A DNA stretch of 64,000 nucleotides from an uncultured Planctomycetia bacterium. GTDB lineage: Bacteria > Omnitrophota > Gorgyraeia > CAYWPX01. Both the position numbers and the translations under genes were made by a program. This document shows positions 1-64,000 of the stretch, piece after piece. The stretch is from assembly GCA_964460615.1 (NCBI GenBank), contig CAYWPX010000001.1:120073-184072 (forward strand), written 5' to 3'. The notes beneath the pieces are model-generated. The model was not told the DNA's origin, ran no database searches, and saw only the letters and a program-made list of their open reading frames with translations. Every line of letters starts with the position of its first letter. The first letter of the stretch is position 1.

Positions 1-566
1 TTGGTTTTTGCATGGTTTTTAAAAGAAATCTGACAAAGTTGATCGGGCTTTTTGACGAAGTTTACGGGATGGGTAATTTTGAGGACACCGATTATTCTAG
101 ACGGGTCCAGTCGTACGGTTTTAAGTGCGCCATGGCCAAAGGGTCATACGTATGGCACAAACAGAATACATCGTTCAATCTCATAAAAAGTTTCAACAGT
201 TCTTTTAACAAGAACAAAAAGATATTTGAGAGCCGTTGGGGTAAGATAGAGAGGATCTTATTTATTTATTCTAGCCCAAATAGTGCTGTTCAAAAAGAAA
301 TGCAGAACCTGGCGGAAGATTATTTGAGTAAAGGCCACTGGGTGACAATATTTAAGTCCAAGAGCATCATTTTAAGCACCTTCAAAGATCATTCAGGCCT
401 CAAGATCAAGAATTTTTCACCGGGGGGAATTTTTGTCAGATCAGCTTTAACCGTACTTTTTAAGAAAAAGAAATTTACCAGTATATATGTAGACAGCGTT
501 CCAAAATTTAAGTTGCTGAGTATTCTTAAACCGATTCACAAAGGAAATGTTGAACGGTTAACCTAA
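1..566 (+). CDS. glycosyltransferase family 2-like protein, 3' portion (5' end upstream of window)
   Basis: Reading frame is open to the window edge with no start seen; DEVYGMGNFEDTDYSRR resembles the acidic EDxD...R region of GT2 enzymes; long C-terminal tail of unknown function. Confidence 0.45.
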   Translation, partial: GFCMVFKRNLTKLIGLFDEVYGMGNFEDTDYSRRVQSYGFKCAMAKGSYVWHKQNTSFNLIKSFNSSFNKNKKIFESRWGKIERILFIYSSPNSAVQKEMQNLAEDYLSKGHWVTIFKSKSIILSTFKDHSGLKIKNFSPGGIFVRSALTVLFKKKKFTSIYVDSVPKFKLLSILKPIHKGNVERLT

Positions 567-577
567 AAAGGATTATC

Positions 578-1342
578 ATGGAAAAGATCTCATTAAGTGT
601 TGTAGTGCTTACCAGAAACGAGGAGGACAATATAGCAAGATGCCTCAAAAGCGCGTCTTTTGCCGATGAGGTGATAGTGGTGGATGACGGTAGCACAGAC
701 AAGACTATCGAAATTGCCTCCAAGCTTGCCACAAAAATAGTAGAGAGAAAAATGGATGTCGAAGGTACTCACAGAAATTATGCTTATTCATTAGCCAAGA
801 ATAAATGGGTGCTCAGCCTTGACGCTGATGAAGAGATCAGTGTTGATCTAAAAAATGAAATAATCGAGACTCTTTCCAAGGAAACACCGCATGTTGTTTT
901 TTCCATGCCTATTAAAACTTATATTGGAAAGAGATGGATACAGCATGGCGGGTGGTATCCGGCAGGCAAAGACAGGCTTTTTCTTAAGGGCGAATTTAAG
1001 TACGAAGATGTAGGAGTGCACCCAAGGCCGATTTATAAAGGTACCTGCGGGCATCTTACAAAAGATATAGTCCATTATTCTTACAATGATTTTCATGATT
1101 TTTTTGTAAGCCTTAATAATCAGACTACCCAGGAAGCAAAAAAATGGATCCAGGACAAGCGAAAGATCAACGGCCCTAAAATATTTTATAAAATGTTTGA
1201 AAGGTTTTTTAAGTCATTTTTTCTTAAGAAAGGCTACAAGGATGGGTTATTGGGATTTATGGTCTCGTATTCAGGCAGCCTTTATCAATTATATACCTAT
1301 GCAAAGTACTGGGAAATGAAGAGTAATATGGAGAACAAATAA
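578..1342 (+). CDS. glycosyltransferase family 2
   Basis: N-terminal LSVVVLTRNEEDNIARCL...VIVVDDGSTDKT is the classic GT2 signature; stop overlaps next start (TAATG). Confidence 0.85.
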   Translation: MEKISLSVVVLTRNEEDNIARCLKSASFADEVIVVDDGSTDKTIEIASKLATKIVERKMDVEGTHRNYAYSLAKNKWVLSLDADEEISVDLKNEIIETLSKETPHVVFSMPIKTYIGKRWIQHGGWYPAGKDRLFLKGEFKYEDVGVHPRPIYKGTCGHLTKDIVHYSYNDFHDFFVSLNNQTTQEAKKWIQDKRKINGPKIFYKMFERFFKSFFLKKGYKDGLLGFMVSYSGSLYQLYTYAKYWEMKSNMENK

Positions 1343-3051
1343 TGAAAATTCTCGGAATAGGCGCACCGTTCTTTTTGCATGATCCGGCAAGTGCCTTAAT
1401 AATAGATGGTGAGGTTGTTGCGGCTGTAGAAGAAGAGAGATTTAACCGCAAAAAACATGCTATTGGGTGTTTATCTGTTGAGTCAACCAAGTTTTGTCTG
1501 AAAAAAGCTGGTATTAAACCAAGTGATGTTGAAGTTGTTGCATTCCCTTGGTCAGCCAAAGCATACTTTATGGGGATGTGGCCGCACTTTTTTGACACAT
1601 TGAAAGATGAGCCGTCAAGAGCGTTTAAGGGAATAAAAAACTTTACTAAAAAGAAGAAGGAGATTTCAACAAAACTTAAAATGACCCTTAAGGGCGCCGG
1701 TATTGATCCTGATAAAGTTGAAATCAGGTATGTTGAACACCACTTGGCGCATGCTTCAAGCGCTTATCATCTTTCGGGATTCAAGGATTCGGCTATTATG
1801 ACCATGGATGGATCCGGTGAATTTGCTACGACTGTATTTTGGGAGGGAGTGAACGGAAAAATAAGAAAAATAAAAGAGTTCTATCTTCCCAATTCCTTGG
1901 GGAGGTTTTATTCGACAGTTACTGCATATCTGGGTTTTCAGGCAAATGACGGGGAATATAAGTTGATGGGCATGGCGCCGTACGGTGATCCATCAAAAGT
2001 AGATATATCCAAAGTTATTTCGTATGATAAGGCAGGCTACAAAACCAATCCTGATTATGTCTGGGTAACCAGATCCAGGAGATATGATGTAAATAATATT
2101 TTTTCCAAACACATGGTCAAGATGTGGGGCCCGCCAAGGACCGGTGATGGGCTTACGGAGCCGTATATCCATATTGCTGCAGCTACTCAGAAAACTCTTG
2201 AGGATGTAACACTAGGCCTTATTGATACATATCTTGGCGATATTCTTAAGAAGAATGGCGGGAATCTCTCTTTTGCAGGAGGTTGCGCTTTAAATGTAAG
2301 TCTGAACAGAAAACTCCTTGGCCATCCGCTTATAAAACATCTATACGTTCAGCCTGCTTCAAGCGATGCCGGCACTCCTCTAGGGGCGGCTACATATGTA
2401 GCAAGCGAACTCGGAGAAAAGCTTAAGCCAATGACTCATGTATACCTTGGCCCCAGCTACACAAATGATGAGATAAAAAAAGAGCTTGATAAGATAAAAG
2501 TAAAATATACCTATCACGAAGATATAGAAGAGGTAACCGCCCAGCTGCTTAGCCAGGGCCAGATAGTAGCATGGTTCCAGGGGGAGATGGAGTATGGCCC
2601 AAGAGCCCTTGGCAATCGTTCTATACTGGGGAATCCTACAACCAAAGGCGTAAGTGACAGGATCAATGAGATAATAAAGTTCCGTGAGAACTGGAGGCCT
2701 TTCTGTCCGTCAATGCTTCCTGAATACGCAAAAGAGATCCTTGATTCGGATCATCCGGCACTTCACATGACTTTAAGCTTTAAGATAAGCGATAAATGGA
2801 AATCAAAGATACCCGAAGCGGTGCATGTAGACGGCACAATAAGACCGCAGGTGGTAGACCCTAAAACAAATCCCAAATACTACAAGCTTTTAAGCATCTT
2901 CAATAAAAAAACAGGAATACCTGTATTAATAAATACATCTTTGAATAGACGCGGCGAGCCAATGGTATGCTCCCCCAAGGATGCGATCAATATGTTCTAT
3001 GGAAGCGGTTTAGAGAACCTGGTAATGGGTAATTATTTATTGAGGAAGTAG
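1342..3051 (+). CDS. carbamoyltransferase, NodU/CmcH family (paralog 1)
   Basis: 569 aa; MKILGIGAPFFLHDPASALIIDGEVVAAVEEERFNR N-terminus and HHLAHASSAYHLSGF motif typical of NodU/CmcH O-carbamoyltransferases; SD GGAGAA upstream. Confidence 0.85.
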   Translation: MKILGIGAPFFLHDPASALIIDGEVVAAVEEERFNRKKHAIGCLSVESTKFCLKKAGIKPSDVEVVAFPWSAKAYFMGMWPHFFDTLKDEPSRAFKGIKNFTKKKKEISTKLKMTLKGAGIDPDKVEIRYVEHHLAHASSAYHLSGFKDSAIMTMDGSGEFATTVFWEGVNGKIRKIKEFYLPNSLGRFYSTVTAYLGFQANDGEYKLMGMAPYGDPSKVDISKVISYDKAGYKTNPDYVWVTRSRRYDVNNIFSKHMVKMWGPPRTGDGLTEPYIHIAAATQKTLEDVTLGLIDTYLGDILKKNGGNLSFAGGCALNVSLNRKLLGHPLIKHLYVQPASSDAGTPLGAATYVASELGEKLKPMTHVYLGPSYTNDEIKKELDKIKVKYTYHEDIEEVTAQLLSQGQIVAWFQGEMEYGPRALGNRSILGNPTTKGVSDRINEIIKFRENWRPFCPSMLPEYAKEILDSDHPALHMTLSFKISDKWKSKIPEAVHVDGTIRPQVVDPKTNPKYYKLLSIFNKKTGIPVLINTSLNRRGEPMVCSPKDAINMFYGSGLENLVMGNYLLRK

Positions 3052-3094
3052 AATCTGTTAACGCGTCCCTCGTGTAAACGTTAAAAAATTCCTC

Positions 3095-3123
3095 GCCTGC
3101 CTATAGCAGGCAAGAAATTTTTA
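3095..3123 (+). terminator. possible intrinsic terminator between the carbamoyltransferase paralogs
   Basis: Hairpin GCCTGC-ctata-GCAGGC followed by aagaaattttt. Confidence 0.4.
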
Positions 3124-3202
3124 GCACACACTTCGGGATAATTCGCACCTATAACTTAGTTTCCCATCGGGTCACCTAAGTTATGTGCTCATTAAGGAAA
3201 TA

Positions 3203-4909
3203 ATGATTATATTAGGAGTTGGAACACCTTTTTCGCATGACCCAGGAGCAGCGCTTTTGATCGATGGTGAGTTGATAGCCGCGGCTGATGAAGAGCGTTT
3301 TTCCAGGAATAAACACGCCATAAACGAATTCCCTGTTAAATCCATAAAATTTTGTCTCGCCAAAGCCGGCATCAAAGCAAGCGATGTTGAGATAGTGGCA
3401 TATCCCTGGAGCTATGCTGCCTACGAAGGAAAGATGTGGGATTTTTTTAAAAGAACCTGGTTAAGCAGGCCGAGCGATGCTTTTAAGTCTATTATAAAGG
3501 CTAAATCAAGGCATAAAGATAAGATTAAAAGACTGAATAATATCCTTTCCAGTTCAGGTATAAATCCCGATAAAGTAAAAAAATATTTTGTAGAACACCA
3601 CTTGGCGCATGCTTCAAGCGCTTACCATCTTTCGGGATTCAAGGATTCGGCTATTATGACCATGGATGCTGCCGGCGAATTTACATCAACGATGTTTGCC
3701 GAGGGTAAAGAAGGAAAGATAGCTAAAATTAAAGAATTTATATATCCGGACTCATTGGGGATGTTTTATTCGGTAGTTACAGAATATCTCGGTTTTGAGA
3801 TCAATGACGGGGAATATAAAGTAATGGGTATGGCGCCTTACGGCAATCCTGAAAAAGTGGATTTCAGTGATGTTATTAAATTTGATAAATCTGCTTACCA
3901 TGTGAATGATTTATTCACCTATTCAAGAAAAAGACATCGATATGAATCCGGCAAAATGTTCTCCAAACACATGGTCAAGATGTGGGGCCCGCCAAGGACC
4001 GGTGATGGGCTTACGGAGCCGTATATCCATATTGCTGCAGCTACTCAGAAAACTCTTGAGGATGTAACACTAGGCCTTATTGATACATATCTTGGCGATA
4101 TTCTTAAGAAGAATGGCGGGAATCTCTCTTTTGCAGGAGGTTGCGCTTTAAATGTAAGTCTGAACAGAAAACTCCTTGGCCATCCGCTTATAAAACATCT
4201 ATACGTTCAGCCTGCTTCAAGCGATGCCGGCACTCCTCTAGGGGCGGCTACATATGTAGCAAGCGAACTCGGAGAAAAGCTTAAGCCAATGACTCATGTA
4301 TACCTTGGCCCCAGCTACACAAATGATGAGATAAAAAAAGAGCTTGATAAGATAAAAGTAAAATATACCTATCACGAAGATATAGAAGAGGTAACCGCCC
4401 AGCTGCTTAGCCAGGGCCAGATAGTAGCATGGTTCCAGGGGGAGATGGAGTATGGCCCAAGAGCCCTTGGCAATCGTTCTATACTGGGGAATCCTACAAC
4501 CAAAGGCGTAAGTGACAGGATCAATGAGATAATAAAGTTCCGTGAGAACTGGAGGCCTTTCTGTCCGTCAATGCTTCCTGAATACGCAAAAGAGATCCTT
4601 GATTCGGATCATCCGGCACTTCACATGACTTTAAGCTTTAAGATAAGCGATAAATGGAAATCAAAGATACCCGAAGCGGTGCATGTAGACGGCACAATAA
4701 GACCGCAGGTGGTAGACCCTAAAACAAATCCCAAATACTACAAGCTTTTAAGCATCTTCAATAAAAAAACAGGAATACCTGTATTAATAAATACATCTTT
4801 GAATAGACGCGGCGAGCCAATGGTATGCTCCCCCAAGGATGCGATCAATATGTTCTATGGAAGCGGTTTAGAGAACCTGGTAATGGGTAATTATTTATTG
4901 AGGAAATAG
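3203..4909 (+). CDS. carbamoyltransferase, NodU/CmcH family (paralog 2)
   Basis: N-terminus MIILGVGTPFSHDPGAALLIDGE aligns with paralog 1; last ~315 aa identical to paralog 1. ORF track starts at GTG 3185; ATG 3203 chosen by alignment with paralog 1. Confidence 0.85.
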   Translation: MIILGVGTPFSHDPGAALLIDGELIAAADEERFSRNKHAINEFPVKSIKFCLAKAGIKASDVEIVAYPWSYAAYEGKMWDFFKRTWLSRPSDAFKSIIKAKSRHKDKIKRLNNILSSSGINPDKVKKYFVEHHLAHASSAYHLSGFKDSAIMTMDAAGEFTSTMFAEGKEGKIAKIKEFIYPDSLGMFYSVVTEYLGFEINDGEYKVMGMAPYGNPEKVDFSDVIKFDKSAYHVNDLFTYSRKRHRYESGKMFSKHMVKMWGPPRTGDGLTEPYIHIAAATQKTLEDVTLGLIDTYLGDILKKNGGNLSFAGGCALNVSLNRKLLGHPLIKHLYVQPASSDAGTPLGAATYVASELGEKLKPMTHVYLGPSYTNDEIKKELDKIKVKYTYHEDIEEVTAQLLSQGQIVAWFQGEMEYGPRALGNRSILGNPTTKGVSDRINEIIKFRENWRPFCPSMLPEYAKEILDSDHPALHMTLSFKISDKWKSKIPEAVHVDGTIRPQVVDPKTNPKYYKLLSIFNKKTGIPVLINTSLNRRGEPMVCSPKDAINMFYGSGLENLVMGNYLLRK

Positions 4910-4934
4910 TTTTAGCATAAATATAAGGATCTAG

Positions 4935-5696
4935 ATGAATACTTGTCCGGTATGCAACAATTCGGTTTGGAAAATTATTTATAAGATTGATAAATGGGAT
5001 ATCAAGGTTTGCCCAACTTGCAAATTTTCTGTGATAGACCCTTTACCATCTGATGAAACAAGAAAAGATGATTATTCCAAAGACAAGGTCCTTGAAAGAA
5101 ATTTTAAAAAGAAAAACGTCTTCCAAAAGTTTTCTAGATTACTTAAGGGCACATTTGCTAGATTTACTAAGCGCAATAAAAGTAAAATATTTTTTGATAA
5201 TCTGGCCAAATCCCTTCCGGAGGGTTCCAAGGTGCTAGATATTGGATGCGGGGATGGAAGCTTTTTAAAGCTGGCTAGTTCAAGATTTATTTGTAGCGGC
5301 ATTGAAATATCCGAATACCTGGCTAATATTGCGAAGACTAATAAAGAGCTTAGGGTGATTACCGGAAATTTTCTTGAATTAGGGTTGGGTGAGGAAAAAT
5401 TTGACGGGATAACATTAATCTCATTGCTTGAACATATTTCCGATCCATCCGGGGCAATAACTAAATGTTTTGATTTATTGAATAATAACGGGATCCTGCT
5501 TTTAAAGACAGTCAACTTTAATTCATTAAACAGGATTATGAGGGGAAGGTCGTGGGTTGGATTTCGTCCGCCGGATCATGTGGTTTATTTTACTCCGGAA
5601 AACATCTCAATGCTATTAAAGAAAATCGGGTTTAAAAGTATCAAAGTGTCTTCATGGCCTTTAAATGACAGCATGTATATTAAAGCCATTAAGTAA
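4935..5696 (+). CDS. class I SAM-dependent methyltransferase with N-terminal CxxC...CxxC zinc-ribbon-like motif
   Basis: VLDIGCGDGSFL (motif I) plus LLLK motif; CPVCNN...CPTCKF at N-terminus. Confidence 0.75.
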   Translation: MNTCPVCNNSVWKIIYKIDKWDIKVCPTCKFSVIDPLPSDETRKDDYSKDKVLERNFKKKNVFQKFSRLLKGTFARFTKRNKSKIFFDNLAKSLPEGSKVLDIGCGDGSFLKLASSRFICSGIEISEYLANIAKTNKELRVITGNFLELGLGEEKFDGITLISLLEHISDPSGAITKCFDLLNNNGILLLKTVNFNSLNRIMRGRSWVGFRPPDHVVYFTPENISMLLKKIGFKSIKVSSWPLNDSMYIKAIK

Positions 5697-5740
5697 TGCC
5701 TATATCAATGCGCCTATAACCAAACATATTAAGGAAAATC

Positions 5741-6436
5741 ATGGAAAAAAATATTCTATCAGTTGTTATGCCGGTGTATAATGAGAAAGATACTATTCTC
5801 AAAATCGTAGACAGGGTCCTTAAGCTGGATTGCCTTAAAGAGCTTATTGTTGTTGATGACAAATCTACTGACGGGACCAGGGAGATCTTGCAGAATGCTA
5901 GATTTGATAACCGTGTTAAATTGTTACTTCATGATAAAAACACTGGTAAGGGCGGGGCATTAAGGACCGGCTTTAAAGCGGTTACAGGCTTGGTTGTAGC
6001 TATTCAGGATGCTGATCTTGAATATGATCCTAAAGAGCTGATGCTTTTGACGAGACCCATTGAAGAGGGAGTGGCAGATGTGGTTTATGGTTCAAGGTTA
6101 TCAGGGGGAATGCCTCAGAGGGTGCATCTGTTCTGGCATAAGATAGGTAACATGCTCATAACTTTCATCATGGACTTTTTGTTTAATACCACACTGACTG
6201 ATGTAGAGACATGTTATAAGGTTTTTAAGTCAGAGTATCTTAAAAATATGACAATTAAGGAGAATAGATTCGGTATCGACCCTGAGATTACAGCCAAGCT
6301 TCTTAAACAGAACCCAAGGATATATGAAGTTCCGATCTCATATTACGGAAGAAGTTTCAGTGAAGGCAAAAAGATAACCTGGCTTAACGGCTTTGAGGTT
6401 ATCTGGGCGATAATAAAGTATAGATTTATAAACTAG
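5741..6436 (+). CDS. GT2 polyprenol-phosphate sugar synthase (dolichol-phosphate mannosyltransferase-like)
   Basis: LSVVMPVYNEKDTILKIVDRV...LIVVDDKSTDGTREIL; 231 aa size and motif arrangement match DPM1/ArnC-like enzymes. Confidence 0.8.
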   Translation: MEKNILSVVMPVYNEKDTILKIVDRVLKLDCLKELIVVDDKSTDGTREILQNARFDNRVKLLLHDKNTGKGGALRTGFKAVTGLVVAIQDADLEYDPKELMLLTRPIEEGVADVVYGSRLSGGMPQRVHLFWHKIGNMLITFIMDFLFNTTLTDVETCYKVFKSEYLKNMTIKENRFGIDPEITAKLLKQNPRIYEVPISYYGRSFSEGKKITWLNGFEVIWAIIKYRFIN

Positions 6437-6448
6437 GCAGAATTACTG

Positions 6449-6862
6449 ATGAAAATAGACTTGCAGAAAATCATTAATTATAAGTTAATTCTTTTGGTTT
6501 GGATTATTATCTGGCTGCTATTTTTTGTCAGAGGATTTGTAAAAGCGGACTATAAGATTTTTAAGGCCACCATAGGTAAAAGTACCGAAGAGAAGAAAGC
6601 GTTTTCTATGACGCCGGGCCTCTATAAATTTATAGAATTCTGCGATAAAAATACGCCAAAAGATTCCAGTTTTAAATTTGAGTACAATAAGCAGCTTCTC
6701 GATCCGGTTGAAGAAGTAAGGATGATGTATTATCTTTATCCGAGAATTATTAAGGATGAACCGAGGTATATTTTTGTATTCGGGGTGCCCGGGTATAGGA
6801 TCGAAAGCTACAGGCTGGTAAATAGGCTGGATGAAAACTCGTTTATTTTAGAAAAAGAGTAG
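6449..6862 (+). CDS. hypothetical membrane-anchored protein
   Basis: 137-aa ORF with one N-terminal hydrophobic helix (LILLVWIIIWLLFFV); tightly packed between two glycosylation genes. Confidence 0.4.
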   Translation: MKIDLQKIINYKLILLVWIIIWLLFFVRGFVKADYKIFKATIGKSTEEKKAFSMTPGLYKFIEFCDKNTPKDSSFKFEYNKQLLDPVEEVRMMYYLYPRIIKDEPRYIFVFGVPGYRIESYRLVNRLDENSFILEKE

Positions 6863-6884
6863 TTCTCCAAAGGAATAAGGAATA

Positions 6885-8267
6885 ATGGATAATTTATTTT
6901 CAATAATAAGATTGATCATAGGCCTAGGCCTGACAGTATTTATTGGTTACGTCTTATTAAGCGCGATCTTCAGGAAAAACCGTGAGGGCCTTAATTATTC
7001 GGAACGAATTTTTGTTTCATTCGGCCTTGGGATAATACTGCTTACTATGGAGCAGTTTTTTTATTCAATATTAAAGATCGAGTGGTCTATTTTTAACATT
7101 ATTGTTCCATGGGTAGCCTTATTTATTGCGAATTTATTTCTCACAAGAAATGAAGTTAAGGTTTTGAAAGCTGTTCCTAAGGAAAAAATAAGATTAAGCC
7201 TTTTAGAGAAGTTTTTGATATCCATTATTGTTATGGAGGTTATTTATGTGTTCTTCAAGGCATTCAGTTTCCCGCTCAGCGACTATGATGGATTGGCAAT
7301 ATACGGGATCAAAGCAAAATCTTTCTATTTAAATGGGACGGTTTTTACCGATATGTTCACCGAGAAGATTTTCATACCGGCCCATCCGGATTATCCTCTA
7401 CTTTTACCTTTAGCTGAAAGCTGGGTCTACATATTTCTCGGGAGTCTGAATGATTATCTGGTAAAGATATTGTTCCCGGTCTATTATGTAGGGCTTCTGG
7501 TCATATTTTTCAGTGTAATGTTAAATTTTTTCAAGAGGCGCGAGGCTATCCTTTTTACTTTTTTTGTTGCAACAGTTTCCCAGCTTAGGAATTTTGGTTA
7601 TTTCTGTTATGCGGAAATGCCTCTGATATTTTATTATACAGCCAGTTTTCTTTACCTATTCATGTGGATCAAGAAGGAAAAGTTATCTTTTCTTATACTC
7701 TCAGCCTTAATGGCATTTGGCGCTCTTTGGTCAAAGAACGAAGGAAGTTTGTTATTTCTGGTAAATCTGGCCGTTCTTTTGATAGCAATATTTGATAAAA
7801 AACTGAATTTAAAAAAAGCTTTGGTCTGTTTTTTCGCTTATTTAGTCACAGTAGTGGTACTATTTACGCCTTGGGTCATCGTAAAGACTTGTTTTAACCT
7901 CACTAATGATGTTATTAATAAAGATACCTTGAAAGTTTCTTTGATAGCCAGTAATCTTGATAGGATAGGGCCGATTTTGTATGAATACCAGAAACATATC
8001 TTCGGCCCGAAAAAATGGAATATTGTCTGGATACTGATTATCATGACATTTATACTTAAATTCAAAAATCTTCTTAAGCCGGATCAAAAATATTTTACGA
8101 TCGCACTTATTTTATGTTTTTTAGGTTATACAATGACCTATTTTATTACTCCGCAAAATCTGACATGGCATTTGTCAACCAGCGCCAGCAGGATCATCCT
8201 TCATTTTTTGCCGATAGGACTTTTCTGGGTAGCATTATGTACGAGAAAGGAATTAGATGATTTCTAG
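6885..8267 (+). CDS. polytopic membrane protein, possible GT-C-type glycosyltransferase
   Basis: 460 aa with about 10-12 hydrophobic segments; adjacent to a polyprenol-P sugar synthase as in ArnC/ArnT-like pairs. Family not confirmed. Confidence 0.55.
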   Translation: MDNLFSIIRLIIGLGLTVFIGYVLLSAIFRKNREGLNYSERIFVSFGLGIILLTMEQFFYSILKIEWSIFNIIVPWVALFIANLFLTRNEVKVLKAVPKEKIRLSLLEKFLISIIVMEVIYVFFKAFSFPLSDYDGLAIYGIKAKSFYLNGTVFTDMFTEKIFIPAHPDYPLLLPLAESWVYIFLGSLNDYLVKILFPVYYVGLLVIFFSVMLNFFKRREAILFTFFVATVSQLRNFGYFCYAEMPLIFYYTASFLYLFMWIKKEKLSFLILSALMAFGALWSKNEGSLLFLVNLAVLLIAIFDKKLNLKKALVCFFAYLVTVVVLFTPWVIVKTCFNLTNDVINKDTLKVSLIASNLDRIGPILYEYQKHIFGPKKWNIVWILIIMTFILKFKNLLKPDQKYFTIALILCFLGYTMTYFITPQNLTWHLSTSASRIILHFLPIGLFWVALCTRKELDDF

Positions 8268-8835
8268 AGATAAAGTCGTTTTTATAGACAGGGACGGTGT
8301 TATTAATAAAGATCCGGAGGGCTGGGCGAAGAACGGATACGTAACCAATCCCGGAGATTTTATTTTTTTACCTGATGTAATGGATTCTTTGAAAAAGCTG
8401 ACAGAGAATGGGTACAAGATAATATTTATTTCCAATCAGGCCGGCGTCGGTAAAGGTTTATTTACCGAAGAAGAGCTTGATAAGGTAAATGATTATATGC
8501 TTAAAGAGATAGAGATGAATGGCGGCAGGATCTTCGGGACTTTTTATTGTACGCACAAAAAAGAGGATAATTGCGAATGCAGAAAACCCAAATCCGGGCT
8601 TATCCGGATGGCCATGTCTAATATAAATACCGATATTGAGAAAACATATTTTATCGGTGATACCGAAAGGGATGTCGTAGCGGCTAAAAACTTCGGTTTA
8701 AGGGCGATCATAGTTTTGTCGGGAAAGACTAAAATCGATGATATTAAAGACTGGGCTAACAAGCCAGATGAGATCATGAAAGATCTGAAGGAAGCAGTTG
8801 ACTTTATTGTCCACAAAGGAGTTTCTAATGAATAA
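8257..8835 (+). CDS. gmhB: HAD-family phosphatase, GmhB-like (D,D-heptose 1,7-bisphosphate phosphatase / histidinol-phosphatase family)
   Basis: VVFIDRDGVIN motif I, CTHKKEDNCECRKPKSGL zinc-binding loop, FIGDTERD motif. Confidence 0.7.
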   Translation: MISRDKVVFIDRDGVINKDPEGWAKNGYVTNPGDFIFLPDVMDSLKKLTENGYKIIFISNQAGVGKGLFTEEELDKVNDYMLKEIEMNGGRIFGTFYCTHKKEDNCECRKPKSGLIRMAMSNINTDIEKTYFIGDTERDVVAAKNFGLRAIIVLSGKTKIDDIKDWANKPDEIMKDLKEAVDFIVHKGVSNE

Positions 8836-9958
8836 GAAAATCTTTGTAATCCACGCTTCAGCCGGAGGCGGCCACAGGAAAGCTGCAACAAGTCTAATCA
8901 AGGCTTTTGAGGAGCTTGGCTTTAGGCATGATATCACTCTTATTGATTCGCTTGATTATACTAATAATTCTTTTAAGAAGTCCTATCAAAAAACATATCT
9001 ATTAGCCATACAGAAACTTCAGAATCTCTGGGGGTTTTTCTACTATCTCTTGGATAATGCGGTCTTTTACAAGTTTTTTGTATCATTTGCCAGGCGCATC
9101 GTTAATCAGCTGAATACCAAGCCTTTAAGGGACCTTATAATAAAAGAAAAGCCGGATCTGATCCTGTGTACGCATTTTCTTGCGCCAGAAGTTATTGGTA
9201 ATATGAAAAATAAGGGCCTGATAGACACGAAGCTTGTGACCGTGATCACGGATTTTAAGCCTCACACATTCTGGGTTCATAGCGGGATAGATTATTACAT
9301 AGTGGCCGATCAGTATACTAAAGACGAGCTGGTTAAAAGGGGCGTTTCCGGTGATAAGATCCTCGTATATGGCATACCTATCGAAAAGGCTTTTTCTATC
9401 GACTATGACAAAAATGAGCTTAGGCAAAAATTCGGGATGAAGGATATCTTTACTGTCCTTATCGGAAGCGGCGGTTGGGGCGTGGGGCCCATAGAAAAAC
9501 TGGTAGATATTTTAGGCCAAATGGACGAGGAATTACAGGTGATGGTTGTTTGCGGTGAGAATGATATTCTTTGTAATAACATATCAAGATACGCTTCAGA
9601 TTTTAAAAACTTCGTAAAGGTTTTCGGTTATGTCAATAACATGTATGAGCTTATGTCTATTGCTGATGTCATAGTGACTAAATCAGGCGGACTTACTACA
9701 TCTGAATCATTGGCCAAGGACCTTCCGATGATTATTATAGCCCCTATCCCTGGCCAGGAGACAAGGAATTGCGATTTTATATTAAATTCCAAAGCAGGTT
9801 TTAAGATCAATAATCCTGAAGACGTAAGAGATAGGATCAAAGAACTAATAAATTCCAAGGAGCTTTTGAATAAATTAAAAGATAATATTTCGAAGATAAG
9901 AAAACCCAATTCCAGCCTTGATATTGCAAGGTTCTGTTTAAAGTTAATAGGTAACTAA
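8828..9958 (+). CDS. MGDG-synthase-like glycosyltransferase (GT28-like, diacylglycerol glycosyltransferase family)
   Basis: MNKKIFVIHASAGGGHRKAATSL N-terminus typical of the MGDG synthase family; start set at second ATG 8828 with AAGGAG SD (track start 8798). Confidence 0.7.
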   Translation: MNKKIFVIHASAGGGHRKAATSLIKAFEELGFRHDITLIDSLDYTNNSFKKSYQKTYLLAIQKLQNLWGFFYYLLDNAVFYKFFVSFARRIVNQLNTKPLRDLIIKEKPDLILCTHFLAPEVIGNMKNKGLIDTKLVTVITDFKPHTFWVHSGIDYYIVADQYTKDELVKRGVSGDKILVYGIPIEKAFSIDYDKNELRQKFGMKDIFTVLIGSGGWGVGPIEKLVDILGQMDEELQVMVVCGENDILCNNISRYASDFKNFVKVFGYVNNMYELMSIADVIVTKSGGLTTSESLAKDLPMIIIAPIPGQETRNCDFILNSKAGFKINNPEDVRDRIKELINSKELLNKLKDNISKIRKPNSSLDIARFCLKLIGN

Positions 9959-10654
9959 ATGAAAAATCCTGATTCAGAATTAAAAGAAATACTAAAAAAA
10001 GTCAAAGACATCATAAGTACCGAAAAAAATTCGGGCGTTGAAGAATTTCCGTCTATAAGAAAGTTTTTAGGCGCTGTCACTTCGTCGAATAACGAAAAAG
10101 AATCGTTAATGAATGACCTTAAGGTAAAAGCCTTATCCTGCAAGAATTGTGTATTGCACAAGTCCAGGCGAAATGTTGTTTTCGGGGTTGGTAATTTGAA
10201 TACCAAGCTTATGTTTGTAGGCGAGGCGCCGGGAGCGGATGAAGACAGGGAAGGATTGCCTTTTGTAGGAAGGGCGGGAGAGCTTCTTACTAAGATCATA
10301 GAATCAATCGGTTTTAAAAGGACCGAGATCTACATAGGGAATATCCTTAAATGCCGTCCGCCGGAAAATCGCTTCCCTGACCCCGGAGAGGTGAGTAAAT
10401 GTATCCATATTATCAGAAAACAGATCGAAATAATAAGGCCTGACCTTATCTGCACGCTGGGGAAATGCGCTACTCAGAGCCTTCTAAATAGTGATCAGCC
10501 AATCTCGAGACTCAGGGGAAATTTTCAGGATTATAACGGCATAAAAGTCATGCCGACATATCACCCGGCCTATTTATTAAGAAGCCCATCTGAAAAACGG
10601 GTTGTTTGGGAAGACATGAAGAAGATCAAAAGAGAACTTTCCTTAAAATCCTAA
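9959..10654 (+). CDS. uracil-DNA glycosylase, family 4
   Basis: CKNC...GEAPGADEDREGLPFVGRAGELL...CRPP motifs of family-4 UDG. Confidence 0.85.
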   Translation: MKNPDSELKEILKKVKDIISTEKNSGVEEFPSIRKFLGAVTSSNNEKESLMNDLKVKALSCKNCVLHKSRRNVVFGVGNLNTKLMFVGEAPGADEDREGLPFVGRAGELLTKIIESIGFKRTEIYIGNILKCRPPENRFPDPGEVSKCIHIIRKQIEIIRPDLICTLGKCATQSLLNSDQPISRLRGNFQDYNGIKVMPTYHPAYLLRSPSEKRVVWEDMKKIKRELSLKS

Positions 10655-10671
10655 AGTACTAATTATAACTT

Positions 10672-12735
10672 ATGATTAATAACGCCAATTCTACCGATCC
10701 TTTGGGTCAATCGTTAAGTATTGAAAGTAATCCACTGCATTTATTTGCTGAGGTTGCGCTGGATGTTCCTATAGATAAAACCTTTGATTATATAATTCCT
10801 TCCCAATTAAAAAATGATATTTCCATCGGAAAAAGGGTAACGGTCCCATTCGGCAAGAGAGACGCCGTGGGGATAGTAATAGGGTTCAGGGATAAGACGG
10901 ATATAAGGAATCTAAAAGAGATAATAAAAGTTAATGATGCTTTCCCGTTGATCGATGAAAAAATGATCAATGTTGCCAAATGGGTATCTTGCTACTATTG
11001 CGCCTCGATAGGCCAGTCAATTTTTCTTAATATCCCATCCCGTTTAAAGAAAGATGCGATCCCCAAGAAATCAAGAAAAACCAATCAAGCTAAATTAGCT
11101 CAAGAAGAGATTTTTGTCGAAGCGCCGAAAATAGAATTAAACAGAGAGCAGAATAATGCTCTTCATAGGATCAAAAGTCATCTCGGCTCTTTCAGAGTAT
11201 TTTTGTTGCATGGTGTTACTGCCAGCGGTAAGACCGAGATATATTTGAAGGCCGCAGAGGAGGTATTAAAGAACGGCAAGGATGTTATAGTACTTGTCCC
11301 CGAGATAGCCCTTACTATACAGACCATGAATAAATTTAAGGCAAAATTCAAAGACAAAGTCGCAATTATCCACTCAGGGCTTTCGGAAGGTAAAAAATAC
11401 CAGGAATGGCTGAATTGTTTGGAAGGAAGATCAAAGCTTGTTATTGGCGCAAGATCTGCTCTTTTTGCTCCGTTTAAGAATGTCGGTCTTATCATCATAG
11501 ATGAGGAACATGAGCCTTCTTATAAAGAGATGACAAGTCCCAAGTATAATACCCGTGATGTTGCTATTAAAAGGGCCGAGGCGGAAGAGTGCCCTGTCAT
11601 TTTAGGTAGCGCTACGCCATCATTAGAATCATTTTATAAGACGAGTCTCAATGAATATGAATTGATCGAGTTAAAAGAGCGTTTTGAAAAACGGCTGCTG
11701 CCGGAAGTAAAGATTGTCGACATGGCCGATGAATATCAGTTTAGAAGAATGTCCATATTTTTTTCAAGGATCCTTTTGAAGGAATTGGAAAAAATTTTGG
11801 CCAAGAAAGAGCAGGCGATACTTTTTTTGAACAGGCGCGGTTTTGCAACGATCGTCTCCTGCAAGTCATGCGGCCAGATAACTAGATGTTCGAGGTGCGA
11901 TTCGGTAATGGTTTATCACTCAGGTAAAGGAAGCTTAGTCTGTCATTACTGCAACCTTACGCAAAGGCCCCCTGTGAGGTGTCCTAAATGTGAGTCAGCG
12001 CAATTTAAGTTTTTGGGTATAGGGACTGAGAAGGTTGAGTCTGAGATAAACCGTCTTTTCCCGAAAGCAAGGGTTGCCAGGCTTGATACTGATGTGACCA
12101 AGAAAAAGGGCGTACAGGAAAAGATACTGGATGGTTTTAGAAGGCATGAGGTCGATATTCTAGTAGGTACACAGATGGTTGCTAAAGGGCTTGATTTTCC
12201 CGATGTCACTCTTATAGGTGTTATCTCAAGCGATATTAATCTGAATATTCCTGATTTCAGGGCTTCTGAAAGGACATTTAATCTTCTTACGCAGGTAGCG
12301 GGCAGGTCCGGAAGGGGTAAAAAAGAGGGACTGGTCATTATACAGACCTATAATCCAAAGCATTATTCGATAATAGAGAGCTCAAAGCATAGCTATGAAA
12401 ATTTTTATAAGGCAGAATCATCCTTTAGGAAAGAGCTTAATCTGCCTCCTTATGTTAATCTTGTCAAGGTTACTTTTTTGGCTTCAAAGAGCGAAATAAG
12501 CCAGAGTGCTGCGCTTAGCCTAAAAGGGTTGTTAATTAAAGAGTATGGTTTTTTGGAAGATGGATTTCAGGGGCCGGTCCCCGGAGTTATTTTTAAGATA
12601 AAAAACAGGTTTATCTGGAATTTATTTCTAAAGACGGGGGAAGTTCTGAAAGTCTCAAGGGCTCTAAAAAATATTTTGGGGGACTCCAGGTCTTTTAATA
12701 AGGCCTATGTCAATATTGATGTAGACCCGGTATAG
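10672..12735 (+). CDS. priA: primosomal protein N' (replication restart helicase PriA)
   Basis: Walker A GVTASGKTEIY, DEEHE box, Cys-rich zinc-binding region CKSCG...CSRCD...CHYC...CPKC; 687 aa. Confidence 0.9.
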   Translation: MINNANSTDPLGQSLSIESNPLHLFAEVALDVPIDKTFDYIIPSQLKNDISIGKRVTVPFGKRDAVGIVIGFRDKTDIRNLKEIIKVNDAFPLIDEKMINVAKWVSCYYCASIGQSIFLNIPSRLKKDAIPKKSRKTNQAKLAQEEIFVEAPKIELNREQNNALHRIKSHLGSFRVFLLHGVTASGKTEIYLKAAEEVLKNGKDVIVLVPEIALTIQTMNKFKAKFKDKVAIIHSGLSEGKKYQEWLNCLEGRSKLVIGARSALFAPFKNVGLIIIDEEHEPSYKEMTSPKYNTRDVAIKRAEAEECPVILGSATPSLESFYKTSLNEYELIELKERFEKRLLPEVKIVDMADEYQFRRMSIFFSRILLKELEKILAKKEQAILFLNRRGFATIVSCKSCGQITRCSRCDSVMVYHSGKGSLVCHYCNLTQRPPVRCPKCESAQFKFLGIGTEKVESEINRLFPKARVARLDTDVTKKKGVQEKILDGFRRHEVDILVGTQMVAKGLDFPDVTLIGVISSDINLNIPDFRASERTFNLLTQVAGRSGRGKKEGLVIIQTYNPKHYSIIESSKHSYENFYKAESSFRKELNLPPYVNLVKVTFLASKSEISQSAALSLKGLLIKEYGFLEDGFQGPVPGVIFKIKNRFIWNLFLKTGEVLKVSRALKNILGDSRSFNKAYVNIDVDPV

Positions 12736-12738
12736 GTA

Positions 12739-13362
12739 TTAGATCTCAATCTTAAAATCGTTAGGTGTTTGAGTTTCGCTATAGTTTTTCTTGATAGCTC
12801 CGAGTGCATCAAGATTTCTCAGGCCTTTTTCCGCATCATGGTCGTGAGGGTGGACCTCCATCAGCTTCTTGTAGGATGCTCTCGCCCTGTCGTAATCGCC
12901 TTTATCTATATATAGCTTGCCCAGATTCTTTAATGCGGTCATATTGTTCTGCTCAACGGCATATATCTCTTCGAAGCAGTATATCGCCGAATCCCTTAAT
13001 TCCATATATAAAAATGTTTTCCCTTGTTCCAACAGCGCCCAGATGCTGAACGGGTTATTGGCAAGTATCTTTTCGTATTCGAGAATAGCAAGACTCGGTT
13101 CATTCCTGAGTTTGAATATCAATGCTTTTATGAAATAGCCGATAGATATGATATTCGAAATCGCCTCCGATAATTTACTCGGAGGTGCCCCGATATATTT
13201 TTTTCGTTGAGCAACCCTTAAAAAGTGTCTTGCCTCAGCAAATTCCTGATTTATGGCAATAATACCCGTAAGGAGCTCAATAGCATAGTCGTAGTTGTCC
13301 CTCTTTAATGAATTAAGGGCTTTTTCGTAATTTTCTCTCATTTCCCTTGGTATTTGTTCCAT
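12739..13362 (-). CDS. tetratricopeptide-repeat protein
   Basis: Only substantial minus-strand gene; TPR-like helical repeats; start set at MEQIPREM with AGAGGA SD (track ORF extends to 13548). Confidence 0.55.
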   Translation of the reverse strand: MEQIPREMRENYEKALNSLKRDNYDYAIELLTGIIAINQEFAEARHFLRVAQRKKYIGAPPSKLSEAISNIISIGYFIKALIFKLRNEPSLAILEYEKILANNPFSIWALLEQGKTFLYMELRDSAIYCFEEIYAVEQNNMTALKNLGKLYIDKGDYDRARASYKKLMEVHPHDHDAEKGLRNLDALGAIKKNYSETQTPNDFKIEI

Positions 13363-13523
13363 GTCATATCCTCTTTTTATATATTTTATTATAGGGCTGT
13401 CTAATTTTAATGTCAATATAATAATAACTAAAATTTGTTTGAAGAATTGCATTAATATGCTAAAATTATCCCTGGCCGGATGATCGTGCAGACATTTTTT
13501 TGATTGATTACTAAGGAGTAATA

Positions 13524-14450
13524 GTGAGAATAGTATTTTTCGGTACATCGGGGTTTAGTGTAAGGGCGCTCAAAGAACTTCTGAAAAGTTCTCATGAGAT
13601 AGTAGCCGTTGTTACCAGGCCCGACATAAAAAGCGGCAGGTTTTTGAAAGTCTCTGAAAATCCCGTCAAGATCTTTTCCAAAAATAACAACCTTAAAATA
13701 TTCCAATTTGCGAAGCTTGATGATGACGCGGCGGCCAAACTTAATGAGCTTAGGCCCGACCTATTTGTAGTAGTCTCTTACGGTAGAATACTTACAAAGG
13801 ATTTTTTGTCTATCCCTAGGTTGTATTCAGTGAACCTCCATGCTTCGCTTTTGCCAAAATACCGGGGTGCCGGGCCTATCAACTGGGCCATTATAAACGG
13901 GGAGAAGACGACTGGGGCTACGGTTATGAAGATGAATGAACTGATGGATGAAGGGGATATTATTTCCAGTGTGGAAGTTCCTATCGATGAAAAAGATAAT
14001 TCTATTACCCTGTCGGATAAAATTGCCGAGGCGGGCAGCATGCTATTGGTTGATACTTGTGATAAGATAGCCGGTAACGCTGATATCAAATTTGTTTCGC
14101 AGGATCAAGTACTTGCTACGATCGCGCCCAAACTGAAAAAGAGCGACGGGTTTATTGACTGGAATAAGGATGCGTATGAGATAAGCAATCTGGTAAGGGG
14201 GCTATTACCATGGCCATGCGCTTATACTCATTATAAAGGAAAGCTTTTAAAGGTATTCGACGCTGTGCCGGTACCTATAGGTACTGAATTCAAGAATGGA
14301 GAAGTTGTCGAATCAGGCCCCAAAGGGATTTTAATAAAATGCGCCAAAGACGGTTTATTGATAAGAGAGTTACAGCTTGAAGGAAAAAAAAGGATGTCAT
14401 CAAAAGACTTTTTAATAGGTAACAAGGTGGCTCCCGGTGATATGTTTTGA
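13524..14450 (+). CDS. fmt: methionyl-tRNA formyltransferase
   Basis: MRIVFFGTSGFSV..., SYGRIL, NLHASLLPKYRGAGPINWAII motifs; GTG start with AAGGAG SD. Confidence 0.9.
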   Translation: MRIVFFGTSGFSVRALKELLKSSHEIVAVVTRPDIKSGRFLKVSENPVKIFSKNNNLKIFQFAKLDDDAAAKLNELRPDLFVVVSYGRILTKDFLSIPRLYSVNLHASLLPKYRGAGPINWAIINGEKTTGATVMKMNELMDEGDIISSVEVPIDEKDNSITLSDKIAEAGSMLLVDTCDKIAGNADIKFVSQDQVLATIAPKLKKSDGFIDWNKDAYEISNLVRGLLPWPCAYTHYKGKLLKVFDAVPVPIGTEFKNGEVVESGPKGILIKCAKDGLLIRELQLEGKKRMSSKDFLIGNKVAPGDMF

Positions 14451-14504
14451 TGGTAAATTCAATTTCTCTTGCATAAAAAGTCAGATATGTTATAATTTAA
14501 AAAT

Positions 14505-15809
14505 ATGATTAAAAATGTTGCTCCGAGAGAACTTATACAAAGCGATTTCCAAATCCTAAAATCCGCAGAAAGGCTCAATACAACTCCTGAAATTGAAGAT
14601 ATAATCTTCATGCAATCTCTGGAGGGCCGTGCCCATAATGGTGCGGGTGCTTTTCATAAGAGGTCCTATGTCAACACCTCTATAGATGATATAGTAAAGG
14701 CATTAGGCAGAAACCCCGCTTTGATCAAGTCGAAGCGCCAAGCGCTCATTGACGATATAGTCGATTATGCGAAAGCGATTATTAATGGAGAGCGCCGTGA
14801 CATGCTTATTAATGATAAAGGCTCCCCTTTTCTCGGTATCCCTGACTTTAAGACTCGTAAGGTTAATCCGCATGATATTCTTAAGGGCCTTTTTATGGGT
14901 GGCCTGAGGGATGATGCTGAGATACGTAAAACTACCGAATATAAATATAATGTCAAAGTCGGTTGCGGAAAATGCTATTTAGTCAACGCCAGGATCATGG
15001 AAAGCTTGGGCCTTGACGGTGAAATTTTAGCGCATCAGGCGCATGAGGATGATATAGAGACTTATGTGGCCAATGGTTTGATAATCAATCCCGAAAGGCT
15101 TTACGAAGCCCATGAGGATGAGATAAAATATTTTTATATAAGGCACAGAATCGGGCCCGGTCAATCTGATGATGCGGCTGTTGTGGCTAGCGGGATGATA
15201 TATAATTCCGATGTTGCTATCGGCGTATTTCTGGCTGACGCGATCGATACCCTGGAAAAGTATGCACCGAATTATTCAGACCAGGATAATGACCTTGCTT
15301 GTTATATTAAAGAAAATTATGATGCTCTTGATATCTCTTATGATGAGGTTTATGAGCTGGCTTATTTAGCGGCTATACCCGAAGGAAGAGAGGAAGAGGT
15401 TCCGGATAGTTCTATGAGGTATCTATTAACAGTCGATCCGGTAACTGGACAATCGACCATTGAAAGCCATCTGAATTTTGTAGAAGGCAGGCCGTATTAT
15501 CCTATGGCGATCAGCTATAAGAGGATCCTGATAACAGATTTTTATGATTATATAAAAGACAAGGTAAGGCGTTCCAAGGTCCCTTCCGAGAGTGAGCCAA
15601 AGGAACTTTTGATCGAGGGTTTGAATAAATCCGTAAAAGAATTAATGAAAAAGAATGTGGTAGTTGTTTCCCCGAACGTGACTCTGGAGGAAGCGCTAAG
15701 CAAGGTAAGGGATACAAGAGTTGAGATAATTGTTGTGCAGGATGCTAATAAAAAAGTTATCGGAGTTATTAATCCGGATGATTTTTTATATTTACTTAGG
15801 AGAACCTGA
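14505..15809 (+). CDS. hypothetical protein with C-terminal CBS domain
   Basis: 434 aa; N-terminal ~370 aa unrecognised; C-terminus VVVVSPNVTLEEALSKVRDTRVEIIVVQDANKKVIGVINPDDFL is CBS-like. Confidence 0.6.
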   Translation: MIKNVAPRELIQSDFQILKSAERLNTTPEIEDIIFMQSLEGRAHNGAGAFHKRSYVNTSIDDIVKALGRNPALIKSKRQALIDDIVDYAKAIINGERRDMLINDKGSPFLGIPDFKTRKVNPHDILKGLFMGGLRDDAEIRKTTEYKYNVKVGCGKCYLVNARIMESLGLDGEILAHQAHEDDIETYVANGLIINPERLYEAHEDEIKYFYIRHRIGPGQSDDAAVVASGMIYNSDVAIGVFLADAIDTLEKYAPNYSDQDNDLACYIKENYDALDISYDEVYELAYLAAIPEGREEEVPDSSMRYLLTVDPVTGQSTIESHLNFVEGRPYYPMAISYKRILITDFYDYIKDKVRRSKVPSESEPKELLIEGLNKSVKELMKKNVVVVSPNVTLEEALSKVRDTRVEIIVVQDANKKVIGVINPDDFLYLLRRT

Positions 15810-15812
15810 TTT

Positions 15813-16829
15813 ATGCCCGAGTTAAGAAAAGATCCTGTGGTAGGCAGATGGGTTATTATAGCAACCGAGCGCGCCAAAAGGCCTCAGGATTTTTCAAAAG
15901 AAGATTCAAATATTGACGATTCAGCATGTCCTTTCTGCGAGGGGAAAGAGGCATTGACCCCGCATGAGATTTTTTCATTAAGGAGCCAAGGAAATACGCC
16001 CGGATGGGATGTAAGGGTAGTTCCCAGCATCAATCCGCTTTTAGTTATTGAAGGTAAACTCAATAGGCGGCCAAAAGGCATGTATGATCTTATGGATGCT
16101 ATTGGCGCACATGAAATAGTGGTAGAAACCCCTAAACATATACACAACATGGCTGATCTTGAAGAGTCACAGATAGTAAAGGTATTTGATGTTTACCTTA
16201 ATAGGTTATCGGACTTGGAGAAAGACCATAGGTTTAAGTATGTTCTGATTTTCAAGAATTACGGGGTTGCCGCAGGGGCCGGGCCGATAAAACATTCCAG
16301 AAGCCAGCTTATTGCTACCCCGGTTAACCCAAAAAGAGTAAAAGAAGAGCTGATGGGTTCAAGGCGCTATTTTGAATATAAAGAGAGATGTGTATTCTGC
16401 GATATTATCAGGCAGGAGATAGCGGATGAGAGCAGGGTTGTTTTGGAGTCGGAAGAGTTCGTTGTGATCGCGCCGTTCGCTTCGAGATTTCCCTTTGAGC
16501 TTAATATCCTTCCTAAGAAACATTCGGCTGATTTTACAAAGATCAGCCACTCAGAGAAACTGGATCTTGCCAGGGTGCTTAAAAATACTCTGATGAAACT
16601 CAAGATCGCTCTCAATGACCCTCCTTATAATTTTGTACTTCATTCTGCTCCTTTCAGGGGATCAAGAAAACAGGGCTATTGGAAGACGGTTGACAGCGAT
16701 TATCATTGGCATATCGAAATAATGCCCAGACTTACAAGCGTAGCTGGGTTTGAATGGGGATCGGGGGTTTATATTAACCCGACTCCTCCTGAAGAAGCTG
16801 CTAAATACCTTAAGGAATTGGGGATTTAA
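15813..16829 (+). CDS. GalT-like HIT-superfamily nucleotidyltransferase/phosphorylase paralog 1 (active-site variant HSRSQ)
   Basis: CPFCEG zinc motif, second CVFCDII motif, YHWHIEI; canonical H-P-H-x-Q replaced by H-S-R-S-Q. Confidence 0.8.
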   Translation: MPELRKDPVVGRWVIIATERAKRPQDFSKEDSNIDDSACPFCEGKEALTPHEIFSLRSQGNTPGWDVRVVPSINPLLVIEGKLNRRPKGMYDLMDAIGAHEIVVETPKHIHNMADLEESQIVKVFDVYLNRLSDLEKDHRFKYVLIFKNYGVAAGAGPIKHSRSQLIATPVNPKRVKEELMGSRRYFEYKERCVFCDIIRQEIADESRVVLESEEFVVIAPFASRFPFELNILPKKHSADFTKISHSEKLDLARVLKNTLMKLKIALNDPPYNFVLHSAPFRGSRKQGYWKTVDSDYHWHIEIMPRLTSVAGFEWGSGVYINPTPPEEAAKYLKELGI

Positions 16830-16951
16830 ATGTCTTAGGGGATGAATCCCGTAAGACTATTATTGCAGGATCATAGGTTTTTTTGGATTAAATCAGCATA
16901 AGGGATATAAACAGTTTTATAAAAGCTATAATTTTATAGGAGTCTTACGGG

Positions 16952-17968
16952 ATGAATCAGTTAAGACGTGACGTTGTTACCGGCAGATGGATAATAATAA
17001 ATGTTGATGAAGATCAGACTCATTTTGATTTCTTGACTGAGCAGAGAGAGAAAAAAGGCGGGACATGCCCCTTTTGTCCCGGCAATGAAAGAATGACCTC
17101 GCATGAAATAACTGCATACGGAAGAAAAGCATATGTCCCAAATTCAGCAGATTGGACCTTGAGGGTGGTCCCAAATAAATTCCCGGCGCTAAAAATTGAA
17201 GGCGAGATAGGTAAGATCGGCGTAGGGCTTTATGATATGTCTAACGGCATAGGTGCGCATGAAGTTATAGTTGAATCTCCGGATCATAATAAGGAATTAT
17301 CAGATCTTGACATAGAAAGAGTTGAGGATGTTATCTGGTCTTATAGTGACAGATCTTTGGATCTTAGGAAAGACCCCAGATTTAAATATATACTGATCTT
17401 CAAAAATTACGGAGAACCGGCGGGGGCATCCTTAGAGCATCCGCATTCACAGGTTATCGCGCTTCCAATAGTCCCCAGCCGCGTAACTGACGAGCTGGAG
17501 GGTGCAAAAAAATATTTCGATTATAAAGAGAGATGTATCTTTTGCGATATTATTCATCAGGATATGCAGGATAAAGAACTCATTGTTACCGACAATGAGC
17601 ATTTTTTGTCATTCTGCCCTTTTGTTCCGAGATTCCCATATGAGACATGGATAATACCAAAACAGCATTCACCTGATTTTGGCTACATAACAAAAACCGA
17701 AGTCGAGAGTTTAGCCAAGATACTTAAAGAGACGCTTCAAAGAATAAAAAATCTGTTGCAAGATCCTTCATATAACTTTATAATCCATACTGAGCCTCTT
17801 AATGGCGAGGGTTCTATGTATAAGGAAAGTTACCATTGGCACATTGAAATAATCCCAAGGCTGACCAAAACAGCGGGGTTTGAATGGGGAAGCGGGTTTT
17901 ATATAAACCCGATCTCTCCTGAATATGCGGCTAAGACGTTGAGAGATGTTAAGCTGCTGAAAGAATAA
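16952..17968 (+). CDS. GalT-like HIT-superfamily nucleotidyltransferase (galactose-1-phosphate uridylyltransferase family) paralog 2
   Basis: CPFCPG, canonical EHPHSQ active-site motif, CIFCDII, YHWHIEI. Confidence 0.8.
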   Translation: MNQLRRDVVTGRWIIINVDEDQTHFDFLTEQREKKGGTCPFCPGNERMTSHEITAYGRKAYVPNSADWTLRVVPNKFPALKIEGEIGKIGVGLYDMSNGIGAHEVIVESPDHNKELSDLDIERVEDVIWSYSDRSLDLRKDPRFKYILIFKNYGEPAGASLEHPHSQVIALPIVPSRVTDELEGAKKYFDYKERCIFCDIIHQDMQDKELIVTDNEHFLSFCPFVPRFPYETWIIPKQHSPDFGYITKTEVESLAKILKETLQRIKNLLQDPSYNFIIHTEPLNGEGSMYKESYHWHIEIIPRLTKTAGFEWGSGFYINPISPEYAAKTLRDVKLLKE

Positions 17969-18048
17969 TATTTAGCGTCAATTAGCTTCAGAAAAAAAAC
18001 TTTAATGATTTCTGGATGACTGGGCGTGGGAACAGACTTTTTGTGTAG

Positions 18049-19083
<1,035 letters not shown>

Positions 19084-19090
19084 TCGGTTT

Positions 19091-19124
19091 GTACTTATTC
19101 TAAGCAAAAGCTTAGAATAAGTAC
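19091..19124 (+). other. perfect 15-bp stem hairpin just downstream of gap
   Basis: GTACTTATTCTAAGC-aaaa-GCTTAGAATAAGTAC; no T-tract follows. Confidence 0.5.
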
Positions 19125-19313
19125 TGATTACCCCGTGAGCATTGGAAAAATATTACCACCTGGAAATCCGAAGGATTACCGGGGTAGATTTTTCCAATGG
19201 GTAGCGAAACGGGGCGTTTAAGCTTCTGATTTATAAATATAGATTACTGCGAATCGACTACCCCTATATAACTAGTAGGGGTAATCAAGAGAAGGCTTAA
19301 CTATGAAAGACAA

Positions 19314-19360
19314 ATAGGGGAACTCATTTAGATATATGAATTCCCCTATTTTTTACTTTT
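19314..19360 (+). terminator. terminator-like hairpin immediately upstream of the histidine kinase gene
   Basis: ATAGGGGAA-17 nt-TTCCCCTAT followed by TTTTTTACTTTT. Confidence 0.45.
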
Positions 19361-20347
19361 ATGAAAAAAGAAGAAAAAAAGATCATGAATGAAGAGAGCC
19401 AGCTTTTTTCAGAGCTAGGCGAAAGCCCATATCAGAGGTTTAAAGAGGCATTTGCGCTGATGTCTATTATACCGCTTCTTGGGTTTTTCTACATTCTGGT
19501 AGGGAAGCTTTTTTCGCTCTCCATACTTGAAGGTGAGATAGGCTTTATACTGTTCATTATAATTATTTTAACCGTATTTGGGTTTCTTTTTTCGTATTCA
19601 GTGATCAAGAAACTCCTGAGGCATTTAGTTAAATATTCCATTAAGCTTAAAAAATATGACAGCGCTAAATCTGAATTTGTGGCAAAATTTTCTCACGAAG
19701 TATTATCTCCGCTTGCTATAATAAAGATAAATATGTCCAATATAATGGACGGCATTATGGGGCCGGTCAATGACCCGACAAATAAATCTTTGGGAGAATG
19801 CCAGAAGTGCGTTGTTAGGATTGAGAAACTTGTTACCAATATGTTGGATCTCTCCAAAATAGAATCCGGCCGACTTGAGCTATCAAGATCTCTCGTTGAT
19901 CTTACCAAGCTTGTGAATGAAGAGGTCACCACTGCGAAGGCGCTTGCCTTAAAAAAGAATATCGCGCTTAATTCCGATCTTGCCGGTAAGGCAATTTTTA
20001 TCTGGGGGGACATAGATAGGCTTAGAGAGGTATTATTGAACCTTATAGATAACGCTATTAAATATACTCCTGAAAATGGAACAATTAAGATCAAGCTGTT
20101 TGAGGAAGACTCTAAGGTGATCCTTGAAGTCAGCGATACAGGTCCCGGTATTGAGGCAGACAAGCTAGATAAGGTATTTGATAAATTTTCTAATGTATCC
20201 TCAAAAGAAGGCCATGGGCTTGGTTTATCCATTACAAGAGACATAATAGATCTTCATCGCGGCAGGATATGGGTGGAGAGTGTAGTAGGGAAAGGGACCA
20301 ATTTTTTTGTATTGTTCCCCAAGGATCTTAGAGTTGTGCGCAGATAG
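19361..20347 (+). CDS. sensor histidine kinase (two TM helices, HisKA, HATPase_c)
   Basis: H-box FSHEVLSPL, N-box LLNLIDNAIKYT, G-box DTGPGI...GLGLSI; no response regulator nearby; alternative start at 19385. Confidence 0.8.
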   Translation: MKKEEKKIMNEESQLFSELGESPYQRFKEAFALMSIIPLLGFFYILVGKLFSLSILEGEIGFILFIIIILTVFGFLFSYSVIKKLLRHLVKYSIKLKKYDSAKSEFVAKFSHEVLSPLAIIKINMSNIMDGIMGPVNDPTNKSLGECQKCVVRIEKLVTNMLDLSKIESGRLELSRSLVDLTKLVNEEVTTAKALALKKNIALNSDLAGKAIFIWGDIDRLREVLLNLIDNAIKYTPENGTIKIKLFEEDSKVILEVSDTGPGIEADKLDKVFDKFSNVSSKEGHGLGLSITRDIIDLHRGRIWVESVVGKGTNFFVLFPKDLRVVRR

Positions 20348-20389
20348 ATCTGCTTCGTTTAATTCTATTTGATCAGATCAAAACCCAGC

Positions 20390-20418
20390 TTGACAAGAAA
20401 ATTCGAGGTGGTATAATA
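20390..20418 (+). promoter_or_regulatory. sigma70-type promoter for pgk-tpiA-secG
   Basis: TTGACA-17 nt-TATAAT; the -10 is flanked by inverted repeat AGGTG...CACCT. Confidence 0.6.
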
Positions 20419-20446
20419 ATCACCTTAAATATAGCGAGGTTATTAA

Positions 20447-21634
20447 ATGAACAAGAAAACCATAAAAGATATCGATATTAAAGGTAAAAGGGTCCTTATC
20501 AGGGTTGATTTCAACGTTCCGTTTGAAAAAGGGACTACCAAGATCAGCGATGACACAAGGATCGTAGGGGCTTTGCCTACCATCAAATATGCCATAGAAA
20601 AAGGTGCGAAGGTTGTCCTCATGAGCCATTTAGGCAGGCCTGACGGCATGGTAAAGGAGGAATTGAGATTGGCGCCTGTAGCTAAAAGGCTTTCTGAATT
20701 ACTTGAAAGGCCTGTAATAGCCGCCAAAGATTGCATCGGTGAAGAAGTCAAAAAACAGGTTGCATCCATGAAAAATGGAGATGTGATCCTTCTTGAAAAT
20801 TTAAGATTCCATAAGGAAGAAGAGGAGAATGACCCGAATTTTGCAAAAGAATTATCATTGCTCGGTGATGTTTATGTGAATGACGCTTTTGGCACTGCTC
20901 ATAGGGCGCATGCTTCTACAGAAGGTGTTACAAAATATTTACCCGGTGTTGCCGGTTTTTTAATAGAAAAAGAGATTGAGTACCTTGGGAATGCCCTTAA
21001 TAATCCCAAAAGGCCGTTTGTAGCGATACTCGGCGGAGCAAAGGTATCGGATAAGATAGGCGTTATAAAAAATCTTTGGGGAAAAGTCGACAAGATAATT
21101 GTCGGCGGTGCAATGGCATATACCTTTATGAAGGCTACCGGCCAAAATGTCGGAGCCTCAAAAGTTGAAGCAGATAAACTTGATATTGCAAAAAACATCC
21201 TTGAGGAAGCCAAAAAAAGAAACGTCGAGCTGCTATTGCCGGTAGATCATATTATGGCTGATAAGTTTGACAAAAACGCCAATACGGAAATTTCAAGCGG
21301 TGTTAATATCAAAGACGGCTGGCTTGGTTTAGATATAGGCCCAAAGACCGTAAAGCTTTTTTCTGATGCGTTAGTCGGGGCAAAAACAGTTGTGTGGAAC
21401 GGGCCTATGGGCGTATTTGAGATGGATAAGTTTGATAAAGGGTCCCTTGGAGTTGCCCAGGCGGTAGTAAATTCTAAAGCAGTATCAATAATAGGCGGCG
21501 GCGATACGGCTTCATGTATAGCCAAATTTGGTTTAACAGATAAGATGTCGCATATATCCACTGGCGGAGGCGCAAGCCTTGAGTATATGGAAGGAAGAGT
21601 ACTTCCTGGTATAGCGGCATTACAGGATAAATAA
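20447..21634 (+). CDS. pgk: phosphoglycerate kinase
   Basis: RVDFNVP, MSHLGRP, GGGASLE motifs; 395 aa. Confidence 0.95.
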
Positions 21635-21652
21635 TTATTAGAAAGGTATTTA

Positions 21653-22429
21653 TTGATAATGAAAAGACGTCCGATAATTGCTGGTAATTGGAAGATGAAT
21701 AAGATCATTGTTGAAGCGATTGAGCTTGCCAATGGTCTAAAAAGAAATTTGTATAAGATCGAGAATGTAGATATAGTTATCTGCCCGACATTTACCGCTC
21801 TGGCGGAGGTCGGGGAGATCGTGCTGGATTCTAATATACAACTCGGCGGGCAGAATATGTACTTTGCCGATACGGGTGCTTTTACCGGAGAGATCTCTCC
21901 TATCATGCTCAAAGATGCCGGGTGTGAATATGTGATAATAGGCCATTCCGAAAGAAGGGCATATTTTGGCGAAACGAACGAAATGGTTAACAAAAAAGTC
22001 ATGTATGCCATAGAAAGAGGCCTTAAGCCTATTATGTGTGTCGGAGAGAAGCTTGAGGAAAGAGAGTCAGGAAAAACTTTTGATGTTGTCGGTGAACATG
22101 TCAGGGAAGGTTTAAAAGGCATATCGAATGAGGATATATTGGAAGTTACAATTGCATATGAACCTGTCTGGGCGATAGGGACGGGTAAGACCGCAACGCC
22201 CCAGCAAGCCGAGGAAGTACATGTTTTTATAAGAAATATTTTAGCTGAGCTTTACGGTAAGGAGATCGGGGATTCAATTCGTATTCAATACGGCGGTAGC
22301 GTTACAGCCGAAAATATAAAGGAGCTCATAAGCCAGCCTAATATAGACGGCGCATTGGTTGGAGGCGCCAGCTTGAAGGTGGATACTTTTACGACAATCG
22401 TTGAAGCAGCTTCACAAGTGAAAGGATAG
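21653..22429 (+). CDS. tpiA: triosephosphate isomerase
   Basis: IIAGNWKMN, IIGHSERR, AYEPVWAIGTG, QYGGS motifs; TTG 21653 or ATG 21659 start. Confidence 0.95.
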   Translation: MIMKRRPIIAGNWKMNKIIVEAIELANGLKRNLYKIENVDIVICPTFTALAEVGEIVLDSNIQLGGQNMYFADTGAFTGEISPIMLKDAGCEYVIIGHSERRAYFGETNEMVNKKVMYAIERGLKPIMCVGEKLEERESGKTFDVVGEHVREGLKGISNEDILEVTIAYEPVWAIGTGKTATPQQAEEVHVFIRNILAELYGKEIGDSIRIQYGGSVTAENIKELISQPNIDGALVGGASLKVDTFTTIVEAASQVKG

Positions 22430-22435
22430 TAAAAG

Positions 22436-22948
22436 ATGTTTTTATACGGTTTTATAATTGCAATACATGTTTTTGTAAGTATAGTTTTAATACTGGTAAT
22501 TTTGTTACAAGCCGGTAAAGGCGGCGGTTTAAGCGAGGCGTTCGGAGGTTCGTCCACTCAGACGATATTTGGCCAATCTGCCCCGACATTTCTTACTAAG
22601 GCTACATCAGTGTGTGCCGTAATATTCATATTCACATGCCTAACATTGGCGGTCATGTCCAGCAAAAAATCCCATTCTATCATGAAAAATGAATCGCTGA
22701 AAGGAAGCATGATGGCCCCCGTAAAGGCGGATGAAAAGAACCTTAAGCCTGTTACTAATGACGCAAAAGAAGCTACTAAGGCGGCTAATGGGACAAAAGA
22801 TATCTCTGGGACTGGGCAGGCTGCCGATACAGCAAAAAAAGTAGCTCCGGCGGCGAATGAAGTTACCGATAAAGTCAACCCTGTGCCTAGCCCTGTAGCT
22901 GGGCAAGGCCAAACTGCACCATCTACACAAAATAGTGAGAAAAAATAA
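22436..22948 (+). CDS. secG: preprotein translocase subunit SecG with extended low-complexity C-terminus
   Basis: N-terminal VLILVILLQAGKGGGLSEAFGG SecG signature; ~90-aa Ala/Lys/Thr/Pro-rich tail. Confidence 0.8.
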   Translation: MFLYGFIIAIHVFVSIVLILVILLQAGKGGGLSEAFGGSSTQTIFGQSAPTFLTKATSVCAVIFIFTCLTLAVMSSKKSHSIMKNESLKGSMMAPVKADEKNLKPVTNDAKEATKAANGTKDISGTGQAADTAKKVAPAANEVTDKVNPVPSPVAGQGQTAPSTQNSEKK

Positions 22949-24557
22949 TTCTCTTTTGATATCAATTAGACTACTTCAAGCAATACTTGGAGTAGTCTTT
23001 TTGTTTTTTATGCTGCCTTTGGCCGATTGTGATGAGCCGGTGACCGGCGATTACTTTGTAATGGGATCAATAGCCGATGCCAGGAACCTTGTCCCGATAC
23101 TGGCGTCCGATGCCTCATCCAGCGAGATCGTCGGGTTTGTATTTAACGGCCTTGTCAAATATGATAAGGACCTTAATCTTATAGGGGATCTCGCGAAAAG
23201 CTGGGAAGTATTGGAAGGGGGGTTAGTAATAGTATTTCATTTAAGGGATGATGTCAGATGGCATGACGGAGCCAAATTTACAGCAAGAGACGTCGAATTT
23301 ACCTACAAGAAACTGACAGACCCTAACGTAAAGACTCCATATGGCGGGGATTTCGAGAGAGTAAAAAACCTGGAAGTTATTGATGATCATACTATCAAGA
23401 TCACCTATAAGGAAGCTTTCTCTCCCGGGCTTGCCAGCTGGGGGATGCCAGTAATGCCCAGGCATATCCTTGAGAAGGAGGACCTTAACAAGACCAAATT
23501 TTCCAGGCACCCCATAGGTACCGGCCCGTATAAATTCAAAGAATGGAAAACTGCCCAAAAGATCGTATTGGAATACAATCCTGATTATTTTGAGGGGAGG
23601 CCTTATATAGACAAATATATTTACAAGATCGTCCCGGATGAATCTACGATGTTCCTTGAACTCAGGACAAAAGATATTGATTGTATGGGGCTTAGCCCGC
23701 TTCAATATAAAAAACTCACAAATACCCAATTTTTTGATACCAATTACGAGAAATACAAATATCCCGGTTTTACTTATGTCTATATGGGCTTCAATCTGAC
23801 AAACGAGAAATTTAAGGATAAAAGGGTCCGGCAGGCCATAAACTATGCCATAAATAAAAGCGAACTTATAGATATTGTTTTACTGGGGCTTGGTAGAGTT
23901 TCCTCTGGGCCATTTTTGCCTGAGTCGTGGGCATATAATAAAGATGTTTTACCGTATGAGTATAGCCCTGATAAAGCAAAAGAATTACTCAAAGATGCCG
24001 GCTGGGTGGAAATAGATAATGACGGGATATTGGAAAAGGACGGCAAAAAATTTGAATTTACCGTAGTTACCAATCAAGGGAATGAGCTAAGGATGCAGAC
24101 TGCCGTGATCATACAGGAACGGCTAAAGAAAATAGGCATAAAAATAAATATCAGAGTTATTGAATGGGCAGTATTTGTCTCCGAGTTTATTGATAAGAGA
24201 AGATTTGAAGCGGTAATATTGGGTTGGAGTTTATCCAAAGACCCGGATTGTTATGATATTTTCCATTCTTCAAAGACCAAAGAAGGTGAATTTAATTTTG
24301 TAAGCTACGCCAATAGCGAAGTTGATGATCTTTTGCTGGAGGCACGACGCGAGTTTGATGAAAAAAAGCGGGCCGGTTACTACCATAGGGTCCAGGAGAT
24401 ACTTTATGATGATGCCCCGTACATTTTTTTGTATGTTCCTTATAGTCTTCCTGTGGTAAGTTCAAGATTTAAAGGAATTGAAGTAGCTCCGGCCGGAATC
24501 GAGTATAATTTCATTAAGTGGTATGTTCCAAAACCGATGCAGAGGTATGCAAAGTGA
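22935..24557 (+). CDS. ABC transporter substrate-binding protein, peptide/nickel (family 5) type
   Basis: 540 aa, N-terminal signal/anchor, family-5 SBP architecture; followed by two permeases and two ATPases. Confidence 0.85.
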
Positions 24558-25528
24558 TAGGTTATATTTTTAAAAGAATAGTTTATCTGGTTCCTCTACT
24601 GATAGGGATTACTTTAATTTCTTTTTTTATTATCCATCTTGCCCCAGGCAAACCCGGCCCTATGCAGGACTTTAATCCCAAGGTATCCTTGGAGGTAAGG
24701 GAACGTCTGGCGCGCCTAAGCGGTTTTGATAAACCGCTTTATATACAGTATTTTGATTGGGTAAAAAAGATTGCGAGATTTGACTTCGGGAGGTCTTTTG
24801 TTGACGATAGATTAGTCTCTGAAAAGATACTCGAAAGGCTTCCTATAACATTATTAATAGAGTTTCTTTCTTTGGTTTTGATACTTTTGATATCGATACC
24901 TTTAGGCGTGATAAGCGCCGTAAAGAAAGATTCTTTTTTTGATAAGTTTACGACGGTATTTGTGTATATAGGTTTTGCCATGCCGACATTCTGGCTTGGT
25001 TTGATCCTGATGCTAATTTTCGGAGTTAAACTCGGGATCTTGCCCATATCAGGTATTGTTTCGCTTCAATTTGAAGATCTGGATTTATTAGGTAAGATCA
25101 TGGATGTCTTGAGGCATCTGATCCTGCCGGTATTCATTCTTTCATTTACGTCTTTGGCCGGTATGTCCAGGTATATGAGAGGGAATATGCTCGAGGTCAT
25201 ACACCAGGATTATATAAGGACCGCAAGAGCCAAAGGGTTGAGCGAGAGATCAGTTATTTATAAGCATGCCTTAAAGAATGCGTTATTGCCTGTGGTGACA
25301 ATATTGGGATTGTCAATTCCGGCATTAATCGGCGGCAGCGTAATCACAGAGACTATATTTGCGATACCCGGAATGGGGAGATTATTTTTCGAGTCTGTTA
25401 TGGCAAGGGACTATTCTGTCGTTATGGGGCTTCTTGTTATAGGAGCGATACTTACTCTGATCGGCAATTTTATTCCAGATATACCCTATTCATATGTTGA
25501 CCCAAGGATCAGGCTGAAGAACCGATAG
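24554..25528 (+). CDS. ABC transporter permease (DppB/OppB-like)
   Basis: Multi-TM protein; GTG 24554 start with GAGGT SD, overlapping upstream stop (GTGA); track ORF begins at 24518. Confidence 0.85.
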
Positions 25529-25541
25529 TTGAGGGATAAAA

Positions 25542-26366
25542 ATGAAAAAAATATTACGGCATAAACAGATTATTTTCGGGCTACTGATAGTCTCTATGTT
25601 TGCGTTATTGGCAATTATGGCGGCAGTGATATCCCCGTATGATCCCAATGATATTAATGTTGAAAATTCATTTTTAGCTCCGTCTTTGAAGCATCTTTTC
25701 GGGACGGACCAACTGGGGAGGGATATTTTTTCCAGGATAATTTTCGGGGGGAGGATATCGCTTACTATCGGTTTTGTAGCTGTTGGTATAGCGGTACTTA
25801 TCGGCTCGTTATTAGGTGCAGTAGCCGGGTATTATGGCGGGAAAGTAGATTCATTTATTATGCGGATAGTTGATATGATGCTCTGTTTCCCGACGTTCTT
25901 TCTGATCCTTTCTGTTATAGCTATCCTGGGCCCTAATATATATAACATTATGATCATCATAGGCCTTACCAGCTGGATGGGAGTGGCTAGGCTCATAAGA
26001 GCAGAGATTTTAAGTTTAAAGGAGAGGGACTTTGTTCAGGCGGCAAAAGTGATCGGAGCAAGCGACCTCAGGATAATAACAAAGCATCTAATTCCGAATG
26101 CGCTTACGCCCGTATTGGTAAGCGCGACTTTAGGAATAGGAGGAGCAATACTTACAGAGTCGGGGCTAAGCTTTTTGGGCCTTGGCGTTCAGCCTCCTAC
26201 GCCGAGTTGGGGGAATATACTTATGGATGGAAAAGCGACAATGGATGTTGCCTGGTGGATAACAATTTTCCCTGGGTTGGTGATCCTTGTTACTGTACTG
26301 GGTTATAATTTACTTGGAGAGGGCCTGAGGGATATGTTTAACCCAAGGCTTAAGACCACAAAGTAA
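25542..26366 (+). CDS. ABC transporter permease (DppC/OppC-like)
   Basis: Multi-TM protein with EAA-like loop region. Confidence 0.85.
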   Translation: MKKILRHKQIIFGLLIVSMFALLAIMAAVISPYDPNDINVENSFLAPSLKHLFGTDQLGRDIFSRIIFGGRISLTIGFVAVGIAVLIGSLLGAVAGYYGGKVDSFIMRIVDMMLCFPTFFLILSVIAILGPNIYNIMIIIGLTSWMGVARLIRAEILSLKERDFVQAAKVIGASDLRIITKHLIPNALTPVLVSATLGIGGAILTESGLSFLGLGVQPPTPSWGNILMDGKATMDVAWWITIFPGLVILVTVLGYNLLGEGLRDMFNPRLKTTK

Positions 26367-26368
26367 TC

Positions 26369-27337
26369 ATGAAAAATATCCTGGAAGTCAAAGATCTGAC
26401 TGTAAAAATTGATTCCATTGATAAGTCTTTTAATGTCATCAATGATGTAAACCTTTCAATTGAAGATAATGCCACACTCGGGGTAGTGGGCGAATCCGGC
26501 TGCGGCAAGACAATGACTGCTCTTAGTATCATGGGGCTATTAGCCGCTCAGGCAAAACCGGTTAAAGGTGAAATTGTTTTTGATGGAGTAGACCTATTAA
26601 AAAAAGATAAGGGCTATATGAGGAATATCCGCGGAAAGGATATCTCAATTGTTTTTCAGGAGCCTGCTACTGCCCTTAATCCTGTTTTTACTATTGGCGA
26701 GCAGGTATCCGAAGCAATACTGGCGCACAAAGATCTGCCTAAGAAAGAGGTAAAAGATATTTTATTTGATCTATTTAAAAGGGTCAAATTAAATAACCCC
26801 TATTTTATCTACAATTCATATCCGCATTCTTTAAGCGGAGGGATGAAGCAGAGGGTGATGATAGCCATGGCTATAGCGCTGAGGCCTAAATTATTAATTC
26901 TCGATGAGCCTACAACAGCTCTTGATGTTACGGTGCAGGCGCACATACTATCGCTAATAGAAGATCTGAAAAGAGATTTCAAAATGGCGATCATATTCAT
27001 AACGCATAATCTCGGGATAGTTGCCAGGATTTCGGATAAGATCGCAGTTATGTATTCCGGCAGGGTTATGGAACTGGCTACTAAAGAAGAGATTTTCCAT
27101 AATACAAAAAACCCGTATACTAAAGGGCTTTTAGAATCAATTCCGCCGGTCGGGAATCCCGCTAAAAGGCTCAAGGCCATAAAAGGCGAGGCGCCTAGTA
27201 TGCTAGCTATTCCCCAAGGCTGTCCGTTTCATCCAAGATGTCCTATGGCAATTGATATCTGTAAAACCATTGTTCCTGAATATAGAGAAATCGTTAAGGG
27301 CCATTTTTCAAAATGCCATCTGGCGGAGAAAGTTTAA
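26369..27337 (+). CDS. ABC transporter ATP-binding protein (DppD/OppD-like)
   Basis: Walker A GESGCGKT, signature LSGGMKQR, Walker B LLILDEPTTALD, C-terminal Cys cluster. Confidence 0.9.
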   Translation: MKNILEVKDLTVKIDSIDKSFNVINDVNLSIEDNATLGVVGESGCGKTMTALSIMGLLAAQAKPVKGEIVFDGVDLLKKDKGYMRNIRGKDISIVFQEPATALNPVFTIGEQVSEAILAHKDLPKKEVKDILFDLFKRVKLNNPYFIYNSYPHSLSGGMKQRVMIAMAIALRPKLLILDEPTTALDVTVQAHILSLIEDLKRDFKMAIIFITHNLGIVARISDKIAVMYSGRVMELATKEEIFHNTKNPYTKGLLESIPPVGNPAKRLKAIKGEAPSMLAIPQGCPFHPRCPMAIDICKTIVPEYREIVKGHFSKCHLAEKV

Positions 27338-27348
27338 TAAATTGGTAT

Positions 27349-27377
27349 AGGGTCAAGGGTTAAGGGATAAGCGGATA
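27349..27377 (+). repeat. heptad array (GGGTYAA-type) between the two ABC ATPase genes
   Basis: AGGGTCA AGGGTTA AGGGATA AGCGGATA; related TAGGGATAAGGGTTAG at about 61700. Confidence 0.6.
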
Positions 27378-27402
27378 AAATCTTTTAGAAAAAACAAATA
27401 TT

Positions 27403-28281
27403 ATGATTAAGATAAAAGATATAAAAAAATATTATAAGATTGAAAAGGGATTCTTCAAAAGGGAGACAGGCCTTATTAAGGCTGTTGACGGGGTGAGCCT
27501 GGATATTAAAAAGGGCAAAACCCTCGGGCTTGTCGGCGAGTCAGGTTGCGGGAAAACCACGCTTGGAAAGATCATCGTAGGGTTAATAAAACCTGACGAA
27601 GGAAGTATAAAAATAAGTAATAGAGATCTGACGCTATCAGGAAAGAGCGGCAATAGATCTGTCAGTAAAATTGTCCAATTTATTTTTCAGGATCCGTATT
27701 CATCGCTAAATCCGCGGATGACCTTAAAGGAGATCGTTACCGAGCCCCTACTGATCCATGAAAAATTGACCAAGTCTGACATAGATAATAGATTCCTTAA
27801 ATTATTAGACCTTGTTAGGCTGCCAAAAGAAGGCCGGAATAAGTATCCTCATCAATTTAGCGGCGGAGAGAGGCAGAGGATAGGCATTGCAAGAGCGCTG
27901 GCCCTTACTCCTGAGTTTATAGTATGCGATGAGCCGGTATCGAGCCTGGATGTTTCTATTCAGGCGCAGATTTTAAACCTTTTAAAGGAATTGCAGGAAG
28001 AGTTGAATCTTACGTACCTTTTTATTTCGCATGATCTAAGCGTTGTGGAGTTTATAAGCGATGTTGTAGCGGTCATGTATAGCGGTAAGATCGTTGAGAT
28101 AGCAGATAAGAGAGAGTTATACAAGAACCCATTGCATGGCTATACAAGGGTCCTGCTTAATAGCATCCCTGTTCCGGACCCAAGAAGAACATTAAAGGTT
28201 GTGCTTACAGAAGATTTTTCGGATCAACTCAAGATTAAAGACCTAAGAGAGATCACTCAGGGCCATTTTGCGGCTATTTAG
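27403..28281 (+). CDS. ABC transporter ATP-binding protein (DppF/OppF-like)
   Basis: Walker A GESGCGKTT, signature FSGGERQR, Walker B CDEPVSSLD. Confidence 0.9.
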   Translation: MIKIKDIKKYYKIEKGFFKRETGLIKAVDGVSLDIKKGKTLGLVGESGCGKTTLGKIIVGLIKPDEGSIKISNRDLTLSGKSGNRSVSKIVQFIFQDPYSSLNPRMTLKEIVTEPLLIHEKLTKSDIDNRFLKLLDLVRLPKEGRNKYPHQFSGGERQRIGIARALALTPEFIVCDEPVSSLDVSIQAQILNLLKELQEELNLTYLFISHDLSVVEFISDVVAVMYSGKIVEIADKRELYKNPLHGYTRVLLNSIPVPDPRRTLKVVLTEDFSDQLKIKDLREITQGHFAAI

Positions 28282-28368
28282 AGTAAAATCAGCTTAAAAT
28301 AACTGATATGGCATAATAAACCTCAAATTAACTCTGGTTTTTCCTTTAATTTCTTTATAAAAAAATAT

Positions 28369-28397
28369 TTGCAAAAGCCGCGTTTTTATAATATAAT
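28369..28397 (+). promoter_or_regulatory. sigma70-type promoter upstream of glgC
   Basis: TTGCAA-17 nt-TATAAT, followed by ~110-nt leader with nested hairpin CTGCCA...AAACCCAtaatGGGTTT...TGGCAG. Confidence 0.5.
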
Positions 28398-28508
28398 ATT
28401 TTACTCATTTCAACCCAGATTAAATTTCAGTTATTATAATGTAATTTGGGTTCACTGCCAACAACCTGAAACCCATAATGGGTTTTTCGTGGCAGCCTTT
28501 TGAAGTTT

Positions 28509-29735
28509 ATGAAAAATCTACTGACTTTTATAATGGCAGGCGGTAAAGGCGAAAGGCTTTATCCTTTAACTAAGGATAGGGCGAAGCCTGCTGTGCCGTT
28601 TGGCGGAGTATATAGGATAATAGATTTTACTCTTTCCAATTGCATCAATTCAGGGATCAGGAAGATCCATATACTTACTCAGTATAAATCGATCTCTTTA
28701 GAGCGTCATATTAGATCAGGATGGATGATCTTTGAGTCGGAATTGGGAGAATTTGTTGATATTATTCCCGCACAGCAGAGAGTTGATGATCACTGGTATC
28801 AGGGAACGGCAGATTCAATATATCAGAATATTTATTCGATAGAGATGGAAAAACCCGATCATGTGTTAATACTGGCAGGCGACCATGTCTATAAGATGGA
28901 CTACTCTAAGATGCTAGAGTTCCATATGAATAAGGGTGCCGATATAACTTTAGGCGTTGTTGAGATGCCTATTGAAAGAGTCAAGGATTTCGGTATCGTT
29001 GAGGTCGATCCCAATTTTAAAGTCCACGGTTTTGAGGAGAAACCCAATACACCTAAGACAATACCTGATGACTCCAAAAAAGCCTATGTTTCAATGGGGA
29101 TATATATATTTTCGAAAGAATTTCTGATAACCTCGCTTATAGAGGATGCTAAAGACAAGTCTTCAAACCATGATTTCGGGAGAAATATTGTACCTCTAGC
29201 CATTAAAAATGGCGCAAAGGTTTATGCTTATAATTTTAAAGATGAGAACAAAAAAGAGGCAAAGTACTGGAGGGATATAGGCAGTATAGATGCCTATTTT
29301 GAGGCAAATATTGACCTTATATCGGTTTCTCCGATTTTTAATTTATATGATAAGGATTGGCCGATCAGGACATACCAGGAACAGTATCCGCCTGCAAAAT
29401 TTGTTTTTGCTCAGACCGACAAAGAGGGTGGTAGGCGCGGTATAGCATTGGATTCGTTGATATCGCATGGTTCTATACTTTCTGGAGGCAGGGTTTATAG
29501 GTCTGTGCTTTCTCCGAACGTAAGGACAAACAGTTTTTCTGTAGTTGAGGACTCGGTATTACTGGAAGGCGTTGAGGTTGGCAGGCACGCCAAAATAAGG
29601 CGCGCCATTATTGATAAAGACGTCATAATACCTCCGAAGACGGAGATTGGTTATAACTTAGAAGAGGATAGGAAAAGATTTCACGTTACGGAATCCGGGA
29701 TCGTTGTCGTAGCAAAGGGGACAGAGATAAAATAG
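28509..29735 (+). CDS. glgC: glucose-1-phosphate adenylyltransferase
   Basis: MAGGKGERLYPLTKDRAKPAVPFGG N-terminal motif; start set at ATG 28509 (track begins at TTG 28500). Confidence 0.9.
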   Translation: MKNLLTFIMAGGKGERLYPLTKDRAKPAVPFGGVYRIIDFTLSNCINSGIRKIHILTQYKSISLERHIRSGWMIFESELGEFVDIIPAQQRVDDHWYQGTADSIYQNIYSIEMEKPDHVLILAGDHVYKMDYSKMLEFHMNKGADITLGVVEMPIERVKDFGIVEVDPNFKVHGFEEKPNTPKTIPDDSKKAYVSMGIYIFSKEFLITSLIEDAKDKSSNHDFGRNIVPLAIKNGAKVYAYNFKDENKKEAKYWRDIGSIDAYFEANIDLISVSPIFNLYDKDWPIRTYQEQYPPAKFVFAQTDKEGGRRGIALDSLISHGSILSGGRVYRSVLSPNVRTNSFSVVEDSVLLEGVEVGRHAKIRRAIIDKDVIIPPKTEIGYNLEEDRKRFHVTESGIVVVAKGTEIK

Positions 29736-30185
29736 ATGATTAGAAAAGCGAATATGTCAGATGTAAAGAAGATCCAGAAGTTGGTTAAGTTCTATGCCGA
29801 CAAAGATGAGATGCTTCCAAGGTCTTTAAGCGAGCTATATGAAAATATTAGGGATTTTTTTGTATATAGTGACGGTAATAAGATCTATGGATGCGCGGCG
29901 CTTCACATAAATTGGGAAGACCTTGCTGAGATTAAAGCTGTTGCAGTAGCAAAATCCAAAGCAAGACAGGGCGTCGGAACAAAACTTATTAATGCCTGTC
30001 TTGATGAAGCCAAAAAAATGAAGATCAAAGAGGTTTTTGTCCTCACCTATAAGCCGGAATTTTTTAAGAAATTCGGGTTTTCCTTGATCGATAAATCGAA
30101 GCTTCCTCATAAGATCTGGACAGAATGCATAAAATGCGTTAACTTTCCAAATTGCAATGAAATAGCGCTAAAAAAAGAAATGTAA
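29736..30185 (+). CDS. GNAT-family N-acetyltransferase (short ArgA-like form possible)
   Basis: 149 aa; acetyl-CoA motif ARQGVGTKL; C-terminal CIKC...FPNC. Confidence 0.65.
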   Translation: MIRKANMSDVKKIQKLVKFYADKDEMLPRSLSELYENIRDFFVYSDGNKIYGCAALHINWEDLAEIKAVAVAKSKARQGVGTKLINACLDEAKKMKIKEVFVLTYKPEFFKKFGFSLIDKSKLPHKIWTECIKCVNFPNCNEIALKKEM

Positions 30186-30191
30186 TATAAT

Positions 30192-30256
30192 AGCTCATGG
30201 CTCGCAAGCTCATAGCTCATAGGTAAATTCCTAGAGCCCTGAACCTAGAGCCTGGG
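30192..30256 (+). repeat. heptad array (GCTCAT-type) plus duplicated CCTAGAGCC motif between the GNAT gene and leuC
   Basis: AGCTCATG GCTCGCA AGCTCATA GCTCATA; CCTAGAGCC-ctgaa-CCTAGAGCC. Confidence 0.7.
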
Positions 30257-30279
30257 GCAGTATTTAAGAGGGAATTAAA

Positions 30280-31545
30280 ATGGGATTTACGATAACAGAA
30301 AAAATACTTTTGAAGCATTCGGGTGTTAAAACGGTTACTCCCGGAGAGTTTATTTTAGCGGATGTTGATCTGGCACTTGGTAACGATATCACGGCACCCC
30401 TGGCTATAAAAGAATTTGAAGGGATGGGGTTAGGAAAGGTATTTGATAAAAATAAAATCGCATTAATACCCGACCATTTTACTCCCGCAAAGGATATGAA
30501 AAGCGCCAATCAGGCAAAGATCCTCAAGAATTTTGCCGATAGGTTTAAGATAAAGCACTACTATGAAGTGGGCAGGGTCGGCATAGAACATGCTTTTTTA
30601 CCCGAACAGGGAATAGTAATGCCCGGGGATCTCGTAATAGGGGCTGATTCACACACATGTACGTACGGTGCGCTCGGAGCTTTTTCTACCGGCGTGGGGT
30701 CTACGGACCTTGCGGCGGCAATGGCCACCGGCAAAGTCTGGTTTAAGGTCCCTGAGAGCATCAAATTTGTTTATACTGGAAAACTCAATAAATGGGTCGG
30801 AGGAAAAGACCTGATACTTTTTACGATAGGACAGATCGGCGTAGACGGAGCATTATATAAGGCGATGGAATTTACCGGGAACGCGATAAAAAAGCTTCCT
30901 ATGGACGATAGATTTGCCATGTGCAATATGGCGATTGAGGCCGGCGGGAAAAGCGGGATTATTGAGCCGGATGATATTACAGAAAACTATGTTTCGGCTA
31001 CATCAAAGATATCGAAAAGAAAATTTAAATTTTACTCCAGTGATAAAGATGCAAAGTATACCAAGGTTTATGAATACGATGTAAATAAGATGGAACCGCA
31101 GGTATCCTTGCCTCATTTACCTAGTAACGCGGTGCCGGTAAGCAAGGTAAAGAAATCGGTTGACCAGGTAGTGATAGGGTCTTGTACAAATGGCAGGATC
31201 TCAGATATACGGCTGGCTGCCAAAGTCCTTAAAGGAAAAAAGATTAACTCAAGAGTACGCCTTATTGTTATCCCTGCAACCCAGGCAGTATTCCAGCAGG
31301 CGATCAAAGAGGGGTTAGTCGATATATTTATCAATGCCGGCGGAGTATTCTCTACTCCGACTTGCGGGCCTTGTTTAGGCGGCCATATGGGAATATTGGC
31401 TGAAGGCGAAGTAGCCATAGCTACTACTAACAGGAACTTTGTTGGCAGAATGGGTAGTCTTAAAAGCGAAGTTATGCTCTCAAATCCGGCAGTCGCGGCT
31501 GCGTCTGCAATAACCGGAAAAGTTACACATCCTGATGAGATCTAA
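30280..31545 (+). CDS. leuC: 3-isopropylmalate dehydratase large subunit (short aconitase-X type)
   Basis: 421 aa; Cys ligands for 4Fe-4S ([15 protein letters not shown]); followed by LeuD-like small subunit. Confidence 0.85.
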
Positions 31546-31606
31546 TGGCAGAAGACAGAAAACAGAATTCAGAAGTTAGAAAAAACTAAAAAAATAAGAG
31601 ATAAAA

Positions 31607-32098
31607 ATGATTATAAAAGGGAAGATACATAAATTCAGGGACGACATAAATACGGACGAGATAATACCGGCAAAGTATTTGAATACTACAGATGCCAAGG
31701 AGTTGGCTAGTCATGTAATGACCGGTATTGATGAGAGTTTTCCGTCCAAAGTTAAGGAAGGCGATATTATTGTCGGCGGTAAAAATTTCGGTTGCGGGTC
31801 ATCAAGGGAACACGCCCCTCTGGCTATCAAATCAGCAGGGATCCAGTGTGTAATAGCCGAGAGTTTTGCCAGGATCTTTTTAAGGAATAGTATTAATATA
31901 GGCTTGCCGATTTTTGAAAGCGCTCTTGCTTCAAAAGAGGTCAATGACGGCGATGTTGTCGAGATAGATACCGAAAAGGGGATTATCAGGAATTTATCGA
32001 CGGATGAAGAATATATTTCAAAGCCTTTCCCGAAATTTATGGAAGATATTATAGTATCGGGCGGGCTTTTAAACTGGATAAGGAAAATAGCCGGGTAA
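31607..32098 (+). CDS. leuD: 3-isopropylmalate dehydratase small subunit
   Basis: 163 aa; [14 protein letters not shown] motif. Confidence 0.85.
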
Positions 32099-32346
32099 TG
32101 GCAAAGATAGAGAAGGAGACAAAAAGGATCATCGCTTTTACCTCTAACTTTAAGGTTGAAGGCGATATCCATGTGCATATAGGCGCAAGGTTATCTGATT
32201 ATATAGAGACCTTGACCAAAAGCTTTATTCCGCTTACTAGAGTAATTATCTATAAGATCGGCGAAGATAAGCCGATCCACCATACGAATTTTTTAGAATT
32301 GAACAAAGACGAAGTTGTAATAATATCACCAAAAGAGGAGATCTAA
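32098..32346 (+). CDS. hypothetical small protein encoded between leuD and leuB
   Basis: 82-aa ORF; start overlaps leuD stop (TAATG); fills the leuD-leuB gap. Confidence 0.45.
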   Translation: MAKIEKETKRIIAFTSNFKVEGDIHVHIGARLSDYIETLTKSFIPLTRVIIYKIGEDKPIHHTNFLELNKDEVVIISPKEEI

Positions 32347-32353
32347 TTCTGCC

Positions 32354-33418
32354 ATGAAAGGAACGCATAATTACAAGATTGCAGTGATTCCCGGCGATGG
32401 AACCGGCCCGGAAGTTGTGAACGAGGGATTAAAAGTTTTAGAAGCGGTTTCTAAATTAGAAAATTTTAAATATAGCCTTACAAATTATGATTTTGGAGGC
32501 GCAAGATATTTAAAAAAAGGAGAGACCCTGCCTGATAGCGCCATAGCCGAACTTAAAAAGGCAGATGCTATATTTTTGGGTGCAATTGGGCATCCTGATG
32601 TGAAGCCGGGGATCCTTGAGCAGGGGATTCTTTTGAAATTAAGATTCAGCCTCGATCAGTATATTAACCTTAGGCCCGTTAAACTTTATGATGAGCGATT
32701 CTGTCCCTTGAAGGATAAAGGCTCAAAGGATATTGATTTTGTTGTTATAAGGGAAAACTCCGAAGGGCTTTATAAAGGAATGGGAGAGTTCCGTGATAAG
32801 GGTACGCCCAATGAAGTGGCTATTCAGTTATCGTACAATACTAGAGCCGGAGTTGAAAGATGCATTAGATATGCCTTTGAATTTACAAGAAAGAGAAATA
32901 GAGCCAAAAAACTTACTCTTTGCGGGAAGACTAATGTTTTGACATTTGCATGGGATCTTTGGCAGAGGACGTTTAATGAGGTTGCAAAGGAGTATCCCGA
33001 CATTAAGACAGATTATGCCCATGTAGATGCGACAACTATGTGGTTTGTCAAAAACCCTGAGTGGTTTGACGTAATTGTTACCGATAATATGTTCGGCGAT
33101 ATTATTACTGACCTAGGGGCAATGATCCAAGGAGGCATGGGGATAGCTGCCGGTGGGAATCTTAACCCTGAGGGTGTTTCTATGTTTGAACCCATCGGAG
33201 GAAGCGCGCCTAAATATACAGGTTTAAATGTGATAAATCCTCTAGCAGCAATTTGTGCTGCCGGAATGATGCTTAACGAGCTTGGAGAAACCAAGGCAGC
33301 CGACAGAATAGAGCAGTCAGTAATAAAAATTGCTACCACAAAACTTAAGACATTAGCTGCCGGAAAAATGGGATATTCAACGACTGAAGTAGGAGATCTG
33401 GTAGTAAAGAATTTATAA
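32354..33418 (+). CDS. leuB: 3-isopropylmalate dehydrogenase (isocitrate/isopropylmalate dehydrogenase family)
   Basis: KIAVIPGDGTGPEV N-terminus, NMFGDIITD motif. Confidence 0.85.
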   Translation: MKGTHNYKIAVIPGDGTGPEVVNEGLKVLEAVSKLENFKYSLTNYDFGGARYLKKGETLPDSAIAELKKADAIFLGAIGHPDVKPGILEQGILLKLRFSLDQYINLRPVKLYDERFCPLKDKGSKDIDFVVIRENSEGLYKGMGEFRDKGTPNEVAIQLSYNTRAGVERCIRYAFEFTRKRNRAKKLTLCGKTNVLTFAWDLWQRTFNEVAKEYPDIKTDYAHVDATTMWFVKNPEWFDVIVTDNMFGDIITDLGAMIQGGMGIAAGGNLNPEGVSMFEPIGGSAPKYTGLNVINPLAAICAAGMMLNELGETKAADRIEQSVIKIATTKLKTLAAGKMGYSTTEVGDLVVKNL

Positions 33419-33421
33419 ATT

Positions 33422-33450
33422 GTACGGCGTACGGAGTAAGGAGTACGGCG
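33422..33450 (+). repeat. heptad array (GTACGGC)x4 between leuB and asd
   Basis: GTACGGC GTACGGA GTAAGGA GTACGGC. Confidence 0.7.
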
Positions 33451-33479
33451 TTAATAGCTATTAATAAATTGGGTGAAAG

Positions 33480-34490
33480 ATGAAAAAATCTAAATATAAT
33501 GTTGCGGTAGTCGGAGTCGGCGCAGTTGGCGAAGAGATGCTGCGCGTTCTAAAACAGAGAAAATTTCCGATCAACGAGCTTAAAGTTTTAGCTCGTTCTT
33601 CAAGGGATATAAATGTTGACGGGGTCAAGTATTCCGTCAGAGAGATAAAACCGGAAGAGTTTAGCGGAGTTGACATAGCTTTGTTCGCAGGGACCGAAGG
33701 CGACAAGGGTGCGGCCGTTACTTATGCGCCGGTAGCCATTAAGGCTGGGGCAGTTGTTATTGATAACGGAGCTGATTTCAGGATGGATAAGGATGTGCCT
33801 TTGATTGTCCCCGAAGTAAATCCTGAAGATGCCTCTAAGCATAAAGGTATTATAGCAAACCCCAATTGTTCTACCATTCAGATGGTTGTAGCTTTAAAAC
33901 CGATATATGACCTCTCCAGGATTAATAGGGTGATTGTCTCTACCTATCAGGCGGTTTCCGGAGCAGGCAGAAAAGGTATAGAAGAGTTAAAGGCTCAGTC
34001 TAAATGTATTTCCAATAAGGAGGGTAATTGCGAGTGCAGTGCTTTCCCAAGGCAGATCGCTTTTAATGTTATCCCTCATATAAGCAAATTTGAAGATTAT
34101 GATTATACGACTGAAGAATGGAAGATGATCCGCGAGACCCATAAGATCATGCATGATGATAAGATCAAAATTTCCGCTACAACTGTCCGAGTACCTGTTT
34201 TAAACGGACATTCTGAATCCGTTTATCTGGAAACTGAAAAGCCTCTTCCTATCGAAAAGGTAAGAGAGGCTCTTAAAAAGGCAAAAGGGATCGTTGTAAT
34301 TGATGAGAAGGTCGGGGACGGCCTTAGATCGTATCCTATGCCCATAGATGCTGACGGCAAGGATGATGTTTTTGTCGGAAGGATCAGAAAAGACCCGTAT
34401 GTAGAAAACGGCTTGTGGTTATGGGTAGTAGCTGACAACCTGAGAAAAGGCGCGGCATCAAACGCGGTTCAGATAGCTGAATTGTTGTAA
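33480..34490 (+). CDS. asd: aspartate-semialdehyde dehydrogenase
   Basis: VAVVGVGAVG NAD(P) motif; active-site NPNCSTIQ. Confidence 0.9.
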   Translation: MKKSKYNVAVVGVGAVGEEMLRVLKQRKFPINELKVLARSSRDINVDGVKYSVREIKPEEFSGVDIALFAGTEGDKGAAVTYAPVAIKAGAVVIDNGADFRMDKDVPLIVPEVNPEDASKHKGIIANPNCSTIQMVVALKPIYDLSRINRVIVSTYQAVSGAGRKGIEELKAQSKCISNKEGNCECSAFPRQIAFNVIPHISKFEDYDYTTEEWKMIRETHKIMHDDKIKISATTVRVPVLNGHSESVYLETEKPLPIEKVREALKKAKGIVVIDEKVGDGLRSYPMPIDADGKDDVFVGRIRKDPYVENGLWLWVVADNLRKGAASNAVQIAELL

Positions 34491-34496
34491 TAATTT

Positions 34497-35264
34497 ATGC
34501 ATAATATCAGGTTAACTATTGAGTATGATGGTACAGATTATTCTGGCTGGCAAGCTCAAAGAAGCGCAAATAGCAAATCGCAAATAGCAAATAAAGAAAT
34601 AAGAACCATACAGGGTACTATAGAAGAAGCTCTTTTAAAGATTCTGCAGGAAAAGGTAAATATTGTTGCCGCGGGAAGGACAGATAGCGGCGTTCACGCT
34701 GTTGGACAGGTGTGCAATTTTAGAACCAGTTCTAAAATTGCGCCTTTAAGCATAAAGAAGGCTCTTAATAGTGCCCTCCCTAAGGACATTTCAATTAAAA
34801 GCGCAGAGTATGTAGAACTTAAATTCAATTCCCAGATTGACGCCAAAAGTAAAATCTATAGATATAGGATACTCGCTCGTGATCACGGAGCTCCCTTATT
34901 AAGGAAGCAGACCTACAATTACAAGTTTCCTCTTGACCTTAAGCTGATGAAGAGTGAAGCCAAGGCGCTTCTGGGGAGGCACAATTTTAAATCTTTTCAG
35001 GCAAAAGATATAGTAGAAAGATTCCCAAGATGCAATGTAAAAAGCATTGTTATCACTAAGGAAGGGGATCTGATTAATATTGACATTGAGGCTGACAGGT
35101 TTCTCTACAATATGGTCAGGAATATTGTAGGTACCTTGCTGGAAGTGGGCAGGGGCTACTTTAAAAAAGGCTCTATGCATATCATTCTTAATAAGCTTGA
35201 TAGATCTTTAGCAGGGCCAACTGCACCCAGCCATGGATTAACGCTACTAAAAGTTAAATATTAA
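34497..35264 (+). CDS. truA: tRNA pseudouridine(38-40) synthase
   Basis: IEYDGTDYSGWQ, AAGRTDSGVHAVGQV catalytic Asp motif. Confidence 0.85.
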   Translation: MHNIRLTIEYDGTDYSGWQAQRSANSKSQIANKEIRTIQGTIEEALLKILQEKVNIVAAGRTDSGVHAVGQVCNFRTSSKIAPLSIKKALNSALPKDISIKSAEYVELKFNSQIDAKSKIYRYRILARDHGAPLLRKQTYNYKFPLDLKLMKSEAKALLGRHNFKSFQAKDIVERFPRCNVKSIVITKEGDLINIDIEADRFLYNMVRNIVGTLLEVGRGYFKKGSMHIILNKLDRSLAGPTAPSHGLTLLKVKY

Positions 35265-35310
35265 AACTTTGCTTTTGTGAGCAAAAAATAGATAATAATA
35301 CAAAAAGTTG

Positions 35311-35339
35311 TTGACATAATCTGACGCTTATGTTATATT
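35311..35339 (+). promoter_or_regulatory. sigma70-type promoter for rplM-rpsI
   Basis: TTGACA-17 nt-TATATT with TG extension. Confidence 0.6.
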
Positions 35340-35362
35340 CAAACTTTCAATAAGAGGTAAAT

Positions 35363-35791
35363 ATGAAGACATTTATGATTAAAAAGGGTGAAGCAAAGCA
35401 CGATTGGTACATAATTGATGCTAAGGATAAGGTTCTTGGTAGAGTTGCTACAAGGATCGCAACACTTTTGCTTGGCAAAAATAAGGTTACCTATACTCCG
35501 CATGTTGATACCGGAGAAGGTGTCATAGTAATTAATGCAGATAAGATCAAGGTTACCGGAAAAAAACTTGAGGATAAAGAATATCAGAGATATTCTGGTT
35601 TTCCTGGCGGCAAAAGAGTTGTCACATTAGGGACATTGCTCAGCAAAAAACCGGAAAAAGCTTTGATCCTTGCTGTTAGGCGCATGCTACCAAAGACCAG
35701 GCTCGGAGATGACATGATTAAACGTCTGAAGGTTTATCCTGGGGACAAGCATCCTCACGAAGCGCAAGGACCGAAGGTTGTGTCGCTTTAA
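35363..35791 (+). CDS. rplM: 50S ribosomal protein L13
   Basis: WYIIDAKDKVLGRVATRIA signature; 142 aa. Confidence 0.9.
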   Translation: MKTFMIKKGEAKHDWYIIDAKDKVLGRVATRIATLLLGKNKVTYTPHVDTGEGVIVINADKIKVTGKKLEDKEYQRYSGFPGGKRVVTLGTLLSKKPEKALILAVRRMLPKTRLGDDMIKRLKVYPGDKHPHEAQGPKVVSL

Positions 35792-35820
35792 TATAACACT
35801 AATCACAAGGAGAAGTTTAA

Positions 35821-36216
35821 TTGGTTACAATTAATAATGTTTTTGCTACTGGGCGTCGTAAAGAGGCAATTGCCAGAGTGAGATTATTGGCAGGAGATGG
35901 GAAGATTATTATTAATGATAAGCCTGTTGAGGTATATTTTTTAAGAGAAACCGACAGGATCATGATAAATACTCCATTTACAGTCACTGGCTTAGGCGGC
36001 AGATTTGATGTTAAGGCAATTGCAAATGGCGGGGGAGTCAGCGGACAGGCGTCGGCGATCATGCTAGGGATAGCAAGGGCGCTTGTAAAAGCCGATGAAA
36101 CTCTAAAGCCGGCTCTTAGAAAAGCAGGGCTCTTAACCAGGGATCCTCGCATGAAAGAGCGTAAAAAGTACGGCCAAAAGAGAGCAAGAAAAAGATTCCA
36201 GTATTCTAAGAGGTAA
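35821..36216 (+). CDS. rpsI: 30S ribosomal protein S9
   Basis: [12 protein letters not shown] and C-terminal KRFQYSKR; TTG start. Confidence 0.9.
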
Positions 36217-36244
36217 TCAGTAATTTTAGAAGCCTTACAAAAAG

Positions 36245-36296
36245 ACCTATTTTGTCAATACTCCGTCGAAAAAGAGTTGACAAAATAGGTTTTTTA
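36245..36296 (+). terminator. intrinsic terminator after rplM-rpsI
   Basis: Perfect 14-bp inverted repeat ACCTATTTTGTCAA...TTGACAAAATAGGT with 18-nt loop, followed by TTTTTT. Confidence 0.75.
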
Positions 36297-36355
36297 ATTT
36301 AAAATTAGTGTCTATGCTGTAGTGTAAATGGCAGATTATTTTATAGGAGAATAAA

Positions 36356-37378
36356 ATGTTAAAGGTTGGAGTTATAGGAGCAACTGGTTACACAGGAGAA
36401 GAATTAGTTAGGATCTTGGCAAATCATCCAAAAGTAAATGTTACTTTTTTAACAGCAAAAATTGAAAAGGATGAATTGATTTCAGATATCTATCCGGCCA
36501 TAAAGGGCAGGTGCGACCTAGTCTGCAAAAGCGAGGTTACCGACGATCTTTATGGTAAAGCTGAGTTAGTTTTTTTGGCGCTTCCCCATAAGGTCTCTAT
36601 GGATTTTGTGCCGAAGCTTATTAAATCCAATGTTAAGGTAATTGATCTTAGCGCTGATTACAGGCTACCGGCCGATGCCTATAAAATTTGGTATGGCATG
36701 GATCATAAAGATACTCTTAATATTAGTAAGGCTGTTTATGGCCTTCCTGAACTGTATAGGGACAAAATTAAAAATGCCCAGCTTATTGCAAACCCCGGCT
36801 GTTATCCGACTAGTATTATTCTCGGCCTTGCGCCAATTATTAAAGGCGGGCTTATTGATTTAAAGGAGACCATTATAGCCGATTCAAAAAGCGGCGTCAC
36901 CGGAGCGGGTCGAAAGGCTGATCTATCGATCAGTTTTTCTGAGGTTAATGAGTCGATGAAGGCGTATAGGATCAATGAACATCAGCACATGCCTGAGATA
37001 ATTCAGGAGATATCCAATATTGCCGGTTCTAAGCTTGAACTTATGTTTGTACCTCACTTAGTGCCTATGAATAGGGGGATATTATCCAGTATATATGTTA
37101 AGTTAAATAAGCACATTACTAATGATGAATTCCTGAATGTTTATACTAAGTTCTATGCTGATTCTAAATTTGTAAGAGTAATGCCAAAGGGCGTATTCCC
37201 GCAGATCAAGGATGTGAGAAATACAAATTTGTGTGCTATCGGCGTAAAAGTTGACGAAAAAAAGAAGATAGCTGTTATAATTTCCTGCATTGATAATCTT
37301 CTTAAGGGTGCAACAGGGCAGGCAGTTCAAAATATGAATATTATGAGCGGTTTTGATGAAGCCCTGGGGCTTTATTAA
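36356..37378 (+). CDS. argC: N-acetyl-gamma-glutamyl-phosphate reductase
   Basis: VGVIGATGYTGEEL, active-site Cys in NPGCYPT. Confidence 0.9.
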   Translation: MLKVGVIGATGYTGEELVRILANHPKVNVTFLTAKIEKDELISDIYPAIKGRCDLVCKSEVTDDLYGKAELVFLALPHKVSMDFVPKLIKSNVKVIDLSADYRLPADAYKIWYGMDHKDTLNISKAVYGLPELYRDKIKNAQLIANPGCYPTSIILGLAPIIKGGLIDLKETIIADSKSGVTGAGRKADLSISFSEVNESMKAYRINEHQHMPEIIQEISNIAGSKLELMFVPHLVPMNRGILSSIYVKLNKHITNDEFLNVYTKFYADSKFVRVMPKGVFPQIKDVRNTNLCAIGVKVDEKKKIAVIISCIDNLLKGATGQAVQNMNIMSGFDEALGLY

Positions 37379-37396
37379 TATAGAAAGTCGGAGGTT

Positions 37397-38596
37397 TTGG
37401 TGAAAGTAATTCAAGGCGGAGTTTGTGCGGCGAAAGGTTTTTTTGCTACAGGTATTAGCTCCGGTATCAAAAAAAGCGGTTTGGATTTGGCCTTAGTCTT
37501 TACTAAGTCTCCCGCCATTGCCGCTGGGACCTTTACCAAGAATATTGTTAAAGCAGCTCCTGTAGTTATATCCCAAAAAAGAATTAATAACACTGTTCAC
37601 GCTATTATTTCAAATAGCGGTAATGCCAATTGTTGTTCAGGGAAAAGCGGGATGGATTCGGTAATTAAGGAATCCGAAGCAATAGCCAAAGCTTTAGGTA
37701 TAAGCAAGGATTCGATTTTAGTATGCTCTACAGGGATCATCGGTAAACCTCTCCCGGTTGAAAAAATTGTAAATGCCGTACCTGAACTTGTTTCAAGCCT
37801 GGCTATTGATGGGAATGAGCTTGCCAAAAAGGCCATAATGACCACAGATACTTTTCCTAAAGAGGTTGCAGTTGAGATAAATATAGGCGGAAACGTTGTC
37901 AGGATCGGAGGCATGGCAAAGGGCGCTGGGATGATACACCCTGATATGGCTACAATGCTTTCTTTTGTGACTACCGACGCATTGATTGAAAAGACCGCTC
38001 TAAAAAAGGCGCTGAAGCTTGCGGTAGATAATTCATTTAATTCAATAACGGTTGATGGCGACACCAGTACCAATGATACGGTGTTGTTATTGGCCAATGG
38101 GCAGGCTGATAACAAAATAATTAAAATTGGCTCACCTCAATTCAAGGAATTTTTTAAAGCCTTGAATTTTGTAGCCGTTGAACTAGCGAAATTAATAGCA
38201 AAAGACGGTGAAGGAGCAACGAAGTTTGTAACAATAAATGTCTCTGGCGCCAAAACTGATGCTGAGGCCAGACGCATAGGCAGGTTCGTTTCGATATCAA
38301 ATCTTCTTAAGTGCGCCATTTACGGCCAGGACCCAAACTGGGGAAGGGTGGCGGCAAAAGCAGGTTCCAGCGGAGTTAAATTTGATATCAATAAACTTGA
38401 TATTTATATTGGCAGAGAATTGGTCCTTAGTAAGGGTACTTCCAATGATAAGGCCGATAAGTCCAGGCTAGAAGAGATATTTAGACAAAAAAATATAGAT
38501 ATTTCTATCAAGATCGGTAACGGCAAGGGCAAGGCGACATGTTACACATGCGATCTTACTGAAGAATATATCAAGATCAATGCGGCGTATGAATAA
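37397..38596 (+). CDS. argJ: bifunctional glutamate N-acetyltransferase / amino-acid acetyltransferase
   Basis: Autoprocessing site ATMLSF; 399 aa; TTG/GTG start after GGAGG. Confidence 0.9.
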   Translation: MVKVIQGGVCAAKGFFATGISSGIKKSGLDLALVFTKSPAIAAGTFTKNIVKAAPVVISQKRINNTVHAIISNSGNANCCSGKSGMDSVIKESEAIAKALGISKDSILVCSTGIIGKPLPVEKIVNAVPELVSSLAIDGNELAKKAIMTTDTFPKEVAVEINIGGNVVRIGGMAKGAGMIHPDMATMLSFVTTDALIEKTALKKALKLAVDNSFNSITVDGDTSTNDTVLLLANGQADNKIIKIGSPQFKEFFKALNFVAVELAKLIAKDGEGATKFVTINVSGAKTDAEARRIGRFVSISNLLKCAIYGQDPNWGRVAAKAGSSGVKFDINKLDIYIGRELVLSKGTSNDKADKSRLEEIFRQKNIDISIKIGNGKGKATCYTCDLTEEYIKINAAYE

Positions 38597-38602
38597 AAAC
38601 TA

Positions 38603-38676
38603 GCGATTAGGCGATTAAGTGATTAGGTAATTAGGTAAAACCCAATCACATAATCGCATAATTACCAAATCGCTAT
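38603..38676 (+). repeat. octad-periodic imperfect inverted repeat between argJ and argB
   Basis: GCGATTAG GCGATTAA GTGATTAG GTAATTAG ...loop... CAATCACA TAATCGCA TAATTACC AAATCGC (arms reverse-complementary at about 26 of 33 positions). Confidence 0.75.
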
Positions 38677-38693
38677 ATTATTAAAGGAAAAAA

Positions 38694-39530
38694 ATGGAAG
38701 AAGCGATAAAGAAGGCAGAGATACTTATTGAAGCTCTGCAATATATCAAAAAATTTCAGGACAAGATCGTAGTTATCAAATACGGCGGGTCAGCTATAGG
38801 CGACAGGGAAAAGCGTTTAAGTGTACTTGAAGATATAATTTTCATGAATCTCGCCGGAATGAAACCGGTTTTAGTACATGGCGGAGGCCCTGCTATCAAC
38901 AAAGAGATGGAAAAACTCGGCAAAAAACCTGAGTTTGTAAAAGGTTTTCGTGTTACTAAAAAAGAGAATATTGATATTATCGATAAGGTTCTCTCTAAGG
39001 TCAATGCTCAGGTGGTCCGCGATATAAATGGTTTAGGTGGTTCGGCCAAAGGGATGCTCGGAAGAAATGATATCGTAAGAGTTAAGAAGTTTAACAAATT
39101 CGGCGATATAGGTTTTGTAGGAGATATTACATCCATAAATATCCATAAGATCCTTAAGGAATTGGAAAAAGATAATATCCCCGTCATTACACCTCTGGGT
39201 CTGGGTAAGGATGGCAACTATTATAATGTAAACGCTGATCAGGTAGCGGCTAGCATAGCTGTTGCTTTACAGGCTGAAAAGCTTGCGCTTCTGACAAATG
39301 TCCCGGGTGTGTTAAAGAATAATGAGCTTGTACATACTCTCACAGTACCTCAGGCAAAAACTTTCATTAAAAAAGGCATTATTTACGGCGGAATGATCCC
39401 AAAGATCAAGGCTTGTATCACCGCAGTAAGCGGTGGCGCCAACAAGGCGCATATAATCAACGGAAACCTGAAGCATGCGTTGCTTCTGGAAATTTTTACC
39501 GATAAAGGTATCGGAACGGAGCTTGTATAA
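38694..39530 (+). CDS. argB: acetylglutamate kinase
   Basis: IVVIKYGGSA, VLVHGGGP motifs. Confidence 0.9.
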   Translation: MEEAIKKAEILIEALQYIKKFQDKIVVIKYGGSAIGDREKRLSVLEDIIFMNLAGMKPVLVHGGGPAINKEMEKLGKKPEFVKGFRVTKKENIDIIDKVLSKVNAQVVRDINGLGGSAKGMLGRNDIVRVKKFNKFGDIGFVGDITSINIHKILKELEKDNIPVITPLGLGKDGNYYNVNADQVAASIAVALQAEKLALLTNVPGVLKNNELVHTLTVPQAKTFIKKGIIYGGMIPKIKACITAVSGGANKAHIINGNLKHALLLEIFTDKGIGTELV

Positions 39531-39534
39531 TAAA

Positions 39535-40728
39535 ATGCAGACTATAGAAAAAGATGTTGTGTTGGCGTATTACAAAGAATATGTTATGCCCACATATTTT
39601 CAGACTCCCCTAATATTAGTAAAGGGCAAGGGGATAAAGGTTTATGATATCAACGAAAAGGAATATCTGGATTTCTTTCCGGGTTGGGCGGTAAGCGGCA
39701 TAGGCCACTGCCATAAAAAGGTTGTGGATGCTATCAGGAAGCAGTCAAAAAAACTGCTCCATGTGTCTAATAACTACATGTCCGTTCCCCAGGCATTACT
39801 AGCAAAAAAAATTATTGAGCATTCATTTGAAGGGAAAGTATTTTTTGCCAATAGCGGCGCCGAAGCGAACGAGGGCGCAGTAAAGCTGGCAAGAAAATAC
39901 GGAAATCAAAAAGGCAAGTTCGAGATTATTACTATGCTGAATTCTTTCCATGGGAGAACTCTTGCCATGATCACCGCTACCGGACAGGAAAAAGTAAAGA
40001 TAGGCTTTGAGCCGCTTCCCGAAGGATTTAAATATGTCCCTTTCAATGATTTTGAGGCCCTTAAAGCCAGTGTTACAGATAAGACAGCAGCTATAATGAT
40101 GGAACCGATCCAGGGTGAGGGCGGTATCAATATTCCAAGTTTAGAATATCTCCAAAATGTCCGAAACCTGTGTGACGAAAAAGATATTCTTCTTATTTTT
40201 GATGAAGTCCAAACCGGAATGGGCAGGACAGGAAAGATGTTCGGTTTTCAGAATTTTAATGTTAAGCCTGATGTGATGACTCTTGCCAAGGCTCTTGGCG
40301 GCGGAGTGCCTATAGGTGCATTCGTAGCCAAAAAAGAGTTTGCGGATATTCTCGGGCCCGGTACGCATGCGACTACATTTGGCGGAAGCCCTATTGTCTC
40401 GGCAGCTTCTTTAGGAGTGTTTGAGGCAATTGAAAAAGGAAAGCTTTTGAAGAACGCCGAGAAGATGGGCAAGTACTTAGTGGCAAAATTAGAGAATCTC
40501 AAAAAACGATATTCTATTATTAAAGAGGTCAGGGGCATAGGGCTTATGATAGGAGTAGAGTTAAATATTGAAGGGGATATTATTTATAAGGAATGTCTGG
40601 AGAAGGGGTTACTTATAAACTGCACCCAGAAAAAGATCCTTAGGATCATGCCTCCCATGACAGTAAAGAAGGGCGACATAAACAAGGCAATTACCATTTT
40701 AAACGAAGTACTAAAAAATAAAAGGTAA
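39535..40728 (+). CDS. argD: acetylornithine aminotransferase
   Basis: Class-III aminotransferase motifs (FDEVQTGMGRTGK, PLP-Lys in LAKALGGG); start at ATG 39535 (track 39475). Confidence 0.9.
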   Translation: MQTIEKDVVLAYYKEYVMPTYFQTPLILVKGKGIKVYDINEKEYLDFFPGWAVSGIGHCHKKVVDAIRKQSKKLLHVSNNYMSVPQALLAKKIIEHSFEGKVFFANSGAEANEGAVKLARKYGNQKGKFEIITMLNSFHGRTLAMITATGQEKVKIGFEPLPEGFKYVPFNDFEALKASVTDKTAAIMMEPIQGEGGINIPSLEYLQNVRNLCDEKDILLIFDEVQTGMGRTGKMFGFQNFNVKPDVMTLAKALGGGVPIGAFVAKKEFADILGPGTHATTFGGSPIVSAASLGVFEAIEKGKLLKNAEKMGKYLVAKLENLKKRYSIIKEVRGIGLMIGVELNIEGDIIYKECLEKGLLINCTQKKILRIMPPMTVKKGDINKAITILNEVLKNKR

Positions 40729-40732
40729 TCTT

Positions 40733-41668
40733 ATGTGGAAGGATAAGCCAAAGAAAGACCTTATAAGGCTATTAGATCTTAGTAGCGATGATATTAACTA
40801 TATTTTCGATGTCACAGAGAAATTAAAGTGCAAAAAGATCGGCCTTGATGAGCCTTTAAAGAATAAAAACCTGGCGCTTATTTTTCAGAAACCTTCCAAC
40901 AGGACCAGGGTCTCCTTCGAAGTCGGTATGCATCAGCTTGGCGGTGATACGATATATCTGGGGCCGGAAGATATTAAGCTCGGCGTCAGGGAATCAAGCA
41001 AGGATATCGCAAAAGTTTTATCCAGGTACGTCGATGTTATTGTTGTAAGGACATTTTCCAATAAAGTTGTCGAAGAAATTGCCGAGTATTCTTCAATGCC
41101 GGTCATTAACGGCCTTAGCGATCTTTATCATCCCTGCCAGGGACTTGCTGATATATTTACGATAAAAGAAAAGTTCGGGTCATTTAAAAATATTCAAATT
41201 AGTTATGTTGGCGACGGGAATAATGTATTAAATTCTCTTATGGTTGGGGCAAGTATTCTAGGCCTAAATTTAAATATTGCTACACCAAAAAAATACGAAC
41301 CCAACAAGAACATTGTTAGTGATGCTATGGCAATAGCCAAAAAGACGGGAGCAAGTATTAAATTTTCCAATGACCCGGTTGAAGCGGTTAAAAATTCTGT
41401 AGTTATTTATACGGATGTCTGGACCAGCATGGGCCAGGAAAAGGAAGCCGCAAAAAGAAGGAAGGCGTTTAAGAGTTTTCAGATCAATGAGAAGCTTTTA
41501 AGCTGTGCCAAAAAGGAATGCTTGGTCATGCATTGTCTTCCGGCTCATAGGGGCGAAGAGATCACTGATGAGGTCATGGACGGGCCAAGTTCGATAGTTT
41601 TGGACCAGGCTGAAAACAGGCTCCATATACAGAAGGCGTTACTTTTAATATTACTTGGGAAAATATAG
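40733..41668 (+). CDS. argF: ornithine carbamoyltransferase
   Basis: STRTRVSFE carbamoyl-phosphate motif, HCLPA motif. Confidence 0.9.
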   Translation: MWKDKPKKDLIRLLDLSSDDINYIFDVTEKLKCKKIGLDEPLKNKNLALIFQKPSNRTRVSFEVGMHQLGGDTIYLGPEDIKLGVRESSKDIAKVLSRYVDVIVVRTFSNKVVEEIAEYSSMPVINGLSDLYHPCQGLADIFTIKEKFGSFKNIQISYVGDGNNVLNSLMVGASILGLNLNIATPKKYEPNKNIVSDAMAIAKKTGASIKFSNDPVEAVKNSVVIYTDVWTSMGQEKEAAKRRKAFKSFQINEKLLSCAKKECLVMHCLPAHRGEEITDEVMDGPSSIVLDQAENRLHIQKALLLILLGKI

Positions 41669-41737
41669 CTGTAAGCTATAAGTTGTAAGCCGTAAGAAGA
41701 TCCAAAGATTTAAAAGCTTATTGCTTAAAGCTTATAA
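41668..41737 (+). repeat. heptad-periodic imperfect inverted repeat between argF and argG
   Basis: GCTGTAA GCTATAA GTTGTAA GCCGTAA ... AAGCTTAT TGCTTAA AGCTTATA. Confidence 0.7.
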
Positions 41738-41759
41738 CATACTGCTTGAGAGGGGAAAA

Positions 41760-42929
41760 ATGAAAAAAGTTGTTCTAGCATATTCAGGGGGCCTTGATAC
41801 TTCCTGTGCGGTAAAATGGCTGAAGGATAGAGATTATTTCGTTATCTGCTATATGGCTGATGTCGGTCAGGGCGGTAATTTTAATGAGATAAAAAAACGT
41901 GCTTTTGCCGCGGGCGCTGATAAGGTAGTGATAGAGAGTTTGCAAAAAGAGTTTGTAGAGGATTTTGCGTTCGTTTCTTTAAAAGCTGGGGCAGTATATG
42001 AATCCAAGTATTTTTTGGCGACTGCGCTTTCGAGGCCTCTTATAGGTAAAGGCTTAGTGAATGTTGCCAGAAAAGAAAAAGCTCAGGCGGTATCTCATGG
42101 ATGCACCGGGAAAGGTAATGACCAGGTAAGGATCGAGACGTCCGTCATGTCTTTGGGCGGGGACCTTGAGATAATTGCTCCCGTACGAGTGTGGGAATTT
42201 AAGACCAGAAATGAAGAGATAGATTATGCGAAAAAACAGAATATCCCGATAGATGTGACCAAAAAAAGCCCATATAGTTTAGATAAGAACCTATGGGGAG
42301 TCAGTATCGAGTGCGGTATCTTAGAAGACCCTATGGTGGAACCTCCTAAGGATGCCTATCAATGGACAAATGACCCCAAAGACGCTCCCAATAAAGAGAC
42401 TTATATTGAAGTTACTTTTGAAAAAGGCATACCTATTAAGGTCAATGGTAAATCGCTTGAACCGGTCCAGTTGGTTGAAAAGCTTAATGAGATCGGCGGG
42501 CTTAATGGTGTAGGCAGATGTGACCTCGTAGAGAACAGGCTTGTAGGAATAAAATCCAGAGAGATCTATGAAGCCCCGGCTGCATATATTCTTCACACGG
42601 CATACGAAGCATTGGAGAATCTGGTTTTAGACAGAGAGACTTTTCATTTTAAAAAGAGTTTATCTTTAAAATATGCCGAGATGGTTTATTTTGGCCTGTG
42701 GTTTACACCGCTAAAAAGCGCCTTGGACAAATTTTTTGATGAAGTTGCTAAAAAGATTAGCGGAACTACAAGGCTCAAGCTGTATAAAGGAACGTGTGCT
42801 ATCGTAGGCAGGACTTCACCGAATTCACTTTATAAAAAAGATCTTGCTACTTATGACGAAGGCGATAAGTTTGACCAGTCATTTGCCGAAGGTTTTATAA
42901 GGATATGGGGATTGCCGTATAAGAAATAG
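41760..42929 (+). CDS. argG: argininosuccinate synthase
   Basis: AYSGGLDTS PP-loop; start at ATG 41760 (track 41721). Confidence 0.9.
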   Translation: MKKVVLAYSGGLDTSCAVKWLKDRDYFVICYMADVGQGGNFNEIKKRAFAAGADKVVIESLQKEFVEDFAFVSLKAGAVYESKYFLATALSRPLIGKGLVNVARKEKAQAVSHGCTGKGNDQVRIETSVMSLGGDLEIIAPVRVWEFKTRNEEIDYAKKQNIPIDVTKKSPYSLDKNLWGVSIECGILEDPMVEPPKDAYQWTNDPKDAPNKETYIEVTFEKGIPIKVNGKSLEPVQLVEKLNEIGGLNGVGRCDLVENRLVGIKSREIYEAPAAYILHTAYEALENLVLDRETFHFKKSLSLKYAEMVYFGLWFTPLKSALDKFFDEVAKKISGTTRLKLYKGTCAIVGRTSPNSLYKKDLATYDEGDKFDQSFAEGFIRIWGLPYKK

Positions 42930-42957
42930 TTCATGGTTCATGGCTCATAGTTCATAG
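42928..42957 (+). repeat. heptad array (GTTCATG-type) overlapping the argG stop codon
   Basis: GTTCATG GTTCATG GCTCATA GTTCATA. Confidence 0.7.
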
Positions 42958-43009
42958 TTTAAAAGAACTGTGGCCAAGCGCCTGGAGCAAAACGCGGGAG
43001 AAAAAATTT

Positions 43010-44368
43010 ATGGCAAAAAAATTATGGGGTGGTAGATTCACCAAGCTTACAAGCCCTCTGGTAGAGGATTTTACCAGGTCTATCCAATTTGACAAGAAAC
43101 TTGCCCTGTATGACTGCGCCGGGTCTTTATTTTATATCGATGTCCTTAAAAAAGCCGGTGTCTTGACGGCTAAAGAACATAGAGCGCTATACCGCGGGCT
43201 TAATGATATTTTAACTGATATAAAATTTAATAAATTTAATGTTGACGAATCTTTTGAAGATATACACAGCTATATCCAGTATTTATTGGAAAAAAATGTA
43301 GGCAAGGTAGCGCTTAAGCTTCATACTGCCAGATCACGAAATGATCAGGTGCTTTTTGATGTAAAGCTTTATACGCTGGAGAATCTGGCTTTAACCAATA
43401 AACTGATCGTTAAACTCGGCAAGGCGGTAGTAAATCTTGCCATTAAAAATAAATCTGTTATCTGCCCCGGCTATACGCATATGCAGCATGCCATGCCGGT
43501 ATACCTTAGCGACCACCTGATGGCTTATAGTGAAATGCTTAAAAGGGATTTTGGCAGGCTAGACGCTATTTACAAAAATATCGTGCTTACAATGGGTTCG
43601 GGAGCCGTAGCGGGATCTTTTATAGAGGCCAAAAATTATGAAGGGGTTGTTGAGCTTTTTTTTGATGAGAAAGAATTCTCCGTCAAACCGTCAGTCAATT
43701 CTTTGGATACTGTAAGTGACAGGGATTTTGTCATAGAAGCGCTGAGTTCGCTTTCGATCTTAGGAATGCATCTATCCAGGTTGTCGGAAGATTTTATTTT
43801 ATGGTCGACAAAAGAGTTTGATTATATAGACATAGATGAGTCTTTCTGTACCGGCAGTTCTTTAATGCCTCATAAGAAGAATCCAGACGTGCTTGAACTA
43901 ACAAGGGGGTATGCCGGAAAATTGTACGGGAATCTGATGAGCGTGCTTACAATGATGAAGGGGCTTCCTCTAAGCTATAACCGCGATATGCAGCACGATA
44001 AAGAGCCGCTTTTTAGTTCGTTTGAGATAGTTCAGTCGGAATTGGGGGTATTCAGCGAGTTAATGGAAAACATAGAATTTAAAAAAGAGAATCTGAAAAA
44101 AGCACTGAATAACGAATTTTTATATGCTACTGACTTAGTCGATTATCTGGTAAAAAAAGACGTCGCCTTTAAGGATGCGCATGATATTATTGGAAAGCTT
44201 ATAAGTTTTGTGGCGGGTAAGAAGTTTTCCATAAAAGACCTCAGCGATGCAAAACTTAAAGAATTTTCCAAAAAATTGGAAAAAAAGGAAGTGGTTAAAT
44301 TGCTCGATCCCGAAGTTTCCATCGAGTCAAAAAGATCCGTAAGAAGAAAGACATTGACGGTTAAATAG
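43010..44368 (+). CDS. argH: argininosuccinate lyase
   Basis: GSSLMPHKKNPD fumarate-lyase signature; 452 aa. Confidence 0.9.
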   Translation: MAKKLWGGRFTKLTSPLVEDFTRSIQFDKKLALYDCAGSLFYIDVLKKAGVLTAKEHRALYRGLNDILTDIKFNKFNVDESFEDIHSYIQYLLEKNVGKVALKLHTARSRNDQVLFDVKLYTLENLALTNKLIVKLGKAVVNLAIKNKSVICPGYTHMQHAMPVYLSDHLMAYSEMLKRDFGRLDAIYKNIVLTMGSGAVAGSFIEAKNYEGVVELFFDEKEFSVKPSVNSLDTVSDRDFVIEALSSLSILGMHLSRLSEDFILWSTKEFDYIDIDESFCTGSSLMPHKKNPDVLELTRGYAGKLYGNLMSVLTMMKGLPLSYNRDMQHDKEPLFSSFEIVQSELGVFSELMENIEFKKENLKKALNNEFLYATDLVDYLVKKDVAFKDAHDIIGKLISFVAGKKFSIKDLSDAKLKEFSKKLEKKEVVKLLDPEVSIESKRSVRRKTLTVK

Positions 44369-44369
44369 T

Positions 44370-45638
44370 ATGCACCAATTTCAATACAAAAACGGCGAGT
44401 TTTATGCTGAAGACGTAAGGATACAGGATGTAGCCAAGAAGGTCGGCACGCCTTTTTATCTCTATAGCTATAACACTCTGATCGATCACTACAAAAAACT
44501 TGAGAAGGCATTCGCTTCAGTTAAGCCTCTTATCTGTTATTCTGCCAAAGCAAATTCCAGCCTTGCTATCTTAAGCGCATTGGTTAAGGCCGGTTCAGGT
44601 ATTGACATAGTTTCCGGAGGTGAGCTGGAAGCCAGCCGTATGGTAGGTGTAGACCCGAAAAAAGTTGTATATGCCAGTGTCGGTAAAAGAAAAGACGAGA
44701 TAAAAGAAGCTATTAAGATGGGAATACTTCTTTTTAATGTTGAGTCGCTGCCTGAACTTGAGGTTATCAATAGTATTGCGGAGAGCTTAAGAGTAAAACA
44801 AAAAGTTTCGATAAGGATCAATCCCGATATTAAGGTTAATACTCATAAATATATCACTACAGGGGAAGCTATATATAAATTCGGGATCGATCTTGAAACT
44901 GCCAAAAATATTATCCATGACTCCGGACGCCTTAAGAATATTACTATCGCAGGGCTTCATATCCATATAGGTTCGCAATTAGTTGAATCTAAGCCATTTG
45001 TTGATGCTATTGCTAAGATCCTCGATTTTATCAAAAGTGAAAATTTGAAACTCGAGTATCTTAATATCGGCGGCGGATTAGGTATTATTTATGACAAGGA
45101 AAAACCCCAGACAGCAGATGAATTCGCAAAGAATGTTTTACCGCTTCTTAAATCATCTAAATTAAAGATCATCCTTGAGCCCGGGAGATTTATTGTAGGG
45201 AACAGCGGTGTTTTGGTTACAAAGATCCTCTACATTAAAGAAACGCCTCTAAAAAAATTTATTATTGTTGATGCCGGAATGAATGATCTGGCCAGGCCAA
45301 GCCTTTACGGAGCCCATCACAGCATAGTTACTGCCATAGAGAAGAATAACGCAGAGCAAACATCCGTAGATATCGTCGGGCCTATATGTGAAAGCGGTGA
45401 TTTCCTTGCCAAGGCGAGGCCTATGCCGCCTTTGGCGATGGGTGAATTATTGGTAGTTATGGGAGCAGGGGCATACGGATTTTCAATGTCCAGTAATTAT
45501 AATATGCGTCCAAAAGTGGCTGAGGTTATGGTAAATAAGGATGAATTCTTTTTAATAAGAAAAAGAGAGTCTGTCAGGGACCTCTTTAAAAACCAGATCA
45601 TTCCTGGCGGGTTCAAGCTAATCAAAGGTTTAATATGA
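44370..45638 (+). CDS. lysA: diaminopimelate decarboxylase
   Basis: Fold-III PLP decarboxylase motifs (YSAKAN, GGGLGI, CESGD). Confidence 0.9.
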   Translation: MHQFQYKNGEFYAEDVRIQDVAKKVGTPFYLYSYNTLIDHYKKLEKAFASVKPLICYSAKANSSLAILSALVKAGSGIDIVSGGELEASRMVGVDPKKVVYASVGKRKDEIKEAIKMGILLFNVESLPELEVINSIAESLRVKQKVSIRINPDIKVNTHKYITTGEAIYKFGIDLETAKNIIHDSGRLKNITIAGLHIHIGSQLVESKPFVDAIAKILDFIKSENLKLEYLNIGGGLGIIYDKEKPQTADEFAKNVLPLLKSSKLKIILEPGRFIVGNSGVLVTKILYIKETPLKKFIIVDAGMNDLARPSLYGAHHSIVTAIEKNNAEQTSVDIVGPICESGDFLAKARPMPPLAMGELLVVMGAGAYGFSMSSNYNMRPKVAEVMVNKDEFFLIRKRESVRDLFKNQIIPGGFKLIKGLI

Positions 45639-46471
45639 AAAAAACAAAAAGATGTTTTATGCTGGAGTTCACAAAGGCCGTAGCCAGCGGCAATGACTTT
45701 ATTGTTATTGACAATAGGTCAAAAAAAATCAGGCAGTCATTAACGCTTATAGCCAAGCGTCTCACAAAAGTAAAAGATTCTATCGGGGCGGACGGGATAC
45801 TTGTTTTAGAAAGATCTAAAACTAAGAATGTGGATTTTAAAATGAGGATCTTTAACCCGGATGGGTCTGAGGCCGATATGTGCGGGAACGGCCTCAGGTG
45901 CATAGCCATGTATGCTTTCAGAAATAAGATCGCTAAAGCTGATATGGTTATTGAGACTAAAGCAGGTATATTAAACGCAAATGTATTAAAGAATGGTTTT
46001 GTAAGGATCGGCATCTCCGAACCGAAATCTTTGAGAGTAAACTTCAACATCTCTATAGACGGTATCATCCATAAAGTAAGCTTCGTTAATACCGGCGTTC
46101 CGCATGCTGTGTATTTTGTTGAGGATATAGATTCTACAGACGTAAAGCATTTGGGCCAGAAGACGCGCTTTCATGAAGAGTTCAGGCCTTATGGTACAAA
46201 TGTTAACTTTATTGAAATAATCGATTCCAAAAATATTCTGGTTCGCACCTACGAAAGGGGCGTTGAGGACGAGACGCTTTCCTGCGGGACCGGATCCGTG
46301 GCTAGCAGTTTAGTAAGCGGGTTATTAAAAAACTGCATTTCCCCGATCTCTGTCCATACAAGGTCCAGGGAGATCTTAAAAGTTTATTTTAAAAAATCCG
46401 AAGGGATTGTTAGCGAAGTTTACCTTGAGGGAAAAGCTAATTTAGTGTATGACGGGAGGATATTTATATGA
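45635..46471 (+). CDS. dapF: diaminopimelate epimerase
   Basis: GNDFIVID, NPDGSEADMCGNG, CGTGS catalytic Cys motifs. Confidence 0.85.
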   Translation: MKKTKRCFMLEFTKAVASGNDFIVIDNRSKKIRQSLTLIAKRLTKVKDSIGADGILVLERSKTKNVDFKMRIFNPDGSEADMCGNGLRCIAMYAFRNKIAKADMVIETKAGILNANVLKNGFVRIGISEPKSLRVNFNISIDGIIHKVSFVNTGVPHAVYFVEDIDSTDVKHLGQKTRFHEEFRPYGTNVNFIEIIDSKNILVRTYERGVEDETLSCGTGSVASSLVSGLLKNCISPISVHTRSREILKVYFKKSEGIVSEVYLEGKANLVYDGRIFI

Positions 46472-47340
46472 ATTTGAAAGGGTCATTTGTCGCTCTGGCT
46501 ACGCCTTTTAATAAAGACGGGAAGCTGGACGAAAAAAAATATATTGAGCTGATAGAGTTTCAGATAAAAAACGGTACAGACGGTATTGTCCCATGCGGAT
46601 GCACAGGAGAGGCCGCTACTCTTAATCACGAAGAGCAGAAGCATATCATAAAGCTCGCTGTAGAGGTAATTAATAAAAGAGTCCATGTTATGGCAGGTAC
46701 CGGATCCAATAGTACGGAAGAAGCGATGGAGTTGACTGCTTACGCAAAAAAAGCCGGGGCAGACAGCGCTCTTTTGATAACACCGTATTACAATAAGCCA
46801 ACGCCTGAAGGGCAATTCAGGCACTATGAAAAAATTGCAAAAGGAGTGAATATTCCCATCGTCCTTTACAATGTTCCTTCGAGGACCGGAATCTCTATAC
46901 TTCCAGATACTGTAGCAAGGCTCAATAAAATTGATAATATTGTTGCGATCAAAGAAGCCAGCGGCAGCCTGGACCAGGTAAGCCAGATACTCTCATTATG
47001 CGATATTACTGTTTTAAGCGGGGATGATTCCCTTACGCTTCCGATGATGTCTGTAGGTGCAAAAGGAGTTGTATCTGTTGTGGCGAATATTGTCCCAAAG
47101 GATGTAGCGGACATGGTGGCCAAATTTTTAAAAGGAGACTTAGAGGGAGCTAAATCGCTTCACTATAAGCTTCTGCCTCTGGTAAAAGCCATGTTCATAG
47201 AGACAAATCCCATTTGCGTCAAGACGGCTATGGGTATGATGAACCTGATCGAACCTAATCTTAGGCTTCCATTATGCGAAATGCAGCCATCGAATGCCGC
47301 TAAGCTTAAGGAAGTAATGAAAAGCTATAAATTGATCTAA
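46468..47340 (+). CDS. dapA: 4-hydroxy-tetrahydrodipicolinate synthase
   Basis: ALATPF, GTTGE-like CGCTGE, YNVPSRTG, Schiff-base Lys in VAIKEASG. Confidence 0.9.
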   Translation: MNLKGSFVALATPFNKDGKLDEKKYIELIEFQIKNGTDGIVPCGCTGEAATLNHEEQKHIIKLAVEVINKRVHVMAGTGSNSTEEAMELTAYAKKAGADSALLITPYYNKPTPEGQFRHYEKIAKGVNIPIVLYNVPSRTGISILPDTVARLNKIDNIVAIKEASGSLDQVSQILSLCDITVLSGDDSLTLPMMSVGAKGVVSVVANIVPKDVADMVAKFLKGDLEGAKSLHYKLLPLVKAMFIETNPICVKTAMGMMNLIEPNLRLPLCEMQPSNAAKLKEVMKSYKLI

Positions 47341-47437
47341 GTTCATATATATTTTATGGATGGGGTCCTTCGCCCGGGATGTGTACTAGCCCGGGACATT
47401 AGGACTAAATATGCAGGTAAATTTGGAGGAATTAGAT

Positions 47438-48241
47438 ATGCTTAATATCGTGGTAACCGGATGTATGGGCAGGATGGGAAAGCGTATAATATCACTTGCC
47501 AATTTTGATAAAGAAGTTGAAATAGTTGGTGCCATCGAAGCTCCTAAGCATACCTTTTTGGGTAAAGATATAGGTGAAGTTCTTGGTTTGGGAGTTTTAG
47601 ACATTAATGTTACCGATAAGCTTGAAAAATCCCTAAAAAAAGCCGATGTAATAATTGAATTTACTAATCCTCAGACTACTCTCAATGATCTTGAAATAGC
47701 TAAGAAAAACCGTGTTGGTATTGTTATCGGAACAACTGGTATGAAAGAGGATGAGATTACAAAGATTAAAGACGCCGCCAAGAAGATCCCAATAGTATTT
47801 TCTCCGAATATGAGCCTTGGGGTTAATCTTTTGTTCGAATTGGTAGAAGAGTGCGTAAAAAGGTTGGGCAAAGATTATGATATAGAGATCATTGAGTCTC
47901 ATCATAGATTTAAAAAAGACGCACCAAGCGGAACTGCCAAAGAATTTGCTCAGATAATTGCTAATACCATGAAAAAAGATTTATCTAAAGTAGCAACGTA
48001 CGGAAGAAGCGGTATTGTTGGCGAAAGGCCTGAAAATGAGATCGGTATCCATGCGATCCGAGGCGGAGATATTGTCGGTGAGCACAATATAATGTTCTGT
48101 GGGATGGGCGAGAGGATAGAGCTTATTCATAGAGCGCATTCAAGGGATTCATTTGCCCAGGGCGCAATAAGGGCTGCAAAGTTTTTACAGAATAAGAAAT
48201 CAGGGCTTTTTACAATGAAGGATGTTTTAAAAGCGAGCTAG
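47438..48241 (+). CDS. dapB: 4-hydroxy-tetrahydrodipicolinate reductase
   Basis: VVTGCMGRMG NAD(P) motif, ESHHRFKKDAPSGTA; start at ATG 47438 after GGAGGA (track 47411). Confidence 0.85.
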   Translation: MLNIVVTGCMGRMGKRIISLANFDKEVEIVGAIEAPKHTFLGKDIGEVLGLGVLDINVTDKLEKSLKKADVIIEFTNPQTTLNDLEIAKKNRVGIVIGTTGMKEDEITKIKDAAKKIPIVFSPNMSLGVNLLFELVEECVKRLGKDYDIEIIESHHRFKKDAPSGTAKEFAQIIANTMKKDLSKVATYGRSGIVGERPENEIGIHAIRGGDIVGEHNIMFCGMGERIELIHRAHSRDSFAQGAIRAAKFLQNKKSGLFTMKDVLKAS

Positions 48242-48245
48242 ATTT

Positions 48246-48292
48246 AGCTCATAGTTCATAGCTCATAGCTGATGGCTGCGAGCTGAAAGCTT
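48246..48292 (+). repeat. heptad array pair between dapB and dapL
   Basis: AGCTCAT AGTTCAT AGCTCAT AGCTGAT GGCTGCG AGCTGAA AGCTT, ending 11 nt before ATG 48304. Confidence 0.7.
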
Positions 48293-48303
48293 AAGGGAAA
48301 AAC

Positions 48304-49470
48304 ATGTTCGAAAAATCAGATAGACTAAAGAAGCTACCACCTTATCTATTTGTTGAAATAGACAGGATGAAAAATAAGGCAAAGGCAGAAGGCAGGGATA
48401 TTATTGATCTCGGTATCGGAGACCCGGACCTTCCCACACCTGATTTTGTTATTGATGAATTGAATAAAGAATCCAAAGATCCAAGAAACCATAAATACGC
48501 TCTTGACGCGGGGCTTTTGGACCTGAGGGTTGCGATAAAGGACTGGTATAAGAAGCGATTCGAGGTTAAACTTAACGAAGCCAATGAGATCCTTCCCTTG
48601 ATAGGCTCTAAGGAAGGTATTGCGCATTTTCCTTTGGCTTTTATTAATCCGGGGGATGTATCTTTGGTTCCGGATCCATGTTATCCGCCTTATAAGGGCG
48701 GTACGATATTCGCCGGAGGGGAATTGCATATTATGCCTTTATTGGAAAAGAACGGTTTTTTGCCGGATCTTGGCGCAATAGATAAGGCAGTATTAAAAAA
48801 AGCTAAATTGATCTATGTAAACTATCCGAATAATCCTACCACGGCATGCGCTCCGGATAATTTTTATAAAGACCTTATTAAATTTGCAAAATCAAATAAC
48901 CTCATAGTGTTAAGCGATGCTGCGTATACTGAGATAAATTTCGACGGATATAAGCCGAAGAGTTTTCTGGAGTTTGACGGTGCTAAGGACGTGGGAATAG
49001 AGTTTCATTCGCTTTCGAAGACATGTAACATGACCGGGTGGAGGATCGGGTTTGCCTGCGGTAACGCAAGCCTTGTGGAGGGATTAGCGAAGGTAAAGTC
49101 CAATATCGATTCCGGAATTTTCACTGCGATACAGCGCGCAGGAATTGTTGCTTTAGTAAAATCTGAAGAGCATTTAAAGAAAGTAAATCCTATTTATCAG
49201 GGCAGGCGCGATGTTCTGGTAGATGGGTTAAATAGCATTACGGGGTGGAAAGTAAATAAGCCGAAATCAACTTTCTATGTATGGATGAAGGTTCCGAATG
49301 GTCATACATCTACAAGCCTTGCCAAATTTCTTTTAGAAAAGGTTGATATTATTGTTACTCCCGGCAATGGTTTCGGTGACAGCGGTGAAGGGTTTATCAG
49401 GTTCGCTCTTACGGTTTCTGAAGATAGGCTAAAAGAGGCAGTAGCAAGAATAAAAAAGGTCATAGGATAA
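48304..49470 (+). CDS. dapL: LL-diaminopimelate aminotransferase (DapL-type) or closely related class-I aminotransferase
   Basis: KLPPYLFVEI N-terminal motif, PLP-Lys in SLSKTCNMTGWR; context directly after dapB with no dapD/dapC/dapE in cluster. Confidence 0.7.
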   Translation: MFEKSDRLKKLPPYLFVEIDRMKNKAKAEGRDIIDLGIGDPDLPTPDFVIDELNKESKDPRNHKYALDAGLLDLRVAIKDWYKKRFEVKLNEANEILPLIGSKEGIAHFPLAFINPGDVSLVPDPCYPPYKGGTIFAGGELHIMPLLEKNGFLPDLGAIDKAVLKKAKLIYVNYPNNPTTACAPDNFYKDLIKFAKSNNLIVLSDAAYTEINFDGYKPKSFLEFDGAKDVGIEFHSLSKTCNMTGWRIGFACGNASLVEGLAKVKSNIDSGIFTAIQRAGIVALVKSEEHLKKVNPIYQGRRDVLVDGLNSITGWKVNKPKSTFYVWMKVPNGHTSTSLAKFLLEKVDIIVTPGNGFGDSGEGFIRFALTVSEDRLKEAVARIKKVIG

Positions 49471-49471
49471 T

Positions 49472-49939
49472 TTGACAATAGCATATTTAGGAATAGGTTC
49501 AAATCTCGGCGATAGAAAAAAGTTTATCGATAGCGCTATTACAAGGCTTTCTGAAACGCCTAAATTGACCGTATTAAGGGTCTCCAGTATATACGAGACA
49601 GAACCGGTAGGCGGTCCTAAAGGCCAGGAAAAATTTCTGAACGGCGTCATTGAGATAGATACTAGTCTTAAACCCAAAGAACTCTTTGATATTTGTAAGG
49701 TGATTGAAAAGGACCTTGGCAGGGTAAAAACTGAGATAGACGGACCGAGGACAGTGGATCTGGATATACTCATATTCAATAAACTGATCCTGAATGATCC
49801 AGATCTCGTGATCCCTCATCCGAGGATGCATCATAGGGAGTTTGTGCTGAAGGGCTTTGCAGAATTAAATGAACAATTAGTTCATCCGGTGCTAAATAGA
49901 AAGATTGTGGATTTGTATACTGATTTGGTTAAGTTCTGA
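49472..49939 (+). CDS. folK: 2-amino-4-hydroxy-6-hydroxymethyldihydropteridine diphosphokinase
   Basis: IAYLGIGSNLGDR, GPRTVDLDILIF, HPRMHHREFVL motifs; TTG start. Confidence 0.85.
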   Translation: MTIAYLGIGSNLGDRKKFIDSAITRLSETPKLTVLRVSSIYETEPVGGPKGQEKFLNGVIEIDTSLKPKELFDICKVIEKDLGRVKTEIDGPRTVDLDILIFNKLILNDPDLVIPHPRMHHREFVLKGFAELNEQLVHPVLNRKIVDLYTDLVKF

Positions 49940-49952
49940 ATTGGATTAAGAT

Positions 49953-50801
49953 ATGATAGTTGCAAAAAGCCCTAAATTAATGGCAAAACTTGCCAGCTCT
50001 TTTAAAAAAAAGAACCTCGTGGTCGGCTTAGTTCCGACGATGGGCGCTCTTCACTTGGGCCATATCAGTCTAATAAAAAAGGCTAAAAGCGAATGCGACA
50101 AGGTAGTGGTTAGTATATTTGTAAACCCTGTTCAGTTTGGCCCAAAAGAAGATTTTAATAAATACCCGAGAGTATTTGCCGGGGACAAAAAGTTATTGGA
50201 AGATAATGATGTGGACGTGGTTTTTTATCCGACACCCGGAAATATGTATCCGGATGGATATCTGACATATACTTATGTAGATAAGATGTCAAAAGCTCTC
50301 TGCGGAAAGACAAGGCCGATACATTTTAGGGGAGTAACAACCGTTGTTTTGAAATTATTCAATATCGTTAAGCCCGATATCGCATATTTCGGCCAGAAGG
50401 ATGCCCAGCAGCTTTTGATAGTTAAGAAAATGGTAAAGGACCTTGATCTCGATGTTATTGTCAGGGGATTGCCGACTGTCAGGGAAAAAGACGGCCTGGC
50501 TATGAGCTCCAGAAACAGATATTTAACCCAGAATGAACATATGGACGCTCTGGCAATAAACAGATCCTTAAAATTAGCAAAAGTCCTGGTTAAAAAGAAT
50601 ATCCGGGATGCTAAGTCGATAATCAATACACTTCGCCGTTATATTTTAAAAGAGGCGAAAAGCGCCAAAATAGATTATATCAGCATAGTTAATATGGATG
50701 ATCTCGAAGAGGTGAAGCGCTTAAAAGGTAAGGCGCTTTTGGCAATGGCAGTTTATATAGGGAAGACCAGATTGATCGATAATACAGTTTTGAATGCCTA
50801 A
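49953..50801 (+). CDS. panC: pantoate--beta-alanine ligase
   Basis: VPTMGALHLGHISLI HIGH-type motif. Confidence 0.9.
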   Translation: MIVAKSPKLMAKLASSFKKKNLVVGLVPTMGALHLGHISLIKKAKSECDKVVVSIFVNPVQFGPKEDFNKYPRVFAGDKKLLEDNDVDVVFYPTPGNMYPDGYLTYTYVDKMSKALCGKTRPIHFRGVTTVVLKLFNIVKPDIAYFGQKDAQQLLIVKKMVKDLDLDVIVRGLPTVREKDGLAMSSRNRYLTQNEHMDALAINRSLKLAKVLVKKNIRDAKSIINTLRRYILKEAKSAKIDYISIVNMDDLEEVKRLKGKALLAMAVYIGKTRLIDNTVLNA

Positions 50802-50815
50802 ATTGAAAGGAAAAT

Positions 50816-51175
50816 ATGTTAAGGATCGTATGTAAATCTAAAATTCATCTATGCCGCGTGACTAAGGCAAATATCAGATATATGGGATCAATTACTATTG
50901 ATGAGGCCCTTCTTGAGGCTTCAGATATATTGCCCAATGAAAGGGTCCAGATCGTAAATCTAAATAATGGTTCCAGGATCGAGACCTACGCCTTGAAGGG
51001 CAAAAGAAATTCTGGCGTCATCTGCATGAATGGCGGGGCGGCGTTGTGGGCGGATGTAGGGGATGAGCTTATTGTAATTGCCTATGGGCTTATGAATGAC
51101 GAAGAAGCCCGAAAAGGAAAACCAAAAGTAGTTTTTGTGGACAGTAAAAATAAGATCAAAAGGATAAAAAAATAG
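50816..51175 (+). CDS. panD: aspartate 1-decarboxylase
   Basis: KSKIHLCRVTKANIRYMGSITID with the Gly-Ser self-processing site. Confidence 0.9.
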   Translation: MLRIVCKSKIHLCRVTKANIRYMGSITIDEALLEASDILPNERVQIVNLNNGSRIETYALKGKRNSGVICMNGGAALWADVGDELIVIAYGLMNDEEARKGKPKVVFVDSKNKIKRIKK

Positions 51176-52150
51176 ATGCATTATAAAGAGATCGACGATA
51201 AGGCGTATAATGAGGATCTGAAAAAGAAGATCCTTAAATTGAAGAAAGAAAAGAACGCCGTTATAATAGTGCACAATTACCAGAGAGATGAGGTTCAGGA
51301 TATCGCTGATATCAGCGGGGATTCTCTTGCGCTAAGCCAGGCAGCTGTTAGAACAAGCGCCAAACTCATAGTATTCTGCGGAGTTCATTTTATGGCGGAG
51401 AGTGCGTCAATATTAAATCCCGGAAAGACTGTTTTGTTGCCGGTTAAAGAAGCAGGGTGTCCCATGGCTGACATGGTGACAGTAGAAAAACTTAGGCAGA
51501 AAAAACTAGAGCATCCGGATGCTGCTGTTGTCTGCTATGTGAATTCATCTGCAAAGATAAAATCCGAAAGCTATATCTGCTGTACCTCCAGTAACGCAGT
51601 TGAAGTAGTGAGGTCCCTCAAAGATTTCAAAAAAATAATTTTCGTTCCGGATAAAAACCTCGGCCGTTACGTGCAGTCACAATTACCCAATAAAGAGATC
51701 ATTCTCTGGGAAGGCTTTTGTTCCACACATATAAGGGTCCAGGAAGAGGATGTAATAGAGGCTAAAAAAGCCCATCCAAAAGCCAAGTTTGTAGCTCATC
51801 CGGAATGCATGCCTGAAGTATTGGCTTTGGCCGATGAGGTGCTCAGCACCGGAGGAATGTTTGCGTATGTTAAAAAGTCTGATGCTAAAGAATTTATTAT
51901 TGGCACGGAAAGCGGCATGCTCTACAAGCTAAAGAAAGAAAATCCCGATAAGATCTTCTATCTGCCCACAGAGCATCTAATATGCCCAAGCATGAAGCTT
52001 ACTACGCTTGGCTGGGTAGCGCATTCTTTGGAAAAGAATCTTTATGAGGTAAAGGTGCCTGAGGATATCAGGCTAAAAGCCGAAATAGCCCTAAACAGAA
52101 TGCTGGAAGTTTCAAAGGAAAAGAGCGGGTCTATACTTGTTGGATACTAA
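51176..52150 (+). CDS. nadA: quinolinate synthase
   Basis: IIVHNYQ, conserved Cys residues for the 4Fe-4S cluster. Confidence 0.9.
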
Positions 52151-52967
52151 AAAAGTCATCAAAGTCGGGATTGTCGGCTGTGGCGCTATAGGTTCTTACA
52201 TAGCCCTTAAATTGCAGAATAAAGATTTTTGTAAGAGCTTTACTGTTATTGGGGTCTCTGATTCCAATAAAGTTAGCGCAGAAATACTTAGAAAAAAGCT
52301 TAAACCGATTGTTAGGGTTTACGATCTTGTGGATCTTATAAGCGAATCGGATCTGGTCATAGAAGCGGCATCAATGAAGATTTCGTTCGAGGTTGCAAAA
52401 CTTGCATGTTTAGCCGGAAAAGATGCTCTTATTATGAGCGTCGGCGGGCTGATTGATAAAATGGAAATACTTGAGGTCCTGTGCAAAAATAATAACTGTC
52501 ATATTCATATTCCGAGCGGCGCAATTTGCGGTTTGGACGGCCTTAAGGCTGCTAAAATAGGCAGGATTACCGGTGTGAGGCTTACGACGAGAAAGCCGCC
52601 CAGGGGTTTAGTCGGGGCGCCGTATTTGGCTATAAAGAAAATTGATGTGACTAAAATAAAAAAAGAAACCCTGATCTTTGAAGGTAACGCTAAAGTGGCG
52701 GTAAAATATTTTCCGCAGAATATAAATGTAGCGGCAATTCTTTCTATGTGCGGTGTAGGAAGTTCCAAGACTATTGTAAGGATCGTGACTTCGCCAATTT
52801 ATACTAAAAATACGCATGAGGTGGAAGTGGAAGGGGATTTTGGTAAATTCATGGCAACAACTATCAACGAGCCGTCTAAAGAAAATCCCAAAACAAGCGC
52901 CTTGGCAATGCTTTCAGCGATAGCTAAGTTAAAAGATATGACAAGTTTTGTTAAGATAGGAACATAA
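52137..52967 (+). CDS. nadX: L-aspartate dehydrogenase
   Basis: [11 protein letters not shown] Rossmann motif, [11 protein letters not shown]; TTG start overlapping nadA. Confidence 0.8.
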
Positions 52968-52971
52968 TAAG

Positions 52972-53178
52972 ATGGATTCGTGCAAAAATTATAAAAAGAA
53001 TTTAGAAAAGTGCGCCTGTACCTATTCTTCCTGTTCCAGAAAAGGATATTGCTGTGAATGCGTAAGCTATCACAGAAGTAACAACGAAATACCGGCATGC
53101 TTTTTTAATAGTTCATTTGAATCGACCTATGATAGATCCGTTAACAATTTTATAAAAATGGTTAAGGGCAATAAATAA
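52972..53178 (+). CDS. small cysteine-rich protein (8 Cys in 68 aa)
   Basis: CKNY...CACTYSSCSRKGYCCEC...ACFF; family name not verified. Confidence 0.5.
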   Translation: MDSCKNYKKNLEKCACTYSSCSRKGYCCECVSYHRSNNEIPACFFNSSFESTYDRSVNNFIKMVKGNK

Positions 53179-53255
53179 GGTAGTTATGGTTAGTTTTGCT
53201 TTTTGAGCAAAACTACCTTAAACATGACACCTAAAATAAAGGAGGTGATTCATAA

Positions 53256-53501
53256 ATGGCAACAAAAGTAGCTAAGGTAGGAGTAAAAAGGGAGAAGGGT
53301 TTCCTTTACTTCATTGATAAGAATGGAGACGTTTCCAAGGCTAAGATGGCAAGAGGCAAGCAGAAAGGCGGCAAACCTCAGAAAGTAGCCAAGGTTGGCG
53401 TAAAGAAAGAAAAAGGATATCTCTATTTCCTCGATAAGCAGGGTGACGTTTCCCAGGCAAAGATGGTCAGAGGCGGTAAGAAAAAATCCAAAAAAAGATA
53501 A
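53256..53501 (+). CDS. small basic protein with two internal ~35-aa repeats
   Basis: KVAKVGVK[RK]EKG[FY]LYF[IL]DK[NQ]GDVS[KQ]AKM[AV]RG occurs twice; nucleotide copies differ mainly at third codon positions; AAGGAGG SD. Confidence 0.55.
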   Translation: MATKVAKVGVKREKGFLYFIDKNGDVSKAKMARGKQKGGKPQKVAKVGVKKEKGYLYFLDKQGDVSQAKMVRGGKKKSKKR

Positions 53502-53529
53502 TATTTTATCTTTTGTAGTATAAAAAAAG

Positions 53530-53575
53530 AACAGGTTTCCAAGAGATTAATCTCATGGAAACCTGTTTTTTCTTT
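53530..53575 (+). terminator. intrinsic terminator
   Basis: AACAGGTTTCC-loop-GGAAACCTGTT followed by TTTTTTCTTT. Confidence 0.7.
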
Positions 53576-53580
53576 AAAGC

Positions 53581-53609
53581 TTGCAGTAAAACCTCCTCTA
53601 AGGTATAAT
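53581..53609 (+). promoter_or_regulatory. sigma70-type promoter, predicted leaderless transcript
   Basis: TTGCAG-17 nt-TATAAT; the -10 ends 6 nt before ATG 53616. Confidence 0.5.
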
Positions 53610-53615
53610 TTATTT

Positions 53616-53969
53616 ATGAAAATAATAATAGATTTTATAACTCTTAATGAATTAAACCAGATGGCTCAAGCGATGTTTGGGGATATGGTTAAGGCTGTTG
53701 TTGATATAGATAGAGAGATTATAGCTCTTGATGCTGAACTTCATTCGGATCTTGAGGCATTACTTATTAAGGATGGTTCGAAGCAGAAAAATCTTTGGGG
53801 AATCAATTTTTATCCAGTTGTTGAAGGGGATGATTTTGTAGAATTTGATTCTTTAATTAATATCCGCCCATCTCAAGGCAATAAAAGCCGCAGCGTAGAT
53901 GACCTATCAATCCGAAAAAAAATTCTGGAAATCGTAGCAAAAAAGGTAAAAAATGAGTCTTCAACATAA
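53616..53969 (+). CDS. DUF5674-like small protein (recalled family resemblance, unverified)
   Basis: 117 aa; VKAVVDI...ELHSD.EALL..DGSKQ..LWGINFYP...FDSLINIRP..GN.SR pattern. Confidence 0.55.
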   Translation: MKIIIDFITLNELNQMAQAMFGDMVKAVVDIDREIIALDAELHSDLEALLIKDGSKQKNLWGINFYPVVEGDDFVEFDSLINIRPSQGNKSRSVDDLSIRKKILEIVAKKVKNESST

Positions 53970-54285
53970 AGATCTTGCCGCTGGACGCTGGAAAGAAATG
54001 TCTTTTGTGGACCAGATGGCAAATATCGGTAGCGAGGTTGAAAGGGCGTTAAACTGGCGAGCAAAGAATAATGCTTCTTTAAGCCAAAAAGCTCTTGAGC
54101 GTGCATTGGAATTATTGGATCTTTCTTTGGATGCAGTCAGTGAGATGTCGCGCCTTAAAGAACTGGCTCGTATACGCGAAACTATGGTAGATTTTTTTAT
54201 CGGCACAAATGAATTTAAGTCTAGCGAAATATTATGGAAAAGGTATTTTTTGCCGTTTGCCTATGCTTCCCGCCTGAAACATTAA
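53953..54285 (+). CDS. hypothetical protein, translationally coupled to upstream gene
   Basis: 110-aa ORF overlapping the previous gene by 17 nt; predicted helical. Confidence 0.5.
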   Translation: MSLQHKDLAAGRWKEMSFVDQMANIGSEVERALNWRAKNNASLSQKALERALELLDLSLDAVSEMSRLKELARIRETMVDFFIGTNEFKSSEILWKRYFLPFAYASRLKH

Positions 54286-54323
54286 TTATTAGACCTAAGC
54301 TATCAGCCTTTAGCGCGATCACT

Positions 54324-54491
54324 AGCACAAGAACACATGAGCACAAGACACAGGAGTACAAGTACACAAGATCACTCGTCGCAAGTTTAAAGCTTTTACC
54401 GGTGCTCTTGTGACTGGTGCTCTGGTGACAGCAACGTTGGAGCCCTGGTGTCCTAATTATGCTGATAGCTGATTTCTGAAAACTGAAAGCT
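54324..54491 (+). repeat. composite intergenic array: 8-nt CACAAG-type units, partly complementary GGTGCTC units, then GCTGAWA heptads abutting the start codon
   Basis: AGCACAAG AACACATG AGCACAAG ACACAGG AGTACAAG TACACAAG; GGTGCTC TTGTGAC TGGTGCT CTGGTGA; GCTGATA GCTGATT TCTGAAA ACTGAAA GCT. Confidence 0.7.
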
Positions 54492-54496
54492 AAAAA

Positions 54497-55648
54497 ATGG
54501 ATAAAGTTAGACTTATTGCTACATCGACATTCGGGCTGGAAGCTATGGTTAAGCGTGAGCTTAGCAATCTCGGCTTTTATGACACGACCGGTGCTGATGG
54601 AAGAGTGGAATTCGACGCTAACTTAGCTGATATCCCGCGTTTAAATATAAATCTAAGAACTGCCGATAGAGTACTCTTAAAAATAGGTGAATTTAAAGCA
54701 TTTGATTTCGGCGAGCTTTTTGACGGGACAAAGGTACTTCCCTGGGAAGATTGGATACCTAAGGACGGTAAGATAAATGTCAGCGGTAAATGTGTCAAAT
54801 CTACTCTAATGAGTGTGCGCAGCTGTCAGTCGATAGTCAAAAAAGCTATTGTCGATAGATTAAAAGATAAATTAAAGACTGATTTGCTTCCTGAGTCTGG
54901 CCTGGAGTTTGGTATTCAGGTAGCAATGCTGAAGGATGCGGCTTTACTTACGCTAGATACTTCCGGAGCAGGGTTACACAAACGCGGCTATCGAACAGAA
55001 TCCGGTGAAGTTCCTATGCGAGAAAATCTTGCAGCTGCACTTGTAATGCTAAGTTCCTGGAAAAAAGATAAATTGCTCATAGATCCTATGTGCGGCTCAG
55101 GGACCATCCTCATAGAAGCCGCTATGATAGCCCGGAATATTGCTCCCGGATTAAAGCGTAAATTTGCCTCCGAGGATTGGCCTAAGATTGAAAAAAAGTA
55201 TTGGGACGAGGCGCGTAAGGCCGCTCGAGAGGCCATTAAGACCGAGGGGGTTTTAAATATTCTAGGTTTCGATATAGATCCGGATAGGATAAGGGATTGT
55301 AAGATTAACGCCAAAAATGCCGGAGTAGATAAGGACATAGTTTTTGAGGAAAAAGATATCAGAGAACTAAGGATAGATAAGCCGTCCGGCTATATTATCT
55401 CCAATCCTCCGTATGGTGTTGAGATGGGGACATTAAAAGAGTTGACGCATTTATATATCCTGATCCACAATATGTTTCGAAAGAAACTCGGCTGGGCAGT
55501 TTATATAATAACCGCAGATAAAAGATTTCCGGATTTTTTTAAACGCGCTAAACCTGACAGGGTAAGGAAGCTATTTAACGGTGGCCTGGAGGTAAATTAT
55601 TATCAGTATTTTGCAAAAGAGATAGAAAAGAAGGCAACTAGCTCATAG
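54497..55648 (+). CDS. THUMP-domain class I SAM-dependent RNA methyltransferase (RlmL/COG0116-like)
   Basis: N-terminal THUMP-like region; methyltransferase motifs IDPMCGSGT and ISNPPYG. Confidence 0.8.
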   Translation: MDKVRLIATSTFGLEAMVKRELSNLGFYDTTGADGRVEFDANLADIPRLNINLRTADRVLLKIGEFKAFDFGELFDGTKVLPWEDWIPKDGKINVSGKCVKSTLMSVRSCQSIVKKAIVDRLKDKLKTDLLPESGLEFGIQVAMLKDAALLTLDTSGAGLHKRGYRTESGEVPMRENLAAALVMLSSWKKDKLLIDPMCGSGTILIEAAMIARNIAPGLKRKFASEDWPKIEKKYWDEARKAAREAIKTEGVLNILGFDIDPDRIRDCKINAKNAGVDKDIVFEEKDIRELRIDKPSGYIISNPPYGVEMGTLKELTHLYILIHNMFRKKLGWAVYIITADKRFPDFFKRAKPDRVRKLFNGGLEVNYYQYFAKEIEKKATSS

Positions 55649-55711
55649 CTCATTGCTCATAGTTCATAGTAAAAGCAATAACTGAAAGCTGATAGCTGAT
55701 AGCTGAAAGCT
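55640..55711 (+). repeat. heptad array pair: (AGCTCAT)x4 overlapping the stop codon, spacer, (GCTGAWA)x4
   Basis: AGCTCAT AGCTCAT TGCTCAT AGTTCAT ...17 nt... ACTGAAA GCTGATA GCTGATA GCTGAAA GCT. Confidence 0.75.
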
Positions 55712-55731
55712 AATTTGATAGGAAATAAAAA

Positions 55732-55986
55732 ATGTCAAAGATTAAACTGGATATGCATGATATATTTAATAAGTCCGAAGAGATTGAGTTGGAGCTTAAT
55801 AGGGTTATTGATGAAGCAATGCGAAAAAAGATCCAGCTTGTTGAGATAATCCCGGGTAAGGGGAGCGGCCAACTCAAAAAACATGTACTAAGATTTTTAC
55901 AAAATCCGGAAATCAAAAAACTATATCATCGCATAGAAAAAGACGATAAGAATTTTGGCAGGATCTTTGTGCATTTTAAGTTTTAA
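55732..55986 (+). CDS. Smr-domain protein
   Basis: 84 aa; LDMHD...IIPGKGSGQLKKHV matches the Smr LDLHG...HGKG pattern. Confidence 0.7.
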   Translation: MSKIKLDMHDIFNKSEEIELELNRVIDEAMRKKIQLVEIIPGKGSGQLKKHVLRFLQNPEIKKLYHRIEKDDKNFGRIFVHFKF

Positions 55987-55991
55987 GAGAA

Positions 55992-56064
55992 TGGCTCATG
56001 GTTCATAGCTCATTGCTCATAGTAAAAGCAAGAACTGAAGACTGTGAGCTGAAAGCTGAAAGCT
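55992..56064 (+). repeat. heptad array pair (GCTCAT-type then GCTGAA-type)
   Basis: GGCTCAT GGTTCAT AGCTCAT TGCTCAT ... GAGCTGAA AGCTGAA AGCT, ending 8 nt before ATG 56073. Confidence 0.75.
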
Positions 56065-56072
56065 AAAAAATA

Positions 56073-56765
56073 ATGACTAAAGAAATTCTATCCAAAGATA
56101 TACCAGCACCGAAGCTTATCAGATCCCGAAGGCGAAGCATCGCCTTGGAAGTCAGGCATGACGGCACCCTTGTAGTGAGGGCGCCGCATTTTCTTCCGGA
56201 TGCCCAAATACGAGAGTTTATTAGTAAGAGGCGCGCTTGGATAGATAATGTTTATAATCGTACACGTGAGAAGTTGCAATTATTTAAACCTAAGCAATTT
56301 GTTAATGGTGAGAAATTTCTTTATCTAGGCAATGAGTATACTCTGCATATAACCCAGGATATGGACGGTAAGTTTCTTTTTGAAAACCAATTTATACTTA
56401 ATGAACGGTATATAGCTAAAGCAAAAATACTCTTTGAGCGTTGGTATAGACAAGAGGCATTTATGCTTTTTACCAAAAGATGCAAATGCTATGCTCAATA
56501 TATGAGTGTAAGCTATAAAAGTATCAGTCTATCAAATGCCAAACACCGCTGGGGTTCATGCTATCCGAATGGAGGGCTTGGATTTAATTGGCGTTTAGTG
56601 ATGGCGCCGGAATGCATTATTGATTATGTAGTTGTGCATGAATTGGCGCATCTGGTTGAGGCCAATCACTCTAAACGGTTTTGGGCGCTAGTAGAAAAAA
56701 CGTTTCCAAATTATAAAGAAGCAAAGTTATGGCTAAGGGATAATCAACATAGGCTTAAGATATAA
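56073..56765 (+). CDS. YgjP-like M48-family metallopeptidase (DUF45/SprT-like, HExxH)
   Basis: HELAHLVEANHSKRFWALVE zinc motif; 230 aa. Confidence 0.8.
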   Translation: MTKEILSKDIPAPKLIRSRRRSIALEVRHDGTLVVRAPHFLPDAQIREFISKRRAWIDNVYNRTREKLQLFKPKQFVNGEKFLYLGNEYTLHITQDMDGKFLFENQFILNERYIAKAKILFERWYRQEAFMLFTKRCKCYAQYMSVSYKSISLSNAKHRWGSCYPNGGLGFNWRLVMAPECIIDYVVVHELAHLVEANHSKRFWALVEKTFPNYKEAKLWLRDNQHRLKI

Positions 56766-56880
56766 GCTCATAGCTCATGGTTCATAGCTCATACTAGAAA
56801 TAGTACGCAGTACACTGTACAAAGTACACAGTAAAAACATTACTTGTGTTCTGGTGACTGATAGCTGAAAGCTGACGACT
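56766..56880 (+). repeat. heptad arrays: (GCTCATA)x4, (AGTACAC)x5, GCTGA-type units
   Basis: GCTCATA GCTCATG GTTCATA GCTCATA; AGTACGC AGTACAC TGTACAA AGTACAC AGTAAAA; GATAGCT GAAAGCT GACGACT. Confidence 0.75.
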
Positions 56881-56912
56881 TCCGCCACAAAGCGTTGGCG
56901 GACAAGGATAGC
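56879..56912 (+). repeat. hairpin repeat element CTTCCGCCA-N8-TGGCGGACARG, copy 1
   Basis: Same ~35-nt element recurs at 59805-59839; rearranged variant at 59144-59191. Confidence 0.7.
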
Positions 56913-57105
56913 CAATATATTTATCCTTCACAATAATCCAATCAACAAATCTCCGATTTAATTTCAAATGTAGAAAATAATCAGAAAAAAGTAGACTGAA
57001 ACTATGTCCTTCCAAAACACTCCGTTATATAATTAAATATATTGAAAAAAGGAACGATCAGAAAATTGTCTGCCGTAAGACAGTCTTAAATCGAAAGGAG
57101 ATTGT

Positions 57106-57753
57106 ATGTTCACGCATCATGGGAAAACAATGATCGACCCGAAAGATTCTGTGCTTTTACTAATTGACCATCAAAGCGGTTTATTTAATCTTGTTAAAGA
57201 TATGGAAGTTGTTGATCTGCGCAATCATGTCATAGCTCTTGCCAAGGTGGCAACTAAGCTAAATATCCCTGTTATCACTACTGCCTCAGTGCCGGAAGGG
57301 GCAAATGGGCCGGTTATTCCGGAGATTAAGGTATTTGCTCCAAACGTTAAGTACATTCCGAGGCAAGGCCAGATAAATGCGTGGGATGTGCCTCTCTTTG
57401 TAAGTGCGGTTGAAGAGACAAAGCGTAAAACCCTTATTATGACCGGCACGCTCACAAGCGTATGCCTGGCATTCCCGGCCTTATCGGCAGCGTCAGCCGG
57501 ATACAAGGTATATGCAGTTGTGGATGCATCGGGGAACTGGAGCAAGATGGCGACGGATCTCACGATAGCGCGTCTCGCTCAGGCAGGAGTTATACCTATA
57601 GATACGTTCGCTGTCATAGGCGAGCTGCAGCAGACCTGGAACCGGCCTGATGCATTGGATTATGCCGAGATATTCGGTGAAAATATAATACCAAATTACC
57701 GTTTGCTTATGGAAAGCAAAAGCAATATTCAGGAGCCTGTTTACCAAAAATAG
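57106..57753 (+). CDS. isochorismatase-family hydrolase
   Basis: LLLIDHQ motif and catalytic Cys in TGTLTSVCL; 215 aa. Confidence 0.8.
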
Positions 57754-57792
57754 TTGCGTAATTAGAAGAAATTTATTTATTAAATCATAAAA

Positions 57793-57821
57793 AGGAGCTC
57801 ATTTTTGGGCTCCTTTTTTTG
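57793..57821 (+). terminator. intrinsic terminator after the isochorismatase gene
   Basis: AGGAGC-loop-GCTCCT followed by TTTTTTT. Confidence 0.6.
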
Positions 57822-57932
57822 TTCAAATTCAGGTATTTTGCCTTGTATAGGAAATCACTAAGTGCTATAATTAATCATTATAAAAGGAAACAAGCGTGAG
57901 CGAACGTAACTATAATTAGTGTTACTAGATAA

Positions 57933-57962
57933 GCAATCCCTATGGAGGGGGTTGCTTTTTTT
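57933..57962 (+). terminator. intrinsic terminator
   Basis: GCAATCCC-tatggag-GGGGTTGC followed by TTTTTTT. Confidence 0.65.
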
Positions 57963-58042
57963 GTTGGAAGGGTGATGGGGGTAGGCTTCAGGTCGCAGGT
58001 CGCCCCTCGTTTTACCCGGGGTTTACTGTGGTTGCAAGTGAA

Positions 58043-58115
58043 GATTTAAAACCTGAGACTTGCTACCGCAATCTGCGTGTGTTTCGAGCGAAGCAGAGGG
58101 ATAACCTGTGACATG
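58043..58115 (+). repeat. ~70-nt direct repeat, copy A (upstream of the DUF1559 gene)
   Basis: TTTAAA..AGACTTGCTA.C...AATC.GCG.GTGT..CGAGCGAAGCAGAGGGAT shared with 58906-58978. Confidence 0.7.
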
Positions 58116-58179
58116 TAACATAATAACTGATGGCTAATGACTGATAGGAAAATTATCAGAGTAAATTTAAAAGAATATT

Positions 58180-58878
58180 ATGAATAAAAACAATTCTTTA
58201 AAAGGATTTACTTTATTAGAACTTTTGGTTGTTATTGTTGTTATTGGTGTCTTGGCAGGGCTTCTTCTCCCCGTTATGAGCGGAGTCAGGGAGCAGGGTA
58301 GGCGTATTACTTGTCTCAACAATCTTCGCCAGCAAGGTATTGCATGGTATATGTATCTTGATGAGCATAATGATTGTTTTCCTGCATATAGTGATCCTCC
58401 AAATGATACGCAATGTATGGAAACCACTTTTGGGGGCAAAGCCGGTGATAGTGGGTTCGCAGCTACGTCGAGACCTCTTAATCGATATCTCGGGATAAAC
58501 AATACAACTCCTGCGGACGTTTTTCATTGTCCCGACGATATAAAAGCAGCTCAAGGCCAGAGCAGAACAGTCTTCGATGTTTTTGGGAACTCATATTATA
58601 TTAACCCATGCATTTTACTTTATGGGGTGACGGATAGAAGGCCCTTGGCTTCAATCACCAATCCACGTAATAAGGTGTGGTTTGAGATGTGTTCTTTGGA
58701 TATGGTCCCGGGACATAGTGGAAAAGGATTTCAAGGTAATTTCACGCCAGTAATGGTGCTTTTTGTAGATGGGCATGTAAAGGGGCCGTATCTTTCTGAC
58801 AGTGAATTTGACTGGTTTGATAATCCATCAAAATCCGTATGCTGGTATCCTAATGCTACAGAGGATCCTCTTGATTAG
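58180..58878 (+). CDS. prepilin-type N-terminal cleavage/methylation domain protein, DUF1559 (H-X9-DG) family
   Basis: KGFTLLELLVVIVVIG prepilin leader, conserved CxNNLRQ region, C-terminal LFVDGHV. Confidence 0.85.
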   Translation: MNKNNSLKGFTLLELLVVIVVIGVLAGLLLPVMSGVREQGRRITCLNNLRQQGIAWYMYLDEHNDCFPAYSDPPNDTQCMETTFGGKAGDSGFAATSRPLNRYLGINNTTPADVFHCPDDIKAAQGQSRTVFDVFGNSYYINPCILLYGVTDRRPLASITNPRNKVWFEMCSLDMVPGHSGKGFQGNFTPVMVLFVDGHVKGPYLSDSEFDWFDNPSKSVCWYPNATEDPLD

Positions 58879-58905
58879 GAGAGTAGGGTTTTATATTGCT
58901 AGTAA

Positions 58906-58978
58906 AATTTAAACTTAAGACTTGCTATCTGTAATCAGCGGGTGTCCCGAGCGAAGCAGAGGGATGGCATGGAACAGG
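58906..58978 (+). repeat. ~70-nt direct repeat, copy B (downstream of the DUF1559 gene)
   Basis: About 80% identical to 58043-58115 in the same orientation. Confidence 0.7.
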
Positions 58979-59034
58979 AGTTTTGAAAGCTGATTTTAAA
59001 AATAGTTATCTATCCTGTCAAATTCGTAAAATTT

Positions 59035-59082
59035 AGATATAACTTATTTTAAATCAAATATTATACAGTGGTGCCAGGCACC
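59035..59082 (+). repeat. conserved upstream element ending in palindrome GGTGCC-A-GGCACC, copy 1
   Basis: AGATATAACTTATTTTAAATCAAATA..TTATA..GTGGTGCCAGGCACC; near-identical at 61088-61136, partial at 63202-63239. Confidence 0.75.
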
Positions 59083-59143
59083 AGAAAAAGTACTGGAGCT
59101 CGTGATCGTACTGATAACTCCAGCTACAAAGCTTCGACATAAA

Positions 59144-59191
59144 CCATTGGCGGATAAAGTTGGCGGGCAAGGATAGCTGATCGCTGATAGG
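59144..59191 (+). repeat. variant of the CCGCCA/TGGCGG element fused to GCTGATA heptads, ending at the SD
   Basis: ACCATTGGCGGATAAAGTTGGCGGGCAAGGATAGCTGATCGCTGATAGG; left arm inverted relative to the copies at 56879 and 59805. Confidence 0.6.
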
Positions 59192-59200
59192 AGGAAAACC

Positions 59201-59788
59201 ATGAAAGTAATAGCATTTAACGGCAGCTCGCGAAAAGAAGGTAATACTGCAATTCTAATTAAGCTTGTGCTTAAGGAATTAGAGAAAGATGGTATCAAGA
59301 CTGAACTAGTGGAATTGGCCGGTGAAAAAATTCAAGGTTGCATTGCCTGTTACAAATGTGTTGCCAACAAAGATAAAAAATGCGCCATAAATGACGACAT
59401 AGTTAACGAGTGTATAGATAAAATGGATAAGGCGGATGGTATTATCATAGGTTCCCCTACATATTTTGCTGATTGCACTTCACAGACAAAGGCGCTTATT
59501 GAACGGGCTGGGTTTGTATCGAGAGCAAATGGAGGTATGTTTAAGCGTAAAATAGGTGCCGCAGTTGTATCTGTGAGGCGAGCTGGGGCGATACATGCTT
59601 TTAATAGTATAAATCACTTTTTTACAATAGGTGAGATGATAATAGTCGGGTCTAGCTACTGGAATATAGGTATAGGTAGAGAAATCGGCGATGTGGAAAA
59701 AGACGAAGAAGGTTTAAAGGTAATGAGTACACTTGGGAAGAATATGGCGTGGTTACTTAAGAAGATAGCTCCAGGCTCTGGGCTCTAG
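59201..59788 (+). CDS. flavodoxin-like NADPH-dependent FMN reductase / iron-sulfur flavoprotein family
   Basis: MKVIAFNGSSRKEGNT, GSPTYF flavin-binding motifs; Cys cluster CIACYKC...C; GGAGGA SD. Confidence 0.8.
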   Translation: MKVIAFNGSSRKEGNTAILIKLVLKELEKDGIKTELVELAGEKIQGCIACYKCVANKDKKCAINDDIVNECIDKMDKADGIIIGSPTYFADCTSQTKALIERAGFVSRANGGMFKRKIGAAVVSVRRAGAIHAFNSINHFFTIGEMIIVGSSYWNIGIGREIGDVEKDEEGLKVMSTLGKNMAWLLKKIAPGSGL

Positions 59789-59804
59789 GGAAAAAGCTCA
59801 TGGC

Positions 59805-59839
59805 TTCCGCCACAAAGCGTTGGCGGACAGGCATGGCGC
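59805..59839 (+). repeat. hairpin repeat element CTTCCGCCA-N8-TGGCGGACAGG, copy 2
   Basis: Same element as 56879-56912. Confidence 0.7.
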
Positions 59840-59978
59840 ATAGTAAAAATGAAGGACGATAGGCGAGGGATGAGAGGATAGTTTGGAGTTGGGAGCGAAA
59901 TCTATCTAAAGATAGATTTCAGGAGTTGGGAGTAAAAAAGTAAAAGAAAAAATGGGCGCCGTCCATATATATATCTAA

Positions 59979-60518
59979 ATGAAAAACTTCATAAATTTTA
60001 TCGTAAAGTACCTAGTATTTGTTTTTTTAGTTGTATTTACATTTATATCTAGCAGTTGTTGTGAGTTTGCTACTTCTGTTGCCCTAACGCACAAAATATC
60101 AAGTATTAGAGTTATTTCCGAAATTGATACAGGAGAAGCAGGAATTATTCAGATAAACGAAATTGATATTACTAAAGTTGCCGAGGATGTTTTTTTAAAG
60201 GGTGGGATAAGGGTGCTAAACAATAAAACATATGAAACGGAAAAATATCCCGGCACATTAAAAGTAATTATTAAATGGATTAAAATTAATGAGGAAAAAC
60301 ACTGCTGTAATTATACAATAAATTATGAATTATCGCAGTTCGATTCTATTGTGCAAGAAAATAACCCATATATTATTTATTCATCAGTTAGTGGGTCGGC
60401 TGGGCTAAAGGATATTAAAGAGAATATTTTAGGTTCTATAAGAAATTGGGTAAAAGATAGTATTAAAAAATCCCAAATATTTATTAAATATGAAAAAAAA
60501 GTCGATGCTTCTATTTAA
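59979..60518 (+). CDS. hypothetical exported or lipid-anchored protein
   Basis: 179 aa; N-terminal hydrophobic segment then Cys (FISSSCC); AT-rich coding region. Confidence 0.5.
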   Translation: MKNFINFIVKYLVFVFLVVFTFISSSCCEFATSVALTHKISSIRVISEIDTGEAGIIQINEIDITKVAEDVFLKGGIRVLNNKTYETEKYPGTLKVIIKWIKINEEKHCCNYTINYELSQFDSIVQENNPYIIYSSVSGSAGLKDIKENILGSIRNWVKDSIKKSQIFIKYEKKVDASI

Positions 60519-60560
60519 TAAAAAATAGGTGTGTCCCTATTTAAAATGGAAGATTAATAA

Positions 60561-61046
60561 ATGATTAAAATCAGATTTATTAATATATTTCTGACGCTAA
60601 TATTAGTAGTTTTAATGAAAACTTCCGGCATTTTTGCCGAAGGAATGCTTAATATCGAAGCAATTGATCTTCTTGATGAGTACAAAATAGTTTGTACCAA
60701 AACCGATCCTTCCTTTGAAGCTACCACTAGCGGTAAATTTATCTTTGATCCGGAAAAAAATAGCAATTACCCAATAGCATTTGTGGTTATGCTCACCCAG
60801 GATAGATCCGAAGGAGAGAATGAAGACGATCTCGATACAGTTATTAAGATGGTCATTTTAAAGGACCCTGTTTACAAAGACCTGATAAATAGCGAAAAAT
60901 CCGCAGACTCCGCCATTATACACATACCCAAGGCGAATGTCAGAAAGTCAGAAACCGAAAAGCATAATCTATCGATCAGTAAATATGAGGATGAACTAAA
61001 AAATTCAGGTGAATATAAAAATATAATATTTCCAGATAAGAAATAG
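60561..61046 (+). CDS. hypothetical secreted protein
   Basis: 161 aa; signal peptide ending SGIFA-EG; AT-rich. Confidence 0.5.
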   Translation: MIKIRFINIFLTLILVVLMKTSGIFAEGMLNIEAIDLLDEYKIVCTKTDPSFEATTSGKFIFDPEKNSNYPIAFVVMLTQDRSEGENEDDLDTVIKMVILKDPVYKDLINSEKSADSAIIHIPKANVRKSETEKHNLSISKYEDELKNSGEYKNIIFPDKK

Positions 61047-61087
61047 CAGGAGAGAGAGTGTAGTTCCTATTAAATTCTTGAAAATTA

Positions 61088-61136
61088 AGATATAACTTAT
61101 TTTAAATCAAATAGTTATAACGTGGTGCCTGGCACC
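61088..61136 (+). repeat. conserved upstream element ending in palindrome GGTGCC-T-GGCACC, copy 2
   Basis: About 45/49 identical to 59035-59082; its 3' end runs into the LamG reading frame. Confidence 0.75.
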
Positions 61137-61639
61137 GTAAAGGCACAGGAGAGACGGTAGGAAGATTTTATACTAGCTCTGGAGTCTCGTTAGTTGAAGG
61201 AGAGTGGTATAATCTTGCTTTTACTAGAAATTACAATACTTCCTCTATCTTAATTGACGGGGTTTCACTGCCCACAATTCAGCCCATAGATTGGGCCAGT
61301 AATATGGAAATTCTAACATCGCCAGTTTATTTGGGCAGTGCCGCAACAGCACCAGGATATGGATTAAGAGGATACTTAGACAATTTACAGATTTGGAATT
61401 ATGCGCGAACTGAGCAGCAATTAAAGGATTCCATTACTAATTTACCGAATGGTAACGAGGAAGGCTTAATGGGGTATTGGAATTTTGATAATATTCAAAA
61501 TGGTGTTGTGCCTGACTTAACTGAATATGGTAATAATGGTTTTATTAATCCGCCTATTTCTACGCCAGAGCCTGTATCAATGCTTTTATTTGGTATCGGT
61601 GGATGGGTGTTGGCGCTATTAAGAAAAAAACGCTCATAA
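61121..61639 (+). pseudogene. LamG-like (concanavalin-type) PEP-CTERM protein, 5'-truncated fragment
   Basis: Frame open from 61121 encodes a LamG C-terminal half (EGEWYNLAFTRNYNTSSILIDGV, DNLQIWNYARTEQQL) and a PEP-CTERM tail (TPEPVSMLLFGIGGWVLALLRKKRS); no N-terminal half or signal peptide; first in-frame ATG at 61304. Confidence 0.6.
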
Positions 61640-61764
61640 TATTGGATTGACTAAATTCTACCTACGCAGTATTATTTAGGAGTAGGAGTAAGGAAAAGGG
61701 TTCCTTACTGAATAGGGATAAGGGTTAGAAAATAATTAGTAGCTGTCCCTAATTAACGTACCCT

Positions 61765-61974
61765 ATGCATTCTGCAATAGATTGGATTCCCATAGAAACT
61801 GTATCATTTAGTAGAATAAAAGAATTCATGACTAATGTAACGACTAAGCTTCAAAATATGCTGCTCGAAGATGTTCTTAAAAACGTTGAAATGGATAAAA
61901 AAGAACGTGAGCTGTTTAAAGCTTTGTATAAAAGTAATGAAGCAATTCTTTGTATTAAATGGCCGGTTTATTAA
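61765..61974 (+). CDS. hypothetical small protein
   Basis: 69-aa ORF; no recognisable motif or clear SD. Confidence 0.3.
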   Translation: MHSAIDWIPIETVSFSRIKEFMTNVTTKLQNMLLEDVLKNVEMDKKERELFKALYKSNEAILCIKWPVY

Positions 61975-62002
61975 AAACGTAAGTTAATTTGGAGGTGGTA
62001 AT

Positions 62003-62047
62003 ATGCAAAACCTCGCGTTAAAAGTAGCTGGATTTGTTTTTGGGTTA
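62003..62047 (+). pseudogene. truncated 5' copy of the small membrane-protein gene
   Basis: ATGCAAAACCTCGCGTTAAAAGTAGCTGGATTTGTTTTTGGGTTA with GGAGGTG SD matches the 5' end of 62111 and 63736; frame stops after 26 codons. Confidence 0.5.
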
Positions 62048-62110
62048 GAAGTAAAAAACGGGTCACACCTATTTATTTGAAATTACTATAGAAAACCGGG
62101 AGGTTCAACC

Positions 62111-62296
62111 ATGCAAGACATCGCGTTAAAAGTAGCTGGATTTGTTTTTGGGTTAGTGGCTATATTACATCTTTTGAGAGTGTTATTTAAAGTAAAGTTT
62201 ACGGCAAATAATATTGTAATTCCTCTATGGCTAAGTGTAGTTGCTTCGATAGTGGCGCTGTTGCTGGCGCTTTTTATGTTCGCGTGTTTGCAATAG
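62111..62296 (+). CDS. small membrane protein, two predicted TM helices (copy 1)
   Basis: 61 aa; paralog of 63736-63924; C-terminal 24 aa identical between copies. Confidence 0.5.
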   Translation: MQDIALKVAGFVFGLVAILHLLRVLFKVKFTANNIVIPLWLSVVASIVALLLALFMFACLQ

Positions 62297-62430
62297 GGGA
62301 AGTTTGGAGTTGGCCTAGATGCCTATACCACTCCTAGTCCTCGTGGTGCTTAACGGCATCGCGGCATGAAATCGCGCATCGCTTGATTTCAGGAGTATGC
62401 GGTAACAAGTCGCAGGCCTCAGATTACATG
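62297..62430 (+). repeat. conserved GC-richer non-coding element downstream of the small membrane-protein gene
   Basis: 62279-62370 appears identical to 63909-64000 where the window ends; contains a 16-codon hydrophobic mini-ORF (MPIPLLVLVVLNGIAA). Confidence 0.6.
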
Positions 62431-62474
62431 CTAAAAGAGAAGAAAATTTTAGTAAAAGTGAGAAAAACATTAAA

Positions 62475-62876
62475 ATGAAAAAGATAAATGTAATACTAGT
62501 AATATTATTAAGCATAAGTTGTATGGGATTTTCGTTTATGAAGAAAGAATTGTCAAAAGAAAAGATATTGGAAATCGCCATTAATAGGGCAAATGAACTT
62601 GGGTTTACTCTCAATCAGGTTACTCCTTACTTTGACGAGGGAAACAAAAGACTTAAAGAACACTCAAGAAATAGCGGCGTGTCCACCTATAACGAAAAGA
62701 AAGAAGAGTGGGTATATGACGCGCCATCTACCCCGACAAAAAAATATCCTGAATTAGAAGATCGAAATTATCAGGCGGTATATTTTGCCCCCAAAGAAAT
62801 GCAGCTTGGTGGCGATCTCTGGATCTTTATAGACAAGAACACCGGGGAAGTGATCTCGTATGTGTTTGGGAAATAA
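62475..62876 (+). CDS. hypothetical lipoprotein or secreted protein
   Basis: 133 aa; N-terminal signal-like segment with Cys (LLSISCMG). Confidence 0.5.
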   Translation: MKKINVILVILLSISCMGFSFMKKELSKEKILEIAINRANELGFTLNQVTPYFDEGNKRLKEHSRNSGVSTYNEKKEEWVYDAPSTPTKKYPELEDRNYQAVYFAPKEMQLGGDLWIFIDKNTGEVISYVFGK

Positions 62877-62880
62877 AGAT

Positions 62881-63010
62881 GCTCAAGGCTCCAGGCTCTA
62901 GGGAAAAACAAAATACCGCTCCAGGTTCGGGGGTGAGTCCCCTTCGGCGAGGCTATGCTTCGCTTTGCACGGGTGAGAGGAAAACCTAGAGCTCTGAGCC
63001 TAGAGCCAAG
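62881..63010 (+). repeat. GC-rich structured intergenic element with long-range inverted repeat
   Basis: GGCTCCAGGCTCTAGGG ...~80 nt... CCTAGAGCTCTGAGCCTAGAGCC; internal GGGG-tgagt-CCCC hairpin; related motifs at 59769-59795 and 30230-30256. Confidence 0.55.
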
Positions 63011-63201
63011 AGCGGGTTTTGTGCTATATTAAATTGATGGAACAACAAAACCCTTTGTGTTATAATAAATGGTAACAGATTCGAGTAACACGGAAAGGGA
63101 ACAAGAAGCAATGGGTCTTTTTGGTAGCAAACAAAATAAAAGTATAAAGGTGAATTAATTTAAGCCGGGGATAAAATTCTCGGTTTTTTTGTTCAAAACT
63201 C

Positions 63202-63239
63202 TTTTAAATTTAAGTATTTATAAAGCGGTGCCTGGCACC
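63202..63239 (+). repeat. partial copy 3 of the GGTGCC-T-GGCACC palindrome element
   Basis: TTTTAAAT...TATTTATAAAGCGGTGCCTGGCACC, 22 nt upstream of ATG 63262. Confidence 0.6.
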
Positions 63240-63261
63240 GAAAAATTAAAAAGGAGAAAAA

Positions 63262-63651
63262 ATGGGAAAAGCTGGAAAGCTATTGATGGTTTGTATTGTT
63301 TTGGTTTTATCTTTATCTTTAGTTGGTTGTGCAACACTTTTTAAACAGAAGTCAAGAACTGTTGGTTTTGATTCTGACCCACAAGGGGCCGATATTTATA
63401 TTAATGGAAATCGAATGGGCAAAACTCCTATGCCTATGAATTTATCTAATTTAAAAGCCGTTACAGTTACCTTTAAAAAAGATGGCTATGAAGATAAGAC
63501 ATACATTATTAATACTAAAGTTGGCGGAGGTTGGGTTGTTTTAGATTGTTTGGGAGGTTTTATACCGGTTATAATAGATGCAGTTACAGAAAATTGGTAT
63601 AACCTTGATACTGACGAAGTAAAAGTTATACTTGATGTTCAAAAGAAATAA
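63262..63651 (+). CDS. hypothetical lipoprotein
   Basis: Signal peptide with lipobox LSLVGC; AGGAGA SD. Confidence 0.55.
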   Translation: MGKAGKLLMVCIVLVLSLSLVGCATLFKQKSRTVGFDSDPQGADIYINGNRMGKTPMPMNLSNLKAVTVTFKKDGYEDKTYIINTKVGGGWVVLDCLGGFIPVIIDAVTENWYNLDTDEVKVILDVQKK

Positions 63652-63735
63652 ATTCTAAAAATTAATTAAGCAATAAAAGTGGTGAGTAATAATAAGGGAA
63701 AAGGGGACGCTTCTATTTAAGTTGAAGGCACAACC

Positions 63736-63924
63736 ATGCAAAACCTCGCACTAAAAGTAGCTGGATGTATATTTGTTATAGTGGCTATTATGCAGCTTTT
63801 GAGAGTGCTATTTAAGGTAAAGATTGTGGTTAATGATAATATTATTGTTCCTATATGGCTTAGCGTGGTGGCTTCGATAGTGGCGTTGTTACTTGCGCTT
63901 TTTATGTTCGCGTGTTTGCAATAG
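63736..63924 (+). CDS. small membrane protein, two predicted TM helices (copy 2)
   Basis: 62 aa; paralog of 62111-62296. Confidence 0.5.
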   Translation: MQNLALKVAGCIFVIVAIMQLLRVLFKVKIVVNDNIIVPIWLSVVASIVALLLALFMFACLQ

Positions 63925-64000
63925 GGGAAGTTTGGAGTTGGCCTAGATGCCTATACCACTCCTAGTCCTCGTGGTGCTTAACGGCATCGCGGCATGAAAT

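Follow-up and report, generated by a model that had tools for sequence, protein, structure and literature searches.

The 64-kb stretch of DNA analysed here (the window) contains three copies of a palindrome-ended element that we identify, at a rough probability of 0.8, as solo TIR (REP-like) copies of an Omnitrophota RAYT system (TnpA-REP/TIRYT; Y1 HUH), whose domesticated tyrosine transposase gene the repeat flanks in related Omnitrophota. They most likely represent a known kind of small repeat, neither a dedicated operator nor the boundary of a gene cassette; the preliminary description had correctly recognized a non-random, mobile or recombinogenic element and ascribed it to the wrong kind of system. 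Judged by sequence comparison, the window comes from a Candidatus Omnitrophota chromosome, and the best named matches of its argininosuccinate lyase (ArgH) all come from Candidatus Omnitrophota, at 56-63% identity.

Exact matches to GGTGCCWGGCACC occur three times in 64 kb (Table 1), as described previously, against 0.06 expected; shuffled sequences gave a mean of 0.06 matches and 0/100 shuffles reached three. No further match to GGTGCCNGGCACC was found in 64 kb at ≤1 mismatch, and at ≤3 mismatches the additional matches were at chance level. Each palindrome terminates, on the 3' side, a conserved element ~60-90 nt long. Copies 1 and 2 have the 26-nt block AGATATAACTTATTTTAAATCAAATA in exact form (at 59035 and 61088) and, read directly from the sequence, are ~90% identical over 48/49 nt, close to the ~92% given earlier. 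Their similarity includes ~16 nt past the palindrome, making the original 48-nt extent too short, and copy 3, first taken for the palindromic 3' part alone, shares 79% identity with copy 2 along 48 nt (63197-63244). The ~16 nt beyond the palindrome (GAAAAnnnAnnGGAG) are common to copies 1-3 and missing from the RAYT-flanking copies of other genomes, so local duplication or gene conversion may replace transposition as their origin. The DNA flanking the three copies is mutually unrelated, and all are intergenic singlets, with no doublets in the window. Copy 2 carries a partial extra half-site, GGCAC, at 61142-61146, 3' of its palindrome. The palindrome spacings of 2054 and 2103 nt were confirmed, and their likeness looks coincidental. 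Rfam covariance models matched nothing relevant in 56000-64000 at E up to 1.

Table 1 Elements and neighbouring features in the window
Feature	Position	Strand	Details
Element copy 1	59010..59099	+	core 59035-59082; palindrome GGTGCCAGGCACC at 59070-59082 (centre A)
NADPH-dependent FMN reductase gene	59201..59788	+	PF03358, E = 1.3e-31
Element copy 2	61062..61152	+	core 61088-61136; palindrome GGTGCCTGGCACC at 61124-61136 (centre T); adjoins LamG remnant
LamG (Laminin_G_3)/PEP-CTERM remnant	61145..61639	+	Pfam profile positions 61-150 of 151
Terminator-like hairpin + T-run	63162..63186	+	overlaps copy 3's diverged 5' edge
Element copy 3	63172..63256	+	palindrome GGTGCCTGGCACC at 63227-63239 (centre T); more diverged copy
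PEGA-domain lipoprotein gene	63262..63651	+	PF08308; start 22 nt downstream of copy 3

The identification draws chiefly on relatives in which the same palindrome brackets a transposase gene. On the Candidatus Omnitrophica contig L007, a 217-aa ORF (1296-1949), in whose protein sequence the HUH (HFH) and Y (YVHLNP) motifs are visible, has a palindrome on either side, at 1243 and at 1974; a third copy is at 5176. Eight independent contigs were examined, comprising L007, those of its six close homologues (60-75% identity) and L029. Every protein in this set scores above the cut-off of NCBIfam NF047646, 'REP-associated tyrosine transposase' (83-102 bits against 80), and none reaches the IS200 cut-off. 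The palindrome, counting one-mismatch and truncated forms, precedes the start codon by ~40-45 nt in 8/8 contigs; of the six close-homologue contigs (L032/L033, L034, L035, L036, L040, L041), four have it in exact form, L032/L033 with one mismatch and L034 only as the truncated GCCAGGCACC. An inverted copy follows just downstream of the RAYT gene in four of these six and in six of all eight contigs. Even on L029, a 68%-GC contig whose protein is only 31% identical, the gene is bracketed by the same palindrome. The locus is syntenic, Mem_trans-RAYT-uvrD, in both L007 and L032. The flanking inverted repeats are ~22-50 nt long, and extra, single copies occur in the same contigs (L007:5176, L035:2571, L009).

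The module in relatives, ~50 nt long, reads (GAAAAT)...T(A/G)TAAC(T)...(G/C)TTAWAAYGY followed by GGTGCCWGGCACC, with the palindrome facing outward. The window copies match this RAYT-flanking family along ~55-60 nt, and the core of copy 2, GTTATAACGTGGTGCCTGGCACC, recurs unchanged as the repeat that precedes the L035 RAYT gene. An nhmmer profile built from non-window copies only recovered, in the 64 kb, exactly the three window copies on the + strand and nothing else (copy 1, 59026-59084, E = 7.2e-6; copy 2, 61077-61138, E = 1.2e-12; copy 3, 63187-63241, E = 5.5e-11). A tblastn search with 31 queries detected neither a RAYT gene nor a relic of one in the 64-kb window, and mobilization in trans is therefore the presumed route. 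In other genomes, copies flank a Y1 transposase gene, stand singly or form tight clusters 7-50 nt apart, and dispersed copies show no uniform orientation with respect to GC skew. Two strain pairs (L004 vs L025, L012 vs L020) differ by indels within palindrome arrays, which we count as support for recent activity. Counting against a REP system is the low density for a classical REP family, with three copies in 64 kb, all within 4.2 kb.

To judge from the established biochemistry of IS200/IS605 TnpA and E. coli TnpA-REP, the GC palindrome would fold on single-stranded DNA into a 5-6-bp hairpin that the transposase would recognize together with the conserved 5' flank, nicking and rejoining the DNA there; such reactions would spread copies in trans and make them hotspots of deletion and rearrangement. 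Folding of single strands predicted a 5-7-bp GC stem in four of the five copies tested (Z-scores -1.1 to -2.8); in the fifth, window copy 2, the left arm was predicted to pair with the downstream extra half-site. In its minimum-energy fold, copy 1 has a second, AT-rich hairpin on the 5' side of the GC one. A hairpin mismatch in the L032 and L040 variants is left uncompensated, and recognition may thus depend on sequence rather than structure. A REP is recognized by the tetranucleotide GTAG (or GTGG) 0-2 nt 5' of the hairpin (PMC6006769, PMC3733652). GTAG is absent from that position in the aligned copies; the flanking tetranucleotide is instead G(T/C)GG and shares two bases with the start of the stem, with GTGG confined to window copies 1 and 2 and L035:2902 and GCGG commonest among the rest.

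Copy 2 may mark such an event: the element would have inserted and a deletion followed, or recombination taken place at an element, with the LamG/PEP-CTERM gene losing its 5' part and surviving as a dead remnant. Copies 1 and 2 are probably recent duplicates, and copy 3 is probably older. The remnant lacks the N-terminal third (~60 profile positions), a signal peptide and a start codon, and retains its PEP-CTERM at residues 147-169. Its homology begins at 61130-61151, directly after copy 2. As only Laminin_G_3 positions 61-150 are represented and LamG homology, searched for across the whole window, is confined to 61130-61627, the truncation point lies no more than ~10-15 nt from the palindrome end, which bears out the placing of copy 2 at the truncation. 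The truncation also withstood a check for a missed upstream start: in the frame that stays open between 61121 and 61639 the first start codon is the ATG at 61304 (where the public gene call, 111 aa, begins), and there is no other LamG segment. The 3' end of the element does continue in frame into LamG without a stop, as noted before, but this signifies merely eight stop-free codons.

The other two copies precede genes, as first described: copy 1 lies 118 nt upstream of the flavoprotein (FMN reductase) gene and copy 3 stands before the lipoprotein gene, its tail overlapping the Shine-Dalgarno sequence. The FMN-reductase gene is taken here simply as a neighbour of copy 1. The terminator-like hairpin ends 10 nt before the 48-nt core of copy 3 (63197); this confines any PEGA promoter to the ~75 nt taken up by copy 3. 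The AT-rich TTATAA-like box beside the hairpin could possibly give outward transcription at some sites, copy 3 among them, and such transcription, if present, would be a side effect and not the defining feature. As a secondary reading, the element might work as a portable promoter and leader directed outward; in relatives it supplies or adjoins the uvrD and guaA start codons. G+C is lower in this region (0.335-0.38), small hypothetical genes abound, and local duplications are frequent, among them paralogous small membrane proteins and a 93%-identical tract of 165 nt.

A promoter with an operator, in which TAACTT...TTATAAC would supply the -35 and -10 boxes and a dimeric regulator would bind the palindrome at the transcription start, co-regulating the flavoprotein, lipoprotein and other genes, is an unlikely alternative. 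All three copies point at downstream + strand genes, but this co-orientation carries little information because nearly all window genes are on the + strand. The position of copy 3, between a terminator-like hairpin and the nearby PEGA start, fits a promoter, as does the TTATAA/TATAAT-like box that most aligned copies have 3-4 nt before the palindrome; the uvrD start codon adjoins the palindrome in L007 and L032, and the guaA ORF starts inside the element in L035. Sigma-70 consensus promoter calls at the window copies numbered zero, however, and copy 2 precedes no start codon. In relatives, the RAYT-upstream copy is directed into the 3' end of the gene before it (L007, L035, L036); a gene's 3' end is likewise faced by the dispersed copy L035:2571, and the copy at L007:5176 is followed by a terminator-like hairpin and only then by a consensus-like TTGACA / extended -10 TGGTATAAT pair. 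No cognate regulator was identified, nor is any regulator gene consistently adjacent. Bracketing of a transposase gene by inverted copies, across eight contigs, is not operator-like. With the copies that face gene 3' ends and the lack of a sigma-70 call, it leaves the shared operator or promoter module proposed earlier unsupported as a general property or defining function.

Slightly less probable still is a purely local origin, in which segmental duplication or gene conversion within a variable region made the copies; they would then be relics of an extinct system, unconnected with any transposase in this genome. The clustering of all copies within 4.2 kb, the 16-nt tail found in no other genome's copies and the other duplications in the neighbourhood would suit such an origin, but the sequences flanking the copies are unrelated, the family is common to other Omnitrophota and tied there to an intact RAYT gene, and the ~90% identity of copies 1 and 2 suggests recent copying. 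An integron-like array of ~2.1-kb cassettes, with the palindromes as crossover sites and one cassette replacing the LamG 5' end, is highly improbable: the similar spacings, direct orientation, copy at a truncation point, lower G+C, small genes and local duplications are in keeping with it, but 56-64 kb holds no integrase or recombinase, the inter-copy segments lack homology at that period apart from the element itself, copies in other genomes show no regular kilobase spacing, and the relatives' associated enzyme belongs to the Y1 HUH transposases and not to the cassette integrases. The core sites of tyrosine recombinases are also unlike a 1-nt centre between 6-bp arms, which counts against an array. 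What survives of the proposed cassette boundary is the link between copy 2 and a rearrangement breakpoint.

Returning to the RAYT-associated repeats, the nearest known counterpart is the TIRtron/TIRYT (PMC3733652), which corresponds to TnpA-REP subclass 2.1 of Quentin et al. 2018 (PMC6006769). In both cases inverted repeats stand at a fixed short distance on either side of a RAYT-like Y1 HUH gene, and the repeats are dispersed singly, paired or clustered at moderate copy number; long TIRs flanking the RAYT-like gene, instead of GTAG REPs, and a dispersed TIR family are present in the relatives examined here. 'Double palindromic' TIRs have been described for TIRtron/TIRYT-type elements. Unlike the published TIRtron motif, GGGGWSAS (PMC3733652), the terminus here is the perfect 13-nt palindrome GGTGCCWGGCACC. 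The Omnitrophota clade matches that motif at 7/8 (GGTGACAG in L032 and L040) or 6/8 (GGTGCCAG), and ~45%-identity homologues with Bac_DnaA_C (L042, Scalindua; L043, Nitrospirae) have TIRs GGGGTCAGACCTTCA / GGGGTCAAACCTTCA, with exact GGGGTCAG / GGGGTCAA. Because such distant homologues carry the published 'TIRtron' repeat, the window elements can be read as solo REP/TIR-type repeats of a RAYT/TIRYT system. The clade proteins differ from subclass 2.1 in being 201-228 aa long with no Bac_DnaA_C/HTH tail on record: those nearest L007 list only PF01797, and PF08299 appears from ~52% identity downward (DnaA-domain matches, P0070 and P0026).

Tandem duplications of 13-14 nt, comprising outside flank and half-palindrome, lie beside GGTGCCWGGCACC in five or more unrelated lineages and differ from strain to strain; palindrome clusters and pairs likewise occur in other lineages. 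It is conceivable, if rather doubtful, that GGTGCCWGGCACC is the recognition hairpin of a large, multi-phylum RAYT/TIRYT lineage and that these duplications are the direct footprint of nicking and rejoining at the hairpin centre. Such a lineage may span Omnitrophota, the 68%-GC lineage, probably Sedimentibacter, Spirochaetia and others. Earlier surveys reported no REP-like partner for it, and Quentin et al. found no REP-like sequences beside subclass 2.1 genes (PMC6006769). No bacterial context for the 13-mer itself turned up in the searchable literature. If true, the long-unknown dissemination chemistry of REP/TIR repeats would become testable.

The REP/REPIN-RAYT systems of Proteobacteria (E. 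coli TnpA-REP, Pseudomonas REPINs; PMC3116915, PMC5581495, PMC8266576) resemble the present one in a protein family that passes NF047646, in a repeat-flanked (REPtron-like) gene at one syntenic locus, and in short extragenic hairpin-forming elements with a conserved 5' flank and presumed ssDNA mobilization in trans; a RAYT gene flanked by inverted repeat, the REPtron trait, is present in the relatives' contigs and not in the 64-kb window. They differ in their GTAG head (here GYGG preceded by TTAWAAY), their hairpins of 7-20 bp (here 5-6 bp) and their REPIN doublets, of which the window has none, and repeat density is much lower here; the conserved part of the present element also reaches ~35-45 nt 5' of the hairpin. 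With IS200/IS605 elements (IS608, ISDra2) the system has in common the Y1 HUH catalytic family and a hairpin with an adjacent guide-like sequence as the presumed recognition unit. In contrast to that group, the proteins fail the IS200 cut-off, the repeats are inverted rather than in the same orientation, and the gene occupies the same syntenic locus in the two Omnitrophota contigs whose gene context could be compared.

Exact matches to the palindrome GGTGCCNGGCACC lie at 59070, 61124 and 63227 of the window (copies 1–3, all on the + strand), and no other site lies within one mismatch; looser matching adds only matches at the chance level. As shuffles predict 0.06 matches against the three observed, a chance origin is excluded, and the preliminary description was right to treat the three as real, as it was in giving copies 1 and 2 a common 26-nt block (AGATATAACTTATTTTAAATCAAATA, exact at 59035 and 61088) and the palindromes spacings of 2054 and 2103 nt. 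Copy 3 had been described as the palindromic part alone; its palindrome is exact, but it also aligns with copy 2 over 48 nt at 79% identity. No periodic homology lies behind the spacings, and their near equality is best read as coincidence. The similarity of copies 1 and 2, ~90% identical over their 48/49-nt core, extends over ~59010–59099 and ~61062–61152, including ~16 nt past the palindrome. This 16-nt tail is common to all three window copies and absent from the copies in other genomes, so local duplication or gene conversion may have helped to make the three. The elements have hairpin potential: folded as single-stranded DNA, four of the five copies folded form a GC hairpin, and copies 1–3, at least at minimum energy, show an AT-rich hairpin 5′ of it. 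A sequencing adaptor or artefact was rejected as the source of the motif, since assemblies made independently, with several technologies and from several lineages, contain it in a biological context. Rfam holds no family matching the elements and the searchable literature returned only irrelevant eukaryotic matches to the 13-mer; the terminus of the element is new to that literature, while the repeat class itself is known.

Public collections were scanned with TTATANNGNGGTGCCNGGCACC, giving 7 genome and 23 metagenome matches (contigs are denoted by L-numbers). Some are chance matches inside genes; in many others the palindrome recurs several times within a few kb, and the organisms differ widely: an Omnitrophica MAG (L007), Sedimentibacter (L004 and L025), a member of the Spirochaetia (L006) and two contigs of 68–72% GC (L029 and L011). 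In relatives, the repeat is associated with genes for REP-associated tyrosine transposases (RAYTs). On L029, inverted copies bracket a 334-aa ORF that matches Pfam Y1_Tnp and exceeds the cut-off of NCBIfam NF047646 ('REP-associated tyrosine transposase'). A homologue of this protein, at 31% identity by tblastn, is encoded at 1296–1949 of L007, exactly between palindromes at 1243 and 1974 whose AT-rich repeat sides face the gene. Six proteins closely related to the one in L007 (60–75% identity) were then traced to their contigs: all six carry the palindrome, its one-mismatch form GGTGACAGGCACC or a truncated form ~40–45 nt upstream of the start codon, and four have an inverted copy just downstream of the gene. 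All these proteins score above the RAYT cut-off and below that for IS200. The gene order Mem_trans–RAYT–uvrD is common to L007 and the homologue contig L032, from which the RAYT gene is seen to behave as a resident, vertically inherited gene and not as a hopping insertion sequence.

An oriented alignment of 19 copies defines a module of ~55 nt, (GAAAAT)...T(A/G)TAAC(T)...(G/C)TTAWAAYGY, followed by GGTGCCWGGCACC. The three window copies are members of this family: a profile made from the 16 non-window copies only finds exactly copies 1–3 on the + strand (E-values 1.2e-12, 5.5e-11 and 7.2e-6) and nothing else in the 64 kb, and copy 2 has as its core GTTATAACGTGGTGCCTGGCACC, exactly the sequence of the repeat that precedes the L035 RAYT gene. 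The high-GC contigs L029 and L011 carry the unit GAAACAGTATACTGTGGTGCCAGGCACCATT, in which an AT-rich palindrome, ACAGTATACTGT, is kept directly beside the GC palindrome despite the high-GC background. Across the palindrome loci of other phyla, no neighbouring gene was consistent except those of mobile elements (the RAYT of L029 and, by eye and from sequence only, an Rpn/YhgA-like ORF in L006), and the replication-strand bias of the element gave mixed signs in a small sample. The 64-kb window contains neither a RAYT gene nor a relic of one, and two RAYT homologues checked in ENA come from samples other than those of the window proteins (ERZ4216102, SRR12487046).

The link to a known system is provided by RAYT homologues of ~45% identity with a DnaA-like C-terminal domain in a Scalindua MAG (L042) and a Nitrospirae MAG (L043), which are bracketed by inverted repeats. 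These repeats hold a mini-palindrome, GGTC-A-GACC, analogous to GGTGCC-W-GGCACC, and carry GGGGWSAS, the motif published for TIRtrons, whose transposases are termed TIRYTs (Di Nocera et al. 2013, PMC3733652); the termini GGTGCCAG and GGTGACAG found here resemble a palindromic derivative of it. The window elements are thus most likely scattered solo copies of the REP/TIR repeat of a RAYT/TIRYT system. They differ from classical REPs in having no GTAG head, a short stem, no REPIN doublets in the window and a low local density. Quentin et al. (2018, PMC6006769) equate the TIRYTs with TnpA-REP subclass 2.1, beside whose genes they report no REP-like sequences. To most readers this will be an ordinary repeat family; nevertheless, the assignment would turn operator-like repeats of an uncultured phylum into an identifiable transposase-associated class, should end their annotation as regulatory sites or cassette boundaries, and would give the RAYT/TIRYT clade a concrete, easily searchable DNA partner.

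A shared operator or promoter module, as first proposed, is an unlikely identity for the element. Consistent with it are a TTATAA-like box 5′ of the palindrome, the position of copy 3, which takes up the space separating a terminator-like hairpin from the PEGA lipoprotein gene, and the relatives in which genes downstream of the RAYT unit start at or in the element, a uvrD start codon abutting the palindrome or the guaA ORF beginning inside the element. However, a sigma-70 consensus scan finds no site at any copy, copy 2 precedes no start codon that it could serve, the copies that lie 5′ of RAYT genes, like that at L035:2571, point at gene 3′ ends, and past the copy at L007:5176 come a terminator-like hairpin and consensus-like −35 and extended −10 boxes. 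An occasional outward promoter effect of the element is possible. A sigma-54 promoter was rejected: TGGCAC is present, but no copy has a correctly spaced GC/TTGC element. The proposal of an integron-like cassette boundary is highly improbable, with no recombinase nearby, no periodic homology between the segments and quite different arrangements of the copies in other genomes.

The gene beside copy 2 is truncated, as had been reported. Its LamG/PEP-CTERM frame is open from 61121 and has its first start codon (ATG) at 61304; Pfam Laminin_G_3 covers only profile positions 61–150 of 151, with a PEP-CTERM motif after it, and tblastn with nine multi-LamG proteins restricts LamG homology in the whole window to 61130–61627. 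Judged from these coordinates, the truncation point is ~10–15 nt or less from the palindrome. The alignment to a full-length gene suggested in the preliminary description found no close orthologue to work with, the word-indexed search returning none and an exhaustive one giant multi-LamG proteins only, so that the breakpoint rests on the Pfam and tblastn coordinates.

Tandem duplications of 13–14 nt, comprising 7–8 nt of outside flank and one palindrome half (GGTGCC or GGCACC), often lie beside full palindromes and are present in unrelated lineages. The strain pairs L004/L025 and L012/L020 differ by exactly such units. To our knowledge the pattern has not been described before; it may be a trace left by the transposase as it nicks and religates DNA. 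Extrapolating from the biochemistry of IS200/IS605 and E. coli TnpA-REP (PMC6006769, PMC8266576), the transposase would recognise the hairpin and its 5′ flank on single-stranded DNA, nick the DNA and religate it at the hairpin, thereby copying the repeat in trans and making it a rearrangement hotspot. Copies 1 and 2, at ~90% identity, would then be recent and copy 3 older, and copy 2 would mark an event that deleted the 5′ part of the LamG/PEP-CTERM gene, the identity of the element explaining the pseudogene breakpoint. The strain-variable duplications could show how these domesticated transposases act, and the repeat family would gain in significance if the duplications and the cross-phylum palindrome turn out to be general hallmarks of active subclass 2.1 systems.

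Features of the repeat family and of other repeats, with locations
Feature	Location	Sequence or remark
Half-site duplication	L036:1520-1571	ttctaatGGTGCC ×3
Half-site duplication	L007:1217-1255	gccgttaGGTGCC ×2
Half-site duplication	L032:9920-9960	tttattaGGTGAC ×2
Half-site duplications	L020:3180-3240	aaaaaaaGGTGCC ×2 and GGCACCttttttt ×2
Half-site duplication loci	L004:2388-2433, 4560-4640, 6930-7010	GGCACCgcaaata ×2
Partial extra half-site, copy 2	window 61131-61147	GGCACCgtaaaGGCAC
Inverted repeats bracketing RAYT homologues	L042:9930-10000, 10967-10990; L043:8370-8434, 9395-9415	GGGGTCAGACCTTCA / GGGGTCAAACCTTCA
Repeat unit of high-GC contigs	L029:36-66, 1120-1205, 4632-4665; L011:2368, 5204	
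uvrD start codon directly abutting palindrome	L007:1974-1990	GTG, no Shine-Dalgarno
uvrD start codon directly abutting palindrome	L032:10674-10690	ATG, no Shine-Dalgarno
guaA ORF starting within repeat	L035:3613-3640	ATG; reads through palindrome (MLKNGAWHR...)
Heptamer-run repeat family	window 42924-42958, 48242-48305, 54462-54498, 55636-55725, 55989-56071, 56761-56875, 59171-59190	
Further short intergenic repeat pairs	window 56868-56917/59793-59842; 59768-59795/62881-62908; 58070-58113/58933-58976	

The window contains ordinary chromosomal genes (among them priA, argH, glgC-like and rlmL-like ones), and the best named relatives of ArgH are all Candidatus Omnitrophota (56–63% identity). Several small repeat families are unusually abundant in the 56–64 kb region. 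A second intergenic family lies just past stop codons and consists of (G/T)(C/T)TCATAG heptamer runs, a short spacer and CTGAAAG/CTGATAG runs, one copy forming part of the 5′ leader of the FMN-reductase gene; other short intergenic repeats include a hairpin-forming unit, TCCGCCACAAAGCGTTGGCGGA, and GCTCCAGGCTCTGGGCTCTAGGGAAAAA. At 62004–62080, 62111–62372 and 63736–64000, two paralogous genes for membrane proteins of 61–62 aa each have behind them a non-coding tract that is 93% identical between the two (the repeat spans 62208–62372 and 63836–64000), and a third gene copy, truncated to 25 codons, lies just upstream; this points to local duplication within the variable, lower-GC region that also holds the elements. 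Finally, the tandem carbamoyltransferase paralogues at 1342–3051 and 3185–4909 contain a 300-nt tract that is 99% identical (2095–2394 versus 3953–4252) beside 300 nt of only 70% identity, which suggests gene conversion.

Follow-up and report, generated by a model that had tools for sequence, protein, structure and literature searches.

Positions 61121–61639 of the stretch of DNA analyzed here (64 kb of a 331.6-kb contig, hereafter the window) very probably represent a recently truncated pseudogene, namely the surviving 3′ part of a gene that encoded a secreted, surface-sorted and lectin-like PEP-CTERM protein with a LamG domain. An earlier note on this DNA had offered a pseudogene as one of two alternatives, and this is the alternative that the incomplete domain, the lack of a start codon, ribosome-binding site and signal peptide, and the absence of the missing half from the window all favor, whether the event was an insertion, a replacement or a deletion.

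The open frame and its coding character

The following features of the locus are used throughout.

61121–61639, + strand: remnant of a LamG-domain PEP-CTERM gene, 172 codons and a stop (translation, Pfam and NCBIfam matches, codon usage)
61145–61423, + strand: partial Laminin_G_3 (concanavalin-like) domain, profile positions 61–150 of 151 (Pfam, residues 9–101)
61436–61549, + strand: conserved "GYW" strand segment, GLMGYWNFDN..GVVPDLTEYGNNGFI (phmmer alignments reach query residue ~142–144)
61559–61636, + strand: PEP-CTERM sorting signal consisting of PEP, a hydrophobic helix and RKKRS (TIGR02595 23.2 bits; PF07589 19.6 bits)
61304–61639, + strand: the only open reading frame (ORF) with a start codon, 111 amino acids, P0001 in the public annotation (start-codon scan)

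A TAA codon at 61118–61120 is followed on the + strand by a frame that opens with CGT at 61121 and closes with TAA at 61637–61639; the 75 nt 5′ of it contain five in-frame stops, all between 61049 and 61120. The earlier note had the frame open right after a stop inside a conserved palindrome element. The frame does open after a stop in the element, but this stop belongs to the AT-rich part, 3 nt 5′ of the palindrome itself. By our own estimate, a 172-codon frame would be open by chance at 40% GC with a probability of ~1e-5, and the mean log codon frequency was −4.08 for this frame, compared to −4.54 and −4.73 for the other two. As a chance frame of this length is so rare and the codon usage is coding-like in this frame only, 61121–61639 is a real former coding sequence.

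The first in-frame ATG was previously placed at 61304, and a scan of the frame that included GTG and TTG returned the same position. Read directly, the sequence shows no hydrophobic stretch at the N-terminus of either the 172-residue frame or the 111-residue ORF, which bears out the statement that no signal peptide is present.

Domain composition of the remnant

The frame matched Pfam Laminin_G_3 (PF13385) with residues 9–101, at an E value of 6e-12 and 46.4 bits (curated cut-off, 27.6 bits). The C-terminal ~60% of the LamG domain is present and profile positions 1–60 are absent, so that the claim of a C-terminal part only was confirmed; the ~150 profile positions of a complete, two-sheet sandwich domain are not found in the remnant. 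A single-sequence AlphaFold2 model of the fragment was uninformative (pLDDT 42.5).

The C-terminus reads STPEP-VSMLLFGIGGWVLALL-RKKRS-stop, with a PEP motif, a transmembrane helix and a basic cluster at the very end. TIGR02595 (PEP-CTERM, NCBIfam) matched residues 148–171 above its cut-off of 16 bits, in agreement with the canonical sorting tail recognized earlier, and PF07589 scored slightly below its cut-off of 20.7 bits. Neither a second PEP-CTERM tail nor a LamG paralog was found in the 64-kb window. Genomes with this sorting signal would be expected to encode a cognate exosortase (EpsH/Xrt) and several PEP-CTERM proteins; the only protein of the window with 10 transmembrane segments (6885–8267) has no exosortase match in Pfam.

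Between the LamG part and the tail, residues ~106–143 (GLMGYWNFDN...EYGNNGFI) form a further conserved segment, which comes after each LamG unit in the phmmer alignments of homologs. The possibility that this GYW segment is the start of a second truncated LamG domain was considered and dropped, since the equivalent segment in PDB 4dqa_A (residues 316–336 of a 355-residue chain) follows a single LamG domain and ends the chain. For the same reason, the succession of LamG part, GYW segment and PEP-CTERM signal may be a native 3′ end.

About 97% of PEP-CTERM proteins carry a signal peptide, and the sorting model requires Sec export before the exosortase acts (Haft et al. 2006, PMC1569441); the remnant has no such peptide. 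It resembles the LamG PEP-CTERM substrates of exosortases (EpsH/Xrt) in having a partial LamG domain, a GYW segment and a PEP-CTERM signal in the usual order, but differs from them in lacking a signal peptide, a start codon and profile positions 1–60, and in its identity of at most ~38% to any known protein.

Homologs and the extent of the missing part

When 1.84 billion representative proteins were searched exhaustively with phmmer, 11,450 matches were obtained at E ≤ 1e-3. Except for the fragment's own ORF, all of these were distant (25–38% identity), and neither a close homolog nor a full-length ortholog was found in this set; a word-indexed protein search with the 172-residue frame returned only its own ORF. 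The best matches were giant multi-LamG repeat proteins of 2,000–7,800 residues with up to 27 matched units each, which share the same repeat unit, although the window holds a single, partial one. No PEP-CTERM-like tail was found in the 149 homologs that were among the best 150 of the 11,450 matches; the only such tail belonged to the query's own ORF, P0001.

When the fragment was re-aligned to these 149 homologs (1010 matched units), the homologous stretch covered query residues ~20–143, most alignments beginning at residues 18–26. Successive LamG units in the homologs are at least 200–240 residues apart and ~125 residues are homologous in the fragment; therefore, ~75–100 residues are missing. 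The alignment to full-length homologs that the earlier note had proposed thus gave an estimate of the loss from distant multi-LamG proteins, but no full-length ortholog to compare with.

The missing half was then sought in the window by tblastn with the 110 residues that precede each matched homolog unit (462 queries). The matches fell only at 61451–61615, the fragment's own GYW segment, and the missing LamG half was found neither in the upstream DNA nor in the rest of the 64-kb window. The 5′ half may be present in another part of the genome, outside the window.

The ORF directly upstream (60561–61046, 161 amino acids) was examined as a split-off N-terminal half and rejected, as it has its own signal peptide and no similarity to LamG. 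It had no Pfam match and no homolog among 5.8 billion proteins, and because it is an orphan it offers no synteny route to the ancestral state. Together with an adjoining ORF, it makes up 59979–61046, a region of two small secreted proteins (179 and 161 amino acids) with a GC content of 0.29–0.34, neither of which had a Pfam or NCBIfam match.

The 111-residue ORF

The public record describes the locus as a 111-residue protein. A real product starting at ATG 61304, tail-anchored or otherwise functional as a mini-protein, would have in its favor that the ORF and its ATG were called by both the NCBI and the Logan annotation pipelines, and that ~20% of the window's ORF starts have an equally weak Shine–Dalgarno sequence. 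However, the duplex energy at 61304 is only −2.4 kcal/mol, which is the level of a random ATG (median of all ATGs in the window, −2.75; median of ORF starts, −5.0). The product would begin at about profile position 120 of 151, in the middle of the β-sandwich, and comprise about a quarter of the LamG fold and the sorting tail. It would also lack a signal peptide, although a PEP-CTERM tail needs Sec export (PMC1569441), and no homolog of the short form was found among the 1.84 billion representative proteins. A genuine 111-residue protein is therefore, in our judgment, very unlikely.

A conserved element at the start of the frame

The beginning of the open frame overlaps an element of ~87 nt that occurs three times in the window and contains a 13-nt palindrome.

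61124–61136, no strand: 13-nt palindrome GGTGCCTGGCACC, with a central T in copies 2 and 3 and a central A in copy 1
59013–59098, + strand: element copy 1, upstream of an FMN-reductase gene (alignment, blastn)
61066–61152, + strand: element copy 2, ~87 nt (alignment of the copies, blastn, repeat family D9)
63197–63255, + strand: element copy 3, with a shorter similarity, upstream of a PEGA lipoprotein gene (alignment)

With its variable center, the palindrome reads GGTGCC(W)GGCACC and has three sites in the window, compared to 0.5 expected; in the element, GGTGCCWGGCACC follows an AT-rich leader. Copies 1 and 2 are 84% identical over ~87–88 nt (blastn), and the similarity of copy 3 to the others extends over about 43–60 nt. 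All three share an AT-rich stretch, a TTATA box 4 nt 5′ of the palindrome, an A-rich run and GGAG, and lie ~2.05–2.10 kb apart. The palindrome is better conserved than its flanks, and the similarity stops at GGAG, ~15 nt 3′ of it.

The three copies differ in what follows them. The palindrome of copy 1 ends 118 nt 5′ of an intact FMN-reductase gene (ATG 59201; Pfam FMN_red). In copy 3, which has a terminator-like hairpin just 5′ of it (63162–63186), the element ends in AAGGAG, the GGAG of which is the Shine–Dalgarno sequence of an intact PEGA lipoprotein gene (ATG 63262; Pfam PEGA). Copy 2 contains the AT-rich part, a TTATAAC box with the in-frame stop 61118–61120, the palindrome and a Shine–Dalgarno-like AGGAG.

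With only three copies to judge from, a shared promoter or leader with a palindromic protein-binding site is the most likely identity of the element. It does not look like the canonical TTGACA/TATAAT promoters visible elsewhere in the window, e.g., before rplM, argC and pgk. A search against Rfam gave nothing, either at the gathering threshold or at E ≤ 1, and the RNA folds of the element were not, or only weakly, better than those of shuffled sequences. Scans for the element in GTDB representative genomes and in metagenome contigs gave 3 and 4 loci, respectively, all in unrelated organisms and in a number at chance level, so far suggesting that the element is private to this genome.

At several of these unrelated loci the 13-mer GGTGCC(W)GGCACC, often with an A-rich run, occurs two or three times (L004, 3291–3370; L007, 1826 and 3144; L008, 2745–2776). 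The bacteria concerned are unrelated and include a gammaproteobacterial MAG of 70% GC, and in L008 and L009 an inverted pair of 13-mers forms a terminator-like hairpin. As there are no more matches in total than chance would give, this is probably a coincidence with REP- or terminator-like palindromes.

A sigma-54 promoter was an attractive candidate for the element because proteobacterial PEP-CTERM genes carry upstream sigma-54/PrsR sites (PMC1569441; Aquincola pepA, PMC9850573). Here too, an element with TGGCAC stands directly 5′ of a PEP-CTERM gene, and copy 2, which reads TGGCAC-N5-AGGCA, has the GG-N10-GC spacing of those sites. The candidate was rejected: only copy 2 fits TGGCAC-N5-TTGCW, with 2 mismatches, copies 1 and 3 lack the −12 GC, and the consensus matches in the window (15 versus 23.3 expected) are fewer than expected by chance. 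In contrast to the known sites, the start site implied in copy 3 would fall 3′ of the Shine–Dalgarno sequence, and Motif 1 (...TTTACA) with its ~63-nt spacer is absent; moreover, the sigma-54/PrsR site of PEP-CTERM genes is restricted to Proteobacteria (PMC1569441). A MITE or insertion-sequence element was also rejected by inspection, as no inverted repeat is formed by the two ends (CCTATTAAATTC... and ...GGCACAGGAGAG) and no target-site duplication is common to the flanks of copies 1 and 2.

Could the element express or rearrange the remnant?

The second alternative of the earlier note was a cassette-fused gene expressed from the element, here through a non-canonical start. Such a gene would be consistent with the position of AGGAG (61147–61151), which lies where copy 3 has its Shine–Dalgarno sequence. 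However, no start codon is found among those that come next in frame (GAG, ACG, GTA and GGA), and the product would be devoid of a signal peptide and of ~40% of the domain.

An integron context is not supported either. From ~53 kb on, the window does resemble a cassette array, with short, co-oriented and unrelated genes separated by imperfect palindromes, but imperfect palindromes also occur between housekeeping genes throughout the window, and R″/R′ pairs (RYYYAAC...GTTRRRY) are absent from both strands. A screen of both strands of the whole window by regular expression and complementarity, which is not equivalent to the IntegronFinder covariance model, gave 0 attC candidates. Among the ORFs examined near the gene array, no integrase-like gene was noticed. 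Without a start codon after GGAG, attC-type sites or an integron-like cassette context, the idea of an element-fused, expressed gene is not supported, and we consider it highly improbable.

Recombination at the palindrome offers another way to account for a gene without its 5′ end. The Mycoplasma pulmonis vsa/vrs system and the R64 shufflon are recombination-based phase-variation systems with silent, 5′-truncated surface-protein genes, and the present locus resembles them in that a surface-protein gene lacking its 5′ end begins right after a short conserved site. In such a system, the remnant would be a silent segment, the palindrome the crossover site, and the segment would be linked by site-specific recombination to an expression site elsewhere with a promoter, start codon, signal peptide and N-terminal half. 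Several features are consistent with this: the truncated gene starts immediately 3′ of the site, the palindrome is conserved more than its flanks, the copies are spaced by ~2.05–2.10 kb, and copy 1 has the opposite central base from copies 2 and 3, so that sites would exist in both polarities.

Against it, only one of the three copies precedes a truncated gene, the other two heading complete genes with their own Shine–Dalgarno sequence and ATG, whereas silent genes of this kind would be expected at the sites of a vsa-like or shufflon system. The upstream halves of the copies are the same; therefore, an exchange would change nothing. The site is not within an open frame as it is in those systems, the frame through it being closed by the stop 3 nt upstream. 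None of the ORFs examined stood out as a recombinase gene, and the Logan and ENA contigs over copies 1, 2 and 3 showed no alternative junction. We accordingly see only a very slim chance that the remnant is a silent segment of this type, and an equally slim one that GGTGCC(W)GGCACC is the crossover site of an undescribed system that shuffles ~2-kb gene modules in this poorly sampled lineage. If it were, crossover at the palindrome would generate variation of an exosortase-sorted surface protein.

The junction and its occurrence in other assemblies

Copy 2 resembles the other copies as far as GGAG, and the LamG homology begins within a few codons after it. The gene was therefore cut at ~61152–61165, which is roughly where a start codon would be expected.

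This arrangement was found in other assemblies. Logan contig L001 (run SRR12487046) is 100% identical to the window over 59797–62042, and ENA contig L011 (ERZ4216102) is 100% identical over 60229–61260. The junction is thus not peculiar to one assembler; the reads behind the assemblies may be shared. Over copies 1 and 3, too, the contigs run colinear with the window, hence no alternative junction was seen. Look-ups for six neighboring proteins likewise gave only short contigs colinear with the window, with the exception of the 5′ part of L011.

In L011, positions 1–1109, which are joined to window position 60229, consist of unrelated and very AT-rich DNA with tandem small genes (MKILITE.KR...), so that the 3′ part of the window's 179-residue ORF receives a different N-terminus. 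Either the assembly is chimeric here or the contig comes from a strain variant in which the gene is a mosaic. A chimeric origin of the junction itself might be suspected from this foreign part of L011 and from the low coverage of the ENA contigs (~2x), but 61047–61260 is 100% identical in the NCBI contig, L001 and L011, albeit with reads that are possibly shared, and we regard an assembly artifact at this point as exceedingly improbable.

Genomic context

The first 53 kb of the window contain housekeeping genes, all on the + strand, for glycolysis, arginine, lysine and leucine biosynthesis and ribosomal proteins (assigned by reading the translations, mostly without profiles). From ~53 kb, short unrelated genes follow, again all on the + strand, and the last 5 kb encode orphan secreted proteins, with a GC dip to 0.335 at 60–62 kb compared to ~0.40.

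Two duplications lie near the remnant. The gene for a 61-residue membrane protein has, just 5′ of the full copy at 61991–62070, a truncated duplicate of its 5′ part, and a segmental duplication (62101–62372 and 63726–64000, 78–93% identity) repeats this gene and its downstream region. According to ENA contig L002 (1116–1567, 92% identity to 62106–62554), the duplication runs past the end of the window into a paralog of the gene for a 133-residue lipoprotein. Because of this truncated duplicate and the nearby segmental duplication, gene debris from unequal or illegitimate recombination appears to be a local habit, which the LamG remnant would fit.

Many intergenic spacers of the window, including those between housekeeping genes, are made of degenerate tandem units of 7–8 nt followed by roughly complementary units ("stutter" hairpins). 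Examples of such units are gcgattag gcgattaa gtgattag gtaattag and gctcata gctcatt gctcata. The spacers are located as follows.

27338–27402: stutter spacer
30186–30279: stutter spacer
33419–33479: stutter spacer
38597–38693: stutter spacer
42930–43009: stutter spacer
48242–48303: stutter spacer
54286–54496: stutter spacer
55649–55732: stutter spacer
55988–56072: stutter spacer
56766–56880: stutter spacer
61677–61730: stutter spacer
62877–63015: stutter spacer

Compared to shuffled sequences, the folds gave z values of about −2.3 for three of these hairpins and about 0 for the others. They had no Rfam match and are not attC sites. One stutter-repeat arm, GCTCCAGGCTCTGGGCTCTAGGG, encodes the last codons of the FMN reductase (..APGSGL) at 59768–59795 and recurs as non-coding DNA at 62881–62908, after the gene for the 133-residue lipoprotein; thus, the intergenic repeats reach into coding ends.

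Two other genes of this part of the window were noted. The very basic 81-residue protein encoded at 53256–53501 is made up of an internal tandem duplication of ~117 nt with 75% identity (KVAKVGVK.EKG.LYF.DK.GDVS.AKM), and its gene is followed by a strong terminator palindrome (53521–53576). Positions 58180–58878 encode a protein with a prepilin-type N-terminal methylation motif, of the DUF1559 kind, with a weak match to the H-X9-DG C-terminus. Taken with the low GC and the giant multi-LamG relatives, this protein would point to a lineage of the PVC-group or Omnitrophota-like type.

Proposed origin of the remnant and its significance

Returning to the probable pseudogene, the following history would account for the locus. 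The ancestral gene would have encoded a Sec-exported LamG-domain protein with a PEP-CTERM (exosortase) sorting tail. The start codon, the signal peptide and ~75–100 residues at the beginning of the LamG unit would then have been lost by deletion or illegitimate recombination, with a left breakpoint at ~61152–61165, directly 3′ of the Shine–Dalgarno-like GGAG that ends the element, and a right breakpoint inside the LamG domain. Two routes are conceivable: either the gene carried the element natively and suffered an internal deletion, or recombination placed a module headed by the element against the gene's middle part. In either case, the element, as a putative promoter or leader, would head several genes in a duplicated and fast-changing part of the chromosome, and the remnant may still be transcribed from it.

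The event was probably recent, given that the frame is still open and that profile models still recognize it, though 172 codons that remain open could alternatively mean ongoing selection. From the lack of both a usable translation start and an export signal, we infer that the remnant would make no functional PEP-CTERM protein.

P0001, the 111-residue protein of the public record, most likely corresponds to the end of a dead gene, and its entry deserves to be marked as a pseudogene. As an ordinary dead gene fragment, the locus would matter little beyond annotation hygiene. Its surroundings mark the end of the window as fast-changing, with orphan secreted proteins, duplicated modules and gene debris. 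The ribosomal protein L13 encoded in the window has no relative above 90% identity, and, with the full genome, the element family could define an envelope-protein regulon in an almost unsampled lineage.

What the first reader, a model, noticed from the sequence alone, without database searches (positions are those of the whole stretch)
62881..63010. GC-rich structured intergenic element with long-range inverted repeat
The spacer after the 62475-62876 gene has markedly higher GC than its surroundings. It contains GGCTCCAGGCTCTAGGG and, about 80 nt later, its near-complement CCTAGAGCTCTGAGCCTAGAGCC, with an internal GGGG-loop-CCCC hairpin. Related CCTAGAGCC and GCTCCAGGCTCT motifs occur at 30230-30256 and 59769-59795. 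This may be a structured RNA or another member of the repeat families in this region.
Basis: seen in the sequence. Interest (0 to 1): 0.45.

Follow-up and report, generated by a model that had tools for sequence, protein, structure and literature searches.

The report
Heptamer-repeat hairpin after a stop codon
The GC-rich spacer is a real 133-base imperfect palindrome whose arms are tandem 7-base repeats. It is one of many such hairpins that begin at stop codons in this Omnitrophota-like genome and in other phyla, and it is not a conserved RNA gene.

Summary
At 62881-63013, three GCTCNAG units face four complementary CTNGAGC units across 82 nt. GC is 0.56 against 0.40 for the window. The predicted fold beats shuffles on both strands (+ z -2.3, - z -4.7).

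The element is not a known RNA family: Rfam gives no hit. Its 81-nt core is unique in everything I could fetch. The only orthologous copies come from the same strain, and a 96.6%-identical copy of the upstream gene carries an unrelated heptamer hairpin after its stop codon.

It belongs to a class:
- In the window, 19 of 22 period-7 arrays are intergenic (p = 2e-17).
- In 12 spacers the first array starts within -10 to +11 nt of a stop codon.
- Similar arrays or hairpins occur in Omnitrophota, Endomicrobia, Thermodesulfobacteriota and Acidobacteriota contigs.
- In Vicinamibacterales the dnaK-dnaJ spacer always holds such a hairpin, yet diverges 6-25% where dnaK differs by under 1%.

The closest known kind is the heptanucleotide simple-repeat hairpin, such as cyanobacterial STRR, whose function is still unknown.

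My best reading is a slippage-derived quasi-palindrome that forms a 3'-UTR stem-loop when transcribed, probably a 3'-end barrier or insulator. That function is inferred, and there is no sense-strand RNA signature. It is a new member of a known kind, of modest interest.

The parts
62881..62903 (+). Left arm: tandem heptamers GCTCAAG GCTCCAG GCTCTAG GG. It starts 4 nt after the TAA stop codon (62874-62876) of the 133-aa gene.
   Evidence: TRF reports period 7, 3.1 copies. Inverted-repeat pairs I1-I3. Helices 62881-84/63010-13 and 62887-98/62996-63007 in the minimum-energy fold.
62904..62915 (+). A-rich unpaired linker, AAAAACAAAATA. The motif GGGAAAAA at the arm-linker junction is shared with the related arm at 59788-59795.
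   Evidence: Sequence; direct-repeat family D11.
62916..62928 (+). A displaced fourth GCTCCAG unit (CCGCTCCAGGTT) that forms the 5' side of the inner stem.
   Evidence: Direct repeat D1, 62888-62903 versus 62918-62933, 81% identical. Helix 62918-27/62983-92, 9 bp.
62929..62943 (+). Mini-hairpin 1: GGGGG-UGAGU-CCCCU.
   Evidence: Helix 62929-33/62939-43; sequence.
62944..62972 (+). Mini-hairpin 2. In the minimum-energy fold it is UCGGCGAGGC...GCUUUGCACGG. An alternative 7-bp stem, GCGAGGC-UAU-GCUUCGC, spans 62948-62964.
   Evidence: Helix 62944-53/62962-72. The alternative stem is read directly from the sequence.
62973..62984 (+). Unpaired purine-rich linker, GTGAGAGGAAAA.
   Evidence: Unpaired in the + strand minimum-energy fold.
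62985..63013 (+). Right arm: tandem heptamers CCTAGAG CTCTGAG CCTAGAG CCAAGAGC, complementary to the left arm. It has one more unit than the left arm, so several pairing registers are possible.
   Evidence: TRF reports period 7, 4.1 copies. Inverted-repeat pairs I1-I3. BLAST similarity to 30221-30265.
63014..63023 (+). GGGTTTTGTG: a short, interrupted T run 3 nt after the outer stem. It is too weak to count as a canonical intrinsic terminator tail.
   Evidence: Sequence. No + strand terminator was called here, whereas a canonical one is called at 63162-63186.
59768..59795 (+). Related left-arm array, GCTCCAG GCTCTGG GCTCTAG GGAAAAA. It overlaps the last codons and the stop of the FMN-reductase gene (59201-59788).
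   Evidence: Family D11, 89% identity. BLAST E 0.002. Pfam FMN_red.
30190..30262 (+). Related hairpin between the GNAT acetyltransferase and aconitase-family (LeuC-like) genes. Its right arm is CCTAGAG CCCTGAA CCTAGAG CCTGGGG.
   Evidence: CCTAGAGCC sites. BLAST E 0.014. Fold z -3.2 on + and -3.6 on -.

Best explanation
The element is a quasi-palindrome built from tandem heptanucleotide repeats. An outer stem of GCTCNAG units pairs with CTNGAGC units and encloses an inner stem and two small GC-rich hairpins.

It is one copy of a genome-wide, fast-evolving class of such arrays that sit in intergenic DNA and begin at the stop codon of the upstream gene.

Origin (inferred from established knowledge): replication slippage makes 7-nt arrays, and copying between the two arms by template switching keeps them complementary.

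Action (inferred, not shown): the element starts 4 nt after the stop codon with no terminator in between, so it is probably transcribed as the start of the 3' UTR of the 133-aa gene. There it would fold into a branched stem-loop of about 133 nt. That stem-loop would block 3'-to-5' exonucleases and partly insulate the gene from the promoter-like site and small transcript that follow. This is the role proposed for REP elements and for cyanobacterial STRR hairpins.
For: Anatomy:
- Period-7 arrays on both arms.
- Three alternative pairing registers.
- Nested helices.
- A fold better than shuffles on both strands.

Class membership in the window:
- 22 of 53 TRF rows are period 7, and 19 of those 22 lie in the 9% of the window that is intergenic (p = 1.6e-17).
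- In 12 spacers the first array starts -10 to +11 nt from the upstream stop codon. This includes the two long spacers of 340 and 385 nt.

Same pattern elsewhere:
- In 733 kb of unrelated loci, 33 arrays are intergenic and 17 coding (p = 9e-16).
- Left arrays there start 1-12 nt after stops, and right arrays end 18-23 nt before the next start.
- Of 27 hairpins, 25 lie between co-directional genes by a simple ORF call.

Rapid turnover with retained architecture:
- A 96.6%-identical copy of the upstream gene (L048) loses homology exactly at the stop codon. It carries a different (GCAAATR)n hairpin there.
- Vicinamibacterales strains with dnaK 99.2-99.9% identical have dnaK-dnaJ spacers only 75-94% identical.
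- Every one of those spacers keeps a periodic-arm hairpin, and 3 of its 37 pairs show compensatory changes.

Same unit elsewhere:
- A scan for three tandem GCTCNAG units found at least 120 metagenome loci.
- 28 of 135 arrays have a complementary array within 220 nt, against 3 in control segments.

Literature:
- Heptanucleotide repeats are the commonest long simple repeats in many bacteria, and slippage has been proposed as their source (PMC4679880, citing Mrazek 2007; PMC4692102).
- STRR hairpins of 7-bp repeats lie between genes such as hupS and hupL. They may increase transcript stability or couple translation (PMC2670836).
Against: - There are no expression data, so transcription through the element and any 3' end at its base are assumed.
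- There is no sense-strand signature. This element folds better on the - strand (-61.1 versus -56.7 kcal/mol).
- Over 27 hairpins the sense strand wins 13 to 14, and G-U pairs number 77 against 70. That fits a DNA-level symmetric process as well as, or better than, selection on an RNA.
- Some heptamer-rich spacers fold no better than shuffles: 55630-55720 has z +0.17 and L048 118-262 has z +0.9.
- Most GCTCNAG arrays in metagenomes are solitary rather than paired.
- The T run after the stem is too weak for a canonical terminator.
- The 81-nt core has no relative anywhere, so nothing can be said about constraint on it.
Confidence: 0.55

Rival explanations
1. The element is a functionless by-product. 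Heptamer slippage and arm-to-arm template switching generate and reshuffle these palindromes in DNA that tolerates them, and any RNA structure is incidental.
For: - There is no sense/antisense asymmetry: 13 to 14 by fold energy, and 77 to 70 G-U pairs.
- Turnover is extreme compared with the flanking genes.
- Some arrays do not fold better than shuffles.
- Most arrays are solitary.
- The units differ from locus to locus.
Against: - The arrays start at the stop codon even in spacers of 340-385 nt, where neutral placement should be scattered.
- A hairpin is retained at the orthologous dnaK-dnaJ spacer across species whose units differ, with some compensatory changes.
Confidence: 0.28
2. The periodic arms are a binding array. 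A multimeric protein that reads a short motif every 7 nt, on DNA or on RNA, binds the arms, and the hairpin is secondary.
For: - The 7-nt (sometimes 8-nt) spacing is strict.
- Part of each unit is conserved and part is variable: GCTC-N-AG here, GCTCATA/GTTCATA elsewhere.
- Solitary arrays are common.
- Protein binding to heptamer repeats has been speculated for Nostoc and Beggiatoaceae (bioRxiv 10.1101/2022.06.06.494920; PMC4679880).
Against: One genome carries many unrelated units (GCTCNAG, GYTCATR, GTACGGA, AGCTGTA, AGGGTTA, and the 8-mer GATTAGGY). A single sequence-specific reader is therefore unlikely. No candidate protein was identified.
Confidence: 0.08
3. The element is a miniature mobile element (MITE- or REPIN-like). 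The arms are terminal inverted repeats and the GC-rich core is foreign cargo.
For: - The size (133 nt) fits, and the arms of 22-29 nt resemble terminal inverted repeats.
- GC is well above the host average.
- Similar arms occur at two other loci.
- Homology between two copies of the upstream gene ends at the element's edge.
Against: - The core occurs once in 64 kb and nowhere else in the loci held, nor in the plasmid or phage collections.
- The flanks show no target-site duplication...AAAGAT | element | GGGTTTTG....
- No transposase, RAYT or integrase is encoded nearby.
- The arms are tandem arrays with slipped registers, not a fixed terminal sequence.
Confidence: 0.06
4. The element is a conserved structured non-coding RNA or cis-regulatory RNA, the first reader's first option, possibly encoded on the - strand, which folds better.
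For: The fold z-score is -4.67 on the - strand and -2.26 on the + strand. The structure is branched, with two small hairpins.
Against: - Rfam gives no hit at gathering score or at E <= 1.
- There is no homolog of the core.
- The element is absent from relatives of both flanking genes.
- It is replaced by an unrelated hairpin next to a 96.6% gene copy.
- Nearly all genes in the window are on the + strand, and no promoter-like site was called for a - strand transcript here.
Confidence: 0.03

Closest known systems
Cyanobacterial STRR (short tandemly repeated repetitive) sequences, including the hairpins they form between genes such as hupS and hupL
   Same: Both are tandem 7-bp units in intergenic DNA, often as inverted arrays that can form hairpins between co-directional genes. 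In both, the sequence varies while the structure is kept. The function is unknown, with transcript stability or translational coupling proposed (PMC2670836).
   Different: The host is an Omnitrophota-like bacterium, not a filamentous cyanobacterium. The units (GCTCNAG and others) are not, as I recall them, the named STRR units. This genome uses many different units. The regular start at the stop codon is, to my knowledge, not described for STRR.
Long simple sequence repeats with 7-nt units (Mrazek et al. 2007). Examples are GGGAATC in Xanthomonas, GGGGAYT in Nostoc and TAACTGA in Beggiatoaceae.
   Same: Heptanucleotide arrays are strongly over-represented in intergenic DNA. Some occur as inverted pairs. 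Length and sequence vary between close relatives, and slippage is the proposed source (PMC4692102; PMC4679880).
   Different: The described families have one dominant unit per genome. Some are G-quadruplex-prone, and some lie just upstream of start codons. Here the units are diverse and not G-rich, and they are anchored to the upstream stop codon.
REP/BIME elements of enterobacteria
   Same: Both are intergenic imperfect palindromes inside transcription units. From my own knowledge of the literature, REP stem-loops protect upstream mRNA from 3' exonucleases, and REPs close to stop codons can affect translation of the upstream gene. The element is proposed to work in this way.
   Different: REPs are a conserved sequence of about 35 nt present in hundreds of copies and are linked to RAYT transposases. 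This element has no conserved core, has periodic arms, and no RAYT was seen.
Intrinsic (Rho-independent) terminators
   Same: Both have a GC-rich stem just downstream of a gene.
   Different: The stem here is far longer and branched. Only TTTT follows, 3 nt after the stem, and the scan did not call it. The same spacer holds a canonical terminator at 63162-63186.

Membership tests
Heptanucleotide simple-repeat hairpins (STRR-like, generic class) | Tandem repeats of a 7-nt unit, at least 3 copies | tested here: met
   TRF reports 62881-62902 at 3.1 copies and 62985-63013 at 4.1 copies.
Heptanucleotide simple-repeat hairpins (STRR-like, generic class) | Intergenic location, with genome-wide intergenic enrichment of 7-nt arrays | tested here: met
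   19 of 22 arrays are intergenic against a 9% intergenic fraction, p = 1.6e-17.
Heptanucleotide simple-repeat hairpins (STRR-like, generic class) | Inverted arrays able to pair into a hairpin | tested here: met
   Arms are 82-87% complementary in three registers. Fold z is -2.3 on + and -4.7 on -.
Named cyanobacterial STRR families | The specific unit sequences of those families and a filamentous cyanobacterial host | tested here: not met
   The units here are GCTCNAG/CTNGAGC. The host's nearest relatives are Candidatus Omnitrophota. The named unit sequences are recalled from memory, not checked in a database.
Rfam RNA families (any) | A covariance-model match at gathering score | tested here: not met
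   No match in the window at gathering score. Nothing overlaps the element at E <= 1.
Intrinsic terminator | A short GC-rich stem followed within 0-2 nt by at least 5 T in 8 | tested here: not met
   No + strand call at the element. The tail is GGGTTTTGTG.
REP/REPIN | A conserved palindromic sequence in many copies, associated with a RAYT gene | tested here: not met
   The core is unique in the window and in the loci held. No RAYT or transposase is among the neighbouring proteins scanned. The whole genome was not available.
MITE | Terminal inverted repeats, a target-site duplication and multiple copies | tested here: not met
   The arms resemble inverted repeats, but there is no flanking duplication and only a single copy of the core.
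Integron attC site | R''/R' core sites (RYYYAAC ... GTTRRRY) and an integron integrase nearby | tested here: not met
   The left end, GCTCAAG, matches RYYYAAC at 6 of 7 positions. There is no GTTRRRY at the right end. No integrase is in the neighbourhood. Similar hairpins sit inside housekeeping operons.

The most novel reading that the evidence does not exclude
Heptamer-array hairpins anchored to stop codons may be an undescribed class of cis-acting elements found across phyla (Omnitrophota, Endomicrobia, Thermodesulfobacteriota, Acidobacteriota). In this reading the structure is selected, and the repeat arms make it hypermutable. Gain or loss of 7-nt units would then give heritable, reversible tuning of 3'-end stability, termination or cistron coupling: an expression rheostat built from a simple repeat. 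The element at 62881-63013 would be one working copy.
Probability: 0.18. Interest if true: 0.6.

Novelty: new member of a known kind. Interest (0 to 1): 0.32.

Why it matters
The element itself is ordinary. It explains a GC-rich, strongly folding spacer without invoking a new RNA gene, and annotators should not call it an sRNA or riboswitch.

The class is more interesting. Intergenic heptanucleotide arrays have been known since 1990, and their function is still unknown. This analysis adds three points:
- They occur well outside cyanobacteria and proteobacteria.
- They are anchored to stop codons.
- At one orthologous spacer (dnaK-dnaJ in Vicinamibacterales) the hairpin persists while its sequence diverges 6-25%, next to a gene that differs by under 1%.

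These points give concrete, testable handles on whether the structures are selected or are by-products of replication.

Tried and rejected
Searches that found nothing useful:
- Rfam at gathering score on the window and on seven related loci gave nothing on any heptamer hairpin. An E <= 1 search around the element gave only chance-level hits elsewhere in the spacer. I had recalled a 'Termite-leu' motif as a possible match for the Endomicrobium hairpins in leu operons, and no Rfam family matched them.
- Relatives of the 133-aa upstream protein were absent from genome contigs and metagenome contigs. The large protein search found only three relatives.
- The source contig (NCBI, 331.6 kb) could not be retrieved.

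Comparisons that turned out uninformative:
- The only true orthologs of the element, L049 and L050, are from the same strain and identical. L049 has a run of 10 N inside the left arm, which I read as an assembly gap and not as evidence of variation.
- The more distant relatives of the PEGA gene (L051-L060) all come from one strain and have no heptamer arrays at that gene.
- I first took L048 to be the ortholog, and then the downstream tandem copy. L049 shows that the copy after the window end lacks L048's 136-nt insertion. L048 is therefore a third variant, either a paralog or another strain, and I use it only as 'a 96.6% copy'.

Ideas dropped:
- Sensitive BLAST of the 81-nt core gave only chance-level hits.
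- Plasmid and phage collections gave no match.
- I looked by eye at whether the arrays supply stop codons in all three frames. I dropped the idea because stops are frequent by chance in AT-rich sequence and several arrays lack them.
- An integron-like reading, prompted by homology ending at the stop codon and by an smr gene flanked by similar hairpins, was rejected. There are no core sites and no integrase, and the same hairpins occur in housekeeping operons.

Full report
**What is there**

- The arms are 62881-62902 and 62985-63006. They are 22 nt long, 82% complementary and 82 nt apart. Two further pairing registers, shifted by 7 and 14 nt, also exist.
- Those extra registers arise because both arms are tandem arrays of a 7-nt unit. 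The left arm is GCTCAAG GCTCCAG GCTCTAG, and the right arm is CCTAGAG CTCTGAG CCTAGAG CCAAGAG (TRF).
- GC reaches 0.56, against 0.40 for the window.
- CCTAGAGCC occurs five times against 0.33 expected.
- The left arm is 88-89% identical to 59763-59795, and the right arm is 76% identical to 30221-30265.

The minimum-energy fold on the + strand is -56.7 kcal/mol (z -2.26). It has these helices:
- An outer stem: 62881-84 with 63010-13, and 62887-98 with 62996-63007.
- An inner stem made by a displaced fourth GCTCCAG unit: 62918-27 with 62983-92.
- Two small hairpins: 62929-43 and 62944-72.

The - strand folds slightly better, at -61.1 kcal/mol with z -4.67.

**Host and context**

Nearly all genes in the window are on the + strand.
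- The aconitase-family protein at 30280-31545 is closest to Candidatus Omnitrophota MAGs, at 66-69% identity.
- The PEGA lipoprotein downstream of the element has many homologs named Candidatus Omnitrophota.
- A DUF1559 protein with an N-terminal methylation motif and a PEP-CTERM fragment fit the PVC group.
- The element starts 4 nt after the TAA stop codon.
- Downstream lie a TGnTATAAT promoter-like site (about 63058-63066, read by eye), a 15-codon ORF, a canonical terminator at 63162-63186 and then the PEGA gene.
- No integrase, transposase or RAYT is encoded nearby.

**It is one of a class**

Reading all the spacers shows tandem heptamers, sometimes octamers, in many of them. Examples are at 27349, 30190, 33422, 38606, 41667, 42926, 48245, 54324, 55639, 55991, 56765, 59768 and 62881.
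- Period 7 accounts for 22 of the 53 TRF rows in the window.
- 19 of those 22 lie in the 9% of the window that is intergenic (p = 1.6e-17).
- In 12 spacers the first array begins -10 to +11 nt from the upstream stop codon. This includes the two long spacers of 340 and 385 nt.
- Several arrays are inverted pairs that fold well: 38597-38680 has z -6 to -8, and 30186, 41660 and 42920 have z -3 to -4 on at least one strand.
- Others do not fold better than shuffles: 55630-55720 has z +0.2.

**The class is not confined to this genome**

The loci fetched through the aconitase-family gene show the same arrays or hairpins in an Omnitrophota MAG (L002), several Endomicrobium MAGs, a Thermodesulfobacteriota MAG (L018), Candidatus Tharpella (L041) and others.
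- Across 733 kb of these loci, 33 arrays are intergenic and 17 coding (p = 9e-16).
- Left arrays start 1-12 nt after stops, and right arrays end 18-23 nt before the next start codon.

- Most are soil contigs with GC of 0.6-0.7.
- Many have a complementary CTNGAGC array a short distance downstream.
- 28 of 135 arrays have such a partner within 220 nt, against 3 in control segments.
- One of these contigs, L061, is from Vicinamibacterales (Acidobacteriota). Its DnaK is 93% identical to a named MAG.

**Conservation**

For the element itself there is none to measure.
- The only orthologous copies (L049, L050) are from the same strain and identical.
- Relatives of the PEGA gene at 84% nt identity lose homology 13 nt before the ATG.
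- A 64% ortholog of the upstream gene has no such element in the 53 nt available after its stop.
- A 96.6%-identical copy of the upstream gene (L048, a paralog or another strain) loses homology exactly at the stop codon. It carries an unrelated (GCAAATR)n/(GCAATTN)n hairpin there.
- The 81-nt core has no relative in any sequence held, nor in the plasmid or phage collections.
- Rfam has nothing.

For the class, the dnaK-dnaJ spacer of Vicinamibacterales is informative.
- Every contig has a periodic-arm hairpin between the stop and the next start.
- The units differ between contigs: GGCTCAA, GGTTCAA, GGCTYYG with CTGAAGC, and an 8-mer GGGAGTTC.
- Strains whose dnaK genes are 99.2-99.9% identical have spacers only 75-94% identical.
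- The consensus fold has 37 pairs, 3 of them with compensatory changes.

**RNA or DNA?**

Sense orientation is known for 27 hairpins in low-GC loci.
- The sense strand folds better in 13 and the antisense strand in 14.
- G-U pairs number 77 against 70.

There is therefore no sign of selection acting on the sense RNA specifically. The symmetry fits a DNA-level process that keeps the arms alike. It also fits stems that are mostly Watson-Crick. The anchoring to stop codons, even in long spacers, is the one feature that neutral slippage does not predict.

**What is known**

- Heptanucleotide repeats are the most abundant long simple repeats in many bacterial genomes. Polymerase slippage has been proposed as the reason (Mrazek 2007, as summarised in PMC4679880 and PMC4692102).
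- In filamentous cyanobacteria, STRR sequences of 7-bp repeats form hairpins between genes such as hupS and hupL. Their function is unknown, and transcript stability or translational coupling has been suggested (PMC2670836).
- Regulatory roles for heptamer arrays near start codons have been speculated in Nostoc and Beggiatoaceae (bioRxiv 10.1101/2022.06.06.494920; PMC4679880).
- Searches of the held library found nothing on such arrays in Omnitrophota or Endomicrobium, and no bacterial paper containing the array sequences searched.

**Verdict**

The element is a real, stable, GC-rich quasi-palindrome, but it is not a conserved RNA gene. It is a new member, in a phylum where the class has not been reported, of the known kind 'intergenic heptanucleotide-repeat hairpin'.

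The most likely account has two parts:
- Origin: slippage and arm-to-arm copying produce and maintain the palindrome. This is inferred.
- Action: it forms a 3'-UTR stem-loop that limits exonucleolytic decay and insulates the gene. This is inferred by analogy with REP and STRR.

I put the whole statement at about 0.55. Identity with the class alone I put near 0.9, and the proposed function nearer 0.35. The main rival, at 0.28, is that it does nothing.

Noticed in passing
window 62101-62876 and 63726-64000 (continuing in L049 1116-1567): A unit is tandemly duplicated around the hairpin and the PEGA gene. The unit is a 61/62-aa membrane-protein gene, a 'GTTTGGAGTTGG...TTTCAGGAGT' element and the 133-aa gene. 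The copies are about 92% identical over 452 aligned nt. A truncated third start of the small gene lies at 61991-62048.
   Followed up: partly
window 63054-63190: An extended -10 promoter-like site (TGTTATAAT, about 63058-63066) is followed by a 15-codon ORF (MGLFGSKQNKSIKVN, 63113-63160). A canonical terminator then follows at 63162-63186. This could be a small independent transcript between the hairpin and the PEGA gene.
   Followed up: no
window 59040-59087, 61094-61141, 63197-63244: A 48-nt block is repeated three times, 65-79% identical to the reference copy. It ends in the palindrome GGTGCCWGGCACC and lies upstream of genes or ORFs, which suggests a shared promoter or operator region.
   Followed up: no
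window 55641-55713 and 55994-56066: Two 73-nt heptamer elements, 85% identical, flank an 84-aa Smr-domain gene (55732-55986; Pfam E 5e-15). The layout resembles a duplication or insertion bounded by the repeat.
   Followed up: partly
window 56880-56904 and 59805-59829: A small GC hairpin, TTCCGCCACAAAGCGTTGGCGGACA, occurs twice, each time nested beside heptamer arrays (direct-repeat family D13, 84% identical). A looser variant lies near 59135-59165.
   Followed up: no
window 38597-38680: This is the strongest hairpin in the window, and it is built from 8-nt rather than 7-nt units (GYGATTAN facing its complement). Fold z is -6.1 on the + strand and -8.5 on the - strand.
   Followed up: partly
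window 55649-62474 versus L045: In a relative (L045), the homolog of the RlmL-like methyltransferase gene (window 54497-55648, 76% nt identity) is followed after 39 nt by the homolog of the 133-aa gene. The roughly 7 kb between those two genes in the window is therefore a variable island of small genes separated by repeat elements.
   Followed up: partly
L048 816-997: Downstream of the alternative hairpin there is a weak match to the c-di-GMP-I-GGC riboswitch (24.9 bits, E 0.006, below the gathering score of 59). It is followed by a canonical terminator.
   Followed up: no
L004 3865-3989 and 4505-4625; L019 5488-5603 and 14629-14753; L022 11269-11401; L016 7404-7492: Endomicrobium MAGs carry a multi-copy spacer element. 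Heptamer arms (AGAGTGA/AGTGTGG types) enclose small hairpins of the types GTTTCGGCnnnGCCGAAAC and GTTTTCGCnnnGCGAAAAC, two in most copies, in either order. No Rfam family matches it.
   Followed up: partly
L187-L191 (3421-3546) and L061 2176-2306: In Vicinamibacterales the dnaK-dnaJ spacer hairpin diverges 6-25% between strains whose dnaK genes differ by 0.1-0.8%. Some C:G to U:A compensatory changes are seen.
   Followed up: yes
L051 1334-7684 (and L053-L056): In a related Omnitrophota, the PEGA gene sits next to genes with SMODS, SIR2_2, DUF87 and PD-(D/E)XK domains. This looks like an anti-phage defence island that is absent from the window.
   Followed up: no
window 2095-2394 and 3953-4252: A 300-nt stretch, 99% identical, is shared by two adjacent paralogous genes (1342-3051 and 3185-4909). 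A 70%-identical stretch precedes it, which suggests recent gene conversion between tandem paralogs.
   Followed up: no
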